Shown here: positions 1 to 21,957 of the stretch, in pieces
Position numbering within the stretch: position 1 is the stretch's first letter
Layout of the letters: each line of letters starts with the position of its first letter
Virus record (IMG/VR): IMGVR_UViG_2606217100_000005
Direction: 5' to 3' (one strand)
From: a virus
Lineage: Duplodnaviria; Heunggongvirae; Uroviricota; Caudoviricetes
Length of the DNA: 21,957 nucleotides
Program-made: the position numbers and the translations under genes
The notes under the pieces: model-generated
The model's database searches: none
What the model saw: the letters and a program-made list of their open reading frames with translations, nothing else
What the model was told of the DNA's origin: nothing

Positions 1-300
1 ATGACAAAAACAGTATCAACCAGTAAAAAACCCCGTAAACAGCATTCGCCTGAATTTCGCAGTGAAGCCCTGAAGCTTGCTGAACGCATCGGTGTTACTG
101 CCGCAGCCCGTGAACTCAGCCTGTATGAATCACAGCTCTACAACTGGCGCAGTAAACAGCAAAATCAGCAGACGTCTTCTGAACGTGAACTGGAGATGTC
201 TACCGAGATTGCACGTCTCAAACGCCAGCTGGCAGAACGGGATGAAGAGCTGGCTATCCTCCAAAAGGCCGCGACATACTTCGCGAAGCGCCTGAAATGA
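1..300 (+). CDS. insE: IS3 OrfA (InsE-type HTH transposase subunit), 99 aa
   Basis: Translation [32 protein letters not shown]...AKRLK matches IS3 InsE as recalled; its stop overlaps the start of OrfB. Confidence 0.9.
262..268 (+). promoter_or_regulatory. Putative programmed -1 ribosomal frameshift motif (CAA AAG G) joining OrfA to OrfB
   Basis: A AAG motif sits in the OrfA frame about 30 nt before the OrfA stop. The OrfB frame (positions divisible by 3) is open from at least 264 through the ATG at 297. IS3-family elements are known to make an OrfAB fusion by -1 slippage at A-AAG. Confidence 0.45.
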
Positions 301-1163
301 AGTATGTCTTTATTGAAAAACATCAGGCTGAGTTCAGCATCAAAGCAATGTGCCGCGTGCTCCGGGTGGCCCGCAGCGGCTGGTATACGTGGTGTCAGCG
401 GCGGACAAGGATAAGCACGCGTCAGCAGTTCCGCCAACACTGCGACAGCGTTGTCCTCGCGGCTTTTACCCGGTCAAAACAGCGTTACGGTGCCCCACGC
501 CTGACGGATGAACTGCGTGCTCAGGGTTACCCCTTTAACGTAAAAACCGTGGCGGCAAGCCTGCGCCGTCAGGGACTGAGGGCAAAGGCCTCCCGGAAGT
601 TCAGCCCGGTCAGCTACCGCGCACACGGCCTGCCTGTGTCAGAAAATCTGTTGGAGCAGGATTTTTACGCCAGTGGCCCGAACCAGAAGTGGGCAGGAGA
701 CATCACGTACTTACGTACAGATGAAGGCTGGCTGTATCTGGCAGTGGTCATTGACCTGTGGTCACGTGCCGTTATTGGCTGGTCAATGTCGCCACGCATG
801 ACGGCGCAACTGGCCTGCGATGCCCTGCAGATGGCGCTGTGGCGGCGTAAGAGGCCCCGGAACGTTATCGTTCACACGGACCGTGGAGGCCAGTACTGTT
901 CAGCAGATTATCAGGCGCAACTGAAGCGGCATAATCTGCGTGGAAGTATGAGCGCAAAAGGTTGCTGCTACGATAATGCCTGCGTGGAAAGCTTCTTTCA
1001 TTCGCTGAAAGTGGAATGTATCCATGGAGAACACTTTATCAGCCGGGAAATAATGCGGGCAACGGTGTTTAATTATATCGAATGTGATTACAATCGGTGG
1101 CGGCGGCACAGTTGGTGTGGCGGCCTCAGTCCGGAACAATTTGAAAACAAGAACCTCGCTTAG
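297..1163 (+). CDS. insF: IS3 OrfB (InsF-type DDE/rve transposase catalytic subunit), 288 aa
   Basis: Integrase-core-like segment ([31 protein letters not shown]...HTDRGGQY...) and recalled identity to IS3 InsF; frame is -1 relative to OrfA. Confidence 0.9.
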
Positions 1164-1193
1164 GCCTGTGTCCATATTACGTGGGTAGGATCA

Positions 1194-1307
1194 CAGCACG
1201 ACATGCTTGTACTCGGCTGCATCAATGTTCTTACGTAGCTTGTCAGCTGCTTTCCACAGGATGACCTCTAACGGGTCTGTTTTGATTTCTTTAGGTTTTC
1301 TTGCCAT
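1194..1307 (-). pseudogene. 5' fragment (38 codons) of a type I restriction-modification methyltransferase (HsdM-like) gene, cut off by IS3
   Basis: Minus-strand ATG at 1307 gives MARKPKEIKTDPLEVILWKAADKLRKNIDAAEYKHVVL, then runs into the IS3 terminus. The LWKAADxLR...YKHVVLGL pattern is the typical N-terminus of HsdM-type N6-adenine methyltransferases (recalled family pattern, not searched). Confidence 0.5.
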
Positions 1308-2043
1308 TGGCGTAACTTCGTGAATTAGGATGGTAGCCCTATTTTGCCTTAAAGTTCCGCTTGTTACGAGCTTATACAGCGATTAATTATTATCTGATTT
1401 TAGTGTTTTCGTTCAGCTCAGCAAGTGCAATGACTCATGGGGTAAGTGCTTTGTAACAGGGTTGTTGATGTCAGTCGTTGGCCCTCAATGGAGTCACGGT
1501 CATAGGCATAATTGCTGTATAGCTGTTAATGTTTGTCTGGGTGAATTTCTACTATTCGGACTAACACCAAGTGAGTTCCATACTACATAACTGTGAGAAT
1601 TTTCTGTACCCTTCACTCTATCCTCTTCTTGCATATTTACAGGAAGATAAAGCAAAAGATACAAAACTTTGTAATCAAAAAACTGTCTTAATGTACTTAC
1701 ATCACGTTTAGTTATTAAATTTTTTGTCATGGTGAAAATTTTTACTTGGTCATTAAAATTCATCGGGTGTTAATATTCTAAACGAATAGGATGTCAAGCT
1801 AAAATGATGTGTCAAGTTGTTTGTAAAGTGAGAGGTTTATTTTTGGAAGAAATGCTTAAGAGAAGTATATATGATATTTGCCTGAATATAATTATTGATA
1901 TGCAAGGTTGGCAGAGGTTTTCTTTCTTTTCTAACCGAAGGGAAGAAAAGCAAGGGGAACTCGAAGAAGCAAGCGCAGCGGCTTCGCAGAGTTAGCCCTT
2001 GCTTCTCTTATAATTGGCATTATTCATTCAAGAACAATAGGAT

Positions 2044-2063
2044 CTTCGCTTGTACAAGCGAAG
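2044..2063. repeat. 20-bp perfect palindrome CTTCGCTTGTACAAGCGAAG in AT-rich non-coding tract
   Basis: Read directly: CTTCGCTTGT is the reverse complement of ACAAGCGAAG. Related GCGAAG/CTTCGC motifs occur nearby (about 1964-2007). No adjacent T-run, so not an obvious terminator. Confidence 0.8.
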
Positions 2064-2718
2064 CTATAATAAAAACAATCAATTAATTATTTTTAAAGTA
2101 TTAAACAAGAACCTATTGACATTCATAAAATACAAGTTATTTATAATGTATGCCATAAATAAAAAGTTTTATGTCATATGTATCCTGCACTATGTGCAGT
2201 TAATGTACCACTTGTCCCATAGATGGGAATATTGGAAAGGTTACTTTGTTTTGAAGTAGCCTTTCGTCCTTCAATATTAACGATTACTTATTGCTATTAC
2301 CAAGTCCAGTCGAATCGAAGAACATCTTTTATCTGAAACGACTCCTAATACCCGGTTAAAGCCACAATATCTCTCGCATACGTAGACCAAAGAAAAATTA
2401 TGATATTAAATATGTGATTTTTTTTAGTGTTAAGTTGAATAATTAAATACTGGAGAGTTTTCTGTGCACTACCAATTGCTGGTTCATCTGTTCTGCCGCT
2501 GATGTTTCTGACGAATCTCCCGGTGACACAGAACTGTCCCTCTCTACCAGCCTTTATTCGACTCAATGTCCGGCTGCTGATACGCAGTTATCCCTTCGTA
2601 TCAATGACTTACACTTAAACGTAATGCTTTGGTTGCTGGCGTATCTGACAGCTTCTTCGGCGTGAAGGTCGTTGTGTAAGTATACTTCTTGGTTTATTTA
2701 GGCTATATAAAACCATGA

Positions 2719-3615
2719 CTATGACTTGCTGTTTTCAGTAAGAGTCTTATCATCCAAAGAATTTATTCTAGAAATTCTTTTTAACTCATTAAGATAATCA
2801 ACCTCGTTTTCTAAGAACCAATGAAGAACTTTAGAATTGCCAAGTAATTTATTAATATATGACTGGATTATAACGAATTTCAACATATCTGAACCATACT
2901 CGGTTTGAAGCTTTTTCGTTTCTTCCGAAGTTGTTGCCATTTCTTGTTCCAGACGAAGTATGGTTTTTTTTATGTCCTTTTTATAGGGAGTGTTTTTCCC
3001 TTTATTTACTATCATCGATGCCGGTGTTGCATCCAAGATGCTCATTGCAAATTTTTTACTATAATTATCAAAATTAATCATTGTACCGACTGCTTCAATT
3101 TGGCGAATTGGCTTCATTTTCCTCAAAACGTCAAATGTAGCCTTAGGTATAGGTTTATCAGAAAGTTTCGCAATTACACTTGAATCTATGCCGTTCATCA
3201 CATTCGCTTTATCTTTTATGGCATCAACAGATATGCCCAAAGCAGCACTAAGTTTTTCAATTGATACTTTTGCCAGAGACTTAATTATCATTCTATGTTC
3301 TTCAACTACATTTATATGATTCACTTGTTTGTTAGGAGTGAAAGCATCATCTATGCTCGAAAGTATACATGGAGCTTTTTCTATACCTAAGTCTTTTAAA
3401 GCCTCAACCCTTAAATGGCCATCAAGTATCTTAGTGACATCTTTATCTTTGTCATAGAATACTATTATTGGTTCAATAATACCTAAGCTTTCGATAGAGG
3501 TAACTATTTGATGATATTTATGGCTTCGCTTTACGTTTTCTAATAATTCCTTAGATGGAATTAACTTATTAGTTTCCAGGTAAATAAAATTATCGCCAAA
3601 ACGTATCTGAATCAT
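2719..3615 (-). CDS. ParB-like N-terminal domain protein (paralog B), 298 aa
   Basis: ORF with ATGA stop/start overlap to the upstream gene. Motif ...IIEPIIVFYD...KILDGHLRVEALKDLG... resembles the ParB/Spo0J N-domain arginine-finger box (GERRxRA / DGQHR-like). AT-rich codon usage. Confidence 0.7.
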   Translation of the reverse strand: MIQIRFGDNFIYLETNKLIPSKELLENVKRSHKYHQIVTSIESLGIIEPIIVFYDKDKDVTKILDGHLRVEALKDLGIEKAPCILSSIDDAFTPNKQVNHINVVEEHRMIIKSLAKVSIEKLSAALGISVDAIKDKANVMNGIDSSVIAKLSDKPIPKATFDVLRKMKPIRQIEAVGTMINFDNYSKKFAMSILDATPASMIVNKGKNTPYKKDIKKTILRLEQEMATTSEETKKLQTEYGSDMLKFVIIQSYINKLLGNSKVLHWFLENEVDYLNELKRISRINSLDDKTLTENSKS

Positions 3616-4508
3616 TTTAATACCTCTTTGTTTACTGGGGTTAATATCTGAGATGGTAGTTCTGAAAGATTCTCTTGTTCAAGTATATGTTGAAAGCTTT
3701 TATTCATCATTATGATGTTAAAAATCTCATTTACTATTAGTAGGTTGGTTTTTATGAATTTTGAGTTGTTATAAACAGATTTATGTTCAGCGATACTATT
3801 TTCATAAAGCTCAATCAACTCCTCTGCAGTCATCCTTTTTGATGGTTTGTGATAATAAAATCCGGCTGCTTTTGCACCTTTATTCCCAACTGTTCTTTGA
3901 TTTAGAATGTGTTTTATCTTTATAATGTCCCGACTTTTTATTAATTTTTTATCATATGCTTCGGTAAGAATATCTTGTGCTTCCTCAGTTTCACATCTTG
4001 CAAATTGCACTGCGAGATACAGAGGCAAATTACCCCGTTCGACTGCTGAGAGAAGTTTATGCTCTCCCTTATCAAGTAGCATATTAATACTGCTCACCCA
4101 GTTCGATGAATATCCAGTAATCTCACTTATTTCGGAGTCTGAAAGTCCTCTGATTTTCATGTCTTTAATCACCTGTAATAACTCATTAGAACGTGGTCTT
4201 CTCCTTGCAATGTTTTCAACTAAACTCATAACGTAAGCATCTTCTTCTGATACATCTCTTATAATTGCTGGAATAATAGTTTCACCTAATGCAACGAGAG
4301 CCTCTATTCTCCCTTGACCACAAATTAAAGCATATTTGAAATCGCCTTCATCAATAGCTCTTACGCTTATAGGCTTGCTTAATCCTCTTTTTTTTATGCT
4401 TTCCTTTATTTCTTCATGCACTACCTTATTTCTTGTTCGTGGGTTAAGAAATTTTATTTTTGCAATCTCAATTTGAATTATTGGGAATTCATTTTTTTCA
4501 GGCAGCAT
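3612..4508 (-). CDS. ParB/Spo0J-like protein with central HTH (paralog A), 298 aa
   Basis: N-terminus IIQIEIAKIKFLNPRTRNK...SKPISVRAIDEGDFKYALICGQGRIEALVALGETIIPAIIRDVSEED follows the ParB N-domain pattern; followed by an HTH-like segment GLSDSEISEITGYSSNWV. Overlaps the recombinase gene by 11 nt. Confidence 0.7.
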   Translation of the reverse strand: MLPEKNEFPIIQIEIAKIKFLNPRTRNKVVHEEIKESIKKRGLSKPISVRAIDEGDFKYALICGQGRIEALVALGETIIPAIIRDVSEEDAYVMSLVENIARRRPRSNELLQVIKDMKIRGLSDSEISEITGYSSNWVSSINMLLDKGEHKLLSAVERGNLPLYLAVQFARCETEEAQDILTEAYDKKLIKSRDIIKIKHILNQRTVGNKGAKAAGFYYHKPSKRMTAEELIELYENSIAEHKSVYNNSKFIKTNLLIVNEIFNIIMMNKSFQHILEQENLSELPSQILTPVNKEVLK

Positions 4509-6054
4509 ATAGTTCCCTCACTTTCATGCGAGTAATAATTTGTAGAAGTTTATCAAGATTATCAAATCTATAGAGATCTAATCGAATGTTGTTTGTTTCC
4601 GTCATGCACATTTTATTATATTCGTTTTCAATCTTTGGTATGATATAAAAATCAAGAGGTGAAATATTTTGTGAATTCATTCGTATAACAATTGTTATGT
4701 CTGCTTTCTGTGAGTTATCAAACCGGACTTTCCATCTAAGTTTACCTGATTTCATATGTATGCATTTAGTAACAAGGACGGAAATTAAAAACTCATCATT
4801 GATGTAAAGCATTGGGGCATATTTATACTCGTCTATATGACAGTTACTTTTTAAAATTTCACCCTTAAAATCCTCAATTATCTCTGAGTAAAATGATCTT
4901 AGTGCTTCATTTATTTTGAGATAGCTGTAATCATGTTCTGGCTTATAACCAATCAAAGTATATGCTCTTAAAAGACCACCAAATCGGGTTCTATAAACAG
5001 AAGATGAAGGGCCTGTATCATCTTCATCAATGATAAAGCCTGATAGTTTTCCATTAGATTCTAATTTTTGTTTTAGTTTTTCTAATAGATCTTCATTAGT
5101 CAAATGAATGGATCGGAGCTGAATTATTTCTTGAGCTTTATTGTATTTTTTCTTTGAAATAATAGGTTTATATGCCTTGTCACATCTAACCCATTCATGT
5201 TTGGGGTTTTTTACAAGCCTACTTTTTAATTTAGATGAGGTTTTGTTATATATGTTGTTTCCAATATATTTTTCATTTGTCAAAATTTGATGTATTTTTG
5301 CACGAGTCCATAATGTTCCATTTTCTGCAGGTATGTTCTGTTCATTTAATCTCTCAGCAATAATGAATTCTGGGACGTTATTATCTATAAAGAGATCATA
5401 TATTCTATTTACAATTTTTATTTCATTTTTTGGTCCCGGAATTAATATTACCCTATCTGTTTGAATACTCTTTCTTTTGCGGAAACTCAATATTTCTTTA
5501 GCTATGCCATTTTCGTCTACTAAAAGACGTCTCAGCCCATAACCAGCCATACCGCCTTGATGATAACCAAGCTTTATTAAATTTACTTGCCCTATAAATA
5601 CCTTTTCAGATAGATTCCTGCTGTGATATGCAGCACTAGATCTTTTTATATTCAGTATAACAGAGGACTCTAAAGGGAAATCTTTAGTGGGTATAGGTTC
5701 GGAACAATATATAAGATCTACACCATTTCTCTCAAATAGAAAGGAATAATATGCCGCTTCATCACTATTTTGAAAACGACCAAAACGGCTCACATCATAA
5801 AATAATACAGCCTGTATATCTATTTTCTTTTGTTCTACATCGCTAAGTAACTGCTGCAAAGAATGCCTGCCTACGATACTGACTCCGCTCTTACCTGCAT
5901 CATCGTAGGTATAAGCGATTTCCATATTGTTCTTTTCAGCATAATCTTTGATATATTCGGACTGATTATGTAAAGAATATTGCTGATGGTCGGTAGACAT
6001 CCTCAAGTACTGCGCGACCCTAACTCTATGATTTTTTTCATTTTCGCTAGCCAT
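4498..6054 (-). CDS. Large serine recombinase (resolvase/integrase family), 518 aa
   Basis: N-terminal VAQYLRMSTDHQ motif (catalytic serine context of resolvase-family enzymes) followed by a long C-terminal extension typical of large serine recombinases; ATG start with GAGG upstream. Confidence 0.85.
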   Translation of the reverse strand: MASENEKNHRVRVAQYLRMSTDHQQYSLHNQSEYIKDYAEKNNMEIAYTYDDAGKSGVSIVGRHSLQQLLSDVEQKKIDIQAVLFYDVSRFGRFQNSDEAAYYSFLFERNGVDLIYCSEPIPTKDFPLESSVILNIKRSSAAYHSRNLSEKVFIGQVNLIKLGYHQGGMAGYGLRRLLVDENGIAKEILSFRKRKSIQTDRVILIPGPKNEIKIVNRIYDLFIDNNVPEFIIAERLNEQNIPAENGTLWTRAKIHQILTNEKYIGNNIYNKTSSKLKSRLVKNPKHEWVRCDKAYKPIISKKKYNKAQEIIQLRSIHLTNEDLLEKLKQKLESNGKLSGFIIDEDDTGPSSSVYRTRFGGLLRAYTLIGYKPEHDYSYLKINEALRSFYSEIIEDFKGEILKSNCHIDEYKYAPMLYINDEFLISVLVTKCIHMKSGKLRWKVRFDNSQKADITIVIRMNSQNISPLDFYIIPKIENEYNKMCMTETNNIRLDLYRFDNLDKLLQIITRMKVRELYAA

Positions 6055-6336
6055 GCACGAAACCTCATGGATGATTCAATACAATGTAGTGGATAAAATT
6101 GATCAAATTTTAACCGAATTCAACTGTTTTATCATTGATTAGAGCGAATTTGGTAGATCTTCGAGGTGTATGATAATCGAGAAGAGATGTGAATTATTTA
6201 GCTGATATGACCGACAGCTTTCGTTATGTGGACTCAATGTCCCCATTTGTAAATGGCTATGCTTAGTCCACATAGGTTAATGGTGTGATTATTAATTCTT
6301 TAACTAAATCAAGATAGTTAATCCATCATGGGAGAG

Positions 6337-7566
6337 TTATGCGGCAATAACTTTGCATTTTTGAGACGAAACATAGTCACTCCACCATTGCATGAGAACC
6401 ACCCGTTCAGTGAGATACTCTGCACGATTGTAGGCTGCAATTATTTCATCTTTCTTCGAGTGGGCAAGGGCGGCTTCTAAGACATCAGTCCTAAACTTGC
6501 CAGACTCCTCAGCAGCCGTTCTAGCAATGGATCGCATACCGTGAGCTACAAGCTCACCTCCGAAACCCATACGGATTATGGCCGCATTAGCTGTTTGTTC
6601 ATGCATGTGATTGAGTGGAGCTTTGATACTGGGGAACACCCACTCTCTATGCCCGCTGATGACTTTCATTAAATCCAAAACTCGCAAAGCTTCTTTGCTC
6701 AGTGGAACTTTGTGAGGCTTCTTCATTTTCATAAACTCCGCCGGGATGTTCCACATGCCAGTTTCAATATCAATATCTGACCATCTTGTGCGAACAGCTT
6801 CACCTGGGCGAACCCATGTGAGAAGTTGCCACTCAATCAGTAGCCTTGTTTCCAAACGGATAGAAGCATTGTTTAGAGCAACCAAGAAGCGAGGGAGTTC
6901 GGAAGGGGGTAATGCTGGCATATTCTGTTTTTTTGGCTTGCTGAACCGTTGCCCCAGGTTGTCTGCCGGGTTGAATTCTATGAGTTCTTCTGTTGCTGCA
7001 TAGCGGAAAATTTCATTCAGGCGGGATATGATGCGGCGAAGTGTTTCAAGGACACCTCGTTTTTCTATGGGTTCTAAATGCTGTTTAAGCATTTTAGGGC
7101 GAATCTCCTTAATTGGGGTATCACCCAATGTGGAAAAGATATTTCTCTCTAGGCTTCGCCAGATGTCGTTAGCATGATCTTGGGAGATGCCTGACGTTTT
7201 GACTTTCTCATCAAGCCACTTCTTGGCTACTGCTTGAAATGTATGTTCCGTGGCATCTTTCAGTGCATTGGCTTTTTGGTTGTTATGAACTTGGGGGTCT
7301 ATACCATTTGTAAGCAACGACAAGTATTCATCACGTAAAGCTCGTGCCTTCGCAAGTGTAAGGTGAGGATAGGTTCCTAAGCTCACCTTAGTTCGCTTTT
7401 TGGTCACAGGCACTGCATATCTGAAATACCAATTTTTCTTCCCTCCCTTCGCCAGGGGAGCGATTCGCAACAGCAAACCATCGCCGTCAAAAAGGTTAAC
7501 CTCTTTTTCGGCAGGTTTGGTGCTTTTGATTTCAGTGTCAGTGAGCTTCTTAGCGATTTTGGCCAT
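6337..7566 (-). CDS. Tyrosine integrase, P4/CP4-57 (IntA-like) family, 409 aa; ORF extends to 7647 but the ATG at 7566 is preferred
   Basis: N-terminus MAKIAKKLTDTEIKSTKP...LFDGDGLLLRIAP is the P4-type arm-binding domain; C-terminal HGMRSIARTAA...AYNRAEYL holds the catalytic tyrosine region. Lies next to the ssrA 3'-end repeat in the same orientation as int follows ssrA in E. coli K-12. Confidence 0.85.
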   Translation of the reverse strand: MAKIAKKLTDTEIKSTKPAEKEVNLFDGDGLLLRIAPLAKGGKKNWYFRYAVPVTKKRTKVSLGTYPHLTLAKARALRDEYLSLLTNGIDPQVHNNQKANALKDATEHTFQAVAKKWLDEKVKTSGISQDHANDIWRSLERNIFSTLGDTPIKEIRPKMLKQHLEPIEKRGVLETLRRIISRLNEIFRYAATEELIEFNPADNLGQRFSKPKKQNMPALPPSELPRFLVALNNASIRLETRLLIEWQLLTWVRPGEAVRTRWSDIDIETGMWNIPAEFMKMKKPHKVPLSKEALRVLDLMKVISGHREWVFPSIKAPLNHMHEQTANAAIIRMGFGGELVAHGMRSIARTAAEESGKFRTDVLEAALAHSKKDEIIAAYNRAEYLTERVVLMQWWSDYVSSQKCKVIAA

Positions 7567-7663
7567 GTTTGGGACCCTCGATTTTAGGACCCATCTTCGT
7601 GGGTCCCATTCAGGGTGCCATAACTCGTAGTTCTCAGCAATTCTCACTAGACTACAATAGACG

Positions 7664-7697
7664 TAAAAAAGCCCGCAGAGCTTGTGCTGTGCGGGCT
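7664..7697 (-). terminator. Intrinsic terminator (minus strand) between att repeat and integrase
   Basis: On the minus strand, stem AGCCCGCA...UGCGGGCU followed by UUUUUU (plus strand AAAAAAGCCCGCAGAGCTTGTGCTGTGCGGGCT). Confidence 0.6.
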
Positions 7698-7731
7698 TAG
7701 TAGACTTTACTGAACTTCAGTACATCAATAT

Positions 7732-7763
7732 TTGGTGGAGCTGGCGGGAGTTGAACCCGTGTC
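7732..7763 (-). repeat. 32-bp direct repeat of the ssrA 3' end (att core), 31/32 identical to 21556-21587
   Basis: TGGTGGAGCTGGCGGGAGTTGAACCCGtGTCC here versus TGGTGGAGCTGGCGGGAGTTGAACCCGcGTCC at the true ssrA 3' end; sequence diverges after this point. Confidence 0.9.
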
Positions 7764-7973
7764 CATAGTTATGTAATTCATTGAATTTAAATAGCCAAAT
7801 ATTGTTGATTTTACAAGCGGCTCTTTTGCGGAACTTTTTCTGTCCTGTTACTGTCTTACTATTTATTTTAAAATAGTTTCATTTGGAATTAATGGTTTGT
7901 GGTTGCAGTTTCGGAGATAGATAGCATTTTTTGCTAAAAAATATTTTTATAAAAAATGTGTGTAAAAATGATG

Positions 7974-7996
7974 TTATGCACAGATTTATGCACAGA
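7974..7996 (+). promoter_or_regulatory. Two tandem DnaA-box-like 9-mers TTATGCACA (consensus TTATNCACA), with a third inverted near-match at 8020-8028
   Basis: TTATGCACAGA t TTATGCACAGA read directly; reverse strand of 8020-8028 reads TTATCCAAA. About 200 bp upstream of the 8191 ORF. Function not established. Confidence 0.3.
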
Positions 7997-8190
7997 GGCT
8001 TTGTGATAAACCAGATTGTTTTGGATAAGTTTGTTTTTTTGTGATTTGTCAACAATATTATTGACTCTTGTTACTAAAGTGAGTGTTTTCTAAGGTGGTC
8101 AGAAGTTGTCCCTTCATGTAATCTTATTAGCCATAAAGAACAAAAAATAATTCAACATCATTACCAACTATTTGTAAGATAAGGTTTTTA

Positions 8191-9006
8191 ATGTTGCAAC
8201 CAGCAAAAAAAGCATCAGTTATTAGCGCGCGGCTAACTAAATACCTCAAAGATGGAGTGAGGATTGATGACTTTAGCTTTAGAAGGATGTTACGTGAGAT
8301 TGAAGCACTTAGAGATCCTGTCTCTGAGGACTATCTTTTAGCGTTGGTCTATGGTGCACATGGCCAAGTGAATGAGGCGATAGGCTTCTTTGAGCGTTCC
8401 TTGCAGGTATGCCATAATGAGGTTGTTGCAAAGAATTTTCTTGTTTTCTTGTCAGATTACGGTACGTTGAAGAAAAGCTTTGAAACAAGCATTAAGCTTG
8501 CTGAAAGCTTCATATCCCCGTTTATTTATCTTCAAGCTTATGAAAACTCCCTCTTTATGGGGAAGATGGCGTTGGCGGAGAAGTATTTCCAGTCATACTC
8601 TAAATTGTTCGGAGATAAGGAGCCTGAAAAAATGGACAACAATCTTGATGAAGTTGTTTCCCAGGTCGAATCCTTTAAGCAACGTGCCGATCTTTCTGGT
8701 TTAGAATATGAACTTATTTTCAATAATGTAGCCAATGTCATGGATTCTCAGAAGGTTCATCTTTCGGGAATGCGTTTTTATAATATTTCGGAAGAGAAAG
8801 TGAATGCGATTGTATTCATGACAAAGTCTTCTGATGCTGAACAAATCGCTGATATGAATATTGAGCTTGCTTTTTCAATGGCTGAGCACGATTGTTTAGT
8901 CGGTAAAGATTTTGCTGTTTGGTTTGAATGTAAAGACACACATATTGAGCAGAATGCTATCTCCGAATTAGGTCTGATTACCCGGAGGGTTGCACATGCC
9001 GGTTAA
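8191..9006 (+). CDS. Hypothetical protein, 271 aa (no family recognised)
   Basis: Long ORF with ATG start and AAGG upstream; predicted helical, AT-rich; its last 11 nt overlap the next ORF. Confidence 0.6.
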   Translation: MLQPAKKASVISARLTKYLKDGVRIDDFSFRRMLREIEALRDPVSEDYLLALVYGAHGQVNEAIGFFERSLQVCHNEVVAKNFLVFLSDYGTLKKSFETSIKLAESFISPFIYLQAYENSLFMGKMALAEKYFQSYSKLFGDKEPEKMDNNLDEVVSQVESFKQRADLSGLEYELIFNNVANVMDSQKVHLSGMRFYNISEEKVNAIVFMTKSSDAEQIADMNIELAFSMAEHDCLVGKDFAVWFECKDTHIEQNAISELGLITRRVAHAG

Positions 9007-9379
9007 TAGTCAAGATTTTCTCGGTTTTGCAAAAGACTGTCATCAACGTAATGACGAAATCGGCTATCGAAATGCTATAGCAAGATCCTACTATGGCGCT
9101 TACCATCATGTCTTGCCTTGTATGGTAAACGGGCCGAAAGACAGTCATCAGGGGCTAATCAATTATTTGCAGGGCGATGCTTCAAGAGGAAGTGAAGTAT
9201 ATGAAGCTAGATATCTAAAAGGGATTAGTTTTATCCTGAGTCAACTTAAAGCTCAGAGGATTGTTGCAGACTATCGACTTGATCAATCGGTCACTTCTAA
9301 ACAGTCTGAAGTTGCGATTCTAACAACTGAGAGGCTCTTTGCTAAGTGTACGGAAATGCTTAAATCGAGAGCCTCCTAA
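8996..9379 (+). CDS. Hypothetical protein, 127 aa from ATG 8996 (ORF opens at TTG 8990); contains an Rx6H motif (RSYYGAYH)
   Basis: GGAGGG lies 6 nt upstream of ATG 8996. The Rx4-6H pattern is the HEPN signature, but that assignment is speculative. Ends at an intrinsic terminator. Confidence 0.55.
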   Translation: MPVNSQDFLGFAKDCHQRNDEIGYRNAIARSYYGAYHHVLPCMVNGPKDSHQGLINYLQGDASRGSEVYEARYLKGISFILSQLKAQRIVADYRLDQSVTSKQSEVAILTTERLFAKCTEMLKSRAS

Positions 9380-9385
9380 TTGATA

Positions 9386-9411
9386 AAGCCACTTAAGTGG
9401 CTTTTTTTGTG
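9386..9411. terminator. Bidirectional intrinsic terminator (AAGCCACTTAAGTGGCTT + T-run)
   Basis: 18-bp palindrome followed by TTTTTGTG on the plus strand; the stop codon of the minus-strand int gene lies inside the stem. Confidence 0.7.
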
Positions 9412-10565
9412 ATATTGCTGGTCGTATTACCGTCATATTCCTTTAAATATGAACCATAATGACGAAATAACATTTCCGGCCCTTTATGCCCCATTTGAGC
9501 TGCAAGCCAAAACAGGTTTGCTCCCCGGCTGATATGGCGGGTGGCGAATGTATGCCTAGTTTGATATGGATTTCTGTAACGAATACCTGCTTTTCGCAAT
9601 GTTGGCACCCATGCTTTTTTCCTGATTGCATCAGCACTTGCCCAAGGCTTATTGGTCTTTGGATCTTCAAAGACAGTAGTATCCTTCATGAATGTAAATG
9701 GCTTCTGATTTATCAGCGCCAACATTGCCTCTTCTGTCAGTTCAACTTTCCGAGTACCTGCTTTTGTCTTTGTCCCTTTGATAACACCGACAACACTTGC
9801 GCTCTGGACATGGGCAGTTTTTCCAACAAAGTCGATATCACGCCATCGAAGGGCACATAATTCAGAACTACGCAGGCCTGTATGTATAGCGAACCGGAAC
9901 AGATTTTCCCATTGTTTGTTTCCGGCTGCTGCTAGTAATGCATCAACTTCTGCTGGTGATAGCGGATCAACTACGTAGCTGCTTTCTGCTTCTGACTTAT
10001 CACTTTGGTAGCGCGAAGCTGTTACTAACGATACGGGGTTAATTTGAAGTACCCCATCGGTCACGGCTTCATCAAGTGCTGACCGCAGGAAAGATAACTG
10101 GTTGCGAATTGTTTTTAAGGTCGTTTTCTGATTTTGAATCCACGCTTTCAGGGTTGCTGGTGTTAATTCACTTGCAGGGCAAATGTGAAGTGAGGCTAAC
10201 GCACTACGGCATTTTTTATAGCCACCAATCGTAGAGGGTGAAAGTTTTCTTGTTTCGCAGATTTCAAGATATTCGTCCAGGTACATCTTTACCGTTTTGC
10301 CTGCAGCAGCATTACCAAAAATTTTCAAACGAGCAGAACGGGGAAAATATTCTGCATAAATGAATGTTCCCCTTTCGATCTTATTATGGATTTCGCCGAG
10401 TGTACGCTCGGCGTATTTAATGTTCTTTGGTGTTACTTCCAGATTGGAAAGCGGCTCACGACATCTAACTCCTTTGTAGGTGAAAGTTATATTGATCGTT
10501 TCTCCCTGGCGGTGTTTCCTGATTGTTACGCCGCGCGGTAGTTTGAGCAGTTTTGTCTGGCCCAT
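9393..10565 (-). CDS. Tyrosine integrase, lambdoid type, 390 aa
   Basis: N-terminus MGQTKLLKLPRGVTIRKHRQGETINITFTYKGVRCRE (arm-binding domain of lambdoid integrases); C-terminal RHTFATRHISRGANLFWLAAQMGHKGPEMLFRHYGSY has the catalytic R/H/Y region. Confidence 0.85.
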   Translation of the reverse strand: MGQTKLLKLPRGVTIRKHRQGETINITFTYKGVRCREPLSNLEVTPKNIKYAERTLGEIHNKIERGTFIYAEYFPRSARLKIFGNAAAGKTVKMYLDEYLEICETRKLSPSTIGGYKKCRSALASLHICPASELTPATLKAWIQNQKTTLKTIRNQLSFLRSALDEAVTDGVLQINPVSLVTASRYQSDKSEAESSYVVDPLSPAEVDALLAAAGNKQWENLFRFAIHTGLRSSELCALRWRDIDFVGKTAHVQSASVVGVIKGTKTKAGTRKVELTEEAMLALINQKPFTFMKDTTVFEDPKTNKPWASADAIRKKAWVPTLRKAGIRYRNPYQTRHTFATRHISRGANLFWLAAQMGHKGPEMLFRHYGSYLKEYDGNTTSNITKKAT

Positions 10566-10771
10566 TTTGCAACCTCACTAAGATCAATCCACCTCTCCTT
10601 AACGCCTTCAACCTTTAAAACCTGAACACCTTCACGCCAAACACCGCGCTGTACACGTTTGTTTATTGCTTCAGGAGTTTCGCCAGTTTCTTTGCAATAA
10701 GTTGAGATAGGAACACAATCGAGGTTCAGCATACGTTTCTCCATTATCCCGTCTGCACACGGGAGCAACAT
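10526..10771 (-). CDS. Excisionase-like small DNA-binding protein; probable start at ATG 10732 (68 aa); overlaps int start by 40 nt
   Basis: Position and overlap with int are as in lambdoid xis-int pairs. GGAGAAA precedes the third in-frame ATG. Family assignment is by context and size, not a recognised motif. Confidence 0.5.
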   Translation of the reverse strand: MLLPCADGIMEKRMLNLDCVPISTYCKETGETPEAINKRVQRGVWREGVQVLKVEGVKERWIDLSEVAKWARQNCSNYRAA

Positions 10772-10773
10772 TA

Positions 10774-11640
10774 TTAACGAATAGTGTCGTTACTTTGAAG
10801 TACAGCAAATGCCATTAATACTTCTAAAGTATATCTTCTATAAAATTTAACAAAACCAACATAGAAAACATAGACGAAGAAAAAGCTAAGCATTATTGAA
10901 AGTAAACTATAAAGATAATCACTATGAGTACATAATCGATAAATAAAGGTTGGAACTGATACCCAAAATGAAATTATAAAGATTAAACATATGTTTCTGC
11001 AAAAACCATATAATGCAACATAGTTTTGAATTTTTGTTTGATGTTGTTTTGAAAACTCATAAACATAATGATATGCCAATCTGAAGAGATCATCATCAAG
11101 TCCGTTTTTATCTTGTAATAATTGGCGATTTGTTATGAACTTTTTCTCATAACCTTCTTTGATCATTAACCATGTTGTATTAGCTAAATGAAATGGTAGA
11201 GATTGAGAATAACATAGTTTTTGTGTTATAAAATCCCATAGTATTATTGGGCATAATACGCATTTGATTATGCGATTCTTTATTTTTGTTTTTTTATCAG
11301 CGCTTCTCTCATCGCATGATGGGCTACAAATGCTTTCTGAGGTATCTATCAATTTTTTAAATAGATATTTGGAAGGATATCCTAATTCTTTATTCATGTA
11401 TTTTTCGATAAAAAATGCTGACGTGATAGAAATAAAATGTCCAGCTATATAAGATATAATAACTATTGAAGCGTAGTTCAAAATGCCAAAGATTTGACTT
11501 TGACCTCTGAGCAATTCACTTAAGTCAATAACAATATCTAGATCGAATGTCAAACCACAGAAATACATTAATAGGATAAAAAAACCACCTGGTATTAAAT
11601 ATCCAAGAAAGTCATAGAATGAGAATGGATTTTGATTCAT
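10774..11640 (-). CDS. Polytopic membrane protein, 288 aa from ATG 11640 (ORF opens at TTG 11664)
   Basis: At least four hydrophobic helix-length segments (FLGYLIPGGFFILLMYFCGLTF, ILNYASIVIISYIAGHFISITSAFFI, ICLIFIISFWVSVPTFI, LLSIMLSFFFVYVFYVGFV). GGAGAG 5 nt upstream of the ATG. Strongly AT-rich compared with flanking prophage genes. Confidence 0.6.
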   Translation of the reverse strand: MNQNPFSFYDFLGYLIPGGFFILLMYFCGLTFDLDIVIDLSELLRGQSQIFGILNYASIVIISYIAGHFISITSAFFIEKYMNKELGYPSKYLFKKLIDTSESICSPSCDERSADKKTKIKNRIIKCVLCPIILWDFITQKLCYSQSLPFHLANTTWLMIKEGYEKKFITNRQLLQDKNGLDDDLFRLAYHYVYEFSKQHQTKIQNYVALYGFCRNICLIFIISFWVSVPTFIYRLCTHSDYLYSLLSIMLSFFFVYVFYVGFVKFYRRYTLEVLMAFAVLQSNDTIR

Positions 11641-11748
11641 TGTTGCTCTCCAATAATTTTTCAATTTGTAATATAACCTATATCTATATGTTAATAAATT
11701 ACTTATATGTTCTTTTATGGCAGAGTTTGAATTCGTACGTGCTGATTT

Positions 11749-12285
11749 TTACGACTCAGTTAACTCTTTAAAGCGTTCCATAAACATCCCATAGGTATGG
11801 CCTGGCGACAGTGGAATAACTTTGAACATCTCTGTTGCCGGGATACCTTCCAGTACGGGCCAGAAAGAGCCATCATCAAGCCCGAGATCGCGGCGTTCGG
11901 TTGCCAGCATGATGAGATCGGCATATTTCACGGGCGTACTCATAACCGGGGGTAACCCGTATTTCTCACGGATTACGGCGTCTATTTTTTCTTCCATCCG
12001 TTTATAGTCAGGAAGAAGGCGTTTCAGTGGAGCCGGGATGTCCTGGCAATACGCTTCTGTTGCATCATGCATTAACGCTTCAAAAGCAAATTCCTGCGGT
12101 ACCAGCTGGCTGCAAAGCACCGCATGTTGGGCGACGCTGTAGAAGTGTGAAAGATGGCCGGCAAAGCGACAGATATTTGAAAGGGAAACCGCGATATCGT
12201 TAATATCGATGTTGTCTTTATTTATCCTGTCATAATAAAAATGTTTCCCGGAAAAAGTTTTAATAAATGACATTTTGTTCTCCAC
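11749..12285 (-). CDS. yfdR: HD-domain phosphohydrolase, YfdR-like 5'-deoxynucleotidase; ATG at 12273, ORF opens at GTG 12285
   Basis: HD-domain residues (H...HAVL...MHDATEAY...D). Size and neighbourhood match the CPS-53 prophage yfdP-yfdQ-yfdR block as recalled. Confidence 0.65.
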   Translation of the reverse strand: MENKMSFIKTFSGKHFYYDRINKDNIDINDIAVSLSNICRFAGHLSHFYSVAQHAVLCSQLVPQEFAFEALMHDATEAYCQDIPAPLKRLLPDYKRMEEKIDAVIREKYGLPPVMSTPVKYADLIMLATERRDLGLDDGSFWPVLEGIPATEMFKVIPLSPGHTYGMFMERFKELTES

Positions 12286-12401
12286 GTTATATGCGCTGCA
12301 CCGCGCTGAATTTTGGTTAAAGAAAACCCTCGCCTTCAGGCGATTATTGAGTCAATTACGTTTCCATAAATGCCCCCGCAGGGGCATTTGCAGTAATGAA
12401 A

Positions 12402-13226
12402 TCAGGCGGTGAAAGTCCCAATAAAGGTTTCTACTTTGCTGTCCTTGAATTTCTCAACAAGCAGATCACGAAATTCGTTAGCCATATCTTCCTGCACCGC
12501 TTCCAGCTGAATAATGCGCAGAACCAGTACAGGACGATCGCCAGTGATAATGCTGAGGCGTAATTTAAACGGACGTTCTTTCAGACCTTCAAACGGAACG
12601 CATTTAAACTCAAATGCCACTGGCATAATGTCTTTGGTCTTCGCTTCGACAGACTCCATCAGGGAGCGTTTGCCGCTGAAGTCATTATCTTCAAAATCAG
12701 CAGTCTGGTTTGCTTCAATCGTGATTTTACGGACCGCCGCAGCCGCTTTTGTTGCCTGAATGGTGTCACCATTAGCATCAAAGCCCACAAGGTAGTCGGC
12801 CCAGTCTTCGATCCATTCTGCCAGTGACTTCTGGGAGTTACGCTCGCCGTTAACAGACAACAGAGCAGAGAACGGTGCTGTCTTTTTCAGTTTGAGAGTG
12901 GCAGTGTTATCTGCGTGACCTGGCTCATCAATAGTACCCAGGTTAAGCACACTGACGGCACGCATATTATCGGCATCGATAAAGCAGCGGGTGCCTTCAT
13001 CTGCAAGATCTTTAGAATAACGGGTAAAATCATCGATGCTGGCAGTGGAAAGTGCACCACGGAAACGGAAGCGATTTAAATTAAATTTTTCCAGATCATG
13101 AATGCGGAAATTCTCAGGCAATGCCACAGCATCGGCACCAATCTTACTGATAATTTCATTAACACCCTGAGCAGAAATAAGGGCATGGATTTGATTAATT
13201 GCGGTTGCGTCTAAGTTCTGAGACAT
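12402..13226 (-). CDS. yfdQ: Prophage early protein, YfdQ-like, 274 aa
   Basis: 274-aa ORF with GAGGA RBS, sitting between the YfdP-like and YfdR-like genes. Assignment is by size and synteny recall, not motif. Confidence 0.5.
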
Positions 13227-13291
13227 AATAAGTCCTCACTATATAAAGATATTCAGTGATGAGATAAATAATCAGTTTATTACGAACGATA

Positions 13292-13654
13292 TTAACGACC
13301 TGCTGCGCGGAGTTTTCCGTCAGGTTCACCGGCAAGAGTCAGTAATTGTCCCTGGTCTTCCTGCAGAATAGTCAGGCGACCACCGCGATTGACATACATC
13401 GGCGTTTCGGTGGTGTCTTCTTCGGAAATTTTCCCGCGGTTAGTTGGGCGAACATATGAGAGTTTGTGTTTGATTTTCACACGGTTCTCATCAAACGGTT
13501 CGATTTCCAGATTGAGTGAGACCTTCCCTTTGGTTTTCGTGTTCATCACACCGGAAGCGACCTCACTGAGAACTGCGCCGATTTTGGTTTCAAATACGCC
13601 GCCGTCCAGCTCCCCGATAAATGCCTGCACATCAGTACTGCGTTCGCTAGCCAT
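13292..13654 (-). CDS. yfdP: Prophage early protein, YfdP-like, 120 aa (start at ATG 13654, not the 175-aa extended ORF)
   Basis: GAGGAG 8 nt upstream of the ATG at 13654. The upstream in-frame extension is low-complexity and crosses an inverted repeat. Confidence 0.5.
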   Translation of the reverse strand: MASERSTDVQAFIGELDGGVFETKIGAVLSEVASGVMNTKTKGKVSLNLEIEPFDENRVKIKHKLSYVRPTNRGKISEEDTTETPMYVNRGGRLTILQEDQGQLLTLAGEPDGKLRAAGR

Positions 13655-13703
13655 TTTGCTGCTCCTCATCATATCGACCCTGCAAGGTCGGTTGGTTTCT
13701 CCA

Positions 13704-13790
13704 CAAAACAGAGAAGAACACCTGCGGTGGCAGCCGCCCGGATGGATTGGGTTATGAGCCCGTCGTCCGGTGATGCTCTTCTCTGTTTTG
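13704..13790. repeat. 14-bp inverted repeat CAAAACAGAGAAGA / TCTTCTCTGTTTTG enclosing a 59-nt GC-rich segment
   Basis: Read directly at 13704-13717 and 13777-13790. Lies in an apparently non-coding GC-rich tract with no protein-like ORF in any frame. Confidence 0.8.
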
Positions 13791-13800
13791 CAAAAAAGGA

Positions 13801-13837
13801 CGGTACCAGCCGGAAGCAAGGGTACAAACTGGTACCG
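13801..13837. repeat. 9-bp inverted repeat CGGTACCAG / CTGGTACCG with 19-nt spacer
   Basis: Read directly at 13801-13809 and 13829-13837. Contains GGTACA, the motif repeated in the immunity-region operators. Confidence 0.8.
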
Positions 13838-14092
13838 CCAGGACTACACACAGCATAAAGTTGTGGTGCCGGGTGCCTCCCGGTGCCTGGCGAAGGTTGC
13901 ACACTAGGCGGGTGGGTATCCACAGAAGGTCGACTGTCAGCCTCAACCTTAACCCGCGTACGCTGAGCCGCATTCACCACAACGCTAAGGATTCTCTCTG
14001 GTTGAAAATACTTAGCTGTTATGTGCCTGTCTTTTCACCACTTCAGGCTCGGTGGTATCCTTTTAAGCCCGTATACATAAAAGGAAAATCAA

Positions 14093-14338
14093 ATGACTTT
14101 TGATGAAAAAGGACTTGATAATGCAATTAATAAAATCATCGTAACGTCGCTCTTTTCCTGTCTCAGCGACACTCAGCAGAAACAGTTCTACGAATCGGCT
14201 TTCAACATGATCGAGCGTTGTTGTTTCTGCGATGCCGACGAGTTACCTGAAAAAATCAGGAAACAGTTGGCTGATGCTCTTCGAGTGCGACTTTCTGACC
14301 AATTTTCTGAAATGTGCTCTCCGAATTTGGACAAATAG
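14093..14338 (+). CDS. Hypothetical small protein, 81 aa
   Basis: ATG with AAGGA 8 nt upstream; charged, helical-looking sequence. It is antisense to the PL-like operon and overlaps the 14256-14531 ORF by 83 nt, so one of the two may be spurious. Confidence 0.4.
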   Translation: MTFDEKGLDNAINKIIVTSLFSCLSDTQQKQFYESAFNMIERCCFCDADELPEKIRKQLADALRVRLSDQFSEMCSPNLDK

Positions 14339-14531
14339 AAAAAGGCCATTTCCATTCAGGGTCTGATGGAAATACTTCAGCCTGTTCCAAAGCACGGCGT
14401 AAAGAGAACACAACTCCAGCCATAATCTGATGTTTCCCATTGGTCCAGCTATCGCCGCTCTGATCTACAGGGGCGGCTATGTCGTATGACCAAACGACTT
14501 TACAGTTATTGTTTAAAATCTGGACTTTCAT
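14256..14531 (-). CDS. Hypothetical protein, 91 aa; first ORF downstream of the PL-like promoter
   Basis: ATG 14531 preceded by AGGTG; position matches the N slot of lambdoid phages, but the sequence is not arginine-rich and was not recognised. Confidence 0.45.
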   Translation of the reverse strand: MKVQILNNNCKVVWSYDIAAPVDQSGDSWTNGKHQIMAGVVFSLRRALEQAEVFPSDPEWKWPFSICPNSESTFQKIGQKVALEEHQPTVS

Positions 14532-14657
14532 TTCATACACCTGCTTTAACATGAGTGCCTAGTGGCACAACATGACTCAACGAATCATCCTGGACTTCAT
14601 ATGCCCCAAGCGGCTACTTCGTGGGCGTCCTGCCTGTTCGTTGTTTCTCTTGGGTAC

Positions 14658-14685
14658 ATTATGTATCTCAAAGGTACATTGTCAA
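14658..14685 (-). promoter_or_regulatory. Sigma70-type promoter (PL-like): -35 TTGACA, 16-nt spacer, -10 CATAAT, flanked by GGTACATT operator-like repeats at 14653 and 14673
   Basis: Minus-strand reading of 14680-14685 is TTGACA and of 14658-14663 is CATAAT. Sits immediately downstream of the cI terminator, as lambda PL/OL does. Confidence 0.55.
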
Positions 14686-14687
14686 GT

Positions 14688-14712
14688 ATAAAAAAACCTG
14701 CCGAAGCAGGTT
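14688..14712 (-). terminator. Intrinsic terminator after the cI-like gene (stem AACCUGC, UUCG loop, U7 tail)
   Basis: Plus strand AAAAAAACCTGCCGAAGCAGGTT; on the minus strand this is a 7-bp stem with UUCG tetraloop and a run of seven U, starting about 10 nt after the cI stop. Confidence 0.75.
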
Positions 14713-14724
14713 CATAAACATTGA

Positions 14725-15399
14725 TTAGGCTTTGATTTTGTATCTTCTTGGTTTTCCTGAGAAAATCACTGTACCAATTATAGAGCAATTACCGTTGATC
14801 TTAATGTAAGGCTCAGGCCAGTTTGGGTTTAACGCTTTGAGATAACGCTGTGTCCCATCTTCTATTAACCTTTTGAAGGTGGTTTCACCTGTATCGTGCA
14901 TCAATGCAATAACGTCGTCACCGTGGCAGGCAGGTACTTCAGGATCGACAAAAATCATGTCTCCCGGGCGGTACTCATCAATCATTGAATCACCTATCAC
15001 CCGCAAGATATAAGTCATTTCCCCACAGGGTACAGGGCAGGGATACGTTTCTGCTGTGCTCAAATCAACCTCAGAATATCCAACTTCTTTCCATGCTCCG
15101 GCCTGTACCCATGATATGACAGGGACTAATGTGATTTGTTTATTAGTGATTGAAACATCAGGTTTTTTTGTGATGTTCGTTGTCTGGTGTTCTTGATCGA
15201 GCCATCCGACAGGTAGGTCGAAACATTTTTCGATGTGTCGTGCCATGCTGTCACCGATATTTTTAGTAGCACCATCTCCCATAAACCTGCTGGTCTGGGT
15301 TGGCTCGCGATCAATCATAGTGGCAAAGGAAGAATTCCCGCCAACACCATCTCTCAGTTTTCTGGCGTTAGACCGCCGGATGTCATGGATTGTTTTCAT
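14725..15399 (-). CDS. CI-like prophage repressor, N-terminal HTH plus C-terminal S24 (LexA-type) peptidase domain, 224 aa
   Basis: C-terminal VIGDSMIDEYRPGDMIFVDPE...FKRL has the Ser/Lys dyad context of S24 autoproteases; divergent from a Cro-like gene. Confidence 0.85.
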   Translation of the reverse strand: MKTIHDIRRSNARKLRDGVGGNSSFATMIDREPTQTSRFMGDGATKNIGDSMARHIEKCFDLPVGWLDQEHQTTNITKKPDVSITNKQITLVPVISWVQAGAWKEVGYSEVDLSTAETYPCPVPCGEMTYILRVIGDSMIDEYRPGDMIFVDPEVPACHGDDVIALMHDTGETTFKRLIEDGTQRYLKALNPNWPEPYIKINGNCSIIGTVIFSGKPRRYKIKA

Positions 15400-15489
15400 A
15401 ACGAAATTAAAACCCTTGTACCGTTAAGGTACAAGTATCTTGAAGGTTCATTTCAATCATGTAATATGTACACCGGAGGTACATGTTGT
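15400..15489. promoter_or_regulatory. Divergent OR-like control region with a 21-bp palindrome CTTGTACC-GTTAA-GGTACAAG (15415-15435), candidate PR (-35 TTGAAG 15440-15445, -10 TAATAT 15462-15467) and candidate leaderless PRM
   Basis: Palindrome and GGTACA half-sites read directly (also GGTACATG at 15477). cro RBS GGAGG at 15475-15479. Promoter assignments are by consensus matching only. Confidence 0.5.
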
Positions 15490-15690
15490 ATGAAAGCGTA
15501 TTGGGACTCTTTAACCAAAGAACAGCAGGGCGAGTTGGCCGGAAAAGTTGGCTCAACACCTGGCTACTTACGGCTGGTTTTCAATGGTTATAAAAAAGCC
15601 AGTTTTGTGCTGGCTAAAAAACTTGAGCAATGCACGTCAGGTGCAATTACGAAATCTGACTTAAGACCGGATATCTATCCGAAAGATTAA
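15490..15690 (+). CDS. Cro-like / YdaS-family HTH protein, 66 aa (ORF opens earlier at 15235 but the ATG at 15490 has the RBS)
   Basis: MKAYWDSLTKEQQGELAGKVGSTPGYLRLVFNGYK...DLRPDI resembles the Rac YdaS-type Cro-like proteins as recalled; divergent from cI. Confidence 0.7.
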   Translation: MKAYWDSLTKEQQGELAGKVGSTPGYLRLVFNGYKKASFVLAKKLEQCTSGAITKSDLRPDIYPKD

Positions 15691-15721
15691 CAGAACACCT
15701 TCAATTTTTAACCACAGAACG

Positions 15722-16285
15722 ATGAGGCTAACCGTGGGTAAGCATCACTGGAAAGTAGAAAAACAGCCTGAGTGGTACGTGAAAGCTGTCAGAAAAACTA
15801 TCGCGGCGTTGCCGGGGGGTTACGCTGAAGCTGCTGAGTGGCTGGATGTAACAGAGAACGCTTTATTCAACCGCCTTCGTGCAGATGGCGATCAGATTTT
15901 CCCGCTGGGATGGGCAATGATTTTACAGCGCGCGGCTGGCACTCACTACATTGCGGATGCTGTCGCACAGTCTGCTGGTGGGGTGTTTGTATCGCTTCCT
16001 GAAATTGAGGAAGTAGAGAACGCCGATATAAACCAGCGCCTGCTGGAAGTCATCGAACAGATCGGGAATTACTCAAAGCAGATTCGTTCGGCAATCGAAG
16101 ATGGGGTCGTGGAGCCACACGAGCAGACAGCAATTAATGATGAGTTGTATCTGTCAATTTCGAAGCTCCAGGAGCATGCAGCACTGGTCTACAAAATCTT
16201 TTGCGCTCCAGAAAAGAGTGACGCCCGCGAGTGTGCAGCTCCGGGCGTCGTGGCGTTTTGTGTCTGTGGAGAAACTAACGCATGA
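15722..16285 (+). CDS. CII-like phage regulatory protein (CP76-like family), 187 aa
   Basis: Sits in the cII slot after cro. The segment LFNRLRADGDQIFPLGWAMILQRAAGTHYIADAVAQSAGGVFVSLPE resembles the phage CII regulatory family from memory. Stop overlaps the next ATG (ATGA). Confidence 0.5.
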   Translation: MRLTVGKHHWKVEKQPEWYVKAVRKTIAALPGGYAEAAEWLDVTENALFNRLRADGDQIFPLGWAMILQRAAGTHYIADAVAQSAGGVFVSLPEIEEVENADINQRLLEVIEQIGNYSKQIRSAIEDGVVEPHEQTAINDELYLSISKLQEHAALVYKIFCAPEKSDARECAAPGVVAFCVCGETNA

Positions 16286-16430
16286 ACAGTTTAACGGCAA
16301 ATAACCGTTTGTCGCAACAGCTGGTGGTCAGTGTCGCTGCACACCTGTTGTTACGGCATGAATGCAGATTACCAAATCACCTGGCTGTAAGTAACCACAG
16401 AGAACTTTACCTGACTGTGGGGGGCGAGTT

Positions 16431-16610
16431 GTGCAGGAACTTAACCGCTGGTTTCGTGACGGAAGAGGGCTTTATGTCCATGTTATTCGTTGGGAGCCAG
16501 AAACACAGCGCGTTATCTATCTTCGCAAAGACTACCCGCATGAGTGCTTTAGTCCTTTGTGGAAATTCAGGCGTGATTTTGTTGAGTGTGAAGGACCACC
16601 AGCACATTGA
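16431..16610 (+). CDS. Possible small Cys/His-containing protein, 59 aa from GTG
   Basis: Frame-3 translation VQELNRWFRDGRGLYVHVIRWEPETQRVIYLRKDYPHECFSPLWKFRRDFVECEGPPAH looks protein-like, with a GGGGGG run upstream as a possible SD. It is hidden inside a longer, less convincing 236-aa frame-1 ORF. Confidence 0.3.
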   Translation: MQELNRWFRDGRGLYVHVIRWEPETQRVIYLRKDYPHECFSPLWKFRRDFVECEGPPAH

Positions 16611-16915
16611 TTCTGCCATTCCGGGACGTTACACTGTTCAGGCACCTTATAAAGCGGGTGCCGGGATTGGCGTCCTGGAAATGTTATCGGCGATATATGA
16701 CGCGCCAGCGTCTTTTTTATCGTCTGCGTCTGCGCACACCCAAATTATGGTGGGCTGGACGGGGGCACCGAAAGGTGCGCCGGTTTCCGATAACGCCGGT
16801 TACGCCAACCCCGTTCAGTTCACCACCAGCGAAATTGGCGTTTCCGGTGGTGAAGGTAATTCACTGTTATCGGAGGCTGCCATCATGGCTACTGTCCCAG
16901 CCCTCACTCGTCTGA

Positions 16916-17395
16916 ATGATGAAGACTTACATAAACTCAGTTATTGCACCGCCAGATATTCCGGCAGGCTTCGTGGCTGTTTTCAACAGTGATGAGGCAT
17001 CGTGGCATCTCGTTGAAGATCATCGGGGTAAAACGGTTTATGACGTAGCGTCAGGGGACGCGTTATTTATTTCTGAACTCGGTCCGTTACCGGAAAATGT
17101 TACCTGGTTATCGCCGGAAGGGGAGTTTCAGAAGTGGAACGGCACAGCCTGGGTGAAAGATGCAGAAGCAGAAAAACTGTTCCGGATCCGGGAGGCGGAA
17201 GAAACAAAAAACAGCCTGATGCAGGTAGCCAGTGAGCATATTGCGCCACTTCAGGATGCTGTAGATCTGGAAATCGCAACGGAGGAAGAAACCTCATTGC
17301 TGGAAGCCTGGAAAAAGTATCGGGTGTTGCTGAACCGTGTTGATACATCAACTGCACCGGATATTGAGTGGCCAGAAGAACCAGACACCGTGTAA
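16916..17395 (+). CDS. Tail fibre assembly protein (lambda Tfa family), N-terminally shortened, 159 aa
   Basis: From [52 protein letters not shown]... to the end it closely follows lambda Tfa as recalled. The first 9 residues are unrelated and no tail fibre gene precedes it. Confidence 0.8.
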
Positions 17396-17404
17396 GCAAA
17401 AAAG

Positions 17405-17444
17405 AAAAACCGCAGACACGACGTATGCATGACGTGCTGCGGTT
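17405..17444. terminator. Bidirectional hairpin terminator between the tfa-like and GIY-YIG genes
   Basis: AACCGCAG...CTGCGGTT stem with an internal palindromic segment; A/T runs on both sides (AAAAAAGAAAAA upstream). Confidence 0.55.
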
Positions 17445-17464
17445 TATGCTTATCACTTAAAGAC

Positions 17465-18283
<819 letters not shown>

Positions 18284-18644
18284 TCATTGCAAGGGCTCAC
18301 AACCAGTAGTGTTGAGAAAACCATCGGAGAAATGAGGCTAAGCCTTTGAATTTACATAGTACAAAAAAGATACTTTTCCTCATAATGTGAGCTAATTTTA
18401 TGTTTCGTTTGATGATTGGACCGGTCTCGAAAACCGTAGACACATAGTATGCGTTAATTTATGAACAAACTACTTGTCTGCTGTTTTTCTGTCATTAGTC
18501 GTATATAGAATGATTCTCTATGCCTAACAAAGCATCACCAGTGCTAGATTACGTTGTAGTCACTGTTTAAATATCCAGATAAAACATTTCCTTCTGGGTT
18601 GAATGAGTGATAAAGTTTCACCCATTAGACCCCTTGGAGGAATT

Positions 18645-20078
18645 ATGTCTGAATTTGAAGTGTTGGCACAGCATCTGCTGAAGGAAGCCGAGGCGGAAGA
18701 AAAGCTGCGACAGGAAAATGATAAAAAGCTTATCGAGAAAGTGCTGGAAATCTATGATCAGAAGTATGTGGCTGAATTACTGAGAAAAGTCGGAAAAAAT
18801 GAGTGGAGCCGTGAAACCATTAACCGCTGGATTAATGGCAAGTGTTTACCAAAATCGTTGACTTCAGTAGAAGAGTCTCTTCTGCGTAAGATGCTACCAG
18901 AACCACCTGCAAACCATCCGGAATATGCTTTCCGCTTCATTGACTTATTTGCTGGAATTGGAGGGATACGGAAAGGTTTTGAGGCCATTGGAGGCCAGTG
19001 TGTTTTTACCAGTGAATGGAATAAAGATGCTGTGCGTACATACAAGGCCAACTGGTTTAACGATGAACAGGTGCATAAATTCAATCTCGATATTCGGGAA
19101 GTCACGCTGAGTGATAAAACCGATGTATTGGAAACGGATGCTTATGCATATATTGATGAGCATGTGCCGGATCATGATGTGCTTCTTGCGGGGTTCCCGT
19201 GCCAGCCATTTAGCCTTGCTGGTGTTAGTAAGAAAAACTCACTTGGTCGTGCGCATGGTTTTGAATGTGAAGCACAAGGAACACTTTTTTTTGACGTGGC
19301 ACGTATTATACGAGCAAAAAAACCGGCAATTTTTGTGCTGGAAAATGTCAAAAATCTGAAGAGCCATGATAAGGGTAAAACTTTCAAAGTCATTATGGAG
19401 ACCCTTGACGAGCTGGGCTACGAAGTTGCCGATGCTGCAGAAATGGGAAAAAACGATCCAAAGATTATCGATGGGAAGCATTTTTTGCCTCAGCATCGTG
19501 AACGCATTGTTCTGGTCGGATTTAGACGAGATCTGAATATTCACAAGGGGTTTACCTTGCGTGATATCAGTCGTTTTTATCCGGAACACCGCCCATCATT
19601 TGGTGAATTGCTGGAGCCTGTAGTCGACAGTAAATATATACTTACGCCAAAACTATGGGAGTACCTTTATAACTACGCCAAAAAGCATGCAGCCAAGGGG
19701 AATGGTTTTGGCTTTGGGTTGGTCAATCCTGAGAATAAGGAAAGCATTGCACGCACACTTTCTGCCAGATATCACAAAGACGGATCAGAAATTCTTATTG
19801 ATCGTGGTTGGGATATGGCAACGGGAGAGGCTGACTTTATGAATGAGAGTAATCAGGCTCGTCGACCACGCAGGCTGACTCCCCGAGAGTGCGCACGCCT
19901 TATGGGATTTGAAAAACCTGGAGGGAAACCATTCCGTATTCCGGTTTCAGATACTCAGTCATATCGGCAGTTCGGTAACTCAGTTGTGGTGCCAGTATTT
20001 GAAGCTGTTGCCAGACTTCTGGAACCCTATATCCTCAAAGCTGTTTCTGCTGATGCTGGTAAGACTGGGCAGCCTTGA
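18645..20078 (+). CDS. DNA (cytosine-5) methyltransferase, Dcm/M.EcoRII family (CCWGG-type), 477 aa from ATG 18645 (ORF opens at 18603)
   Basis: Motif [19 protein letters not shown], motif [19 protein letters not shown], and a C-terminal [10 protein letters not shown]; extensive similarity to E. coli Dcm as recalled. GGAGG 5 nt upstream of ATG 18645. Confidence 0.9.
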
Positions 20079-20112
20079 GAACATCTCCCGGCCTTTTAAG
20101 CCGGGAGTCAGC

Positions 20113-21327
20113 CTATGATAGTTCAGCGTAAAGCTCTATCAGCTCAGTAATGAATGCTCCGAGCGTTATTAATTCTTCTCTAACTGCTTCTGGGTATTTT
20201 TTATGTAAAGTTGATGGTACAACGAGTCTGACACCCGCATCTTTCATTTCTCGGTATTGTGCTGAAGAAACACCTTCTTGCAGTGTAAATAAATGTACCT
20301 GATGGATTTTATCTGCTTCATTCAGTATCTGACGCCAGCGATCTTTGCAGGTGGTCTTTACTGCCAGCATACGTAAGTTTTCTACAGGAAATTCAACGTT
20401 ATGATATGCCTCTGCTGAAGGAAACAGGAAATCTGGTTTTTTATTACCTTCAGTAACTGCCTGAGTGGAGAAATGCCGTAGTCCGTGCTCGATAAAAAGC
20501 TTCTCTAGGTGAAGTTCAAGTGATTTGCCTGCCCTTGATTTACGTCGATTACTGACAGAGTTGGCTAATGCAATAAACTCATCTACAGAATCGAATCCTT
20601 TCTTAATAATATCAAGAACATGTAATTCCTCGACGAGTAGAAAAATATCATACTCGACACGCCGACGGTCAATCAGTTGCTCATCTGGATCCTTGGAGTT
20701 TTTAGCATAATGGCCAGCAGCATATTGAATAATTTCGTTTCCAGAAGGAAAACGCTTCTTCCAGTCTTCAGGAATAACATATTTATGATTTACTGGAGTT
20801 TGCTGAAGAGACAATCCGCCCAAAATTTGTCCGGCAGGGCCGGAAATTAGGGTTCCAGGTATGATTTCGCCAATAGCAGACTCGATGATATCCTCTTCAT
20901 CGGGATTGACGCAGACCCATATATCTACCTCGGAACAGTCAGTGTTCTGTTCGTTTAACCTGAAAGCAAGAATTGTGAGGGCTCCTGTATTTTCAGGGTT
21001 CTGTAATGGACTTCCTCTCCCCCAGCGCGTAATTCTTTTTTCGTTTCGGGTCTTACCAAAATAACGGTTGTTGTAATAAATTGCGCGTGCTTGGGTATCA
21101 GGGCAATCATGGGATGATACATGCGCAGTAAGGAAGACTGAAGGGTTCAGTTCGCGAGTATGATTGATAGATGGAAAAAGCTTTTCAACGATATTTGAGG
21201 GGATATAAAGTCCGACCTGATGGCCACCTGTTGCGCCTGTGTCGTTTGCAGAAAGGCGTTTGATGTAGATAAAGTAATTCCCGCTTGCGATATCAAGCAG
21301 CCAGTTATGAAAAACCGACATATACAT
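20113..21327 (-). CDS. EcoRII-like type IIE restriction endonuclease, 402-404 aa
   Basis: Convergent with the Dcm-family methyltransferase; length and N-terminus (M)SVFHNWLL...YIKRLSANDTGATGGHQVGLYIPS match EcoRII as recalled. Confidence 0.75.
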   Translation of the reverse strand: MYMSVFHNWLLDIASGNYFIYIKRLSANDTGATGGHQVGLYIPSNIVEKLFPSINHTRELNPSVFLTAHVSSHDCPDTQARAIYYNNRYFGKTRNEKRITRWGRGSPLQNPENTGALTILAFRLNEQNTDCSEVDIWVCVNPDEEDIIESAIGEIIPGTLISGPAGQILGGLSLQQTPVNHKYVIPEDWKKRFPSGNEIIQYAAGHYAKNSKDPDEQLIDRRRVEYDIFLLVEELHVLDIIKKGFDSVDEFIALANSVSNRRKSRAGKSLELHLEKLFIEHGLRHFSTQAVTEGNKKPDFLFPSAEAYHNVEFPVENLRMLAVKTTCKDRWRQILNEADKIHQVHLFTLQEGVSSAQYREMKDAGVRLVVPSTLHKKYPEAVREELITLGAFITELIELYAELS

Positions 21328-21402
21328 CCCTTTGTTAACATACAGTCAGGGTTAACATTTTTCCATAGTTATAGATAAGCGGCTAGGAACTTAAGGGAAA
21401 AA

Positions 21403-21430
21403 CAAAAAGCCCGCATAAGCGGGCTTTTGT
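21403..21430 (-). terminator. Intrinsic terminator downstream of ssrA (minus strand), also insulating the restriction gene
   Basis: Plus strand AAAAAGCCCGCATAAGCGGGCTTTTGTG; on the minus strand stem AGCCCGC/GCGGGCU followed by UUUUUGUU. Same stem family as the terminator at 7664-7697. Confidence 0.65.
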
Positions 21431-21555
21431 GTCACTCGAGAGCCGCGGCTCCTTTGCGTATCCTTTTTTGTCTCCTCACCGTCTGGTCGGTGTCCTGCTG
21501 AGACTGCTAACTTCCTGTTTTTGTTGGTGTTGTCCTTACACCGTCCAATCATGAT

Positions 21556-21918
21556 TGGTGGAGCTGGCGGGAGTTGAACCCGCGTCCGAAATTCCTACAT
21601 CCTCGGTACTACATGCTTAGTCAGTCTTTACATTCGCTTGCCAGCTGCGGACGGACACGCCACTAACAAACTAGCCTGATTAAGTTTTAACGCTTCAACC
21701 CCAGGCAGGGCTTCCACGCGATCTCTTTTGGGTTTGACCTCTCTTGATCCCCGTCCTAAGAGCGGAGGCTAGGGAGAGAGGGCTCTAAGCAGGTTATTAA
21801 GCTGCTAAAGCGTAGTTTTCGTCGTTTGCGACTATTTTTTGCGGCTTTTTACGAGGCCAACCGCCCCTCGGCATGCACCTTGGGTTTCGCAAATCCCGTC
21901 GAATCCAGAATCAGCCCC
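21556..21918 (-). ncRNA. ssrA: tmRNA (SsrA), complete, 363 nt
   Basis: Reverse complement begins GGGGCTGATTCTGGATTCGACGGGATTTGCGAAACCC, contains the tag-peptide reading frame GCAAACGACGAAAACTACGCTTTAGCAGCTTAA (ANDENYALAA), and ends ...GGTTCAACTCCCGCCAGCTCCACCA; matches E. coli ssrA from memory. Confidence 0.97.
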
Positions 21919-21957
21919 AATGTGTAAAGGTAAGTATACCAGATTTATGAGCGCCAT

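Follow-up and report, generated by a model that had tools for sequence, protein, structure and literature searches.

When an insertion sequence transposes within the molecule that carries it, there are two classical outcomes, a deletion or an inversion, each anchored on the resident copy. IS3 itself (IS3 family, IS3 group) is 1258 bp in total and is bounded by imperfect terminal inverted repeats of approximately 39 bp with the ends 5'-TG...CA-3'. Adjacent deletions caused by IS3-family elements, which lack a target duplication, are anchored on an earlier copy and grow over time, have been documented (PMC11708052). A comparable arrangement is found at the left end of the window analysed here, the term being used for the whole 21,957-nt stretch of DNA, where the right end of an IS3 copy abuts a truncated type I hsdM gene. 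This junction is likely to have arisen by an IS3-anchored deletion of approximately 28 kb and not by simple insertion, the left flank of the window itself being taken from relatives with an identical junction.

The first 1193 nt of the window (1..1193, plus strand) represent nt 66-1258 of the 1258-bp element. They show 0 mismatches to the last 1193 nt of the complete 1258-bp IS3 of strain GPEC87-32-644 (hereafter GPEC87) and 0 mismatches to a complete copy in strain ZYB62, and RefSeq labels both of these copies 'IS3-like element IS3 family transposase' (WP_085947771.1). The window begins at the ATG of orfA, with the left inverted repeat (IRL) and the first 65 nt of the element falling outside it. 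Among the listed open reading frames orfA (1..300, plus strand) encodes a 99 aa HTH DNA-binding protein (Pfam HTH_Tnp_1, E=5e-10) and orfB (297..1163, plus strand) encodes 288 aa with the DDE/rve catalytic domain (Pfam rve, 97.8 bits, together with rve_2 and HTH_21). orfB overlaps orfA in the -1 frame, giving a programmed-frameshift OrfAB transposase, and RefSeq carries the note 'programmed frameshift'. The right terminal inverted repeat (IRR; 1155..1193, plus strand) was recognised by its pairing with the left repeat. It ends ...GGATCA, its reverse complement TGATCCTACCCACGTAATATGGACACAGGCCTAAGCGAG matches the left repeat TGATCTTACCCAGCAATAGTGGACACGCGGCTAAGTGAG of complete IS3 copies, and the final letters of the element are ...GGGTAGGATCA, the last lying at 1193. 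The overlapping HTH and DDE/rve frames, the CA at the end of the IRR and the presence of the IRL in identical complete 1258-bp copies are all in agreement with assignment to IS3. No 3-bp target duplication is present at junctions of this type in GPEC87 (ATG/CAG) or strain SW071614 (AGT/CAG), which can be attributed to the deletion and is no argument against the element being IS3.

Directly beyond the element lies a minus-strand reading frame of 38 codons (1191..1307 including its stop) which starts with an ATG at 1307-1305 and translates as MARKPKEIKTDPLEVILWKAADKLRKNIDAAEYKHVVL*. The coding portion is an hsdM' pseudogene stub (1194..1307, minus strand) comprising codons 1-38 and only the start of the HsdM_N domain, as determined by identity with intact hsdM and by comparison with Pfam HsdM_N. 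The junction falls exactly after codon 38, and the TGA stop of the truncated frame (1191..1193, minus strand), read directly from the sequence, is supplied by the IS3 terminus, being the reverse complement of its terminal TCA. The stub is identical at 114/114 nt to nt 1-114 of the intact 1548-nt hsdM of strain 26561, which past nt 114 reads GGC CTG ATT TTC (G L I F L K Y I S D), GGCCTGATTTTC... When the 38-aa product alone was compared with Pfam it matched HsdM_N (PF12161, positions 3-26) with 24.7 bits (E=4e-5), just reaching the gathering cutoff of 24.5. By these comparisons the frame is no chance reading frame; it is a remnant of the methyltransferase subunit gene of a type I restriction-modification (R-M) system and, having no catalytic domain, is predicted to be non-functional. 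Longer stubs of the same hsdM at other IS3 junctions are named by RefSeq 'type I restriction-modification system subunit M N-terminal domain-containing protein'. A first-pass annotation of this DNA had described a minus-strand frame running from 1307 to the right terminus of IS3 (1193/1194), with coordinates and translation that proved exact, and its recognition of an N-terminal pattern typical of type I M subunits is borne out by the 114-nt identity and the HsdM_N match.

The right-hand DNA from 1194 onwards is carried by approximately 44 complete E. coli genomes, about 30 of which have a full 1548-nt hsdM that starts at the start of the stub; the complete genome that best matches the window covers 87% of it and carries hsdM intact. 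An intact operon occupies this exact place in strains 26561 and ZYB62, with the gene order hsdM-hsdS-hsdR, an S subunit of 373 aa and an HsdR of 1079 aa (TIGR00348, 593 bits). The intact HsdM is 515 aa in length and contains HsdM_N (89.7 bits) and N6_Mtase (360 bits, residues 156-478) domains in Pfam. Its best PADLOC model is MTase_I (634 bits). Among solved structures the best match is 3khk, a type I M subunit (E=7e-141), with EcoR124 (E=1e-40) and EcoKI (E=2e-16) being more distant. In its HsdM_N and N6_Mtase domains and its S and HsdR subunits the intact allele is like other type I R-M systems, whereas the window has only codons 1-38, with the N6_Mtase catalytic domain absent and neither hsdS nor hsdR present. 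BREX PglX and type IIG proteins are large fused methyltransferases without separate S and R subunits, found in a BREX or stand-alone context. A reading of this kind, which had been kept as a hedge in the first-pass annotation, was rejected since the intact allele is an MTase_I protein of 515 aa with separate hsdS and hsdR genes and no BREX model was present among the 25 best PADLOC models shown. The parent gene of the stub is, on these domain and gene-order comparisons, a canonical type I hsdM.

The exact junction, with the IRR followed directly by CAG..., is present in two complete genomes, GPEC87 and SW071614. Among other independent assemblies it is read through by the draft contig of the window itself and by a second one (L011), and another two end 1 nt before it. 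Draft contig JNQW01000031.1 (GCA_000704365.1) matches the window with 100% identity and stops within IS3, 22 nt beyond the left end of the window. A scan for the exact junction in one genome per species gave 0 matches. When the 38-aa product was looked up in public assemblies, four E. coli drafts (L010-L013) were found to carry or adjoin the junction. One further match (L014), with another upstream context and its end exactly at codon 38, is uninformative. Five metagenome matches (L015-L019) were set aside as false friends: they continue ...CTGGG and the contigs end inside an intact hsdM without IS3. These contigs end 0-2 nt from codon 38 of the intact gene, such that gene callers give the same 38-aa 'protein', and their ends probably reflect branching of the assembly graph at the conserved GLIFLKY motif.

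How the junction arose can be judged from the complete genomes. Undisturbed IS3 copies are flanked by a 3-bp duplication, as in strain 26561 (GAT-IS3-GAT) and ZYB62 (ATG-IS3-ATG). In GPEC87 the last letters of the left flank of the junction IS3 are ...CCCTATG. In SW071614 they are ...ACCAGT and belong to a truncated alpha-amylase gene; the right flank is CAG in both genomes and no 3-bp duplication is seen in either. The first-pass annotation had proposed looking beyond IS3 for such a duplication and for the remainder of the gene, and in these two genomes, which are all of the complete genomes with the junction, neither was found. When the whole GPEC87 chromosome was searched for the first 800 nt of hsdM, a single place was returned, matching nt 1-114 only, with nt 115-800 absent elsewhere. 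The GPEC87 left flank with the left end of IS3 was found in 79 complete genomes, and the matching right junction in 72, which marks the GPEC87 IS3 site as common and ancestral. In ZYB62 this resident IS3 is in the same orientation, hsdMSR is intact and the distance from the right end of IS3 to hsdM nt 114 is 28,102 bp. GPEC87 and ZYB62 show 0 mismatches over 3 kb of left flank and their IS3 copies are identical, so that the element and one flank are unchanged and the 28,102 bp lost are contiguous with the IRR. The ZYB62 DNA that is missing from GPEC87 comprises hsdM codons 39-515, hsdS, hsdR, an IS1, a second IS3 and ankyrin-repeat, relaxase, MarR, SIR2 and integrase genes; besides the hsdM remainder, hsdS and hsdR, approximately 22 kb of island cargo has been lost. 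GPEC87 therefore represents the ZYB62 arrangement minus 28.1 kb, and we infer the same for the window. The lack of a duplication, the lack of an hsdM remainder and the undeleted arrangement in ZYB62 together argue that the junction marks an IS3-adjacent deletion. The left flank of SW071614 differs from that of GPEC87 despite the common junction, which means that at least one further IRL-side rearrangement has taken place in some lineages. The first-pass annotation had taken the R-M locus to be inactivated or rearranged by IS3, which agrees with the destruction of the operon in relatives that share the junction. Its description of the event as an insertion is upheld only in that IS3 truncates hsdM, as what the relatives show is the loss of about 28 kb in a deletion anchored on IS3, a possibility for which that annotation had itself allowed.

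Under the deletion reading, a resident IS3 lying approximately 28 kb away in the distal island, and in the same orientation, would have had its right end joined to hsdM nt 114. Such a joining would remove everything between the resident IS3 and hsdM nt 114, with complete loss of the type I R-M system. This may have occurred by a transposase-mediated intramolecular event, which would be a classical IS-adjacent deletion, or a new IS3 may have inserted at hsdM nt 114 and then recombined with the resident copy. The two routes would give the same products and the data fit both.

Further rearrangements of the same region were found in other genomes. Strain 13C1079T has the same IS3 and left flank, with the IRR joined at the equivalent of window position 2485, that is 1.29 kb further in, a deeper nested deletion. 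In PSS-07 the IS3/amylase flank is the one common to a group of eight genomes with a junction at hsdM nt 202, and the endpoint lies in hsdS. There are thus nested, variable endpoints from the same anchored element in GPEC87 and 13C1079T, and from a second anchor in PSS-07 and the nt 202 group. Additional IS3::hsdM junctions, in which both orientations are represented, occur at nt 180, approximately 191, 202 (the same eight genomes), 352 and 557, and an IS1 junction lies near hsdM nt 1220 in strains 22F46 and 23CRST022. In strain 41 (L027, NZ_CP076285.1, 6222-18883) an IS3-mediated inversion splits hsdM at nt 180. Here nt 1-180 adjoin one IS3. The remaining 1.37 kb lies, together with hsdS and hsdR, approximately 11 kb away in the opposite orientation next to another IS3 copy, which is inverted, and this 3' part of the gene has its own annotation as a 'SAM-dependent methyltransferase'. 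Both of the new junctions carry the 3-bp target GGT, with the resident-site ATG at the two other ends, and the occurrence of GGT at both is proof of transposase cutting inside hsdM.

The strongest competing explanation, which we regard as unlikely, is a simple IS3 insertion at codon 38 in the source genome, with the rest of hsdM, hsdS and hsdR still present to the left of IS3 behind a CAG duplication, as an intermediate preceding deletion. The window and its source contig end inside IS3, before the left flank, and a route by insertion and later recombination would necessarily have passed through this intermediate. Against this, neither complete genome with the junction retains an hsdM remainder or a duplication, and a same-site 3-bp duplication is absent from all 14 complete genomes in which IS3 is joined to hsdM at any position. 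In a census made with the first 800 nt of hsdM, to which matches were 89-100% identical, coverage was at least 80% in 322 of 337 matching genomes; 14 of the 15 truncated-hsdM genomes were the characterised junction genomes, all of the island lineage with nearby IS3 copies, and a simple insertion within these 800 nt was seen in no complete genome. The confinement of the characterised truncations to the IS3-carrying island lineage points to the local action of resident IS3 copies.

An IS3-mediated inversion like that of strain 41, in which the rest of hsdM would lie elsewhere in the island in the opposite orientation beside a second IS3, is less probable still. Strain 41 shows exactly this at nt 180, only 66 nt from the junction of the window. 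However, in strain 41, the sole proven case and the one on which this comparison rests (two other '-' junction types being left aside), the stub-side IS3 is inverted with respect to the resident copy, whereas the IS3 of the window has the resident, deletion-type orientation, and GPEC87, with that same orientation, has no hsdM remainder genome-wide. A chimeric join of the IS3 repeat to the hsdM 5' end during assembly is highly improbable: the source contig is a draft built from short reads and breaks off within IS3, and metagenome contigs often break at the same codon of intact hsdM, but the identical junction is present in two complete chromosomes and in the further read-through draft contig (with two more stopping 1 nt short), and it falls precisely at the canonical IS3 terminus.

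Besides supporting an IS3-anchored deletion in the window, the relatives show a concentration of endpoints in one part of hsdM. In a census of 44 genomes, six of the seven independent IS3 junctions within hsdS and hsdM fall at hsdM nt 114-557 (114, 180, 191, 202, 352 and 557), with only one in the other approximately 2.1 kb of the two genes. Four of them lie within 89 nt, those at nt 180, 191 and 202 being spaced by 11 nt. The cluster comprises window 1194-1307 and the corresponding sites in L003, L004, L006, L021 and L024. A rough scan statistic gives p of approximately 0.005, to be read in the light of a census that covers hsdM and hsdS and not the DNA left of hsdS, and of nested extension, which could link events. 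The cluster could reflect a regional target preference or chance, and it is doubtful, though conceivable, that strand transfer by IS3 has a regional hot spot in the 5' part of hsdM. IS911-type elements target sequences that resemble their own ends. An IS3-end-like attractor in hsdM was rejected, as inverted-repeat probes of 30 nt and 12 nt had best matches in nt 114-557 that were no better than those in the rest of the operon. Base composition was also rejected as a cause, the 5' part of hsdM being 42-50% GC and unremarkable relative to the rest of the operon. If there were a hot spot, a structural or nucleoprotein target feature would steer IS3 and type I R-M would be lost repeatedly, in parallel, from the island. 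The repeated independent IS3 junctions in the first third of one gene are in themselves mildly notable.

The island is an integrative one in the ssrA-ileY interval of E. coli, and its other genes include those for a tyrosine integrase and a large serine recombinase and two that are ParB/RepB-like. The 1.4 kb that separate hsdM from the first ParB-like gene (1308-2718) are AT-rich (approximately 27-42% GC) and without an annotated complete gene. RefSeq relatives have a 112-nt IS3-family transposase remnant at about 2534-2645 of this spacer, which also holds an inserted IS1 in SW071614 and 1916D18 and the IS3 deletion endpoint at 2485 in 13C1079T. An Rfam search of window positions 1-2718 gave no RNA family matches, and a promoter and terminator scan of 1100-2750 found no more sites than in shuffled sequence. 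Two plus-strand ORFs of 271 aa and 129 aa (8191-9379) between integrase genes at 6337-7647 and 9393-10565 have no Pfam or PADLOC match. The same slot holds other genes in relatives, such as those for STAS-like/DUF4325 proteins in 13C1079T and L013, which suggests that it is a variable cargo slot. Rfam places isrK at 16642-16718, a C4 antisense RNA at 16743-16830 and the IS009 sRNA at 17154-17352 (all plus strand), and the tmRNA gene ssrA at 21556-21918 (minus strand). A full-length match to the anti-phage protein PD-T4-3 (17465-18238, minus strand; PADLOC 464 bits, 256/256 positions) with a LEM-3-like GIY-YIG nuclease domain sits in a prophage-like element beside ssrA. Adjoining ssrA is an EcoRII-like type II R-M pair (18603-21327), consisting of a C5-cytosine methyltransferase (18603-20078, plus strand) and an EcoRII-N/EcoRII-C endonuclease (20113-21327, minus strand), so that the strain would have lost its type I system but kept one of type II.

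The deletion would explain why this strain is without the type I restriction system that its sister strains carry, and this loss may alter the methylome and the barrier to foreign DNA. The closest described counterparts are the IS150-anchored deletions of the E. coli long-term evolution experiment (PMC11708052), in which, as here, one flank is kept, the other side is lost, no duplication is present and endpoints are nested. The present case differs in that it concerns natural isolates and IS3 itself, that a defence operon and island cargo are lost and that the order of steps is not traceable in time. Strain 41, in which hsdM is split at nt 180 between inverted IS3 copies, is likewise similar to described IS-mediated inversions, whether these arise by intramolecular transposition or by recombination between IS copies, whereas the junction of the window is oriented as in a deletion and has no known second junction. 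Events such as the IS3-anchored deletion found here are already known and are not new in kind. The locus illustrates cleanly, in nature, how a defence island is altered by IS3-anchored deletion, by nested deletion and by inversion.

Follow-up and report, generated by a model that had tools for sequence, protein, structure and literature searches.

What might a serine recombinase and two ParB-like proteins accomplish together in a single operon that lacks a ParA partner? This question is raised by the minus strand of the window (the whole 21,957-nt stretch of DNA that was analysed), where a serine recombinase gene (4498..6054, 518 aa) is followed by genes for two proteins of 298 aa each, ParB1 (3612..4508) and ParB2 (2719..3615). 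The ends of successive genes share 11 nt (4498-4508) and 4 nt (3612-3615), exactly as in the original prediction of three coupled minus-strand reading frames, and the motifs it had listed (AQYLRMSTDHQ, KYALICGQGRIEAL and ILDGHLRVEAL) are found in the translations. The operon had also been described as AT-rich relative to its flanks, and indeed G+C is 0.29-0.37 over 2501-6000 as compared to 0.45-0.48 for the integrase and 0.53-0.57 for IS3. Comparison of two E. coli variants gave dN/dS values of 0.05-0.11 across all three genes (0.07 for ParB1 and 0.05 for ParB2), which marks them as real genes under selection; by this measure the operon is subject to purifying selection.

Pfam searches of the 518-aa protein returned the resolvase catalytic domain (PF00239, 7.7e-22) and, after the alpha-E helix, the recombinase domain of the large serine recombinase (LSR) family (PF07508, 6e-22). 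Across 26 family members there is no variation at the catalytic residues Y16, R18, S20, D87, R90 and R93, and the best sequence and fold matches are large serine recombinases or integrases. Canonical large serine recombinases carry a zinc-ribbon/coiled-coil module that is responsible for att recognition and directionality control. For the trio recombinase, Pfam returned no Zn_ribbon_recom match, the sole invariant cysteine among the 26 members is C117, and a profile search against the PDB aligned no sequence beyond residue 326. The AF2 model places helices and a beta sheet at residues 377-473, and the C-terminal alpha/beta domain of ~190 aa has no Pfam or PDB match. A family-specific C-terminal domain takes the place of the LSR zinc-ribbon/coiled-coil module, and since that module is missing the earlier label of large serine recombinase fits only in part. 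No attP/attB pair was identified for this recombinase.

The domain assignments made originally for the two downstream proteins were confirmed by Pfam, by profile matches in the PDB and, for ParB2, by AF2 and Foldseek. ParB1, a protein of the ParB/KorB type, comprises a ParB N-domain, a central Spo0J/ParB-like region and a RepB-type C-terminal domain, with Pfam matches to ParB_N (1.6e-13) and RepB (8.5e-8) and a TIGR00180 score above that model's cut-off. Its sequence can be aligned to those of Spo0J, M. xanthus ParB, Noc and KorB, the central domain corresponding to the DNA-binding region of Spo0J/ParB. Invariant across the family are NPRxR, GLxxPIxV, CGQGRxEA and ENxxR; all three ParB-CTPase boxes (Box I, GxxR and ENxxR) are kept, and a CTP pocket is predicted. 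ParB2 is strongly matched by RepB (6.3e-24), while ParB_N (1.1e-5) falls slightly under the Pfam cut-off. Its profile matches Noc and ParB in the PDB, and its AF2 model (pLDDT 77) is placed by Foldseek with a probability of 1.00 on CTP-bound ParB, Noc and KorB, with the central helical region aligned to their DNA-binding domain and a long C-terminal helix (RepB C-domain) beyond. The ParB2 family alignment retains EP, DGHLR and N95 as invariants, together with a DGHLRxEA box, so that its predicted pocket is divergent; overall, ParB2 has a divergent ParB/Noc/KorB fold. The two proteins had been called paralogous; both do have ParB folds, but they are only distant paralogues (30% identity over 63 residues, E=0.001). 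A DndB/DGQHR-type identity was also considered and rejected, given that the motif is DGHLR, that the best folds are ParB/Noc/KorB and that the annotated neighbourhoods include no dnd or ssp genes.

A survey of genome neighbourhoods, as the original prediction had suggested, revealed that the order and overlaps of the three genes are kept across Proteobacteria. The gene order recurs across Alpha-, Beta- and Gammaproteobacteria, with more than 555 species hit, and LSR-ParB1-ParB2 with overlapping ends was seen at about 78 of 80 genome loci; the same order is present, for example, in Rhodovulum, Paraburkholderia, Dickeya, Achromobacter, Burkholderia, pAtC58, Cronobacter and Salmonella. The trio is always located on a chromosome or megaplasmid. 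Among complete E. coli genomes it is carried by 663 of 5426 (12%), including the B/BL21 lineage, in which it is intact and thus directly testable. PADLOC-DB 2.0 contained no match for the recombinase and, for ParB1 and ParB2, only the ParB domain of the MTase_II model; in NCBIfam only a generic ParB/RepB/Spo0J domain model reached its family cut-off, for ParB1; and no description of the trio was found in a literature search that included a targeted look at a 2025 ParB-CTPase-fold survey. Therefore, as had been supposed, a recombinase with two ParB-type clamps is without description in the papers and databases searched.

Could the operon simply be what is left of a plasmid partition system (ParAB/RepAB), decayed and lying beside an unrelated resolvase? 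The RepB C-terminal domain is common to repABC plasmid partition proteins and trio homologues are present on 103 plasmids, as such an origin would have it. However, a ParA-type deviant Walker A motif (KGGxxK[ST]) was detected neither in the window nor within 10 kb at any of 86 homologous loci, and no ParA-type gene appeared in the annotated regions around trio copies; the single Walker A motif of the window, near 10316, belongs to the neighbouring island. The lack of a ParA partner noted originally thus holds at all of these loci. Moreover, all 665 E. coli copies are chromosomal and located in ssrA/tRNA islands, and the pAtC58 copy is positioned between AbiE and Fic and not at a rep/par locus. 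Of the ParABS features, the trio has the ParB CTP-pocket motifs, whereas ParA and a plasmid-replication or origin location are absent. Strict three-gene synteny over three proteobacterial classes, together with the low dN/dS values, is incompatible with a remnant, and a partition origin, contradicted by these data, is scarcely credible.

The trio lies where island backbones give way to variable defence cargo. In Enterobacterales a P4-type integrase is followed by the trio and then by variable cargo (type I RM, Hxs/DUF6119), and the trio is the first operon after such an integrase in E. coli, Dickeya, Pantoea/Kosakonia and Salmonella as well as in Achromobacter, where int, AlpA and a Rep-like gene precede it. 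In the window the P4-type tyrosine integrase of the island occupies 6337..7566 on the minus strand, as annotated by RefSeq for the identical region of strain SCU-118. The att site at this end of the trio-bearing island (7724..7764) is a repeat of the ssrA 3' end, with matches to that end in numerous E. coli genomes; homology with SCU-118 stops at 7764 and resumes at 21555, and a second island lies between this repeat and the true ssrA (tmRNA gene, 21556-21918). On the opposite side, a 51-nt tail past the ParB2 stop (2668..2718, minus strand) is the final sequence common to the E. coli variants: homology with the 94% variants ends at ~2668 and the cargo differs from there onward. The E. coli islands have the integrase and trio (94%) and a relaxase module in common, and the number of genomes matching the integrase region at at least 99% identity is close to the number of trio carriers. 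The original prediction that the trio is cargo of the island was not upheld, because trio and integrase stay together at one and the same level of identity whereas the downstream cargo changes; by these comparisons it is island backbone, inherited with the integrase. Within E. coli, its clonal linkage to one integrase would be expected of a backbone gene and of a hitchhiker alike.

The 282 nt upstream of the trio (6055..6336, minus strand) travel with it and bear its promoter/operator region. This segment is kept at ~93% mean column identity among E. coli variants and is present in trio-bearing E. coli genomes but absent from ~80%-identical integrase variants. Within it an operator-like palindrome (6095..6135, minus strand) reads AAAATTTGATCAATTTT here and AAATTGATCAATTT in variants, is preceded by a GGTTGCAACC-like element and overlaps a -10-like TAAAAT, the promoter match being a consensus match only. 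At 9 Enterobacterales loci, between which the proteins share no more than 45-60% identity, it lies ~55 nt upstream of the recombinase ATG; the palindrome at the operon promoter measures 14-16 bp in Enterobacterales, and it is retained and more symmetric in the E. coli variants. We consider it a candidate parS-like binding site for ParB1/ParB2. A second, imperfect palindrome of 50 bp (6225..6274), TATGTGGACT-N8-CCATTT-GT-AAATGG-N8-AGTCCACATA, is unique in the window, where none is expected by chance, and single-copy per genome in 659 E. coli. It is absent from the other Enterobacterales loci and decayed in the 94% variants with no compensatory changes, and is probably not the key site. A Tn3/gamma-delta-type resolution system was rejected for this locus, as the recombinase has 518 aa with an LSR recombinase domain and no repeated sub-sites were found in 6055-6336.

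Outside E. coli the trio also occurs as a discrete unit, which bears on the earlier suggestion of a self-mobilising mini-element. For example, in Agrobacterium, pAtC58 and pAtEML4 carry a 3.9-kb unit at 97% identity between unrelated flanks, with 27-bp imperfect direct repeats at its ends and no empty site recovered. Similarly, a 3.55-kb unit is ~96% identical in Erwinia and Citrobacter, again in unrelated flanks, and alphaproteobacterial homology ends ~460 nt upstream and 150-220 nt downstream of the trio. Direct repeats were looked for in vain at the unit ends of E. coli and of the block-type alphaproteobacterial units, and no recombination-site pair was identified in E. coli. Right-hand ends abut IS110 elements in Erwinia and Citrobacter and IS fragments in E. 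coli, and some of the sharp ends may therefore reflect IS activity. Near-identical, sharp-ended units in unrelated flanks and units in tandem thus speak for the suggested mobility. Products of recombination, be it an excised circle, an inversion or an empty site, were not observed.

In Alphaproteobacteria, ParB2 is followed by a covarying structured element of ~125 nt, located just downstream of genes in the same orientation. This element lies between different units in tandem at locus L173, and at locus L032 two copies bound a Mokosh cassette beside the trio; these two loci are the only examples with multiple copies. It is not detectable in E. coli, Rfam returned no match at gathering score (7 sources), and a permissive scan gave only chance-level matches (E of 5-8). 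The element is in itself a candidate new RNA or folded-DNA motif. One might accordingly imagine the trio as a serine-recombinase cassette platform that builds the variable defence region of islands, integron-like but made of other parts. ParB1/ParB2 clamps would mark the site, with the ~125-nt element acting as RNA or folded DNA in Alphaproteobacteria, and the zinc-ribbon-less recombinase would insert or exchange gene cassettes such as Mokosh there. We judge this scheme to be rather improbable.

As our preferred reading, held tentatively and at somewhat under an even chance, we propose that the trio is a module for ParB-assisted site-specific recombination, able to move itself, cargo next to it, or both. 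ParB1 and ParB2, probably paired by way of their RepB-type C-terminal helices, would load at parS-like palindromes and so control their own operon. The novel C-terminal domain of the recombinase may then be the part through which they recruit or license it, supplying the site recognition and architecture that it has lost; that the ParB proteins physically contact the recombinase we infer solely from translational coupling and co-conservation. Through cut-and-rejoin events the module, probably along with adjacent cargo, would pass between genomic islands and megaplasmids, which would explain why the trio lies at the junction of island backbone (integrase) and variable defence cargo. If ParB clamps do direct the recombinase, this would be the first ParB-CTPase fold to give site-specific recombination its specificity or architecture, and a new DNA-finding route for serine recombinases that have no zinc-ribbon module. 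If the trio also moves its neighbours, it would account for defence-cargo swapping at the integrase-proximal edge of tRNA/tmRNA islands and possibly offer new programmable integration tools.

The same backbone position could, with low probability, reflect island housekeeping, with a KorB/VirB/BisD-type CTP-switch ParB pair silencing or anti-silencing the AT-rich genes of the island and the recombinase resolving multimers or tandem arrays of the excised island. On such a reading the trio would stabilise or time the island life cycle with no movement of its own. Its place behind the integrase in several genera, its co-inheritance with integrase and relaxase module, the resemblance of ParB1 and ParB2 to KorB and Noc and the palindrome at its own promoter would all be in line with this, and ParB-like clamps are known as regulators of ICE and plasmid genes, namely BisD (PMC12409273), KorB (PMC11790492) and VirB (PMC10770331). 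However, the trio is intact with no integrase or relaxase nearby in most alphaproteobacterial loci and pAtC58, the unit is found alone in unrelated flanks, no res-like site pair was found, and island resolution would require neither an LSR-type recombinase domain nor a new 190-aa domain.

It is also possible, if unlikely, that the trio acts in defence or exclusion, with ParB clamps loading on incoming plasmid, phage or island DNA and the recombinase breaking or scrambling it, or flipping an infection-blocking switch. Co-location with defence genes, as had been anticipated, is indeed seen: neighbours include type I RM, MTase with ResIII, AbiE with a restriction endonuclease, Mokosh and GmrSD, with Lamassu, Azaca, Mza, BREX, Qat and MADS matches among sampled neighbours, and the operon is AT-rich and horizontally spread. 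An association of serine recombinase genes with variable anti-phage genes has been reported (PMC12632615, PMC12529663), in a line of work that includes the RADS pipeline; serine recombinases are described there as defence-island markers (PMC12632615), and PinQ/PinR inversions block phage adsorption. A defence function of the trio itself is unproven, the argument for it being one of gene neighbourhood only. PADLOC gives no meaningful match for the trio, and no effector-type domain besides the recombinase is present. The trio is constant beside the integrase while the adjoining defence genes vary, a pattern more in keeping with a carrier or marker than with a gene for defence, and its near absence from phage genomes means that there is no counter-defence signature.

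How, then, does the proposed ParB-assisted recombination module compare with known systems? Like PhiC31, Bxb1, A118, TP901-1, SPbeta SprA, CcrAB and TnpX, the trio recombinase has a Ser-nucleophile N-terminal domain, a long alpha-E helix and PF07508; unlike them, it has no zinc ribbon, coiled coil or conserved Cys cluster, and genes for two ParB-like proteins invariably accompany its own. Compared with PinQ and PinR, which are small invertases, the trio recombinase is large and never without these two partners, and ParB is absent from the full text of the preprint in that line of serine-recombinase work. Integrons consist of IntI (a tyrosine recombinase), attI and cassettes ending in a structured attC. 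In the alphaproteobacterial clade only, a conserved recombinase module is likewise followed by a structured element, which closes the adjacent, promoter-less-looking Mokosh cassette and separates tandem units, but here the recombinase is a serine recombinase and both the sequence and the structure of the ~125-nt element are conserved. Several resolvases need accessory DNA-architecture proteins, such as Tn3/gamma-delta res, Sin with Hbsu/IHF, Xer with PepA/ArgR and RK2 parCBA. By conceptual analogy, extra DNA-bound proteins would set site choice and topology in the trio, a small operon that would likewise regulate itself; unlike in those systems, no res-like sub-site array was identified in E. 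coli, the accessories would be ParB-fold clamps and the recombinase is large with no C-terminal HTH. Finally, with KorB-KorA (RK2), VirB (Shigella), BisD (ICEclc) and Noc the trio shares the fold of a ParB N-domain with an adjoining DNA-binding domain, the ParB1 boxes predicted to form the CTP pocket, a candidate palindromic site at the promoter and the lack of a ParA partner. Unlike KorB-KorA and BisD it has no KorA- or BisC-like partner, and it differs from KorB, VirB, BisD and Noc in that two divergent paralogues with RepB-type C-termini are translationally coupled to a recombinase.

The three minus-strand genes encoding a serine recombinase (4498-6054, 518 aa), ParB1 (3612-4508, 298 aa) and ParB2 (2719-3615, 298 aa) constitute a single conserved operon on which purifying selection acts. 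The ORFs of this trio have overlaps of 11 nt and 4 nt in the window, and dN/dS values between the window and its 94% variant (E. coli loci whose integrase and trio are about 94% identical to those of the window) are 0.11 for the recombinase, 0.07 for ParB1 and 0.05 for ParB2. We reproduced all coordinates, lengths and overlaps that the original prediction had listed for the three coupled ORFs, and found the motifs it cited in the trio proteins. Its claim that the operon is AT-richer than its neighbours was also borne out, with a G+C content of 0.29-0.37 for the trio block as compared to 0.45-0.48 for the integrase gene (6337-7566) and 0.53-0.57 for IS3. Across 80 retained loci from Alpha-, Beta- and Gammaproteobacteria, the order recombinase, ParB1, ParB2 was kept in about 78, with gene ends abutting or overlapping and with near-constant lengths.

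Within E. coli, the 4-kb trio block occurs in 663 of 5426 complete genomes, and all copies are chromosomal. Of these genomes, 507 have a block of at least 99% identity and 63 a 90-95% variant, and the intact block is present in the E. coli B derivatives T7Express, BL21, BLR and Rosetta2. In some E. coli the trio is disrupted by IS903B, IS2, IS3 or IS1. When one genome per species was scanned with a degenerate pattern, at least 555 relatives were confirmed, and the trio is also found in Rhodovulum, Paraburkholderia, Dickeya, Achromobacter, Burkholderia, Cronobacter and Salmonella. Plasmids with relatives number 103, for the most part rhizobial megaplasmids such as pAtC58, and a single phage record also carries one.

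Pfam searches identified Resolvase and Recombinase domains in the 518-aa protein. Since a search with the E. coli recombinase yielded nothing below 96% identity, a Ramlibacter homologue was used instead to obtain a usable alignment. Among 26 recombinases of three proteobacterial classes, residues Y16, R18, S20, D87, R90 and R93 are invariant; they constitute the serine-recombinase active site, which is intact. There is no conserved cysteine cluster in this family alignment, and the recombinase lacks a zinc-ribbon module. No fold could be assigned to its C-terminal domain, for which the predicted model is of moderate confidence.

Both partners of the recombinase have the ParB fold, as originally proposed; here profile searches and structure comparison of ParB2 agree. 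Pfam returned ParB_N and RepB for ParB1, and RepB with a sub-threshold ParB_N match for ParB2. ParB1 can be aligned with Spo0J, Myxococcus xanthus ParB, Noc and KorB, and 24 members of its family keep NPRxR, GLxxPIxV, CGQGRxEA and ENxxR, equivalent to the three ParB-CTPase boxes. The ParB2 family keeps KYxQIxxS, EP and DGHLRxEA, and an AF2 model of ParB2 (pLDDT 77), which ends in a long C-terminal helix, matched CTP-bound ParB, Noc and KorB over about 200 columns with a Foldseek probability of 1.00. The description of the two 298-aa proteins as paralogues stands insofar as they are related and both of ParB type, but the relationship is remote (30% identity over 63 residues). The lack of a ParA partner holds well beyond the window: a ParA-type ORF (KGGxxK[ST]) was found within 10 kb at none of 86 loci, and the annotated trio regions inspected contained no ParA-type gene. 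Homologues beside ParA had been named as the mark of a partition remnant, and the survey found none so placed. That reading is refuted by these 86 loci together with the chromosomal E. coli copies and purifying selection.

Enterobacterales and some Betaproteobacteria carry the trio as the first operon behind a P4-type integrase located at a tRNA or tmRNA gene. For example, it occupies this position at ssrA and argW in E. coli, in Dickeya and Pantoea/Kosakonia, in Salmonella (int-Fic-trio) and in Achromobacter (int-AlpA-Rep-like-trio). The integrase end of the trio's island in the window is an ssrA 3'-end repeat at 7724-7764. Between islands of the SCU-118 type (named for an E. coli strain whose region is identical to that of the window) and the E32 type, the integrase and trio are 94% identical and the relaxase module 69-76%. 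The cargo is unlike, comprising type I RM and ankyrin genes or Hxs/DUF6119 genes, respectively, and divergence begins about 51 nt past the ParB2 stop codon. Because the integrase and trio are common to both island types while the cargo changes, the trio belongs to the island backbone. The operon therefore sits at the backbone/cargo junction, and its original description as cargo of a P4-type island is contradicted. In E. coli E32, a 244-bp copy of an integrase 3' end (locus L005, 14711-14954) lies about 100 nt past the ParB2 stop and is 82% identical to the window integrase; the trio is therefore bracketed there by two integrase 3' ends.

The DNA just 3' of ParB2 is favoured by insertion sequences: the window has an IS3-family fragment (2534-2645), the B/BL21 lineage has IS1, and Erwinia and Citrobacter have IS110-family genes (coordinates in other homologous loci: L008, 11010-12287; L009, 11773-12600; L006, 14224-14921). 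A type I RM M-subunit gene (MARKPKEIKTDPLEV...) is represented in the window by its first 114 nt (1194-1307), cut off by the IS3 copy at 1-1193; SCU-118 carries a complete hsdMSR operon downstream of the trio. In E. coli E32, Cronobacter and Erwinia oleae, ParB2 is directly followed by a DUF6119/TIGR04141 gene, usually together with the His-Xaa-Ser radical-SAM cluster HxsABCD (L005, 9529-14552; L217-L219, 7981-12965; L021, 10870-12495). This gene was inherited with the trio and is about 81-83% identical between E. coli and Cronobacter. Fic-family genes adjoin the trio in three independent contexts, namely pAtC58, pAtEML4 and the Salmonella island (L087, 9965-11146; L214, 2453-3991; L220-L222, 3385-4002), and gene-transfer-agent tail genes (GTA_TIM, Phage-tail_3, Rcc01698_C) are neighbours in three sampled loci. 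The suggested co-location with defence genes was met with in the neighbourhood survey, where many such genes lie near trio loci: Mokosh, MTase with ResIII, AbiE with a restriction endonuclease, and GmrSD. Matches to Lamassu, Azaca, Mza, BREX, Qat and MADS were present among 105 randomly sampled neighbouring ORFs.

A second island occupies 7765-21555, the stretch that separates the ssrA 3'-end repeat from the true ssrA, and has its own integrase-sized ORF (20113-21327); the window therefore contains two tandem islands. Rfam identified isrK, C4 antisense RNA and IS009 at 16642-17352. The second island may be phage-derived, since C4 antisense RNA belongs to the regulators of the phage P1/P7 type. 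Its ORFs of 271, 129, 390 and 296 aa at 8191-11664, of which the 390-aa one has GNAAAGKT, a Walker A motif, near position 10316, could be defence-type cargo.

The trio also occurs in discrete units within unrelated flanks. On pAtC58 and pAtEML4, a 3.9-kb Agrobacterium unit is 97% identical between unrelated flanks; it is made up of a small divergent gene, the trio and a further 56 nt, with a 27-bp imperfect direct repeat at both ends. Similarly, Erwinia and Citrobacter share a 3.55-kb unit (about 96% identity, unrelated flanks) that starts 203 nt before the recombinase ATG and stops about 15 nt after ParB2, and in both an IS110-family gene follows closely. In alphaproteobacterial loci from unrelated contexts, homology reaches about 430-470 nt on the upstream side and 150-220 nt on the downstream side. 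The Agrobacterium repeat is the sole exception to a lack of significant direct or inverted repeats at unit ends in E. coli, block-type alphaproteobacterial units and Erwinia/Citrobacter, and some unit ends are blurred by IS elements. No E. coli genome was found with the downstream flank but without the trio, and an A. pusense plasmid match was rejected as an empty site owing to its different Fic/AbiE context. The alphaproteobacterial trio has only one conserved neighbour (36 loci), a divergently oriented gene for some 127 aa that shows weak similarity to HTH_31 and whose first 35 nt or so are invariant, synonymous sites included. Its product starts MSFPKKGKFFP. Alphaproteobacteria and some Betaproteobacteria have this gene beside the trio (for example L034, 5497-5883, and pAtC58 ATU_RS24150), and it has no counterpart in E. 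coli.

In Alphaproteobacteria, a near-invariant element of about 125 nt (for example L034, 9391-9521) comes directly after ParB2 in 52 of the 80 genome loci and about 85 of 120 metagenome loci; in all, about 105 of the 120 contain it. Its five covarying helices have 97.3% of cells paired, and 13 of 26 pairs show double changes, a result that no shuffle among 500 equalled; slid controls reached 31-51%. The sense strand is the one that folds, to judge by the many G-U pairs. The element matches no Rfam family and is a candidate for a new structured RNA or folded-DNA site. An nhmmer profile did not detect it in Gammaproteobacteria loci, three Betaproteobacteria loci or the window, and an E. coli counterpart was rejected on that basis. 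About 20 orphan copies occur without the trio, one of them 9 nt downstream of a P4-type integrase gene (L101) and another after an AlpA-like gene. Cassette-like arrangements are known from two loci. In Phenylobacterium (L032), two direct copies (10891-11016 and 17660-17777) flank a complete Mokosh system (MkoA, MkoB) beside the trio, and on a metagenome contig (L173) three direct copies (2032-2143, 6841-6956 and 9296-9412) separate two different trio units in tandem.

Upstream of the operon, the palindrome AAA(A/T)TGATCAATTT, usually preceded by GGTTGCAACC, lies about 55 nt before the recombinase ATG in nine Enterobacterales loci that share only 45-60% protein identity. In the window it occupies 6095-6114, overlapping a -10-like hexamer, and it is retained in E. 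coli variants. Judged by sequence, the conserved palindrome sits at the predicted operon promoter, and this palindrome, AAATTGATCAATTT, is the best candidate for a parS-like site of ParB1/ParB2. A 50-bp palindrome at 6225-6274, unique in the window and present once per genome, was downgraded as a recombination site; it is missing from other Enterobacterales loci and is degraded in the 94% variants without compensatory changes, and was therefore given no weight.

We tentatively favour the view that the trio is a ParB-assisted site-specific recombination module. The ParB pair would bind the promoter palindrome, autoregulate the operon and recruit or license the recombinase via the new C-terminal domain of that enzyme, and the resulting site-specific events would move the module and perhaps neighbouring cassettes. 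Island housekeeping, in which the ParB pair would be KorB/VirB/BisD-like regulators and the recombinase would resolve arrays, agrees with the trio's place beside the integrase, yet many trio loci lack any integrase and we consider this role unlikely. The wealth of defence genes in trio neighbourhoods would fit a defence or exclusion role, which is nonetheless doubtful, as the trio is constant while the adjoining defence genes vary. A known defence system was rejected, since none of the three proteins has a PADLOC model.

The sole NCBIfam match above cut-off was a generic ParB/RepB/Spo0J domain model for ParB1, and specific families gave only sub-threshold matches to the trio proteins. In line with the original prediction, the trio is undescribed in PADLOC, specific NCBIfam families, Rfam and the literature searched, protein accessions included, and a 2025 survey of the ParB-CTPase fold does not mention it. 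ParABS systems are recognized by a ParA partner and typical location, and the trio's ParB proteins have neither. A zinc ribbon is one defining trait of large serine recombinases; the original use of that name is upheld by the Resolvase/Recombinase domains and active site, but not by the ribbon, which is missing. The trio is thus a combination not described in the sources searched, built of parts from known families, the large serine recombinases and the ParB-CTPase-fold proteins.

Follow-up and report, generated by a model that had tools for sequence, protein, structure and literature searches.

Probable stacking of a lambdoid prophage remnant and a P4-type integrative island at the 3' end of the Escherichia coli ssrA gene

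The locus described here raises the question of how many integrative elements have entered the 3' end of the tmRNA gene ssrA, and how they came to lie one behind the other. The DNA under study, referred to as the window throughout, is the whole stretch of 21,957 nucleotides of IMG/VR virus record IMGVR_UViG_2606217100_000005; it carries an intact ssrA gene and, at a distance from it, a second copy of the end of this gene beside an integrase gene. Integration at the 3' ends of tRNA and tmRNA genes, by which the gene is regenerated and a fragment of it is displaced, is the basis of the Islander method; 125 tandem arrays were recorded among 3919 islands, and the tmRNA gene was the most enriched target (PMC4383910). 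The origin of tandem prophages from elements sharing an attB has been called the traditional view (PMC8112680), and the elements found at ssrA in E. coli, including that of CFT073, have been tabulated after Williams 2003 (PMC10107115). In the initial annotation of the window it was proposed that one element had integrated at ssrA and that a second one later used the regenerated site, leaving the older attachment junction stranded inside. This proposal is supported by strains that carry either element alone, by the pre-insertion site and by the attP of free phages. We assign a probability of about 0.88 to the reading that a P4-type island and, later, a prophage of the LLS/CFT073-smpB type became stacked at the 3' end of ssrA, with the order of arrival presumed from the distribution of both elements among strains. 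The features on which this reading is based are collected in Table 1.

Table 1. Features of the window, ordered by position.
Feature	Position	Strand	Basis or remark
IS3 copy, cut by the window edge, truncating the island	1-1193	+	Pfam rve, HTH_21
P4-type integrative island remnant	1194-7731	.	99.85% identical to the ssrA-abutting REL606 island, 99.985% to WL164
Two ParB/RepB-like genes	2719-4508	-	Pfam
Large serine recombinase	4498-6054	-	Pfam
P4-type tyrosine integrase, 409 aa	6337-7566	-	Arm-DNA-bind_3, Phage_int_M, Phage_integrase
Terminator-like hairpin, probably of the P4-type island	7669-7698	-	region -27 kcal/mol, z -4.9; T-run follows
Orphan displaced ssrA 3' fragment, 33 nt	7732-7764	-	junction of the prophage remnant and the presumably older P4-type island; repeat finder, pattern search
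Lambdoid (LLS/CFT073-smpB type) prophage remnant, 13,790 bp	7765-21554	.	precisely absent from REL606 and LR-27
Two overlapping ORFs in the gap between att core and int	8191-9006 and 8990-9379	+	phrog_17809 and phrog_5176, both function unknown
Prophage tyrosine integrase, full length	9393-10565	-	Arm-DNA-bind_2 and Phage_integrase domains (Pfam)
Excisionase	10526-10771	-	phrog_2917, E 8.3e-45; xis annotation in phiNP
Membrane ORF	10774-11664	-	
Surviving prophage early region	11749-16285	.	Pfam and annotations of matching WL164 and G749 genes
yfdP-, yfdQ- (DUF2303) and yfdR-like early genes	11749-13819	-	
S24 repressor	14725-15399	-	Pfam
CII/YmfL-type regulator	15722-16285	+	Pfam
646-bp segment without G749 counterpart	16296-16941	.	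Ash-family ORF (Pfam); isrK and C4 antisense RNA (Rfam)
Prophage late end and cargo	16916-21327	.	
Tail fibre assembly gene (tfa)	16916-17395	+	Pfam
GIY-YIG defence gene PD-T4-3	17465-18238	-	full-length PADLOC model match, E 2.5e-140
Cytosine-5 methyltransferase	18603-20078	+	PADLOC MTase_II, E 4.2e-230
EcoRII-type endonuclease	20113-21327	-	PADLOC REase_II, E 1.9e-234
Phage-borne arm like the native ssrA downstream region	21400-21554	-	~90% identical to native flanks; carries a terminator-like hairpin
Terminator-like hairpin in the phage arm	21405-21428	-	-22.3 kcal/mol, z -6.1; T-run follows
att core copy, ssrA-proximal prophage end	21555-21587	-	overlaps ssrA 3' end: 3' strand of the acceptor stem and T-arm

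The window contains a single tmRNA gene, ssrA, which was located by ARAGORN at 21556-21918 on the minus strand and encodes the tag peptide ANDENYALAA. It corresponds to Rfam family RF00023 with a score of 295.8 bits over the whole model. Both programs thus agree with the initial annotation on a complete ssrA whose 3' end, given the minus-strand orientation, is position 21556. The sequence 21555-21957 is 100% identical to K-12 ssrA. A repeat finder returned one long direct repeat for the window, 7732-7764 versus 21555-21587, in which 32 of 33 nucleotides are identical and the sole mismatch is a T at 7760 against a C at 21583. With the last 32 nt of ssrA as query and up to three mismatches allowed, exactly two sites were found in the window and no match in 100 dinucleotide-preserving shuffles, so that none is expected by chance. 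In the internal copy these last 32 nt correspond to 7733-7764. The earlier count of 31 identities in 32 positions was therefore correct, but the copy had been placed one base out of register, at 7732-7763. Direct reading of the flanks showed that the likeness ends at the edges of the block on both sides. As the similarity is limited to 33 bp, the internal copy does not belong to a larger duplicated block, a possibility that had been named as one objection to its nature as an attachment site.

The internal copy is followed by the gene of a P4-type integrase. If an ATG start is used as in the RefSeq homologues (the longest open reading frame starts with GTG at 7647), the gene begins 165 bp from the copy, in line with the neighbourhood noted at the outset. 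The three Pfam domains of the protein were detected with E values of 6e-23 (Arm-DNA-bind_3), 4e-24 (Phage_int_M) and 1e-19 (Phage_integrase), NCBIfam model PRK09692 scored 444 bits against a cut-off of 434, and the identity to K-12 IntA is 48% over 401 aa. By these three domains and the significant similarity to IntA, the integrase belongs to the P4-type, CP4-57 IntA-like group. Positions 6337-7700, which span the gene, are 100% identical at the nucleotide level to BL21-RIPL. At the other end of the island, the IS3 element of the window is 100% identical to an IS3 in WL164, where 10 kb of additional island including a type I restriction-modification system lie between IS3 and the equivalent of position 1194.

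The closest known counterpart of this part of the window is CP4-57 of K-12, in which a P4-type integrase gene likewise lies directly downstream of ssrA (ssrA-intA) and the spacer hairpin is supplied by the element. At its far end, where the native flank and ypjA follow, CP4-57 has retained a displaced fragment of the ssrA 3' end with a similarity of ~15 nt; the island of the window has lost this end together with the att copy and also no longer adjoins ssrA. The cargo differs as well, with alpA, yfjI and other genes in CP4-57 and a serine recombinase and two ParB-like genes here. The displaced copy of CP4-57 carries a 1-nt deletion, which is reported to inactivate ssrA upon excision (PMC10107115); in contrast, the internal copy of the window has an intact 3' terminus. 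The analogy to CP4-57, together with the position of the island next to ssrA in 956 genomes (see below), suggests that the island was once a separate element integrated at ssrA.

Between the two copies lies a lambdoid prophage remnant. Its own integrase gene is found at the end distal to ssrA, as the initial annotation had stated, and the direct neighbour of the intact ssrA is the EcoRII-type restriction endonuclease and not an integrase, which is also consistent with that description. The interval 7765-21554 shows the signature of a tmRNA-gene island: an intact, regenerated ssrA at one end, a displaced 3' fragment on the same strand at the other end, a tyrosine integrase of its own with an excisionase alongside, and a precise absence that leaves a single core in REL606, LR-27 and altogether 956 genomes. 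The lambdoid genes that have been kept are int-xis, the early-left genes, the repressor/CII region, tfa and cargo; the complete set is found in the prophage of strain G749, which is 98-99.6% identical. According to a blastn map against G749, the 646-bp segment at 16296-16941 replaces ~33 kb of replication, lysis, head and tail genes. The integrases of the prophage and of the P4-type island belong to unrelated subfamilies and share 25% identity over 133 aa.

Occupancy of the site was analyzed in 5426 complete E. coli genomes. For this, the predicted junction before arrival of the prophage was built by joining positions 6900-7764 to 21588-21957. This island-only junction is present without interruption in 956 of the 5426 genomes, with up to 99.9% identity, among them BL21, REL606 and C43. 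In REL606, blastn aligned 2375-7764 with 99.85% and 21555-21957 with 99.75% identity, and because both alignments share a single 33-bp core, REL606 corresponds exactly to the window minus 7765-21554. LR-27 has the same island-only arrangement with a single core. The prophage without the P4-type island was found between ssrA and glaH in at least two genomes, G749 and CFT073. The prophage of G749 has a length of 46 kb and starts at ssrA with the EcoRII restriction-modification genes and PD-T4-3, followed by tail, head, lysis, Q, replication and immunity genes; then come the integrase and the two cargo ORFs of the window and the ssrA fragment, which is directly followed by glaH. Identity to the window is 98.0% over 7724-16295 and 99.6% over 16942-21952. 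The element in the window is therefore a prophage of the G749 type in which ~33 kb have been replaced by 646 bp; deletion has left 13.8 kb of a 46-kb lambdoid prophage that is whole in G749 and CFT073. In CFT073 the same int end adjoins glaH, and int-xis is 98% identical to the window at the nucleotide level.

Empty sites occur in two forms, either ssrA, ~160 bp and ypjA (1385 of 5426 genomes) or ssrA, ~680 bp and glaH, as in FEA3. The exact tandem junction of the window (7300-8200) was detected in 21 of the 5426 genomes, and in WL164, 13C1079T and 042 the same island is preceded by relatives of the prophage with other cargo beside int. Thus, the comparison with other E. coli at ssrA proposed in the initial annotation yielded empty, island-only and prophage-only strains, and its concern that no strain might carry either element alone does not apply. 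Of all 5426 genomes, 1189 contain a member of the P4-type integrase family and 396 the LLS-type int-xis. No E. coli genome in the collection spans the whole window; the best, WL164, covers 87%, and an exact-match scan of genome contigs for the junction between IS3 and the island gave no hit. As such, the two-element arrangement is common to many genomes in the databases, among them that of 042, the enteroaggregative reference strain.

Free phages related to the prophage provide information on its attachment site. Phage LLS was isolated on E. coli K-12 and is lambdoid; its authors deduced integration at ssrA from a 29-bp identity and pointed out that CP4-57, with an unrelated integrase, targets the same gene (PMC12315714). 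The integrase of the prophage is 87% identical to that of LLS at the amino-acid level, without gaps. In the LLS record (PQ299149), the tail-fibre/invertase end and cargo are followed by a stretch ~91-92% identical to 21404-21601, which is annotated as a tmRNA pseudogene and attP, and then by one cargo ORF, int, xis, an exonuclease gene and yfdR-like and yfdQ-like genes. Circularisation of 7765-21554 gives just this layout. Since free phages share it, the location of int at the end distal to ssrA is the norm of the family and not an anomaly. With an LLS-type int beside a reconstructed attP that holds the ssrA 3' fragment, the remnant probably belongs to the LLS-type phages targeting ssrA. The int-xis region of Citrobacter phage phiNP is 83.8% identical to that of the prophage at the nucleotide level, and the first bases of the phiNP record form an ssrA-like core next to int and a gene for an AAA ATPase. 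LLS and the prophages of CFT073 and G749 thus share with the window the integrase family, an attP composed of an ssrA fragment and a flank-like arm, the distal int and the early-left genes. In contrast to them, the remnant is without replication, lysis and virion genes and lies in front of another element instead of an empty site. The EcoRII-type restriction-modification genes and PD-T4-3 are common to the window and G749 and absent from LLS.

The variants of the core allow the point of exchange to be narrowed down. The phage-side copies are identical to ssrA over the first 25-27 nt, TGGTGGAGCTGGCGGGAGTTGAACC(CG), and then diverge according to the phage variant. The bases after the shared part are gTgtccATAG in the window and G749, gAgtccAAAT in WL164 and 13C1079T, gAgtccGTAT in 042, gcgCccgTaattc in LLS and ccAgcgtccgaaaCTT in phiNP. 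The T at 7760 is common to the window and G749 despite their different left flanks, and WL164 has an A at this base although its island is 99.985% identical to that of the window. Since the core variants follow the phage side and not the island side, the T at 7760 appears to be phage-borne, and the exchange would have occurred within the first 25-28 nt of the repeat, 7732-7759, with the overlap region probably inside this stretch. In the tmRNA, these positions correspond to the CCA-bearing 3' strand of the acceptor stem, to the T-stem in its 3' half and to the T-loop of 7 nt; GCGGG/CCCGC inverted repeats flank the T-loop, which is the usual shape of a tyrosine-recombinase core. With an exchange at this place, the last 25-28 nt of the intact ssrA would now be of prophage origin.

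Adjacent to the core, the ~156 nt on its left side were compared pairwise and fell into three types. The phage type includes the arm of the window, the ssrA-proximal arm of G749 and a relic in GPEC206-621 (all 100% identical), as well as WL164 (99%) and LLS (90%). The native ypjA type is formed by two empty sites and the distal end of K-12 CP4-57, which are 94-96% identical among themselves, and the native glaH type by FEA3 and the distal end of G749 (98%). Phage-type and native arms are ~90% identical to each other. In G749 the proximal arm is of the phage type and the distal arm of the native glaH type, which is the swap of flanks expected from an exchange at the core.

Two other assignments of these flanks were considered and rejected. 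The ~155 bp beside ssrA had been taken for a native flank (many genomes are ~97% identical to 21401-21957), but the comparison limited to the arm assigned them to the phage type. Likewise, the distal flank of G749 is not a relic of another phage but the native glaH-type flank, with 98% identity to the empty site of FEA3.

The initial annotation had also pointed to terminator hairpins of one stem family behind both copies of the ssrA end. Both hairpins are real: they are located on the ssrA strand, have GCCCGC/GCGGGC stems and, as expected for intrinsic terminators, consist of a GC-rich hairpin with a U-run downstream of the ssrA end. Their origins, however, appear to differ. The arm hairpin is conserved with one covarying pair, GCCCAC/GTGGGC in the native ypjA type and GCCCGC/GCGGGC in the others, and the hairpin at 7669-7698 resembles one in the ssrA-intA spacer of K-12. 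Judged from these comparisons, the hairpin at 21405-21428 seems to be the phage version of the native ssrA terminator and that at 7669-7698 to be the one of the P4-type island. The latter probably serves ssrA where the island abuts the gene and would be stranded in the window, provided that both hairpins terminate transcription as predicted.

If two elements had entered the site, a third att copy would be expected beyond the island, and a search for it outside the window had been suggested earlier. Using cores of 32, 17 and 15 nt and allowing mismatches or one indel, none was found at 1-7731. The same cores likewise gave no third copy in the five island-bearing relatives WL164, 13C1079T, 042, LR-27 and REL606, in which the island was followed out to the core genes, so that this expectation was not borne out. 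In all five strains, ypjA is truncated by IS elements or deleted outright. The third copy is probably missing because IS elements erased the far end of the island, which would have taken the native flank and the fragment with it. Like the tandem arrays collected by Islander, the window thus shows an intact target, direct displaced 3' fragments and one integrase per element; it differs from them in that the integrases are of unrelated subfamilies and that the presumably older member now has no displaced fragment of its own. The P4-type island does possess its own integrase, but a displaced fragment at its far end is absent from 1-7731 and from the five relatives. By the strict Islander definition the window is therefore no tandem array, because the older member is without its own fragment.

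Taken together, the following history is proposed. The older occupant of the site would have been the P4-type island, with its integrase gene right after ssrA as in K-12 CP4-57 and a terminator hairpin of its own. Later, a temperate lambdoid phage would have entered, its tyrosine recombinase exchanging strands between attP and the 3' end of ssrA. This attP probably carried the last ~25-30 nt of ssrA and ~156 bp of native-like flank, terminator included. Because of this copy of the ssrA end, the gene would have been regenerated intact and would then be followed by the phage terminator. By the same event the former ssrA 3' end and the island behind it would have been pushed 13.8 kb away. Subsequently, the prophage would have lost the ~33 kb of replication, lysis and virion genes while keeping int, xis, both att sites, the immunity region and the defence cargo at both ends, and the island would have lost its far end to IS elements.

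The order of these two arrivals is not readable from the structure alone. That the island came first and the prophage second is nevertheless the better-supported order, suggested by a comparison of sequences among strains. In REL606 and LR-27, ssrA is adjoined only by a nearly identical island remnant, cut by IS1 or IS3 and encoding the same integrase (WP_001062342.1), and this island remnant lies beside at least three prophage cargo variants, those of the window, of WL164/13C1079T and of 042. The prophage family, in turn, is seen at full length and at other types of site. One resident island and several phage arrivals are simpler than the repeated insertion of an identical, immobile remnant, which favours the island as the first occupant. 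We consider it unlikely that the phage came first, at an unoccupied ssrA, and that the island later used the displaced 33-nt fragment as a secondary attB. The final topology would be identical, so that the structure alone is equally compatible with this course of events, and the displaced fragment does retain an intact 28-nt 3' terminus. Moreover, the displaced copy of CP4-57 has a similarity of ~15 nt with one base deleted, so that a P4-type integrase might need no more than a short target. However, the island in the tandem strains is the same IS-truncated remnant that is found alone at ssrA in hundreds of genomes with 99.8-100% identity; lacking a distal att, it could not have integrated as it stands, and it adjoins at least three different prophage cargo variants. 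Nor is there the native flank that would be expected past the island, but this may have been lost through IS-mediated deletions.

Less probable still is an import by homologous recombination, in which a segment across the ssrA region would have been taken over from another strain without any integration in the lineage of the window. The mosaic nature of the prophage, with 98.0% identity to G749 on its left, 99.6% on its right and a foreign 646-bp segment, would fit such a transfer, as would the phage arm with its ~90% identity to native flanks over 156 bp and an icd-integrated prophage carrying the same cargo and arm module, which shows that modules are exchanged between prophages. This explanation, however, concerns the way in which one strain acquired the array and not the first formation of the array, and the junctions retain the exact geometry of att sites. 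Finally, the view that the internal copy is no attachment scar but a chance match, an unrelated duplication or a product of homologous recombination or misassembly is effectively refuted: nothing was found in its favour (the lone mismatch could in principle suggest an older duplication), whereas the shuffles gave no match, the similarity covers only 33 bp, the same junction is present in 21 independent complete genomes and related ones in WL164, 13C1079T and 042, and the boundaries agree to the base with the pre-insertion site of REL606 and the attP of a free phage.

A stacking of a P4-type island and a later prophage at ssrA belongs to an established category, and the case presented here is an ordinary, well-documented event that does not alter the present picture of how elements integrate at tRNA and tmRNA genes. 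Williams' 'Traffic at the tmRNA gene' of 2003 is reportedly a work on just such tandem island arrays at tRNA and tmRNA genes. Our results are mainly of value for annotation. They provide base-exact boundaries for two elements at a classic integration hotspot, indicate that the "island" downstream of ssrA consists here of two unrelated elements, presumably of different age, and point to the DNA that would now supply the 3' end and the terminator of an important RNA gene. In addition, the locus can serve as a worked example in which all four states of occupancy (empty, island only, prophage only and both) are found among sequenced E. coli. Since the remnant has int, xis, both att sites and defence genes, it may still be an excisable carrier of the latter.

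It is conceivable, though in our view somewhat doubtful, that the stacking was not passive and that accretion is enabled by a ~190-bp attP cassette consisting of the ssrA end and the flank-like arm with its covarying terminator. If so, ssrA 3'-end formation and termination would depend wholly on prophage DNA, and the phage could integrate whatever lies downstream, which would make accretion possible. The integrase of the island would be cut off from its context next to ssrA, and the island would be fixed in place. A comparable principle operates at icd, where phage 21 and e14 bring a substitute 3' part of the target gene so that its function is kept after integration. There the target is a protein-coding gene, whereas the substitute in the window comprises the 3' end of an RNA gene and ~156 bp of flank with a terminator.

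A third stacked element, suggested by an EcoRII end followed by the arm and 26 nt of ssrA in GPEC206-621, was rejected, as it is actually part of a lambdoid prophage at icd. Besides a relic of an ssrA-type attP (arm and fragment), this icd-integrated prophage has the defence genes seen in the window, an indication that phages exchange att and cargo modules.

The two ORFs at 8191-9379 had zero Pfam or NCBIfam matches, and in PADLOC they showed no more than a weak similarity to HEPN (E 0.0014). The pair is also present in G749 and CFT073, and other relatives carry different cargo at this place. The gap between att and int could be a swap site, and its occupant in the window could be an undescribed defence or addiction module. 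This variable cargo slot between core and int is of mild interest, as are the imitation of the native ssrA flank by the phage and the relic in the icd prophage.

The phage attP arm next to ssrA is, by sequence comparison, about 90% identical to the native 156-bp flank 3' of ssrA, and this copy of the native flank takes in the terminator. In the hairpin of the arm, one stem pair covaries between the flank types. The same arm, together with 26 nt of ssrA and the PD-T4-3/EcoRII cargo, forms a relic held by an icd-integrated lambdoid prophage in GPEC206-621.

At the other end of the prophage, the internal ssrA fragment was compared with the ssrA fragment displaced to the distal end of CP4-57 in K-12 MG1655 (L009, the K-12 comparison locus). 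The K-12 fragment has a one-base deletion and resembles ssrA over only about 15 nt, whereas in the window fragment the 3' terminus is intact over 28 nt. If the exchange point is where it is inferred to be, the prophage of the window should leave a wild-type ssrA behind on excision, unlike CP4-57 in K-12.

Coordinates of the features discussed (window unless a comparison locus is named)
Feature	Position	Strand	Remarks
Large serine recombinase, then two ParB/RepB-like genes	2719-6054	-	P4-type island
Internal ssrA fragment	7732-7764		
Two overlapping ORFs (271 and 129 aa)	8191-9379	+	between att core and int
Predicted membrane ORF (296 aa)	10774-11664	-	between xis and yfdR-like gene
Replacement segment (646 bp)	16296-16941		
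Ash-family ORF			inside 646-bp segment
isrK match	16642-16718		Rfam; inside 646-bp segment
C4 antisense RNA match	16743-16830		Rfam; inside 646-bp segment
IS009 match	17154-17352		Rfam; within tail-fibre assembly gene
Prophage defence cargo	17465-21327		ssrA-proximal end
ssrA-EcoRII junction	20800-21957		
attP arm	21400-21554; L008 20600-20782; L003 4001-4152		L008 and L003, comparison loci
Displaced ssrA fragment of CP4-57	L009 1248-1262		K-12 MG1655, far end

The defence cargo comprises a GIY-YIG protein with a full-length match to PD-T4-3 (E 2.5e-140), alongside a complete restriction-modification pair of the EcoRII type. The ssrA-EcoRII junction is shared by 129 complete E. coli genomes. 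The slot between the att core and int differs in content between relatives. In the window, neither of its two ORFs matches a Pfam or NCBIfam family; both match only PHROG families of unknown function, and the second also shows a weak HEPN match (E 0.0014). In WL164 and 13C1079T the slot contains three ORFs, one of them encoding a STAS-like protein; in 042 it is occupied by genes for a Dam methylase and an AAA ATPase. An AAA ATPase gene fills it in phiNP, and LLS has a single ORF there. The slot looks like a site where accessory or defence genes are swapped.

The 646-bp segment stands in place of about 33 kb; the G749 prophage, which matches in other respects, lacks it. The segment is probably a recombination scar derived from another prophage. 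The predicted membrane ORF, whose gene is also present in WL164, G749 and CFT073, matches phrog_12528, a family of unknown function, over its full length and, weakly, Csx27 in PADLOC (E 1.4e-5).

In the P4-type island, the serine recombinase and the two ParB/RepB-like genes have overlapping stops and starts. This trio is retained immediately after the P4-type integrase in REL606, LR-27, 042, WL164 and 13C1079T, although all that lies beyond it has been deleted to varying extents. In the window, IS3 (1-1193) adjoins the island at 1194; in WL164, 10 kb including a type I restriction-modification system lie between an identical IS3 and the equivalent point, so the lineage of the window has undergone a deletion next to IS3. 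The island is cut by IS1 in LR-27 and REL606, and further IS copies border it in 13C1079T and 042.

What the first reader, a model, noticed from the sequence alone, without database searches (positions are those of the whole stretch)
8191..9379. Overlapping two-gene cargo (271 aa + 127 aa) between the att repeat and the lambdoid integrase
Seen: two plus-strand ORFs with an 11-nt overlap (ATG 8996 inside the end of the first gene), each with an RBS, closed by a strong bidirectional terminator. They are AT-rich and oppose the orientation of int. Neither protein was recognised. The second contains RSYYGAYH, which fits the Rx4-6H HEPN signature, but this is speculative. Established: the int-att junction of prophages is a recurrent slot for accessory and defence cargo. 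Inference: candidate two-component toxin/abortive-infection or anti-phage pair.
Basis: partly seen in the sequence, partly recalled or inferred. Interest (0 to 1): 0.65.

Follow-up and report, generated by a model that had tools for sequence, protein, structure and literature searches.

The report
TPR-partner plus HEPN prophage cargo pair
Two overlapping, uncharacterised genes at the edge of an E. coli prophage encode a small HEPN-type (RNase-like) protein and a repeat-containing partner that always travel together in phage "accessory gene" slots, which makes them a good but untested candidate for a toxin-antitoxin-like anti-phage module.

Summary
Gene A (8191-9006, 271 aa) and gene B (8996-9379, 127 aa) overlap by 11 nt. 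They sit between an ssrA att repeat (7732-7764) and a convergent lambdoid integrase, and a hairpin/T-run follows them.

A is a TPR array plus a conserved C-terminal alpha/beta domain with no database match. A sits directly upstream of B in all 14 distinct intact arrangements examined, in seven or more genera. Hosts include lambda-like, Mu-like and P2-like (pro)phages and bare chromosome. A TPR-less "mini-A" plus B also exists.

The window's prophage remnant also carries PD-T4-3 and an EcoRII R-M system. No defence, Pfam or NCBIfam model names the pair, and no held paper mentions it.

Best reading: a mobile HEPN-effector/protein-inhibitor module (TA-like, probably abortive infection) with a TPR sensor. 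It is a new variant of a known kind, and its function is untested.

The parts
7732..7764 (.). att repeat: a copy of the 3' end of ssrA that bounds the lambdoid prophage remnant. It also abuts the next island's P4-type integrase.
   Evidence: 7733-7759 is identical to 21556-21582. The alignment shows the match running 7732-7764 with one mismatch. The tmRNA gene is at 21556-21918, minus strand.
8094..8126 (+). Conserved promoter-like block about 65-95 nt upstream of gene A (TTGGAA-like ... TCATGTAATCTTA).
   Evidence: This is the only conserved stretch in an alignment of the 200-nt upstream regions from E. coli, Mixta, Citrobacter, Pseudocitrobacter and Enterobacter. Promoter function is inferred; the consensus scanner did not call it.
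8191..9006 (+). Gene A, 271 aa. It has an N-terminal TPR array (aa 1-146, nt 8191-8628), then two helices, then a beta-beta-alpha-beta domain (aa ~150-250, nt 8638-8940) carrying the conserved D215 / D221-M-N223 / L226-A227 / W244-F245 motif. Proposed role: sensor plus inhibitor (antitoxin-like partner).
   Evidence: - AF2 model pLDDT 85.6.
- No Pfam, NCBIfam or PADLOC family; PHROG phrog_17809, function unknown.
- 86 full-length family members among 50%-identity representatives.
- Conserved columns.
8996..9379 (+). Gene B, 127 aa: an AF0298/UPF0332-type (PF05168, class II) HEPN domain. Proposed role: effector. Predicted site residues are R88-D92-Y93 (nt 9257-9274) and H51 (nt 9146-9148).
   Evidence: - AF2 model pLDDT 92.
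- Profile hit to 9xbd at E 2.7e-5, with motif correspondence.
- 24 of 30 homologues hit Pfam HEPN weakly.
- E21, R25, R30, Y32, Y33, H51, R88, D92 and Y93 are invariant in 47 of 47 sequences.
- PHROG phrog_5176, function unknown.
9385..9411 (+). Intrinsic-terminator-like hairpin plus T-run closing the A-B operon. It overlaps the 3' end of int.
   Evidence: 8-bp stem, 4 G-C pairs, loop of 4, TTTTGTG tail; sequence.
9393..10565 (-). Lambdoid tyrosine integrase, convergent with A-B (context, not part of the module).
   Evidence: Pfam Arm-DNA-bind_2 plus Phage_integrase. It is present in 412 of 5426 complete E. coli genomes, whereas the A-B region is present in 44.

Best explanation
A-B is a self-contained, horizontally mobile two-gene operon (a 'moron' with its own promoter-like element and terminator).

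- **Gene B** makes a small HEPN-domain effector of the AF0298-like subtype. It is predicted to act as a dimeric, metal-independent RNase. [quoted passage not shown]
- **Gene A**, translated just upstream and probably translationally coupled, is its protein partner. Its conserved C-terminal alpha/beta domain is proposed to bind B and hold it inactive, like an antitoxin. Its N-terminal TPR array is proposed to be a protein-binding sensor or regulator.
- **Proposed trigger.** During infection by another phage, or on loss or turnover of A, B is released and cleaves RNA. This stops growth or aborts the infection.

Shown here: gene structure, the folds, strict pairing, mobility, hotspot locations, and purifying selection. 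Inferred: A-B binding, RNase activity, toxicity, the trigger, and the defence phenotype.
For: 1. **B is a HEPN domain with a fully conserved polar constellation.**
   - R88, D92, Y93, H51 and R30 are invariant in 47 of 47 sequences.
[quoted passage not shown] That is where Anantharaman et al. 2013 (PMC3710099, sections 6-7) place the alternative active site of AF0298-like HEPN-T and AbiV proteins.
2. **The pairing is strict.**
   - An A-family ORF lies immediately upstream of B in all 14 distinct intact arrangements examined. Two cut A-B pairs occur besides them: Proteus L019, where both genes are decayed, and L030, where an ISL3 element cuts A.
   - The junction runs from a 20-nt overlap to a 20-nt gap, usually with a Shine-Dalgarno sequence inside A.
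   - The divergences of A and B correlate (Spearman 0.91), and A is the more diverged in 91 of 91 comparisons.
3. **The C-terminal domain of A is the core partner.** A metagenome contig encodes that domain alone (122 aa, no TPR in frame), overlapping a B homologue by 4 nt. These are classic toxin-antitoxin sizes.
4. **The module is mobile and sits in accessory-gene slots.**
   - The att-int junction of lambdoid prophages, with two different integrase types and at least three chromosomal sites.
   - Between Mor/GemA and the lysozyme gene in a Mu-like prophage.
   - Between the portal/ogr genes and replication gene A in a P2-like Vibrio phage. This is the locus Rousset et al. 2022 define as the P2 defence hotspot (PMC9122126).
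   - Alone in the chromosome of Mixta and Gilliamella.
5. **The E. coli slot is a variable hotspot.** Prophages with the same integrase carry other cargo there.
6. **Known defence genes are neighbours.** The same prophage remnant carries PD-T4-3 and an EcoRII R-M system.
7. **Both genes are under purifying selection**.
8. **There is precedent.** Prophage-encoded HEPN abortive-infection proteins are known: HepS (PMC13043305), Tha (PMC11087260) and the AbiV RNase (bioRxiv 10.1101/2024.05.05.592566).
Against: - No experiment or published phenotype was found.
- B lacks the canonical Rx4-6H. HEPNs of this class (PF05168, class II) had no biochemical study in 2020, and it was stated to be unproven that they form toxin-antitoxin systems (PMC7641770). 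B could therefore be non-catalytic.
- A has no detectable DNA-binding domain of the kind typical of type II antitoxins, and at 271 aa it is large for an antitoxin.
- Neither protein hits a defence-system model convincingly. The only PADLOC match is HEPN_IX at E 0.0013 over 40 residues.
- No A-B complex was modelled.
- In contig L030 an ISL3 insertion cuts off the 5' end of A while B stays intact. If A is not expressed there, B is not constitutively lethal. That would still fit a HepS-like effector that is inactive by default.
Confidence: 0.55

Rival explanations
1. The molecular logic is the same (HEPN toxin plus protein antitoxin), but the biological role is addiction or stabilisation of the prophage or island (post-segregational killing) rather than defence against other phages.
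For: - The antitoxin-first, overlapping two-gene layout and the sizes of the mini version fit.
- The location at the very end of the element, next to int, is where loss by excision would matter.
- The window's prophage is a 13.8-kb remnant that has nevertheless kept the pair.
Against: - The pair also sits mid-genome in Mu-like and P2-like phages and in a P2 defence hotspot.
- It is also found in bare chromosomal sites of Gilliamella and Mixta, where there is nothing to stabilise.
- A TPR sensor-like domain is not needed for simple addiction.
- The two roles are not mutually exclusive.
Confidence: 0.2
2. B is a non-catalytic HEPN that binds a nucleotide, an RNA or a protein, and A-B is a regulatory or adaptor complex with no toxin. 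For example, it could modulate host or phage processes, or act as a phage-encoded counter-defence factor.
For: - There is no histidine in the canonical motif.
- Class II HEPNs are biochemically uncharacterised (PMC7641770).
- Anantharaman et al. note that HEPNs lacking the motif may be binding domains (PMC3710099).
- TPR proteins are generic protein-protein adaptors.
- Phage accessory slots also hold anti-defence genes (general knowledge).
- A solo B-like ORF sits inside the tail/baseplate module of Yersinia phage YP3.
Against: - Nine polar or aromatic residues, including R88, D92, Y93, H51 and R30, are invariant across 47 diverse sequences. That is more than a scaffold usually needs, and they lie where the alternative HEPN active site is predicted.
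- Stable chromosomal copies outside phages argue against a purely phage-serving counter-defence role.
Confidence: 0.17
3. A-B is a diverged class II HEPN/MNT module. Under this reading the C-terminal domain of A is a degenerate or atypical minimal nucleotidyltransferase that modifies B chemically (for example AMPylation of Y93), as in HepT/MntA type VII systems.
For: - B belongs to the HEPN class whose usual neighbour is an MNT (PMC7641770).
- The invariant Y93 next to R88 parallels the conserved, modifiable tyrosine noted for class II HEPNs.
- The alpha-beta-turn-beta-X-beta order of A's C-terminal domain resembles the nucleotidyltransferase core topology as I recall it (own knowledge).
- There is a weak profile hit to RsfS, which I recall as an NTase-fold protein: E 0.011.
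Against: - The GSx10DxD motif is absent. G[SG]x9-13Dx[DE] occurs in only 5 of 86 family members and is not conserved.
- The RsfS hit weakens to E 0.16 with the domain-only profile.
- There is no Pfam NTP_transf_2 hit in any of 58 members.
- The conserved residues (D-M-N, L-A, W-F) sit on a helix and the last strand, not where NTase carboxylates lie.
Confidence: 0.06
4. The ORFs are chance reading frames or decaying pseudogenes in AT-rich junk at the prophage end.
For: The region is AT-rich and RefSeq calls both products hypothetical.
Against: - Full-length homologues occur across Enterobacterales, Aeromonas, Gilliamella, Vibrio phage and a Thiotrichaceae MAG.
- dN/dS is well below 1.
- The structure models are confident.
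Confidence: 0.01

Closest known systems
Class II HEPN/MNT modules (PF05168 HEPN + PF01909 MNT) and the AF0298/UPF0332 HEPN-T family (PDB 2hsb)
   Same: - B shares the sRAYY block on helix 2, the conserved histidine in the helix 2/3 insert, and R-x3-D-Y at the end of helix 3.
- The layout is also the same: a two-gene operon with the HEPN gene second.
   Different: - The partner is not an MNT. It has no GSx10DxD motif and no NTP_transf_2 hit.
- Instead it is a 250-270-aa protein with a TPR array and an unassigned alpha/beta domain.
- The module lives in gammaproteobacterial phages rather than in thermophile or archaeal chromosomes.
HepT/MntA (type VII toxin-antitoxin, class I HEPN/MNT; SO_3166/SO_3165)
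   Same: - A small HEPN protein is encoded downstream of, and overlapping, its neutralising partner.
- A conserved tyrosine sits next to the arginine.
   Different: There is no RX4HXY motif and no nucleotidyltransferase partner, so AMPylation is unlikely. A carries an extra TPR array.
HepS of Gifsy-1 (PMC13043305) and Tha of S. aureus prophages (PMC11087260)
   Same: These are prophage-encoded small HEPN proteins in accessory-gene slots. They act by abortive infection and are triggered by proteins of the incoming phage.
   Different: HepS and Tha are single-gene systems, HepS with a canonical Rx4-6H, and they sense the trigger themselves. Here a separate, obligatory TPR partner is present and the HEPN motif is non-canonical.
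AbiV (Lactococcus; PDB 9bj5/9bj7; bioRxiv 10.1101/2024.05.05.592566)
   Same: - AbiV is a HEPN abortive-infection effector grouped with AF0298-like HEPN-T because it shares the alternative conserved histidine (PMC3710099).
- It is reported to be an RNase held in check by a cognate antitoxin.
- It is a weak structural match to B.
   Different: - The AbiV antitoxin is reported to be an RNA; here the partner is a protein.
- AbiV is 201 aa.
- No AbiV model in PADLOC matches B.
RnlA-RnlB / LsoA-LsoB
   Different: The toxins are large multi-domain proteins with a canonical motif, the antitoxin is encoded downstream, and there is no TPR.

Membership tests
HEPN superfamily | All-alpha HEPN fold: a four-helix core with an insert between helices 2 and 3. 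| tested here: met
   - AF2 model pLDDT 92, with helices at 5-17, 21-42, 51-59, 71-93 and 101-126.
HEPN superfamily | Rx4-6H motif at the end of helix 3 (canonical RNase site). | tested here: not met
   The homologous position holds R88-I-V-A-D92-Y93, invariant and without a histidine. The literal R-x6-H (R30..H37) lies on helix 2 and is not the homologous site.
AF0298-like HEPN-T / UPF0332 (Pfam PF05168, 'class II' HEPN) | The arginine of the motif is kept, the histidine is replaced, and a second strongly conserved histidine comes from the insert between helices 2 and 3 (PMC3710099 sections 6-7). | tested here: met
   R88 and H51 are invariant in 47 of 47 sequences. H51 starts the short helix 51-59 between helices 2 and 3. 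It aligns with the 'SH' of 9xbd.
AF0298-like HEPN-T / UPF0332 (Pfam PF05168, 'class II' HEPN) | Significant match to the Pfam HEPN model. | tested here: inconclusive
   - The window protein itself gives no Pfam hit at E<=1.
- 24 of 30 homologues match PF05168, best E 2e-5, and one has a precomputed PF05168 hit.
- JGI names some homologues 'UPF0332 family'.
HepT/MntA type VII toxin-antitoxin (class I HEPN/MNT) | RX4HXY motif in the HEPN toxin. | tested here: not met
HEPN/MNT modules (class I or II) | The adjacent partner is a minimal nucleotidyltransferase with GSx10DxD (PF01909). | tested here: not met
   There is no NTP_transf_2 hit in any of 58 A-family members. The motif regex matches 5 of 86 members at non-conserved positions.
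Type II-like toxin-antitoxin pair | Two small adjacent co-directional genes, co-inherited, with the antitoxin usually first. | tested here: met
   The mini-A (122 aa) plus B (133 aa) pair is.
Type II-like toxin-antitoxin pair | The toxin arrests growth and the partner neutralises it by binding. | not testable with these tools
Known anti-phage systems (PADLOC-DB v2.0.0) | Match to the component models of a named system. | tested here: not met
   A has none. B matches only HEPN_IX at E 0.0013 over residues 74-113, and an orphan methyltransferase at E 0.0089.
TPR proteins | Tandem helix-turn-helix repeats forming a solenoid. | tested here: met
   - Residues 4-146 form eight helices.
- The family profile hits consensus TPR and PPR proteins at E 1e-10 to 1e-7.
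- Single-sequence Pfam TPR hits fall below the gathering score.

The most novel reading that the evidence does not exclude
A-B is a previously unnamed anti-phage abortive-infection system.

- A TPR sensor protein clamps an AF0298-type (class II) HEPN through a new alpha/beta inhibitory domain.
- It releases the HEPN on binding a phage protein.
- The HEPN then cleaves RNA through the non-canonical R88/H51 site.

This would give the first functional and mechanistic assignment to the large, biochemically unstudied class II HEPN group, in a tractable E. coli (CFT073) background.
Probability: 0.3. Interest if true: 0.7.

Novelty: new variant of a known kind. Interest (0 to 1): 0.55.

Why it matters
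- **HEPN biology.** HEPN proteins are among the commonest effectors in bacterial conflict systems. The PF05168/AF0298-like class lacks the canonical catalytic histidine, and in the held literature it has no demonstrated activity (PMC7641770).
- **A tractable test case.** This pair offers a compact version of that class in E. coli, including the model uropathogen CFT073. It has a new kind of partner: a TPR array plus an unassigned domain, in place of the usual nucleotidyltransferase.
- **If it defends against phages.** It would add a system missing from the catalogue searched here (PADLOC-DB v2.0.0). It would also show how a sensor module can be bolted onto a minimal toxin-inhibitor core; a TPR-less mini version exists in nature.
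- **Hotspot mapping.** The att-int junction of ssrA lambdoid prophages is shown to be a cargo-swapping hotspot comparable to the P2 and P4 hotspots.

Tried and rejected
- **Single-sequence searches.** Pfam, NCBIfam, PADLOC and PDB searches of both proteins gave nothing usable.
- **Spurious ubiquitin hits.** The B profile's top PDB hits were poly-ubiquitin. These are artefacts of a short 'R-x-x-S-D-Y' word repeated in tandem ubiquitins, each repeat scoring about 4 bits, and were rejected.
- **Locus retrieval with A alignments.** The search for related loci failed with both A-family alignments because no stretch was conserved enough. The B alignment was used instead.
- **AFDB Foldseek.** The library was unavailable.
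- **C-terminal domain of A.**
  - A domain-only profile against the PDB gave only designed repeats, UPF0352 and a weak RsfS hit at E 0.16. No fold assignment resulted.
  - A profile search of the big protein database with that domain returned one protein.
- **Truncated A variants.**
  - P0054 is cut by a contig end and P0060 comes from a frameshifted assembly, so neither is informative.
  - The 94-aa P0153 is an ISL3-truncated full-length A, not a mini version.
- **Literature searches.** Searches by accession, by peptide strings, and for TPR+HEPN systems, UPF0332/COG1895 and PDB codes 9xbc/9xbd found nothing on this pair. The DefensePredictor supplements are stored truncated, so absence there is not proof.
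- **Sensor versus binding domain.** The idea that the TPR half evolves much faster than the C-terminal domain was not borne out: mean identity is 26.7% against 29.4%.
Full report
**1. What is in the sequence**

The window is an E. coli ssrA region. The tmRNA gene lies at 21556-21918 on the minus strand. Its last 27 nt recur exactly at 7733-7759, with none expected by chance (alignment). The repeat and the gene bracket a 13.8-kb lambdoid prophage remnant.

That remnant encodes:
- an integrase at 9393-10565, minus strand (Arm-DNA-bind_2 plus Phage_integrase);
- YfdP/Q/R-type genes;
- an S24 repressor, a CII-like gene and an Ash-like gene;
- a tail-fibre assembly gene.

A second island with a P4-type integrase (6337-7647) starts immediately left of the repeat.

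Two plus-strand ORFs lie between the repeat and the lambdoid integrase. A is 8191-9006 (271 aa) and B is 8996-9379 (127 aa, ATG). They overlap by 11 nt. B has a good Shine-Dalgarno sequence (GGAGGG) and A a weaker one.

A hairpin plus T-run at 9385-9411 follows B and overlaps the integrase stop codon. It is a convincing terminator for the plus strand only. GC content is 36-40%.

RefSeq annotates the same two CDS as hypothetical proteins.

**2.

*Homologues.* B has at least 50 homologue clusters. Most are 125-135 aa, from Enterobacterales and beyond. A few are named 'UPF0332 family' or 'HEPN domain-containing' by their sources.

*Sequence evidence.*
- A 30-sequence profile hits PDB 9xbd/9xbc ('HEPN domain-containing protein') at E 2.7e-5 and 1.4e-4, and AF0298 (2hsb).
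- The higher-ranked ubiquitin hits are repeat artefacts.
- 24 of 30 homologues weakly match Pfam HEPN PF05168.

*Structure evidence.*
- The AF2 model is confident, with pLDDT 92.
- Foldseek agrees.

*Where the motifs sit.*
- The alignment to 9xbd places RSYYGAYH (R30..H37) opposite 'RAYYAMFY' on helix 2.
- The invariant H51 falls opposite the family's 'SH'.
- R88-IVA-D92-Y93 falls opposite 'RNRSDY' at the end of helix 3.

*Conservation.* Across 47 family members E21, R25, R30, Y32, Y33, H51, R88, D92 and Y93 are invariant. H37 is conserved in 46 of 47.

*What the literature says about this subtype.* Anantharaman et al. [quoted passage not shown]
- the histidine of Rx4-6H is absent;
- the arginine is kept;
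- a second conserved histidine, from the insert between helices 2 and 3, could form an alternative active site.

Yao et al. 2020 (PMC7641770) call the PF05168 group 'class II'. They note that it lacks RX4HXY but keeps a conserved tyrosine. They also state that no biochemistry existed for it.

B is therefore a HEPN of the least-understood subtype. Its predicted site is R88 plus H51, with D92 and Y93, rather than R30/H37.

**3. Gene A**

*Database searches.* A has no Pfam, NCBIfam or PADLOC family. Its only hits are sub-threshold TPR matches at residues 48-76. It belongs to PHROG 17809, function unknown.

*Family size.* An exhaustive HMM search of 1.84 billion representatives found 138 hits. About half are generic multi-repeat TPR proteins. 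Eighty-six are full-length relatives of 230-300 aa.

*Structure.* The AF2 model (pLDDT 85.6) shows three parts:
- two helices at 152-187;
- a beta(191-199)-beta(204-211)-alpha(216-231)-beta(241-247) unit.

*Conservation.* The best-conserved columns of the whole family lie in this last unit: D215, D221-M222-N223, L226, A227, A231, K239, W244 and F245.

*Fold assignment.* The unit could not be assigned to a known fold.
- A domain-only profile finds nothing credible in the PDB.
- The weak RsfS hit (E 0.011, falling to 0.16) plus the alpha-beta-turn-beta-X-beta order is only a lead towards a nucleotidyltransferase-like fold.
- The MNT signature GSx10DxD is not conserved: it occurs in 5 of 86 members.
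- No member hits NTP_transf_2.

**4. The two genes are one module**

*Adjacency.* An A-family ORF lies immediately upstream of B, on the same strand, in every B locus recovered with both genes intact. There are 14 distinct arrangements; near-identical copies bring the count of loci to 20.

These cover E. coli, Citrobacter, Enterobacter, Pseudocitrobacter, Mixta, Serratia, Xenorhabdus, Aeromonas, Gilliamella, a Thiotrichaceae MAG, a Klebsiella phage and a Vibrio phage. A Proteus locus holds decayed remains of both genes.

*Junction.* It ranges from a 20-nt overlap to a 20-nt gap.

*Co-evolution.*
- Pairwise identities of A and B correlate (Spearman 0.91).
- A is always the more diverged: mean identity 25% against 43%, in 91 of 91 pairs.
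- Both genes are under purifying selection.

*A minimal version.* One metagenome contig encodes only the C-terminal domain of A (122 aa, with no TPR in frame and an unrelated gene upstream). It overlaps a 133-aa B homologue by 4 nt. Two other contigs also encode the domain alone. The C-terminal domain is therefore the core partner of the HEPN, and the TPR array is an add-on.

*Shared upstream element.* A short block about 65-95 nt upstream of A (window 8094-8126) is conserved between genera while its surroundings are not. This suggests a shared promoter or operator.

**5. Context**

*Prevalence in E. coli.* The integrase occurs in 412 of 5426 complete genomes. The A-B region occurs in only 44, among them the uropathogen CFT073 (C_RS15245/C_RS15240).

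*Other cargo in the same slot.* Prophages with the same integrase carry different genes there:
- ST131: one 259-aa ORF;
- NU14: three genes, including a STAS-like protein;
- O103:H2: a ParA-like protein plus two more genes.

The att-int junction is therefore a genuine cargo hotspot.

*Where the module sits elsewhere.*
- Beside a different, lambda-Arm-type integrase at other chromosomal sites.
- Between Mor/GemA and the lysozyme gene of a Mu-like prophage, and before a GH108 endolysin gene in Aeromonas.
- Between the portal/ogr genes and replication gene A of a P2-like Vibrio phage. This is the locus defined as the P2 defence hotspot (PMC9122126).
- In a Klebsiella phage.
- Alone between housekeeping genes in Mixta (murJ-flgN) and Gilliamella (frr-MFS).

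*Neighbours in the window.* The same prophage remnant carries PD-T4-3 (E 2.5e-140) and an EcoRII-type R-M pair.

**6. Mechanism**

The best-supported reading is a mobile effector/inhibitor module. B would be a HEPN RNase-type effector using a non-canonical site. A would hold it inactive through its C-terminal domain and use its TPR array to sense or regulate. The outcome would be growth arrest or abortive infection.

Shown: the folds, pairing, mobility, hotspot residence and purifying selection.

Inferred: binding, catalysis, toxicity and the trigger.

Main weaknesses:
- This HEPN subtype has no demonstrated activity.
- A has no DNA-binding domain.
- One contig (L030) carries an intact B behind an IS-truncated A. 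That would fit a default-off effector better than a constitutive toxin.

The rivals are:
- an addiction role for the same molecular machine;
- a non-catalytic adaptor or counter-defence role;
- a degenerate MNT-type modifying partner;
- chance ORFs, which the conservation data refute.

**7. Comparison and novelty**

B is a member of the AF0298-like HEPN-T/UPF0332 group. Fold and motif pattern are met; the Pfam threshold test is inconclusive.

The pair is not a HepT/MntA or class II HEPN/MNT module, because the partner is not an MNT. It matches no PADLOC v2 system.

No paper in the held library mentions these proteins, by accession or by peptide string. No TPR+HEPN two-gene system turned up.

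The nearest functional analogues are prophage HEPN abortive-infection proteins (HepS, Tha), AbiV and RnlAB/LsoAB.

I rate it a new variant of a known kind. It is of moderate interest, mainly because it offers a tractable entry into class II HEPN function and a natural example of a sensor domain added to a minimal toxin-inhibitor core.

Noticed in passing
window 17465-18238 (-): A 257-aa GIY-YIG-type protein is a full-length match to the anti-phage system PD-T4-3 (PADLOC PDLC04031, E 2.5e-140; Pfam LEM-3 GIY-YIG). It sits inside the same prophage remnant.
   Followed up: partly
window 18603-21327: An EcoRII-type restriction-modification pair lies directly next to the tmRNA gene. It consists of a C5-cytosine methyltransferase (18603-20078, +) and an EcoRII endonuclease (20113-21327, -).
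   Followed up: partly
window 10774-11664 (-): A very AT-rich (about 29% GC) ORF encodes a 296-aa hydrophobic protein between the xis-like ORF and yfdR. It belongs to PHROG 12528 (function unknown) and gives a weak PADLOC hit to Csx27 (E 1.4e-5). It is present in CFT073 and NU14 but replaced in the ST131 and O103:H2 relatives, so it may be a second variable cargo slot.
   Followed up: partly
window 16642-17352 (+): Rfam finds isrK (16642-16718), C4 antisense RNA (16743-16830) and IS009 (17154-17352), overlapping the Ash-like and tail-fibre-assembly ORFs.
   Followed up: no
window 4498-7647 (-): A second integrated element sits left of the att repeat. It has a P4-type tyrosine integrase (6337-7647) and a 518-aa serine recombinase (4498-6054), so this is a tandem island array at ssrA.
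   Followed up: partly
L022 1566-3436 (E. coli NU14); L021 2640-3419 (ST131); L023 1264-3186 (O103:H2): Alternative cargo sits in the same att-int slot behind the same integrase:
- NU14: a 303-aa ORF, a STAS-like 108-aa ORF and a 199-aa ORF.
- ST131: one 259-aa ORF.
- O103:H2: a ParA-like protein plus two ORFs.

None matches a PADLOC system beyond a weak PDC-M28B hit. All are candidate unknown accessory systems.
   Followed up: partly
L027 378-1144 (metagenome scaffold ERZ28616892): A natural 'mini' version of the module: a 122-aa protein equal to the C-terminal domain of A, without any TPR, overlaps a 133-aa B homologue by 4 nt. L029 and L028 also encode the domain alone.
   Followed up: yes
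L030 1128-3678: An ISL3 transposase insertion cuts off the 5' end of an A homologue while the downstream B homologue stays intact. This is relevant to whether B is toxic without A.
   Followed up: partly
L026 4001-4366 (Yersinia phage YP3): A solo B-like HEPN ORF (E 2e-18 to the B profile) has no A partner. It is embedded between a virion structural gene and a baseplate wedge gene.
   Followed up: no
L024 4001-4396 (Klebsiella phage ST405-OXA48phi1.3, MK416008): The deposited annotation splits the B homologue into two small ORFs, but the DNA has one intact 131-codon frame, preceded by an A homologue.
   Followed up: partly

Follow-up and report, generated by a model that had tools for sequence, protein, structure and literature searches.

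Type VI-B1 (Cas13b) CRISPR systems include a membrane accessory protein, Csx27 (Smargon et al. 2017), whose modulation of Cas13b was recognised in 2016; Csx27 lowered Cas13b interference by up to 1e5-fold, across orthologues too. The literature that we searched reports neither a mechanism nor a structure for Csx27, and describes the wider family computationally only. According to passages of PMC7642515 and PMC11662929, Makarova et al. (2019) proposed that proteins of the Csx27 family are inner-membrane ssDNA channels; natural-transformation proteins, ubiquitin-system multidomain proteins and WYL-HTH regulators are reported as typical operon partners of this "expansive family". Where CRISPR or other defence systems have a membrane accessory protein, it typically serves as an effector; Csx28, for instance, is a pore that depolarises the membrane (PMC12669027).

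A second point of reference comes from P2-like phages. The P2 locus between gpA and gpQ, which encodes old and tin, is a validated defence hotspot (PMC9122126). P4 satellites have a cos-adjacent hotspot architecture in common with P2, and six of eight randomly chosen loci of unknown function in P4 satellite hotspots were defensive (PMC13586616). In Table S5B of Rousset et al. (2022), P2-hotspot system #3 (1102 occurrences) consists of a DUF4760 protein and a four-transmembrane (4TM) protein; the main text of that paper does not mention this cassette, which has no reported phenotype.

A foreign, optional gene in a variable slot of temperate phages

We analysed a stretch of 21,957 nucleotides from a virus of the Caudoviricetes (IMG/VR record IMGVR_UViG_2606217100_000005), referred to here as the window, and focused on a gene that lies between the xis position and a YfdR-like gene (Table 1). 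The initial annotation had described a 288-aa ORF with its own ribosome-binding site and had left its strand unstated; our reading agrees, and places the gene on the minus strand. An alternative in-frame TTG at position 11664, upstream of the ATG, would give a protein of 296 aa; we assign the start to the ATG because all homologues begin MNQNPFS. For the neighbouring xis-position ORF, RefSeq annotates a shorter version of 68 aa.

Table 1. Features of the gene and its surroundings, in window coordinates (TM, transmembrane segment; residue numbers are those of the 288-aa protein).
Feature	Coordinates	Strand	Remarks
Prophage tyrosine integrase	9393..10565	minus	Arm-DNA-bind_2 + Phage_integrase
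Small xis-position ORF	10526..10771	minus	"xis" is positional; no Pfam/family match; overlaps int start
Candidate membrane-protein CDS, 288 aa + stop	10774..11640	minus	ATG start; RefSeq WP_001075212.1, "hypothetical protein"
C-terminal cytoplasmic amphipathic helix (predicted), signature (F)-x-K-F-Y-R-R-x-x-L-E-x-x-M	10777..10845	minus	
TM4 (predicted), about residues 243-265	10846..10914	minus	Hydropathy, AlphaFold2
Short periplasmic TM3-TM4 loop (predicted), residues 238-242	10915..10929	minus	AlphaFold2
TM3 (predicted), about residues 217-237	10930..10992	minus	Hydropathy, AlphaFold2
Pre-TM3 signature D-x-F-R-x-x-Y-H-Y-x-x-E-x-x-x-x-H-x-x-K-x-Q-N-Y-V-A-L-Y-G-F-x-R, residues 184-216	10993..11091	minus	
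Cytoplasmic helical insert (predicted), residues 80-183	11092..11403	minus	K/R-rich
TM2 (predicted), about residues 52-78	11407..11487	minus	Hydropathy, family alignment
TM1 (predicted), about residues 11-31	11548..11610	minus	Hydropathy, AlphaFold2
N-terminal signature N-P-F-S-x-Y-D-F-L-G-Y-x-x-P-G, residues 4-18	11587..11631	minus	Predicted cytoplasmic start of TM1
AT-rich spacer, 108 nt, 26% GC, yfdR stop to gene	11641..11748	minus	Part of low-GC module
Shine-Dalgarno GGAGAG	11646..11651	minus	5 nt before ATG; direct sequence reading
YfdR-like HD-domain 5'-deoxynucleotidase	11749..12285	minus	Upstream gene of leftward operon
DUF2303/YfdQ	12402-13226		

The gene has a GC content of 0.28, as compared with 0.44-0.47 for int, xis, yfdR and yfdQ. 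Its codon usage had been described as more AT-rich than that of its neighbours, and this was borne out by a GC3 of 0.22 against 0.38-0.50, indicating that the AT-richness sits at the codon level and goes beyond mere amino-acid composition. The low-GC block covers positions 10774-11748, from the stop codon of the gene to that of yfdR, and so includes the spacer. Scans of the spacer, which discriminate poorly in such AT-rich DNA, returned weak promoter-like hexamers alone and no terminator. Loci with an allele of the gene at 78% identity nevertheless share the spacer at 100% identity. Between this allele and the window gene, overall dN/dS is 0.24, and a database search with the 288-aa protein retrieved 593 relatives at E ≤ 1e-3. 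A frame of 288 codons in DNA of 28% GC, the number of relatives and the dN/dS value together indicate that the gene is real, far beyond chance. A spurious or non-functional ORF, or a housekeeping transporter, can be regarded as effectively refuted: the polytopic membrane nature of the protein fits a transporter, with nothing further in its favour, and is set against the conservation pattern, the dN/dS value, the sporadic and phage-borne occurrence of the gene (among 5426 complete E. coli genomes, 205 have the window allele) and a search that yielded no transporter family at E ≤ 10. Clear homology to a transporter or housekeeping membrane protein, which the initial annotation had named as refuting its exclusion proposal, was not found.

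In about 53 of 71 viral loci, the gene, xis and int follow one another on one strand, with the gene last before xis-int, as is typical of lambdoid prophages that carry it. The int/xis lineages involved number at least four, with mutual identities below 30%, and copies of the gene with 85% identity can lie next to integrases that are only 22% identical, ruling out that gene, xis and int form a single co-diverging module. In sister prophages whose int/xis and yfdR flanks are the same, the slot is instead occupied by a pair of small phage genes, consistent with the earlier proposal that the gene is later-acquired cargo; in other E. coli prophages the slot holds yfdS/yfdT, DUF551, an exonuclease or a methyltransferase. 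Only 205 of 2971 yfdR-bearing genomes carry the gene. We conclude that the gene is foreign, optional cargo in a variable slot of temperate phages.

The conserved place without co-divergence suggests selection for co-expression with the excision module, as would be expected if the protein were an accessory factor for development of the carrier phage itself, acting at the membrane on host physiology or division, lysis timing or protection of the induced cell, with no role in conflict between phages. The neighbouring yfdPQR genes, annotated as early-left host-interaction genes, are in keeping with this. However, the gene is dispensable, most related prophages being without it, and it also occurs in its own two-gene unit in the P2 accessory hotspot and at many non-phage chromosomal sites; we consider such a developmental role improbable. 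As for timing, a scan of the AT-rich DNA detected no terminator between the gene and the xis-position ORF, and this, together with the weak promoter-like sites, would suit expression with the early-left operon upon induction more than constitutive transcription in a lysogen.

Relationship to Csx27 and to a cassette of P2-like phages

The initial annotation had not recognised the protein as a member of a known family. This proved incorrect: the protein belongs to PHROG 12528, has a relative in the P2 hotspot data of Rousset et al. (2022) and resembles Csx27. Its family is found in many phyla, amounts to 935 clusters when grouped at 50% identity, and has no Pfam model, the window protein matching no Pfam family at E ≤ 10. 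The PADLOC Csx27 model matched the window protein over residues 6-268 (E = 1.4e-5) and 99 of 140 diverse family members (best E = 2.2e-10), while the NCBIfam CAS_Csx27 model matched 25 of the 140 (best E = 2e-6). For the reverse search, we located VI-B array loci in metagenomes by a degenerate VI-B repeat pattern (loci L104, L105 and L217 represent the control arrangement); the exact B. zoohelcum direct repeat had no metagenome matches. An HMM of the family retrieved five small ORFs adjoining Cas13b in VI-B arrays, with E-values from 3.5e-10 to 9e-5, and NCBIfam models confirmed that these ORFs are Csx27 (113-209 bits) and that their neighbours are Cas13b. Alignment of the family with bona fide Csx27 using hhalign gave a probability of 95.1% (E = 3.1e-8), and three motifs are common to both alignments: FSxYDF..PG, DLF..Y.Y.E...K..Q..Y.F.RN and FYR. 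These comparisons indicate that the family is a distant homologue of Csx27.

The window protein is not Csx27 sensu stricto, since it scored only 14.9 bits (E = 0.02, residues 5-43 only) against the NCBIfam Csx27 equivalog NF040557, for which the curated cut-off is 65 bits, lacks Cas13b or an array nearby, and has an insert that is about 80 aa longer. The largest ORF in the window is ≤518 aa and none encodes Cas13b; likewise, we found no CRISPR arrays or Cas13b-like ORFs in 78 related loci. The two proteins have the same layout, with four transmembrane segments arranged 2+2 around a cytoplasmic segment. They differ in length, the window protein having 288 aa and Csx27 about 206-229 aa, with the surplus lying in the larger, variable cytoplasmic insert, and in their hosts, which are Proteobacteria prophages for the window protein and Bacteroidota CRISPR loci for Csx27.

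Protein 2 of P2-hotspot system #3 is also a member of the family: it has 280 aa, is 42% identical to the window protein (tblastn) and contains all family motifs. We found the DUF4760 + 4TM cassette between gpQ and gpA in phage vB_EcoM-705R2, and also in 7 IMG/VR contigs. The DUF4760 partner, which has a single transmembrane segment, was found by tblastn in P2-type loci alone, and neither in the window nor in any non-P2 locus. The window gene stands without this partner, before xis-int in a lambdoid prophage, whereas the P2 gene is paired and lies between gpA and gpQ; both are phage-borne accessory cargo. The membrane protein of another P2 cassette, "Lactamase_B + 4TM", is weakly similar (probability 30%) and was left out of the family.

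We also looked for partners of chromosomal relatives by BLAST clustering of the ±6 genes at 78 loci and by Pfam scans of the ±1 and ±2/3 neighbours. Chromosomal copies are solitary, with no conserved neighbour in the 78 cross-phylum loci. PADLOC analysis of 139 immediate neighbours gave type I restriction-modification (two loci) and mad5 (two loci), and thus no enrichment for defence islands. Integrases adjoin four chromosomal loci, and fewer than about 10 of the 78 have polysaccharide-synthesis neighbours (GT2 three times, WecG twice, GT1 twice, and epimerases). Partners of the kind reported for the "expansive family" were not found in two or more of 139 (±1) or of 150 (±2/3) neighbours. This bears on the channel proposal made for the family, under which the window protein would translocate DNA and affect DNA uptake or passage of phage genomes. 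Four transmembrane segments with a K/R-rich cytoplasmic domain could bind nucleic acid, and a fast-evolving periplasmic loop could touch incoming phage components. Nonetheless, the contexts behind that proposal (DprA/ComF, ubiquitin-like E1/E2/JAB, WYL-HTH) were each seen in fewer than 2 of about 290 neighbours scanned, and E. coli lacks natural competence of the relevant kind, making this a very improbable account of the window gene.

Topology and conservation of the protein

The gene had been described as encoding a polytopic membrane protein with at least four hydrophobic segments. Hydropathy analysis detected four segments of transmembrane length (Table 1), and these coincide with the long helices of an all-helical AlphaFold2 model (pLDDT 90.8). 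The positive-inside rule is obeyed across the family, whose cytoplasmic domain averages 18 K+R. We therefore predict a four-transmembrane inner-membrane protein with both termini and a helical insert of roughly 130 aa in the cytoplasm.

Conserved residues gather, family-wide, at the cytoplasmic ends of all four transmembrane helices, while the insert and the periplasmic loops are variable. Each of the three signatures in Table 1 has a counterpart in Csx27: K-F-S-L-Y-D-F-x-x-F-x-L-P-G for the N-terminal signature, DDLFDxAYYYLEYHDKIxTAKxFQSMYFFLRN for the pre-TM3 signature, and FYRxKMV for the C-terminal signature, in which K265 is invariant. The cytoplasmic half of TM2 bears, along one face of the helix, a polar stripe that is conserved, Y64-G67-H68-S71-S74-(E79). 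The insert is variable apart from YPS at residues 88-90 and P131, and its residues 87-130 are the most divergent stretch between E. coli alleles. Selection follows the same pattern, with dN/dS values of 0.02-0.08 in the core (0.02 for the pre-TM3 signature), 0.26 in the insert and, for the two alleles compared, about 1.2 for residues 226-250 around the periplasmic loop.

Such a pattern may also be expected of a membrane enzyme that acts at the cytoplasmic face on a lipid or lipid-linked envelope precursor, bringing about lysogenic conversion or envelope modification, with indirect effects on phage adsorption or entry. The (near-)invariant residues D10, Y14, Y64, H68, E79, H191, E195, H200, K203, N206, R215, K265 and E273 form an active-site-like cluster at the predicted cytoplasmic interface, and purifying selection on the core is very strong in all the phyla concerned. 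Serotype-converting genes classically adjoin phage int/att, so the int-proximal site of the window gene would suit this role, as would the minority of chromosomal copies next to polysaccharide-synthesis genes. That minority is small, however, and the protein has no sequence or fold likeness to known acyl-, glycosyl- or phosphotransferases or hydrolases. A partner of the GtrA/GtrB type is absent, and the CRISPR-associated homologue Csx27 has no obvious role in the envelope. On balance, an envelope enzyme seems a rather improbable explanation.

Comparison of the structural model with known folds returned no significant match, including to any channel or pore. A profile search of PDB sequences with the window protein returned noise alone, the best match being the IP3 receptor at E = 0.16. 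PADLOC matched the window protein to Csx27 and tm_4 alone, and to no validated defence system. Literature searches with WP_001075212.1, "Csx27-like"/"Csx27 family" and DUF4760 found nothing relevant, and the family does not appear in the searched part of the DefensePredictor supplement. A large family that has neither a Pfam model nor a structural neighbour is a candidate for a new membrane-protein fold or family.

Proposed role and comparison with known systems

We propose, with a probability of roughly 0.4, that the protein acts in phage exclusion as a gated membrane effector, which makes this the most likely of the roles considered. The protein would oligomerise in the inner membrane around a gated core that would conduct ions or permeabilise the membrane. 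This core would be a conserved polar cavity facing the cytoplasm, to which the N-terminal motif, the Y64/H68/S74/E79 stripe of TM2, the pre-TM3 motif (H191-R215) and the C-terminal motif (K265-E273) contribute. The trigger would be set by the variable cytoplasmic insert together with the fast-evolving periplasmic loop, and would come either from infection by a competing phage or from early development of the carrier phage itself. Opening of the core would then disturb membrane energisation, as in abortive infection, or block genome entry, such that the competitor is excluded. We infer oligomerisation, channel activity, trigger and phenotype alike; backing for a role in exclusion or abortive infection is circumstantial, and comes from the old/tin hotspot of P2 and from homology to Csx27. 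Several observations count against exclusion. Csx27 was reported to repress Cas13b interference, rather than to enhance it; chromosomal relatives lie outside defence islands; the operon layout suits expression at induction over expression in the lysogen; the deep cross-phylum conservation of the polar cytoplasmic site would suit an enzyme too; and neither a channel or pore in the fold search nor a validated system in PADLOC matched the protein.

Some of the same observations would be expected if the protein served counter-defence, i.e. if it were made early from the leftward operon and damped a membrane-linked suicide, dormancy or other immune effector of the host, allowing the phage to complete development once it has been induced or has infected. 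Csx27, with its up to 1e5-fold repression, is a precedent for such modulation, and CorA of VI-B/RT systems acts similarly. Lambdoid early-left regions are known to carry host-takeover and anti-restriction genes. The gene is directly upstream of, and co-oriented with, xis-int, with no intervening terminator, which points to expression at the time of induction, and in several phages it is the sole sizeable gene between cI and xis. The position of chromosomal relatives outside defence islands also agrees with counter-defence. Conversely, type VI CRISPR is absent from E. coli, so the target must differ; the genes for which the P2 gpA-gpQ locus is known serve defence rather than anti-defence; widespread solitary chromosomal copies in non-phage settings are an odd fit; and repression by Csx27 was observed in heterologous over-expression only. 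Hence, we regard counter-defence as unlikely.

A broader form of the exclusion proposal, which we put forward tentatively as a possibility, is that the solitary, long-form relatives of Csx27 each act as a complete membrane immune effector that is encoded by one gene and has a new fold. A single 4TM protein would combine the sensor, residing in the variable cytoplasmic insert or the periplasmic loop, with the effector, formed by the conserved polar core. Temperate phages would deploy such proteins against competitors, and Csx27 would be a shortened version acquired by type VI-B1 systems. If this is true, the window gene would provide a first function and mechanism, both for the Csx27 superfamily as a whole and for the P2 hotspot cassette that ranks third in frequency. 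The comparisons described above join three previously unconnected items in a single family: a CRISPR accessory protein, the DUF4760 + 4TM cassette, which is present in more than 1000 P2-like prophages, and the lambdoid "last gene before xis". The window gene offers a tractable, single-gene relative of Csx27 that is native to E. coli; should it have a phenotype, the mechanism of the superfamily would be directly testable in a standard host with standard phages, and should it have none, the gene would be an ordinary uncharacterised phage moron.

Among known membrane proteins, MotA/ExbB/TolQ stator-type proton channels have the same layout as the window protein, with two transmembrane segments, a cytoplasmic domain and two further transmembrane segments. 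A MotA-like fold was the top Foldseek match, and was rejected as non-significant (TM-score about 0.2). Csx28 of type VI-B2 systems, RexB and the transmembrane effectors of CBASS and Pycsar are small inner-membrane proteins tied to immunity, and depolarisation of the kind that they suggest serves as our working analogy for the window protein, although they have no sequence or fold relation to it and gave no PADLOC match. Csx28 has one transmembrane segment and a HEPN-like domain, and assembles as an octamer, whereas the window protein has four predicted transmembrane segments and no identified sensor partner. The initial annotation had drawn analogies to Rex-type proteins and SieB, and at the level of sequence these fail: hhalign gave a probability of 0.1% against a RexB-like 4TM protein, PADLOC and Pfam contained no match to Rex or SieB, and neither SieB nor any other exclusion family in Pfam matched the window protein at E ≤ 10. 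In other respects, the window protein resembles P22 SieA, lambda SieB, lactococcal Sie2009 and T4 Imm, which are likewise phage-encoded, dispensable inner-membrane proteins from accessory loci near the integration or immunity region. These exclusion proteins are narrow in distribution, whereas the family of the window protein occurs in many phyla, with deep conservation of a motif on its predicted cytoplasmic side.

The window gene and its cargo slot

The initial annotation described a membrane protein ORF with its own ribosome-binding site, codon usage more AT-rich than its neighbours, and a position between xis and a YfdR-like gene; each of these features held. The ORF is genuine; starting from an in-frame TTG (11664) upstream of the ATG would make it 8 residues longer. 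We assigned the start to the ATG because all homologues start MNQNPFS. Kyte-Doolittle analysis identified four hydrophobic stretches, at residues ~11–31, 52–78, 217–237 and 243–265, matching the four or more transmembrane-length segments noticed initially, with a ~130-residue K/R-rich stretch separating the second and third. The gene is flanked by a tyrosine integrase, a small xis-position ORF, the HD-domain YfdR and DUF2303/YfdQ, with a LexA/S24-type repressor farther off. The small ORF next to the gene had no family match, and the name 'xis' is positional only. The E. coli type strain carries the protein as WP_001075212.1, annotated 'hypothetical protein'.

GC content is 27–30% exactly across 10774–11748, compared with 43–51% on both sides. 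GC3 of the window gene is 0.22, compared with 0.38–0.50 in int, xis, yfdR, yfdQ and cI, indicating that its AT-richness is a codon-level sign of foreign origin and not merely a product of F/I/L/Y/K-rich composition. The window allele is carried by 205 of 5426 complete E. coli genomes, whereas the adjacent yfdR was found in 2971. Prophages sharing these int/xis and yfdR flanks can have two small phage genes in place of the window gene, and in further relatives the slot contains yfdS/yfdT, DUF551, a 3'-5' exonuclease or a methyltransferase. We conclude that the gene is real and horizontally acquired, as had been suggested from its codon usage.

A second E. coli allele, with 78% amino acid identity, occupies the same yfdR context. 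The DNA of the two alleles (window 10774–11640 and 8001–8867 of locus L085) is 98–100% identical over the spacer and first ~45 codons and divergent thereafter, with unrelated DNA downstream, indicating a recombination breakpoint inside the coding sequence. Divergence is highest at residues 87–130 and 226–250. dN/dS is 0.02–0.08 in the conserved motifs, TM2 and TM4, 0.26 in insert residues 87–130, and 0.6 in TM3; the value of ~1.2 around the periplasmic TM3-TM4 loop covers 25 codons and is a hint, not a test. The loci with the 78% allele (L085–L090, E. coli near lexA/dinF/plsB) are integrase-less prophage remnants with the order yfdPQR, family gene, PrtN-like gene, and have a SocA/Panacea-domain gene ~1 kb away. 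This domain is typical of toxin-antitoxin antitoxins.

Elsewhere in the window, a convergent type II restriction-modification pair lies within the prophage. A second AT-rich island, at 1400–6200 and 6337–7647, has 30–37% GC and GC3 of 0.26–0.28. Its three overlapping ORFs look like one operon; the first gave their sole match, a weak N-terminal one to a methyltransferase, and none of the known defence systems was recognised among them. The 1400–6200 region may be uncharacterised island cargo. For the overlapping pair outside the prophage integrase, neither protein matched Pfam or PADLOC; the 271-aa protein had a sub-threshold TPR match, and the 129-aa protein has an R-x6-H stretch, 'RSYYGAYHH', that is HEPN-like by eye. 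E. coli ATCC 11775 has a different cassette at this position, including a STAS-like protein, which makes this a further variable slot, at the end of the prophage.

Features of the window and of L091, an icd-integrated lambdoid prophage
Feature	Location	Strand	Detail
Window gene CDS	window 10774..11640	-	ATG start, 288 aa
Ribosome-binding site, GGAGAG	window 11646-11651	-	5 bases upstream of window-gene ATG
C5 DNA methyltransferase	window 18603-20078	+	PADLOC MTase_II, E=4e-230
Type II restriction endonuclease	window 20113-21327	-	PADLOC, E=9e-234
Three overlapping ORFs	window 2719-3615, 3612-4508, 4498-6054	-	298, 298 and 518 aa
P4-type integrase	window 6337-7647		beside the three ORFs
Overlapping pair	window 8191-9006 and 8990-9379	+	just outside prophage integrase
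Terminator-like hairpin	L091 7225-7252		after cI
Operator-like palindrome	L091 7264-7289		resembles cI-cro operator palindrome 6490-6523
26-nt inverted repeat	L091 7359-7384 / 7509-7534		
10/12 sigma-70-like promoter site	L091 7861-7888		~110 nt upstream of Csx27-like gene

Phage and chromosomal contexts of the family

In ~53 of 71 IMG/VR viral loci, the family gene is followed immediately, on one strand, by a small xis/exc gene with an integrase, a layout also found in Klebsiella phage P7641; five loci are yfdR-gene-PrtN remnants and seven are P2-type cassettes. The adjacent xis-int modules fall into four or more lineages that are <30% identical to one another. The gene does not co-diverge with the modules: loci L259 and L261, for instance, share 85% identity in the family gene and 22% in the integrase. 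The position of last gene before xis is thus conserved, whereas the modules around it are shuffled. Upstream of the phage-borne gene is either yfdR, 112 nt away, or cI, 380–1050 nt away. In the window, we saw no terminator between the gene and xis, and only weak promoter-like hexamers upstream, favouring co-transcription with the early-left operon.

In L091, ~800 nt (7204–8000) separate cI from the Csx27-like gene, with no ORF of 42 aa or longer and only five short, scattered ORFs of 31–41 aa. Past cI, the order is hairpin, palindrome, ORF-free leader and sigma-70-like site; this stretch may represent oL/pL plus a leader, or else a non-coding RNA.

P2-like phages carry a homologue with 42% identity between portal gpQ and gpA, the old/tin locus established as a defence hotspot by Rousset et al., 2022 (PMC9122126). 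It is protein 2 ('4 TM') of system #3, 'DUF4760', with 1102 occurrences in Table S5B of that study, whose main text does not mention the cassette. The DUF4760 gene (165 aa, 1 TM) is co-oriented with it and stops 39 nt before it, and the P2 cassette must be transcribed from a promoter of its own. DUF4760 relatives were absent from the window and from non-P2 loci; the DefensePredictor supplement flags longer DUF4760 proteins as relatives of PD-lambda-6 and predicted defence genes. In phage vB_EcoM-705R2 (GenBank ON470623), 5448–5961 is mis-annotated as two minus-strand hypothetical ORFs; the 165-aa DUF4760 protein is on the plus strand. P2 system #34 (Lactamase_B + 4TM, Table S5B) includes a 162-aa four-TM protein whose N-terminus, SSYNIFNNLFPGA, recalls the family motif. 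Its match to the family was weak (hhalign probability 30%, E=5e-4, TM1-TM2), and it could represent a further, very distant Csx27/tm_4-like protein at this hotspot. The family gene recurs in accessory loci of phages, among them a validated defence hotspot.

On chromosomes, in sharp contrast to the phage loci, the gene is solitary across phyla. BLAST clustering of six genes on each side of 78 loci detected no neighbour common to more than four. Pfam assigned 139 immediate neighbours to 102 families and 150 genes in second or third position to 124, with no dominant theme; the commonest were integrases (4), GT2 (3), RNR small subunits (3), a few polysaccharide genes, and S subunits of type I R-M (2). 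Among immediate neighbours, PADLOC recognised type I R-M at 2 loci, mad5 at 2 and nothing else. These scans revealed no defence-island signature around the chromosomal loci, nor any of the partners attributed to other Csx27-family clades.

A conserved cytoplasmic core

Relatives of the window protein are named 'hypothetical' in all sources, and PHROGs lists it as phrog_12528, function unknown. It had no Pfam match at E≤10. Searching 1.84 billion representatives with a profile gave 935 clusters at E≤1e-3, of which 200 reached E≤1e-30; nearly all are 260–320 aa long. The genome loci of the family lie in Gamma-, Beta- and Deltaproteobacteria, many Bacteroidota, Bacillota, Chloroflexota, Acidobacteriota and others. 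When 140 diverse members (25–78% identity) were aligned, the invariant or near-invariant positions were the N-terminal N-P-F-S-x-Y-D-F-L-G-Y-x-x-P-G; Y64, G67, H68, S74 and E79 on a single helical face of TM2; Y-P-S 88–90 and P131; H191, H200, K203, N206-Y-V-A-L-Y-G-F and R215; and F263, K265, F-Y-R-R, E273 and M276. Every one maps to a predicted cytoplasmic end among the four TM helices, whose periplasmic halves are variable, as are the two periplasmic loops and residues 95–180. Family-wide, K+R density is 0.14–0.15 in the insert and C-terminus compared with 0.07 in the two loops, indicating N-in/C-in topology by the positive-inside rule. Hence, the predicted protein has four TM helices, N-in/C-in, with a conserved cytoplasm-facing polar core and a variable insert and loops. 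AlphaFold2 gave a confident, all-helical model on the family alignment (pLDDT 90.8, pTM 0.89). The best Foldseek match in the PDB was MotA, at only E=0.6 and TM-score 0.16; BFVD viral models gave no match, and a sequence-profile search of all PDB chains returned noise alone. No solved or viral predicted structure resembles the model.

We tentatively propose, with a probability of about 0.4, that the window protein is a gated membrane effector that would exclude phages. Immune systems usually employ their membrane partners as effectors, defence genes abound in the P2 hotspot, most loci of unknown function tested in equivalent P4 satellite hotspots proved defensive (PMC13586616), and a conserved core with a variable periphery suits an effector-plus-specificity design. 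The active-site-like polar cluster of the family and the few polysaccharide genes among its chromosomal neighbours (Pfam) suggest a lesser possibility, a membrane enzyme acting on envelope precursors. A role in the carrier phage's own development is likewise a lesser alternative to the effector, and a housekeeping transporter is excluded.

Comparison with Csx27 and other known systems

The initially suggested likeness to SieB and Rex fails at the level of homology: neither Pfam nor PADLOC gave a SieB or Rex match, and hhalign gave none to a RexB-like four-TM protein. The sole defence-library match was Csx27 (PADLOC, E=1.4e-5, residues 6–268). Csx27 is a membrane accessory protein of type VI-B1 CRISPR-Cas13b. 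Because TM proteins may match spuriously, we applied four further tests. Among the 140 family members, 99 matched the PADLOC Csx27 model (best 2.2e-10), 32 the related tm_4 model, and 25 NCBIfam CAS_Csx27 (best 2e-6). From true VI-B loci, drawn from metagenomes by the degenerate direct-repeat pattern GTTG-N12-TTTTGRRRGG-N5-ACAAC, the family HMM picked five ORFs of 206–259 aa, all of them Csx27 by NCBIfam (113–209 bits; cut-off 65). Their neighbours are Cas13b in L104, L105 and L217 (NCBIfam, 748–850 bits); on the short contigs L115 and L184, Csx27 accompanies a VI-B-type array and Cas13b was not found. Aligned to these five, the family scored 95.1% probability (hhalign, E=3.1e-8) over the pre-TM3 motif, TM3, TM4 and FYR motif. 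As judged by these profile comparisons, the large family is homologous to Csx27. The protein had been described as belonging to no recognised family; its relatives are instead the Csx27 superfamily and phrog_12528, and the P2 relative was already catalogued. The repeat pattern retrieves many metagenomic type VI-B arrays, and the five Csx27 loci are a useful reference set.

Csx27 is a reported repressor of Cas13b interference in E. coli. The main alternative, which we consider rather improbable, is that the window protein modulates immunity or acts in counter-defence; this would match the effect observed for Csx27, and it fits early-operon expression. As relayed in PMC7642515 and PMC11662929, Makarova et al., 2019 placed Csx27 in an 'expansive' four-TM family associated with genes for competence, with ubiquitin-like systems and with WYL regulators, and predicted that it is a DNA channel; for the window protein, this is another lesser possibility. 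Our literature search returned no mechanistic or structural work on Csx27, and the accessible literature reports no mechanism or structure for any member of the superfamily. The Csx27 family and the P2 cassette are thus already known; the solitary long form before xis-int in lambdoid prophages is not described in the searchable literature, a body that does not include Makarova et al., 2019. Work on the window gene in E. coli would be cheap and decisive, and could open up the whole family.

The window protein is not Csx27 proper. It scored 14.9 bits against the 65-bit NCBIfam Csx27 cut-off, its cytoplasmic insert is ~80 residues longer than that of Csx27, and neither the window nor 78 related loci contained a CRISPR array or Cas13b. 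Common to the family and Csx27 are the N-terminal FSxYDF..PG, the pre-TM3 DLF..YxYxE...K..Q..Y.F.RN, and FYR after TM4.

Follow-up and report, generated by a model that had tools for sequence, protein, structure and literature searches.

What occupies the GC-rich stretch between a yfdP-like gene and an 81-aa open reading frame (ORF) in the early region of a lambdoid prophage? We analyzed this tract (13655-14092) within a window of 21,957 nucleotides, the whole stretch of DNA of IMG/VR record IMGVR_UViG_2606217100_000005; the prophage in this window is a truncated stump. The tract has a GC content of 52.5%, compared with 41.9% in the whole window and 26-46% in the neighboring intergenic stretches, which agrees with a sequence-only reading that had called it GC-rich. 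That reading had also pointed to two inverted repeats and a small hairpin, all of which exist. The 14-bp repeat (13704-13717/13777-13790; I1) is a perfect match at exactly these coordinates, was not equaled in length in 200 dinucleotide shuffles and extends to 24-nt arms with 83% complementarity. The 9-bp repeat (13801-13809/13829-13837; I4) is by itself not unusual, as repeats of at least 9 bp arose in 22 of 200 shuffles; it is conserved and covaries among relatives. The CCGGG...CCCGG hairpin was found at 13869-13883. As a whole, the minus strand from 13640 to 14065 gave a fold of -166 kcal/mol (z = -4.3 relative to shuffles).

The tract lies in a leftward early operon

Transcripts through the tract most likely originate from a PL-like promoter (Table 1), which is overlapped by GGTACA-type operators (GGTACA copies at 14653 and 14673) and has the cI terminator (14713-14694, minus strand) just upstream. 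The leftward operon opens with the orf33/YmfJ-like ORF (orf33 in SfV, ymfJ in e14), which lies upstream of the RNA, and the yfdP-like gene is the first delayed-early gene past the terminator described below. On the plus strand, the 81-aa ORF, with a ribosome-binding site (AAGGA) 8 nt ahead of its ATG, occupies the position of e14 ymfI, a match by position alone; the leftward transcripts are antisense to it. Behind a cI-like repressor gene, the equivalent position is taken by related copies in SfV, e14 (as "ymfH"), ST64B, mEp460, phiES15 and a Klebsiella phage; for lineages A, B, C, E and G, the upstream neighbor on the same strand encodes a cI-like S24/HTH repressor. The genes downstream of the element in relatives include kil (phiES15, Klebsiella phage) and xis-int (e14). 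When the neighboring genes of related phages were compared, no N-like protein was conserved beside the element.

Between the 81-aa ORF and the structured RNA lies a conserved island, which on the minus strand reads as a hairpin (GCCUG...CAGGC, changed to GCCGG/CCGGC in L330 and L304) followed by ACAUAACAG. Read by eye, its plus strand holds a possible promoter for the 81-aa ORF (TTCACC-16-TATCCT), and the island may contain, in addition, a weak promoter (CTGAAG-17-CATAAC) from which the RNA would start at the foot of the 5' hairpin P0. A promoter scan of the island found none reaching 9 of 12 consensus matches, and the scan predicted no sigma-70 promoter adjoining the RNA. In the relative L314, a promoter-like site is located ~40 nt before P0.

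Table 1. Features of the tract and its surroundings, in window coordinates
Feature	Position	Strand	Sequence or basis
PL-like early-left promoter	14658..14685	-	TTGACA-16-CATAAT; promoter scan, 11/12 consensus matches
orf33/YmfJ-like ORF, 98 aa	14256..14552	-	Full-length match to phrog_3195
81-aa ORF	14093..14338	+	Full-length match to phrog_3311
Conserved island, 46 nt	14016..14061	Both strands readable	~95% identical in Klebsiella phages with unrelated flanks
Rfam STnc100 (RF02076) match	13790..14013	-	Full model 1-206; 41.2 bits, E = 2.5e-7
P0, 5' hairpin	13984..14016	-	GCUAAGUAUUUUC/GAGAAUCCUUAGC; inverted repeat I2; present in minimum-energy fold
Pseudoknotted core, ~130 nt	13856..13988	-	Closed by GUUGUGGUG/CACCACAAC; covariance model and covariation
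P1	13983-13975 with 13868-13860	-	
Hp1	around 13971-13959	-	
H1	13956-13952 with 13913-13909	-	CGGGU with ACCCG
H2	13950-13944 with 13899-13893	-	AAGGUUG with CAACCUU; 3' arm inside H3 loop
H3	13908-13904 with 13890-13886	-	CCUAG with CCAGG
Hairpin 4	13883-13869	-	CCGGG-AGGCA-CCCGG; invariant
Single-stranded linker	13842..13855	-	UGCUGUGUGUAGUC; conserved; directly 5' of terminator
Intrinsic terminator	13792..13839	-	GGCGGUACCAG, 19-nt loop, CUGGUACCGUCC, U6; sequence and inverted repeat I4
Long imperfect hairpin, ~30 bp	13698..13797	-	I1; consensus fold with compensatory and G.U pairs
Small hairpin, yfdP leader	13673..13692	-	CGACC-UUGCAG-GGUCG; stem covaries
yfdP-like gene	13292..13654	-	phrog_204; SfV orf32/orf31 for yfdP/yfdQ region
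yfdQ, DUF2303 (Pfam)	12402-13226		Follows yfdP-like gene

The minus strand encodes a chain of RNA structures

On the strand read from the PL-like promoter (14685-14658), the tract encodes a chain of RNA structures (Table 1). Past the island, P0 can be extended by CAUAAC/GUUGUG, an extension that competes with the outer part of P1. Its arms are unrelated, yet pair, in ST64B (AUAAGAGUU/AACUCUUAU), sal3 (GAUGAGAGUAUU/AAUGCUCUCAUC) and phiES15 (GAAGCGCAUU/AAUGCGCUUC). ARAGORN detected nothing resembling a tRNA or tmRNA, either in the tract or in the inserts that relatives carry at P0. In the pseudoknotted core that follows, H3 of the window copy contains a single A.C mismatch, and its Hp1 a variant. 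The linker UGCUGUGUGUAGUC is shared by the SfV/e14, ST64B, phiES15 and phiNP lineages, and lineages D and E have variants of it, even as the neighboring terminator stems vary. It is a candidate seed for base pairing; within the window, a search for its complement found only the seed's own site and no target site.

Directly after the linker, a G+C-rich hairpin is followed immediately by a U-run on the transcribed strand, as in an intrinsic terminator. The 9-bp repeat forms part of its stem, which is 11 bp in full. Compensatory changes affect four of nine stem pairs, and a U-run follows the stem in every lineage with the element; phiES15 and lineage D have unrelated canonical terminators at this position. 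A simple scanner overlooked the terminator because of its 19-nt loop. The loop is at least 40 nt in ST64B, and such long loops may weaken termination. Behind the terminator, the 14-bp repeat forms the center of the ~30-bp hairpin, at the base of which the terminator U-tract and ACA are paired with UGUGGAGA. Lineage E contains an equivalent hairpin of unrelated sequence that likewise ends in GUGUGGAGA; we had considered GUGUGGAGA as a ribosome-binding site or boxA-like motif and dropped both, since its pairing with the U-tract explains it better. The small hairpin in the yfdP leader appears as GGCGG/CCGCC in ST64B and as GGGCGG-UUGCAG-CCGCCC, with the loop unchanged, in lineage E. Beyond it lie a ribosome-binding site, GAGGAG (13667-13662), and, at 13654, the start of yfdP.

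The fold is conserved by compensatory change

Relatives were gathered with two gapped patterns on viral contigs. Because MAFFT alone misaligned the divergent helices, we built two covariance models, R1 without and R2 with the pseudoknot helix; R1 scored the window core at 139 bits. Model-fitted alignments lean toward the structure of the model, and therefore slid-partner controls and raw arm lists were used as checks. We compared 36 distinct sequences representing about 10 lineages; in their core helices, 93-94% of cells pair, compared with at most 45% when the partners are slid. Compensatory changes were found in four of five pairs of H1, all five of H3 and five of seven of H2, and none of 500 shuffles reached the observed covariation score of the core. 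P1 covaries in the Klebsiella phage, and the terminator and downstream hairpins carry compensatory changes as well. The covariation analysis that had been proposed for this tract was positive for each of H1, H2 and H3, for the terminator and for the hairpins behind it. The G.U pairs are compatible with minus-strand RNA only. A per-sequence shuffle test of the three-helix parse was weak (p about 0.01-0.25) and does not serve as our main evidence; the support comes from the comparison across lineages, in which the helix sequences of related copies differ yet still pair. What the analysis shows is the conserved, covarying fold, its strand and position, the homology described below and the absence of a conserved protein.

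The tract RNA is distantly related to STnc100 and PasD

An Rfam scan, also proposed earlier, yielded a significant match to STnc100 over the full model (E = 2.5e-7), but its 41.2 bits fall below the gathering cut-off of 47, and a gathering-threshold scan of the window does not report STnc100. The same sub-threshold match repeats at the same position in SfV, ST64B, sal3 and phiES15. On this model, the scores are 73-131 bits for canonical copies, 37.7 for PasD1 and 35 for the Klebsiella copy. The tract RNA is a distant relative of the prophage small RNAs (sRNAs) STnc100 and PasD. This homology, together with the covariation, supports the earlier proposal of a structured non-coding or regulatory RNA.

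STnc100, an sRNA of Salmonella and E. coli prophages, has been seen on northern blots (PMC5331693). It shares with the tract RNA a closing helix with UGGUGAAU ... CACCGGGAGGCACCCGGCACCA (window strands 13980-13972 and 13885-13864), the hairpin CCGGG-AGGCA-CCCGG, a linker and intrinsic terminator at the 3' end, and location in lambdoid prophages. Canonical copies can likewise be read with a pseudoknot in which one helix is paired into the loop of another; this pseudoknot was inferred in the present analysis and is absent from the Rfam STnc100 model. The two RNAs differ in the first hairpin (GCGGCUNAGCGCA in the tract RNA versus CCCCC-UGUGCGG-AGGGG in STnc100), and the tract RNA has an extra helix, H1, formed by CGCGGG. 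STnc100 lies behind Q or stx, in the late region (PMC12370729; bioRxiv 10.64898/2026.05.13.724894), whereas the tract RNA lies in the early-left operon behind the repressor gene. Moreover, many canonical copies have TTGACA-17-TAAATT right before P1, whereas the scan gave no adjacent sigma-70 promoter here.

PasD has been detected by northern blot, is Hfq-dependent and has its seed just 5' of the terminator (PMC8550237). PasD1 and PasD2 (EcOnc13; EPEC) are at a distance from the STnc100 model similar to that of the tract RNA, and PasD1 shows the same P1 plus H2/H3 pseudoknot topology, with H2 in the H3 loop. In PasD, as for the candidate seed here, the seed lies directly 5' of the terminator, but the sequences differ (UGUGAG and terminator CUGCGCAUGGCGCGG in PasD versus UGCUGUGUGUAGUC and the GGCGGUACCAG terminator in the window). 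PasD also lacks the CCGGG...CCCGG hairpin, has its own promoter with the 5' end at P1, and is found downstream of the Q antiterminator by lysis/esterase genes (PasD1 between antiterminator and holin genes), whereas the window copy is located between orf33/cI and yfdP, outside a PasD-type late region. Model R1 scored PasD at only 17.8 bits.

A model for a terminator-ended small RNA

With moderate confidence, we read the tract as an Hfq-type sRNA of the STnc100/PasD superfamily that is produced from terminated early-left transcripts and has a processing hairpin behind it. In this reading, the tract belongs to the early-left operon of a lambdoid prophage of the SfV/e14 type and would be transcribed leftward (minus strand), giving an RNA predicted to consist of P0, the ~130-nt pseudoknotted core, a 14-nt single-stranded stretch and an intrinsic terminator with a U-tail. 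Upon inactivation of the cI-like repressor, transcripts from the PL-like promoter would cross orf33 and enter the tract, and a large share of them would stop at the terminator (13839-13792), releasing the RNA. By analogy with PasD and lambda PreS, the 3' end of the released RNA (seed, hairpin and U-tail) would have the layout of an Hfq-dependent base-pairing sRNA. Its 5' end would stem from PL read-through or from the weak promoter in the island (14016-14061). The same terminator would also limit entry into the early genes, yfdP/yfdQ here and kil or xis-int in relatives. Read-through transcripts would fold the ~30-bp hairpin (13797-13698), a likely RNase III-type processing site at which a cut would probably free the sRNA from the yfdP mRNA. 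Predicted elements of this model are Hfq binding, trans targets, terminator efficiency and RNase III cleavage. The antitermination or processing role suggested earlier fits this anatomy in part: the 9-bp repeat is the terminator stem and the 14-bp repeat the center of an RNase III-like hairpin, and the roles assigned to them are putative.

Intercistronic RNase III hairpins are known from the lambda N leader and sib and from the T7 early mRNA sites. As in those cases, a long imperfect duplex of ~30 bp is predicted here between early phage cistrons (13797-13698); unlike them, the base of the hairpin pairs with the U-tract of the preceding terminator, and cleavage is predicted. A parallel to the proposed working of the sRNA itself is lambda PreS (LPR1), an Hfq-bound early-left sRNA that ends at tL2a and is made in the lytic cycle only (bioRxiv 10.1101/2024.10.31.621285). 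Like PreS, which is embedded in the PL operon and has its 3' end, with a poly-U tail, at an internal operon terminator, the tract RNA lies on the PL strand of the early-left operon and ends at an internal intrinsic terminator, a context shared by its relatives. PreS is made on induction and not in the lysogen, and the e14 copy of the tract is similarly induced by DNA damage: e14 ymfH, which is the same DNA, responds to DNA damage/AZT along with ymfJ, xisE and intE (PMC11228462). In contrast to the tract RNA, PreS is 68-88 nt long without a large structured domain, and its Hfq binding and targets are known. Model R1 had no match in lambda 32500-36000, the interval searched for homology to PreS.

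Several observations count against the sRNA reading. No target site was found in the window, the scan predicted no sigma-70 promoter next to the RNA, the terminator loop is long and the per-sequence shuffle test is weak. In L284, L287 and the Klebsiella relative L346, moreover, the core runs straight into a ribosome-binding site and gene, without a terminator, a layout that looks like a cis-acting leader. In addition, a conserved pseudoknot with invariant loops exceeds the need of a simple base-pairing sRNA.

Alternative explanations

In one rival reading, the core acts mainly in cis in the nascent early-left transcript, as a put-like antiterminator that binds RNA polymerase or a factor, or as an aptamer or attenuator. 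The core would then decide terminator passage or translation start for harmful downstream early genes, and the short terminated STnc100 and PasD RNAs would be by-products. We consider this possible, though unlikely. The order of promoter, structured RNA, terminator and early genes is that of a put or riboswitch design; the L314 RNA begins ~40 nt past its promoter-like site; kil and xis-int are among the genes downstream; the core abuts a ribosome-binding site in the three terminator-less relatives; and an N-like protein is not conserved beside the element. With its pseudoknot and invariant unpaired stretches, the core looks like a fold that binds a ligand or protein, and an upstream CAAC competes with the 3' strand of P1 for pairing to GUUG in the 5' strand. 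However, by eye no alternative pairing between core and terminator stem is consistent across lineages. Many canonical relatives are flanked immediately by the promoter-like TTGACA-17-TAAATT upstream and by a terminator downstream. Canonical STnc100 and PasD are discrete RNAs on northern blots. In these relatives the terminator evidently works. PasD, moreover, has Hfq-dependent trans interactions.

HK022 put is ~70 nt, comprises two stem-loops and directly follows its promoter (PL/PR) (PMC9378689). Put and the tract RNA are both structured RNAs early in a lambdoid PL operon, ahead of terminators and without a conserved adjacent N-like gene. The tract RNA, by contrast, is ~130 nt plus flanks, pseudoknotted and located ~640 nt from PL in the window, and its relatives accumulate as terminated RNAs. 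There was no sequence or model match to the put regions in HK022 20000-32000, which argues against the cis-acting reading. Resemblances to boxA/boxB (nut), ops and put were set aside as short chance similarities, with no model match to lambda or HK022.

A broader version holds that the core common to the tract RNA, STnc100 and PasD is a cis-acting lambdoid device (an aptamer or RNA polymerase/factor binder) gating the genes behind it, which we find rather improbable. If it were true, the device would gate kil, xis-int and yfdP in early-left operons and esterase/lysis genes in late ones, with the "sRNAs" as its terminated output, and it would make up a class, akin to put or to riboswitches, that thousands of enterobacterial prophages carry and that has so far been studied only as "sRNAs".

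That the tract encodes the 103-aa protein YmfH is very improbable. The ORF (13669-13980, minus strand) exists here and in K-12 e14; it is a "hypothetical protein" in RefSeq and YmfH in K-12 strains, PGAP calls it hypothetical protein/YmfH in many genomes, and the tract ORFs have partial PHROG matches of 23-36 aa. Yet the frame is not kept in relatives with 90-98% DNA identity: SfV (98% DNA identity) loses the C-terminal part by a 1-nt deletion, the middle third of K-12 YmfH is frameshifted, and ST64B, sal3 and phiES15 have other frames or none. Substitutions keep RNA pairing instead, and the product is of low complexity, rich in R, P and S. A Pfam search with the tract ORFs gave no match and no protein homologue for any frame, bearing out the earlier statement that a protein-like frame is absent.

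It is also highly unlikely that the inverted repeats act as DNA-level sites, either extra cI-like repressor operators (GGTACA) or a recombination/replication site. GGTACA is enriched in the window (15 found versus 6.1 expected), and the terminator hairpin holds one GGTACA and two GGTACC. The earlier mention of GGTACA copies in the tract thus holds for a single copy (13821-13826) besides the two GGTACC; the plural was overstated, and the window excess lies in the immunity region (14653-15483). The spacing and orientation are unlike those of the operator palindromes (15415-15435 and 15465-15483), unrelated stems occur at the same place in ST64B, phiES15 and lineage E, and many of the conserved pairs are G.U, which in DNA or in the opposite strand would amount to A.C mismatches. 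The suggested link to operators fails on mEp460, which has a different repressor yet an identical GGTACC hairpin; on this and the motif distribution, we rejected the operator reading of the GGTACA/GGTACC motifs.

Finally, a decayed gene remnant or functionless spacer, to which the truncated prophage and the H3 mismatch and Hp1 variant of the window copy might point, is hardly credible: the tract DNA was matched in 2784 of 5426 complete E. coli genomes, it has the same position in the inducible phages SfV, ST64B, mEp460 and phiES15, compensatory change keeps its structure across about 10 lineages, and the decayed-gene option raised earlier meets no protein family match or homologue in any frame and frameshifting 1-nt indels that are tolerated while RNA pairing is kept.

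Implications

Genome annotations list this DNA as a protein, "YmfH", in E. coli K-12 and in many further genomes. Our analysis reassigns this widespread "hypothetical protein", and with it K-12 ymfH (b1142) of prophage e14, to a structured RNA. The STnc100/PasD family is extended from the late region to the early-left operon as well, and its family-wide covarying pseudoknot is one that the Rfam model does not include. The sRNA reading predicts a DNA damage-induced RNA ending at 13797-13792, the seed UGCUGUGUGUAGUC and, behind the terminator, a site for RNase III. Should the unit of terminator and RNA govern whether kil, xis-int and yfdP are entered, it would account for delayed-early timing in lambdoid phages without a conserved adjacent N-like gene.

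A conserved noncoding tract related to STnc100

The GC-rich tract (52.5% GC versus 41.9% for the window and 26–46% for neighboring intergenic stretches) gave one significant match in a permissive Rfam scan, to the full STnc100 model (RF02076) on the minus strand, with 41.2 bits (E = 2.5e-7) against a cut-off of 47 bits. SfV, ST64B, phage 118970_sal3 and Cronobacter phiES15 each have a sub-threshold STnc100 match in the corresponding place. Identity of the tract is 98% with SfV, in which no gene is annotated here, and 90.6% with the E. coli K-12 prophage e14, whose annotation names it protein YmfH; it is matched in 2784 of 5426 complete E. coli genomes. That the tract encodes YmfH is most improbable. 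No tract ORF has a Pfam match, and the window's 103-aa YmfH frame lacks its C-terminal part in SfV because 1 nt is deleted from a T-run, is frameshifted across its middle third in K-12, is replaced by other frames in ST64B and sal3, and has no ORF of its length in phiES15. Relatives of the tract tolerate 1-nt indels irrespective of frame. The tract thus contains no conserved protein frame, in agreement with the sequence-only reading.

By its gene assignments, the window contains a truncated lambdoid prophage resembling SfV and e14. Going rightward, the integrase gene is followed by yfdQ (DUF2303), yfdP, the tract, a 98-aa ORF, the gene for a cI-like S24-peptidase repressor, cro, a CII-like gene and the Ash gene; a tail-fibre assembly fragment, an EcoRII restriction-modification system and tmRNA form the right end. 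Because a strong leftward promoter (TTGACA-16-CATAAT), overlapped by GGTACA-type operators, lies downstream of the repressor gene's terminator, the tract falls within the early-left (PL) operon, behind its first small gene, and any RNA of the tract is therefore expected on the minus strand. The 98-aa ORF and the plus-strand 81-aa ORF are real small genes, convergent with an 83-nt overlap, and early-left transcripts necessarily cross the latter in antisense.

Features of the window and of the tract RNA
Feature	Position	Strand	Remarks
Integrase	9393-10565		leftmost of the listed prophage genes
Probable excisionase ORF	10526-10771
AT-rich segment	10774-11750		GC 27-31%
296-aa ORF	10774-11664	minus
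Tract	13655-14092		between yfdP-like start (13654, minus) and 81-aa ORF (14093)
Small hairpin	13692-13673	minus	then yfdP ribosome-binding site
Long hairpin	13797-13698	minus	~30 bp, imperfect; pairs terminator U-tract with conserved UGUGGAGA
14-bp inverted repeat	13704-13717 / 13777-13790		perfect
Intrinsic terminator	13839-13792	minus	11-bp stem, then U6
9-bp inverted repeat	13801-13809 / 13829-13837
UGCUGUGUGUAGUC	13855-13842	minus	conserved, single-stranded, 3' of P1
Core hairpin	13869-13883		CCGGG-AGGCA-CCCGG, invariant
STnc100 match	14013-13790	minus
P0	14016-13984	minus	hairpin 5' of P1
Island	14061-14016		46 nt, 5' of P0
81-aa ORF	14093-14338	plus	phrog_3311
98-aa ORF	14256-14552	minus	SfV orf33 / e14 ymfJ; phrog_3195
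Leftward promoter	14685-14658	minus
cI-like repressor	14725-15399	minus
Ash-family ORF	16282-16992
isrK	16642-16718	plus	63.7 bits (Rfam)
C4 antisense RNA	16743-16830	plus	82.8 bits
Tail-fibre assembly ORF	16916-17395		Pfam Caudo_TAP
IS009	17154-17352	plus	229.5 bits (Rfam)
GIY-YIG protein	17465-18238
Dcm-type methylase	18603-20078
EcoRII endonuclease	20113-21327
tmRNA	21556-21918	minus

A covarying pseudoknot forms the core of the RNA

Viral contigs were scanned with two patterns, giving 134 and 126 matches that divide between the canonical STnc100 class (UGGUGAAU-CCCCC...) and the window class (UGGUGAAU-GCGGCU...), the latter comprising 37 distinct cores from ~10 lineages. The same helices can be drawn in every lineage despite unrelated helix sequences: the closing helix P1 (GUUGUGGUG / CACCACAAC) and the core helices H1 (CGGGU / ACCCG in the window; elsewhere CGGGG / CCCCG, CGAC / GUCG and others), H3 (CCUGG / CCAGG, AUCGCA / UGCGAU, CUCUGG / CCAGAG and others) and H2 (AAGGUUG / CAACCUU, AGACUGACAAA / UUUGUCAGUCU, CAGUUA / UAACUG and others). 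The 3' strand of H2 lies inside the H3 loop, creating a pseudoknot.

Pairs were counted on the alignments from two covariance models, R1 without and R2 with H2. In these alignments, which are fitted to the models and hence biased toward the structure, 93–94% of cells pair, versus at most 45% when partners are slid by 1 to 3 columns. Both sides change in 4 of 5 H1 pairs, 5 of 5 H3 pairs and 5 of 7 H2 pairs, and none of 500 shuffles reached the observed covariation score. Both the controls with slid partners and the raw lists of arms speak for a real signal; a per-sequence shuffle test of the fold was weak. P1 was fixed by the search patterns, and it covaries (GCAGUG / CACUGC, 17 bp) in a Klebsiella phage that came from an independent BLAST search. 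The window copy scores 139 bits with R1 versus 147 for the best copies; its H3 contains a single A.C mismatch and its first hairpin a C-to-U change. G.U pairs are frequent, as fits an RNA from the minus strand but neither the plus strand nor DNA. Together with the STnc100 match and the compensatory changes, they bear out the proposal of a structured noncoding RNA, and we conclude that the tract very probably encodes a conserved member of the STnc100/PasD superfamily. The other proposal made at the outset, that the tract is the decayed remnant of a gene, is highly unlikely.

Conserved elements flank the core

Of the repeats described earlier, the CCGGG...CCCGG hairpin belongs to the core, the 9-bp repeat is, from the anatomy of the 3' region, the terminator stem, and the 14-bp repeat, a length reached in 0 of 200 dinucleotide shuffles, continues into 24-nt arms and is the center of the ~30-bp hairpin. 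Compensatory changes occur in the terminator and in both the long and the small hairpins, and lineage E builds the same element series from unrelated sequence. That the repeats are operators is very unlikely: of the GGTACA copies reported earlier, just one is present in the tract, the window's excess lying in the immunity region.

P0 arms differ among relatives, and some enclose a ~100-nt insert. In 118970_sal3 (L004, about 2830-2930) and phiNP (L006), both minus strand, the insert holds two T-loop-like hairpins (CUGG-UUCGAUU-CCAG and GUCCG-UUCAAUU-CGGAC), in which ARAGORN found no tRNA. ST64B (L003, about 2880-2925, minus) has an extra terminator-like hairpin upstream of P0 (CUGGCGG...CCGCCAG + UUUUU); the RNA there is therefore flanked by two terminator-like elements. 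The island is ~95% identical even in Klebsiella phages. It has three possible readings: an RNA hairpin with ACAYAAC after it, a promoter (TTCACC-16-TATCCT) for the 81-aa gene on the opposite strand, whose likely promoter coincides with it, and a weak promoter for the tract RNA itself; a promoter scan returned none within it.

Genomic context of related cores

The closest upstream gene on the same strand encodes a cI-like repressor in lineages A, B, C, E and G; these repressors have HTH and S24 peptidase domains, that of phiES15 HTH only. Genes downstream of the RNA are yfdP/yfdQ, kil or xis-int. The mEp460 core in this position is more divergent and precedes an identical terminator module. One lineage (L284), which lies 1.1 kb downstream from a Q antiterminator, exceeds the Rfam cut-off with 51.3 bits. 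The core of Klebsiella phage ST405-OXA48phi1.2 (L346, 1654-1798, minus) has a 17-bp P1, lacks P0 and directly precedes a ribosome-binding site, two tiny ORFs and kil. Tandem arrays of three to six STnc100-type cores, ~250–400 nt apart on one strand, are present in some viral contigs (L134 2321-3356; L181 4375-5464 and 8374-8520; L143 368-993; L149 1721-2346).

Other features of the window

Both isrK and the adjoining C4 RNA lie within the Ash-family ORF, and the pair, also present in the SfV and mEp460 loci, resembles an antirepressor control module of the immI type; the ST64B locus has isrK only and ends just past it. IS009 lies entirely within the tail-fibre assembly ORF, and this "sRNA" family may be no more than coding sequence. 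Only a stump of the prophage remains: the region past Ash (16916-21918) opens with the tail-fibre assembly fragment. The 404-aa ORF adjoining ssrA encodes a restriction enzyme rather than an integrase. The AT-rich segment contains the 296-aa ORF, which has no Pfam match and lies between the probable excisionase ORF and a nucleotidase gene; as SfV has other genes there, the ORF may represent an accessory or defence gene acquired by insertion.

Comparison with known prophage RNAs

STnc100, a prophage RNA detected on northern blots in EHEC, is usually located in the late region, downstream of stx2 (PMC5331693, PMC12370729). PasD1 and PasD2 of EPEC are likewise seen on northern blots, are Hfq-dependent and have many mRNA interactions (PMC8550237); a recent preprint proposes a common ancestor of PasD and STnc100 (bioRxiv 10.64898/2026.05.13.724894). 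PasD1 (NC_011601 1060260-1060432) has its own promoter, with its 5' end at P1, and a seed directly 5' of its terminator. It shares the pseudoknot of the window RNA, with H2 inside the H3 loop, and scores similarly against STnc100 (37.7 bits). Lambda PreS, an Hfq-bound sRNA of the early-left operon made in the lytic cycle only, has its 3' end at terminator tL2a; the tract RNA shows no homology to it.

The e14 ymfH region is DNA-damage-induced along with ymfJ, xisE and intE, and a published screen lists ymfH among prophage genes that trigger the retron-Sen2 toxin RcaT on overexpression (bioRxiv 10.1101/2020.06.22.160242). The annotated ymfH ORF (L002, K-12 e14, 4002-4313, minus) has its start precisely at P1 strand GUGGUGAAU, and the active product of that clone may thus be the RNA instead of a protein.

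A model for the tract RNA

We favor, at somewhat better than even confidence, a model in which the tract specifies an STnc100/PasD-superfamily sRNA that would form the 3' end of the immediate-early leftward transcript. Upon loss of repressor, PL transcripts would fold the core cotranscriptionally and many would end at the terminator, which would also limit entry into delayed-early genes. In the released RNA, the seed, hairpin and U-tail would make up a module characteristic of Hfq-dependent sRNAs. Read-through transcripts would fold the ~30-bp hairpin, a probable RNase III site, which would detach the yfdP message from the sRNA. The analysis establishes the fold with its strand and position, the homology and the absence of a conserved protein frame; binding by Hfq, the targets, the efficiency of the terminator, cutting by RNase III and the source of the 5' end are inferred.

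The principal alternative, distinctly less probable though compatible with an sRNA, is that the core acts chiefly in cis, as an antiterminator resembling the put RNAs of HK022 or as an aptamer or attenuator gating harmful downstream genes. The invariant, elaborate pseudoknot fits such a role, as does the promoter-proximal core of some phages (in L314 a PL-like promoter lies only ~40 nt ahead of P0). So do the lack of a conserved N-like protein adjoining the core and the missing terminator in L284, L287 and the Klebsiella phage, where the core directly precedes a ribosome-binding site and gene. However, many canonical relatives resemble stand-alone genes, with a promoter-like site 5' of P1 and a terminator past the linker, STnc100 and PasD accumulate as discrete RNAs, and PasD engages in Hfq-dependent trans interactions; no covarying alternative pairing and no similarity to HK022 put were found.

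The family is already known, so the tract RNA does not represent a novel type of element. The novelty lies in a subfamily below the Rfam threshold that has been annotated as protein, its location in the early-left operon, its linked terminator-and-hairpin module, and a pseudoknot common to the whole family.

Follow-up and report, generated by a model that had tools for sequence, protein, structure and literature searches.

Described EcoRII-type systems

The EcoRII restriction-modification system is carried by conjugative enterobacterial plasmids, where it is flanked by plasmid genes, and pairs a two-domain endonuclease (PDB 1NA6, 3HQF and 3HQG) with a two-domain methylase, M.EcoRII. Its type IIE mechanism (PMC2770665) and autoregulation of M.EcoRII (PMC12707154) have been described. 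On plasmids, EcoRII causes post-segregational killing (PMC2993543); this host killing is suppressed by Dcm (PMC2993543, PMC3424554), a suppression referred to as 'molecular vaccination' (PMC2993543). Dcm is encoded in E. coli K-12 by the chromosomal dcm-vsr locus, in which vsr overlaps dcm. Burkholderia phage KL3 bears a module of EcoRII-C, Vsr and EcoRII-methylase, and its enzyme was described as an EcoRII-C domain protein (PMC3091744). The type IIP enzymes Ecl18kI, PspGI and SsoII (CCNGG or CCWGG) have the same catalytic-domain fold and K-D-R recognition motif (PMC2770665).

The window analysed here, a stretch of 21,957 nucleotides taken at its full length, contains an intact EcoRII-family type IIE system, which is very probably accessory cargo of an ssrA-integrating temperate phage that has decayed in this genome to a 13.8-kb remnant. 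The window pair shares with plasmid EcoRII the two-domain architecture of both enzymes, the convergent gene order, the 34-bp gap and short conserved upstream regions. Protein identities are 86-87% for the endonuclease and 92% for the methylase, with all catalytic and recognition residues identical. However, DNA identity is only ~80%, and the window pair therefore represents a distinct allele lineage. The two also differ in location: the window pair resides on chromosomal ssrA-integrating prophages rather than on conjugative plasmids, and it lies between PD-T4-3 and a phage attachment site.

The methylase belongs to the same subfamily as K-12 Dcm (NCBIfam PRK10458; 69% identity) and presumably modifies the same inner cytosine of CCWGG. 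In contrast to dcm, it has no overlapping vsr and is paired with a restriction gene; moreover, dcm-vsr is present in ~99% of genomes, whereas the prophage-borne window pair occurs in about 5%. The KL3 module resembles the window pair as a CCWGG-type restriction-modification system on a temperate phage, but it has its own vsr and co-oriented genes, while the window pair is convergent and has none. The alignment of the KL3 enzyme is confined to query residues 171-397, which belong to the EcoRII-C part (39% identity); given this alignment and the published description, it appears to have no N-terminal effector domain. Ecl18kI, PspGI and SsoII show weak similarity to the C-terminal domain (E about 1e-4), lack an effector domain and are distant relatives only, whereas the window protein is EcoRII proper.

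Methyltransferase and restriction genes

The coordinates of all features discussed are collected in Table 1. A preliminary description of the window had proposed a 477-aa Dcm-family C5-methyltransferase facing a convergent EcoRII-like gene of 402-404 aa, and both open reading frames are present where they had been placed. The methyltransferase has an N-terminal regulatory domain (Pfam DNA_meth_N PF18284, E = 7e-27) followed by a catalytic domain (DNA_methylase PF00145, E = 4.7e-78), and it scores 927 bits against the subfamily model NF007772, above the cut-off of 710. C5-methyltransferase motifs I (FAGIGG), IV (PCQ), VI (ENV) and X (GNS) are identical in alignments with Dcm and M.EcoRII, in which QFGNSV is also intact. 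A longer reading frame of 491 aa begins at 18603; the 477-aa start agrees residue for residue with plasmid M.EcoRII as well as with the RefSeq annotation, and a GGAGG Shine-Dalgarno sequence lies 7 nt 5' of its ATG. The possibility that this gene is a diverged chromosomal dcm was rejected in view of its identities (92% to M.EcoRII vs 69% to Dcm), its restriction partner and its position inside the att repeats. The identity to M.EcoRII predicts the inner cytosine of CCWGG as its target.

For the restriction gene, the second ATG at 21321 (402 aa) is the more likely start: it is annotated in RefSeq, aligns with an in-frame ATG of plasmid ecoRIIR and has the better-spaced AAGGGA. The N-terminal part of the protein is a B3-like effector domain covering nearly the full EcoRII-N profile (PF09217, E = 3.9e-61, residues 18-165) and also aligned to PDB 3HQF, while the C-terminal part is a PD-(D/E)XK domain (EcoRII-C PF09019, E = 2.4e-71, residues 229-393). 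The whole protein matches the PADLOC model REase_II (2e-234) and aligns end to end and without gaps to EcoRII in PDB 1NA6 (E = 3e-243, 86% identity); identity to plasmid R.EcoRII is 87%.

The endonuclease was compared with 1NA6 along its sequence, with the functional residues of EcoRII taken from PMC2770665. The two proteins differ by 56 substitutions, none of which falls on a residue listed in that paper as catalytic or DNA-contacting. The unchanged residues include the catalytic E271, D299, K324 and E337; K328, D329, R330, N260 and R262, responsible for CC:GG readout and base flipping; and the effector contacts to CCWGG (N28, H36, Q37, Y41, R81, Y85, K92, T93, R94, E96, R98, T100 and R101). 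At position 88 the window protein has the wild-type Arg, the crystallized protein being an R88A mutant. Inactivating changes in this gene, which the preliminary description had named as grounds for giving up its reading, were thus absent in comparison with 1NA6 and the published residue lists. Conservation of these residues argues for CCWGG specificity of the endonuclease and, together with the 86% identity, for a requirement for a second (effector) CCWGG site.

Table 1. Features of the EcoRII-type pair and its surroundings in the window
Feature	Position	Strand	Basis and remarks
attL, displaced copy of the ssrA 3' end	7732..7764	.	Direct repeat D1; far end of the remnant
Hairpin AAACCGCAG...CTGCGGTTT	17403..17450	.	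Between the tail-fibre assembly gene and PD-T4-3
PD-T4-3 / CMoRE, GIY-YIG type IV nuclease	17465..18238	-	PADLOC and PDB matches; adjoins the restriction-modification pair
Methylase upstream region	18562..18644	+	Homology to plasmid EcoRII; travels with the restriction-modification unit; includes GGAGG ribosome-binding site
M.EcoRII-type DNA (cytosine-5) methyltransferase, 477 aa	18645..20078	+	Pfam, NCBIfam, identity to M.EcoRII
G+C-rich 8-bp hairpin CTCCCGGC / GCCGGGAG, 7-nt loop	20085..20107	.	Read from sequence; within the 34-bp gap
Type IIE restriction endonuclease of the EcoRII type, 404 aa (start at 21327) or 402 aa (start at 21321)	20113..21327	-	
Restriction gene upstream region, two ATGTTAAC copies 16 nt apart	21328..21400	-	Read from sequence
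Strong intrinsic terminator, 10-bp stem and T-run	21405..21428	-	Terminator scan; downstream of ssrA
attR core, 3' end of ssrA	21555..21587	.	33-nt direct repeat, 97% identical to 7732-7764
ssrA (tmRNA)	21556-21918	-	Separated by 228 bp from the start of the restriction gene

Gene order and regulatory signals

The stop codons of the two convergent genes are 34 bp apart, exactly as in the plasmid EcoRII locus (L004). The hairpin within this gap is possibly a bidirectional transcription stop, and it fails the T-run rule of the terminator scan. As had been noted before, no vsr-like gene follows the methyltransferase: none overlaps its 3' end, the next gene is the convergent endonuclease, and no open reading frame that could be a hidden vsr or controller gene fits the gap or either upstream region. 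A scan with Rfam found zero RNA families inside the coordinates of the pair.

Homology to plasmid EcoRII (~80% DNA identity) begins 83 nt before the methylase ATG and is dense thereafter; by analogy with M.EcoRII, the region between presumably holds an autoregulated ecoRIIM promoter/operator. On the opposite side, this homology reaches ~70 nt upstream of the restriction start codon, and the region with the two repeat copies is presumably the restriction gene promoter. A simple sigma-70 promoter scan found no strong site 5' of either gene. The intrinsic terminator downstream of ssrA separates the co-oriented restriction gene from this highly transcribed neighbour.

CCWGG sites occur 27 times in the window as compared to about 26 expected, and avoidance of the site by the prophage was therefore rejected. 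Such a count fits a fully methylated host.

Prophage remnant at ssrA

The remnant spans ~13.8 kb between two copies of the 33-nt ssrA 3' end, in agreement with the prophage-remnant setting proposed previously. Genes between the repeats code for an integrase and a cI-like repressor, others are of the cII/Ash type, and a single gene is for tail-fibre assembly; head, tail-shaft and lysis genes are absent from these 13.8 kb. The EcoRII-type pair occupies the ssrA-proximal (attR) end. At the other end, attL doubles as the attachment point for a second island on its left, and next to it lies a gene for a tyrosine integrase (6337-7647, -).

The 140 bp adjoining ssrA, which include the terminator, match the native ssrA-ypjA spacer, as present in strains without the prophage, at ~90% identity. 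The same segment is 99% identical, up to about 21508, to the circular phage of strain CT01. A chromosomal origin was rejected on account of this match, the segment being a copy of the ssrA 3' flank that belongs to the phage itself.

Distribution among genomes, plasmids and phages

Across 5426 complete E. coli genomes, the methylase-restriction pair was found beside ssrA in 261 (about 5%) at 98-100% DNA identity; the genomes that have this methylase allele also hold the paired restriction gene. EcoRII-type methylase genes in general occur in 541 genomes, or about one in ten, and about 1940 plasmids bear an EcoRII-type system at ~80% DNA identity. Deposited coliphage genomes gave no DNA match of any length. 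At the protein level, the only matches among deposited phages were two unannotated faecal fragments (full-length, 38-40% identity) and the C-domain-only enzyme of phage KL3. There is nothing unusual about the pair as such, for which annotations already exist in hundreds of E. coli genomes, and a search of the available literature library returned nothing relevant on an EcoRII system at ssrA prophages.

The frequency of the EcoRII-type barrier on plasmids and in E. coli genomes also suits an explanation in which the pair mainly serves the phage. The methylase would fully modify CCWGG in phage DNA as it replicates and so shield progeny from the EcoRII-type systems common on enterobacterial plasmids, and the endonuclease would provide superinfection exclusion or degrade host DNA, either in the lysogen or in the lytic phase. 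The same role was proposed for the KL3 module (PMC3091744), and the pair is present in intact-looking phages and not in remnants alone. However, the window phage is a remnant that has no structural genes and yet keeps both genes intact, so that gene upkeep here cannot work through virion production. We regard this explanation, which is compatible with a defensive role, as conceivable but doubtful.

Alternatively, the genes may be intact but silent passengers, carried along with PD-T4-3 or the att-proximal region and made neutral by Dcm, which would cancel both cost and benefit. The promoter scan and the redundancy with Dcm would agree with this, as would occasional disruption by insertion sequences (H68). 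On the other hand, both genes are full length and 99-100% identical in hundreds of genomes, several phage backbones and several lineages. Retention of every functional residue at 86% overall identity to EcoRII further indicates longer-term purifying selection, which makes silent carriage quite unlikely.

The neighbouring PD-T4-3/CMoRE gene and the shared module

The gene adjoining the pair on its left encodes PD-T4-3/CMoRE, an identity overlooked in the preliminary description. Its product matches the PADLOC PD-T4-3 model (PDLC04031) over 1-256 of 256 positions (E = 2.5e-140) and the solved CMoRE protein in PDB 9U75 (E = 5e-172). PD-T4-3/CMoRE specifically cuts 5hmC- and glucosyl-5hmC-DNA (PMC12923530). 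It is a neighbour outside the EcoRII system proper, although the two adjoin and travel together in 244 of the 261 genomes with the pair beside ssrA.

In all contexts examined, the shared module has its left edge at the hairpin on the far side of PD-T4-3. For instance, module homology starts at 17407 in two further loci (L003 and L005), and the PD-T4-3 units of 613 genomes start at this hairpin. The same 4.1-kb module was found in three different phage backbones, namely a lambda-like prophage, a 43.7-kb circular myovirus-type genome, where it lies beside the integrase, and another remnant. This mobility between backbones and the position next to attR bear out the earlier view of the pair as acquired cargo in a prophage accessory region. 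The module is not always kept intact, as an IS3 element is inserted in it in at least one carrier (H68).

We tentatively consider that the EcoRII pair and PD-T4-3/CMoRE are selected together as a mobile cytosine cassette of two layers, with 5-methylcytosine as the self mark, although this is less than likely. EcoRII would cut unmodified CCWGG and CMoRE would cut DNA with cytosine replaced by 5hmC or glucosyl-5hmC; 5-methylcytosine would be the sole mark tolerated by both enzymes and could thus identify self. Such a unit may spread among ssrA-integrating phages through att-by-att recombination or tandem island capture. In the circular CT01 phage a diverged att-like repeat of about 140 bp lies on each side of the cassette. 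The left one occurs in only ~40 genomes and was rejected as a general feature, for which reason tandem capture is retained as a hypothetical route.

Chromosomal Dcm and the proposed function

The dcm-vsr locus is present in 5359 of the 5426 E. coli genomes (98.8%), and in all 60 carriers listed the methylase gene also matches a further, dcm-like place in the chromosome. These genotypes support the earlier proposal that the methylase is redundant in dcm-positive hosts, with which the pair coexists.

Post-segregational killing, known from plasmid EcoRII, would offer another reason for the presence of the pair, which could act as a selfish addiction module stabilizing the prophage or its remnant; the window remnant has retained the pair while shedding about 30 kb of phage genes. 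Nevertheless, Dcm suppresses EcoRII-mediated killing, and since dcm is near-universal and a second dcm-like locus is present in the inspected carriers, the threat is disarmed in the actual hosts. We therefore consider addiction very unlikely; with its killing disarmed by Dcm, an EcoRII system is tolerated.

Carriage as accessory phage cargo with a defensive role can be outlined as follows, by homology to EcoRII. If expressed, the methyltransferase would add a 5-methyl group to the inner cytosine of CCWGG on both strands, and its N-terminal domain would repress its own promoter. The endonuclease would be a dimer in which the N-terminal B3-like effector domains inhibit the C-terminal PD-(D/E)XK catalytic core. 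Cleavage of unmethylated CCWGG would depend on the binding of additional unmethylated CCWGG sites to these domains; DNA with sparse sites would escape, and site-rich incoming DNA would be cut. On the host side, in essentially every E. coli, chromosomal Dcm would already methylate CCWGG and Vsr would repair the resulting T:G mismatches. As a result, the pair could enter a new lysogen without self-killing and would need no vsr of its own, and the prophage would not be retained through post-segregational killing.

The remaining effect of the pair would be restriction of DNA un- or under-methylated at CCWGG, namely rapidly replicating phage DNA and DNA that comes from dcm-negative donors, while PD-T4-3/CMoRE would cover phages that evade restriction via 5hmC or glucosyl-5hmC. 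Where hosts and coliphage progeny are nearly all Dcm-methylated, it is doubtful how much a CCWGG system contributes to defence.

Implications

The scientific weight of the EcoRII-type pair is modest. Among the cargo of temperate coliphages at ssrA, a complete two-domain EcoRII system is common, being found in about 5% of complete E. coli genomes, and its coexistence with chromosomal Dcm illustrates "molecular vaccination" in nature. A recipient whose pair is active would restrict DNA prepared in dcm-negative laboratory hosts, as well as phages propagated on hosts without dcm, B strains for example. The pairing with PD-T4-3/CMoRE also bears on host-range prediction for therapeutic T-even-like phages.

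Sequence identity and organization of the gene pair

The two genes next to ssrA classify as an EcoRII family member by every sequence-level criterion tested. The restriction protein (R) contains both EcoRII-specific Pfam domains, EcoRII-N (3.9e-61) and EcoRII-C (2.4e-71). Its alignment to the EcoRII crystal-structure sequence 1NA6 is gap-free (E = 3e-243, 86% identity over 403 residues), and its identity to R.EcoRII of an IncFII plasmid is 87%. Functional residues were taken from the EcoRII-DNA co-crystal study (PMC2770665) and comprise the catalytic residues (E271, D299, K324, E337), those reading out CC:GG (K328, D329, R330, N260), the phosphate clamp at the flipped central pair (R262) and the effector-domain contacts (N28, H36, Q37, Y41, R81, Y85, K92, T93, R94, E96, R98, T100, R101). 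The 56 substitutions between R and 1NA6 all lie outside the listed residues. Position 88 of R is the wild-type Arg, whereas the crystallised protein is an R88A mutant. The methyltransferase (M) has the Pfam domains DNA_meth_N and DNA_methylase, scores 927 bits on NCBIfam PRK10458 (cut-off 710) and retains the catalytic motifs FAGIGG, PCQ, ENV and GNS; its identity is 92% to plasmid M.EcoRII and 69% to K-12 Dcm. The domains, the identities of both proteins and the conserved residues support the EcoRII-like type IIE identity proposed in the preliminary description.

At the DNA level, homology to plasmid EcoRII spans 18562-21389 and covers M, R and ~70-80 nt 5' of each. With an identity of only ~80%, the pair belongs to a distinct EcoRII allele lineage and is not a recent plasmid-to-chromosome transfer.

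Both genes are intact, and the two convergent open reading frames were found exactly where they had been described. The 477-aa start of M lies 7 nt 3' of a GGAGG ribosome-binding site, pairs with M.EcoRII from residue 1 and equals the RefSeq annotation in identical loci; an alternative 491-aa reading opens at 18603. The second ATG of R is the RefSeq-annotated start, lines up with an in-frame ATG of plasmid ecoRIIR and is better spaced from an AAGGGA stretch. The stop codons of M and R are 34 bp apart. Inspection of this gap, which holds a G+C-rich hairpin, revealed no ORF and thus no vsr, as had been noted before. Just 5' of the R start (21340-21375, upstream on the minus strand) are two copies of ATGTTAAC, 16 nt apart. 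These repeats are not kept in the upstream region of plasmid EcoRII when compared with that of R, and could be an operator or a chance occurrence.

Coordinates of features in the window
Feature	Position	Strand	Details
IS3 copy, transposase ORF	297-1163		window left end
Two ParB/RepB-like genes	2719-4508		second island
Large serine recombinase	4498-6054		second island
Tyrosine integrase	6337-7647		second island
attL	7732-7764		displaced ssrA 3' end
Two ORFs	8191-9379	+	271 and 129 aa
Tyrosine integrase	9393-10565		prophage
cI-like S24 repressor	14725-15399		prophage
Ash-family ORF	16282-16992		prophage
isrK	16642-16718	+	Rfam
C4 antisense RNA	16743-16830	+	Rfam
Tail-fibre assembly gene	16916-17395		prophage, single
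IS009	17154-17352	+	Rfam
Left CT01-type repeat, counterpart	17403-17450		L003 (NZ_CP081794.1) 27957-28100
PD-T4-3/CMoRE gene	17465-18238	-	type IV nuclease
Methyltransferase gene M	18645-20078	+	477 aa
G+C-rich hairpin	20085-20107		8-bp, in M-R gap
Restriction gene R	20113-21327	-	404 aa (first ATG) or 402 aa (second ATG, 21321)
Intrinsic terminator	21405-21428		strong
Right CT01-type repeat, counterpart	21474-21587		L003 (NZ_CP081794.1) 32106-32260
attR	21555-21587		ssrA 3' end
ssrA (tmRNA gene)	21556-21918	-

Prophage remnant and the ssrA junction

The region from 21555 to the window end at 21957 is 100% identical to K-12, and the 33-nt ssrA 3' end recurs as attL. Besides the integrase, the repressor and the tail-fibre assembly gene, the att repeats enclose yfdR/Q/P-type genes, cII-like and Ash-family genes, the isrK and C4 RNAs, the PD-T4-3/CMoRE gene and the restriction-modification pair. 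A survey of this gene content found no head, tail-shaft or lysis genes; the term prophage remnant was therefore appropriate, as was the placement of the pair at its ssrA-proximal (attR) end. The isrK, C4 and IS009 matches, all above the Rfam gathering score, fall where the reading frames of the Ash-family and tail-fibre assembly genes overlap, which is probably the joint of the deletion in which the structural genes were lost.

R is separated from ssrA by 228 bp, in which a terminator scan located a strong intrinsic terminator. It belongs to a 140-bp segment with ~90% identity to the native ssrA-ypjA spacer of strains lacking an integrated element and 99% identity, up to ~21508, to the circular phage of strain CT01. 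These two matches indicate that the phage supplies the 3' end of ssrA and the terminator from a copy of its own. Elements integrating at tRNA sites usually carry their own copy of the 3' end of the target gene. R lies directly downstream of the very highly transcribed ssrA, in the same orientation, and only the terminator and ~75 nt keep them apart; read-through from ssrA could add to R expression.

Between attL and the prophage integrase, the two ORFs at 8191-9379 have no Pfam match. Their place is taken in strain WL164 by two hypothetical proteins and a STAS-like protein, and in phage CT01 by a DinI-like gene; this position is a second variable cargo slot. A second, AT-rich island (30-35% GC) to the left of 7732 uses the displaced ssrA fragment (window 1-7764), in a tandem array at ssrA.

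Distribution and mobility

Of 5426 complete E. coli genomes, 261 contain the M-R-ssrA stretch at 98-100% identity, and 244 of these carry PD-T4-3 on the same stretch (613 genomes have the PD-T4-3 unit in all). The 4.1-kb module (17407 to ~21508) is common, at 98-99.6% identity, to three different phage backbones: a lambda-like siphovirus prophage of strain 1EC213 whose tail operon is complete, a 43.7-kb circular record from strain CT01 that represents the whole genome of a myovirus-type temperate phage, and another remnant in strain WL164. Together with its attR-proximal position, this supports the earlier view of the pair as acquired cargo in a prophage accessory region. In CT01, the module has an acyltransferase gene on one side and the DinI-integrase end on the other, and the integrase is just 22% identical to that of the window prophage. 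PD-T4-3 alone occupies the same place, after tail-fibre or pin genes, in many further prophages, among them those of O157:H7, so PD-T4-3 and the restriction-modification pair are separable cargo accumulating in the att-proximal accessory region.

Diverged att-like direct repeats of ~140 bp flank the CT01 module on both sides; each combines sequence resembling the region downstream of ssrA with a degenerate ssrA 3' end and a hairpin. Such a pattern would be expected if tandem integration followed by joint excision had picked up a small att-site island, which is possible; the left repeat occurs in only ~40 genomes.

An EcoRII-type methylase gene is present in 541 of the 5426 genomes, about half with the prophage and half with the plasmid allele, and plasmid-type EcoRII (~80% DNA identity) was found in ~1940 plasmids. 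A search of 50,697 deposited phage genomes gave no DNA match to any coliphage; protein-level matches were restricted to two faecal-metagenome fragments and a C-domain-only enzyme of Burkholderia phage KL3. RefSeq already gives the pair a generic annotation in hundreds of genomes, and the literature searched yielded no paper describing the ssrA-prophage EcoRII allele. What is mildly novel is only how often the pair travels in temperate phages although Dcm is universal, how consistently it is accompanied by PD-T4-3/CMoRE, and that att-like sequences flank it in one circular phage.

Coexistence with Dcm and the neighboring nuclease

The dcm-vsr locus is present in 5359 of the 5426 genomes (98.8%). 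All 60 listed chromosomes with the exact M allele contain a second place matching the M gene at low stringency, which we read as dcm because K-12 dcm has 69.6% DNA identity to the window gene; these carriers are therefore dcm-positive. The redundancy of the methyltransferase in a dcm-positive host, as previously suggested, holds at the genotype level. No CCWGG depletion was detected in the window (27 observed, ~26 expected), as expected for methylated DNA.

Judged from its sequence, the methylase would mark the inner C of CCWGG. The dimeric endonuclease would be auto-inhibited through its own N-terminal domains and, as described in PMC2770665, would cut unmethylated CCWGG only with further sites filling these domains; practical targets would be DNAs un- or under-methylated at CCWGG. 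We infer the expression, specificity, two-site dependence and benefit of the pair. Alternatively, the genes may serve the phage through self-methylation and exclusion, or may be silent passengers. The weakest alternative is an addiction module, since Dcm suppresses host killing by EcoRII (PMC2993543; PMC3424554); in natural hosts the pair is unlikely to be effective as one. M.EcoRII represses its own gene once CCWGG sites are methylated (PMC12707154). In a dcm-positive host the defence pair would be able to establish without a lag problem, and would need no vsr of its own because the host supplies it.

The preliminary description did not identify the neighboring gene as PD-T4-3/CMoRE. It matches the PADLOC model PD-T4-3 over its full length (E = 2.5e-140), and its product matches the solved CMoRE proteins 9U75 and 9U7U (E = 5e-172). 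CMoRE is a type IV GIY-YIG nuclease that degrades DNA containing 5hmC or glucosyl-5hmC and shows neither binding nor cleavage of unmodified or 5mC-DNA (PMC12923530), which makes it compatible with CCWGG methylation; a native-host study found protection against T-even-like phages. CMoRE would thus cover phages that escape EcoRII by cytosine replacement, and the two systems may be complementary.
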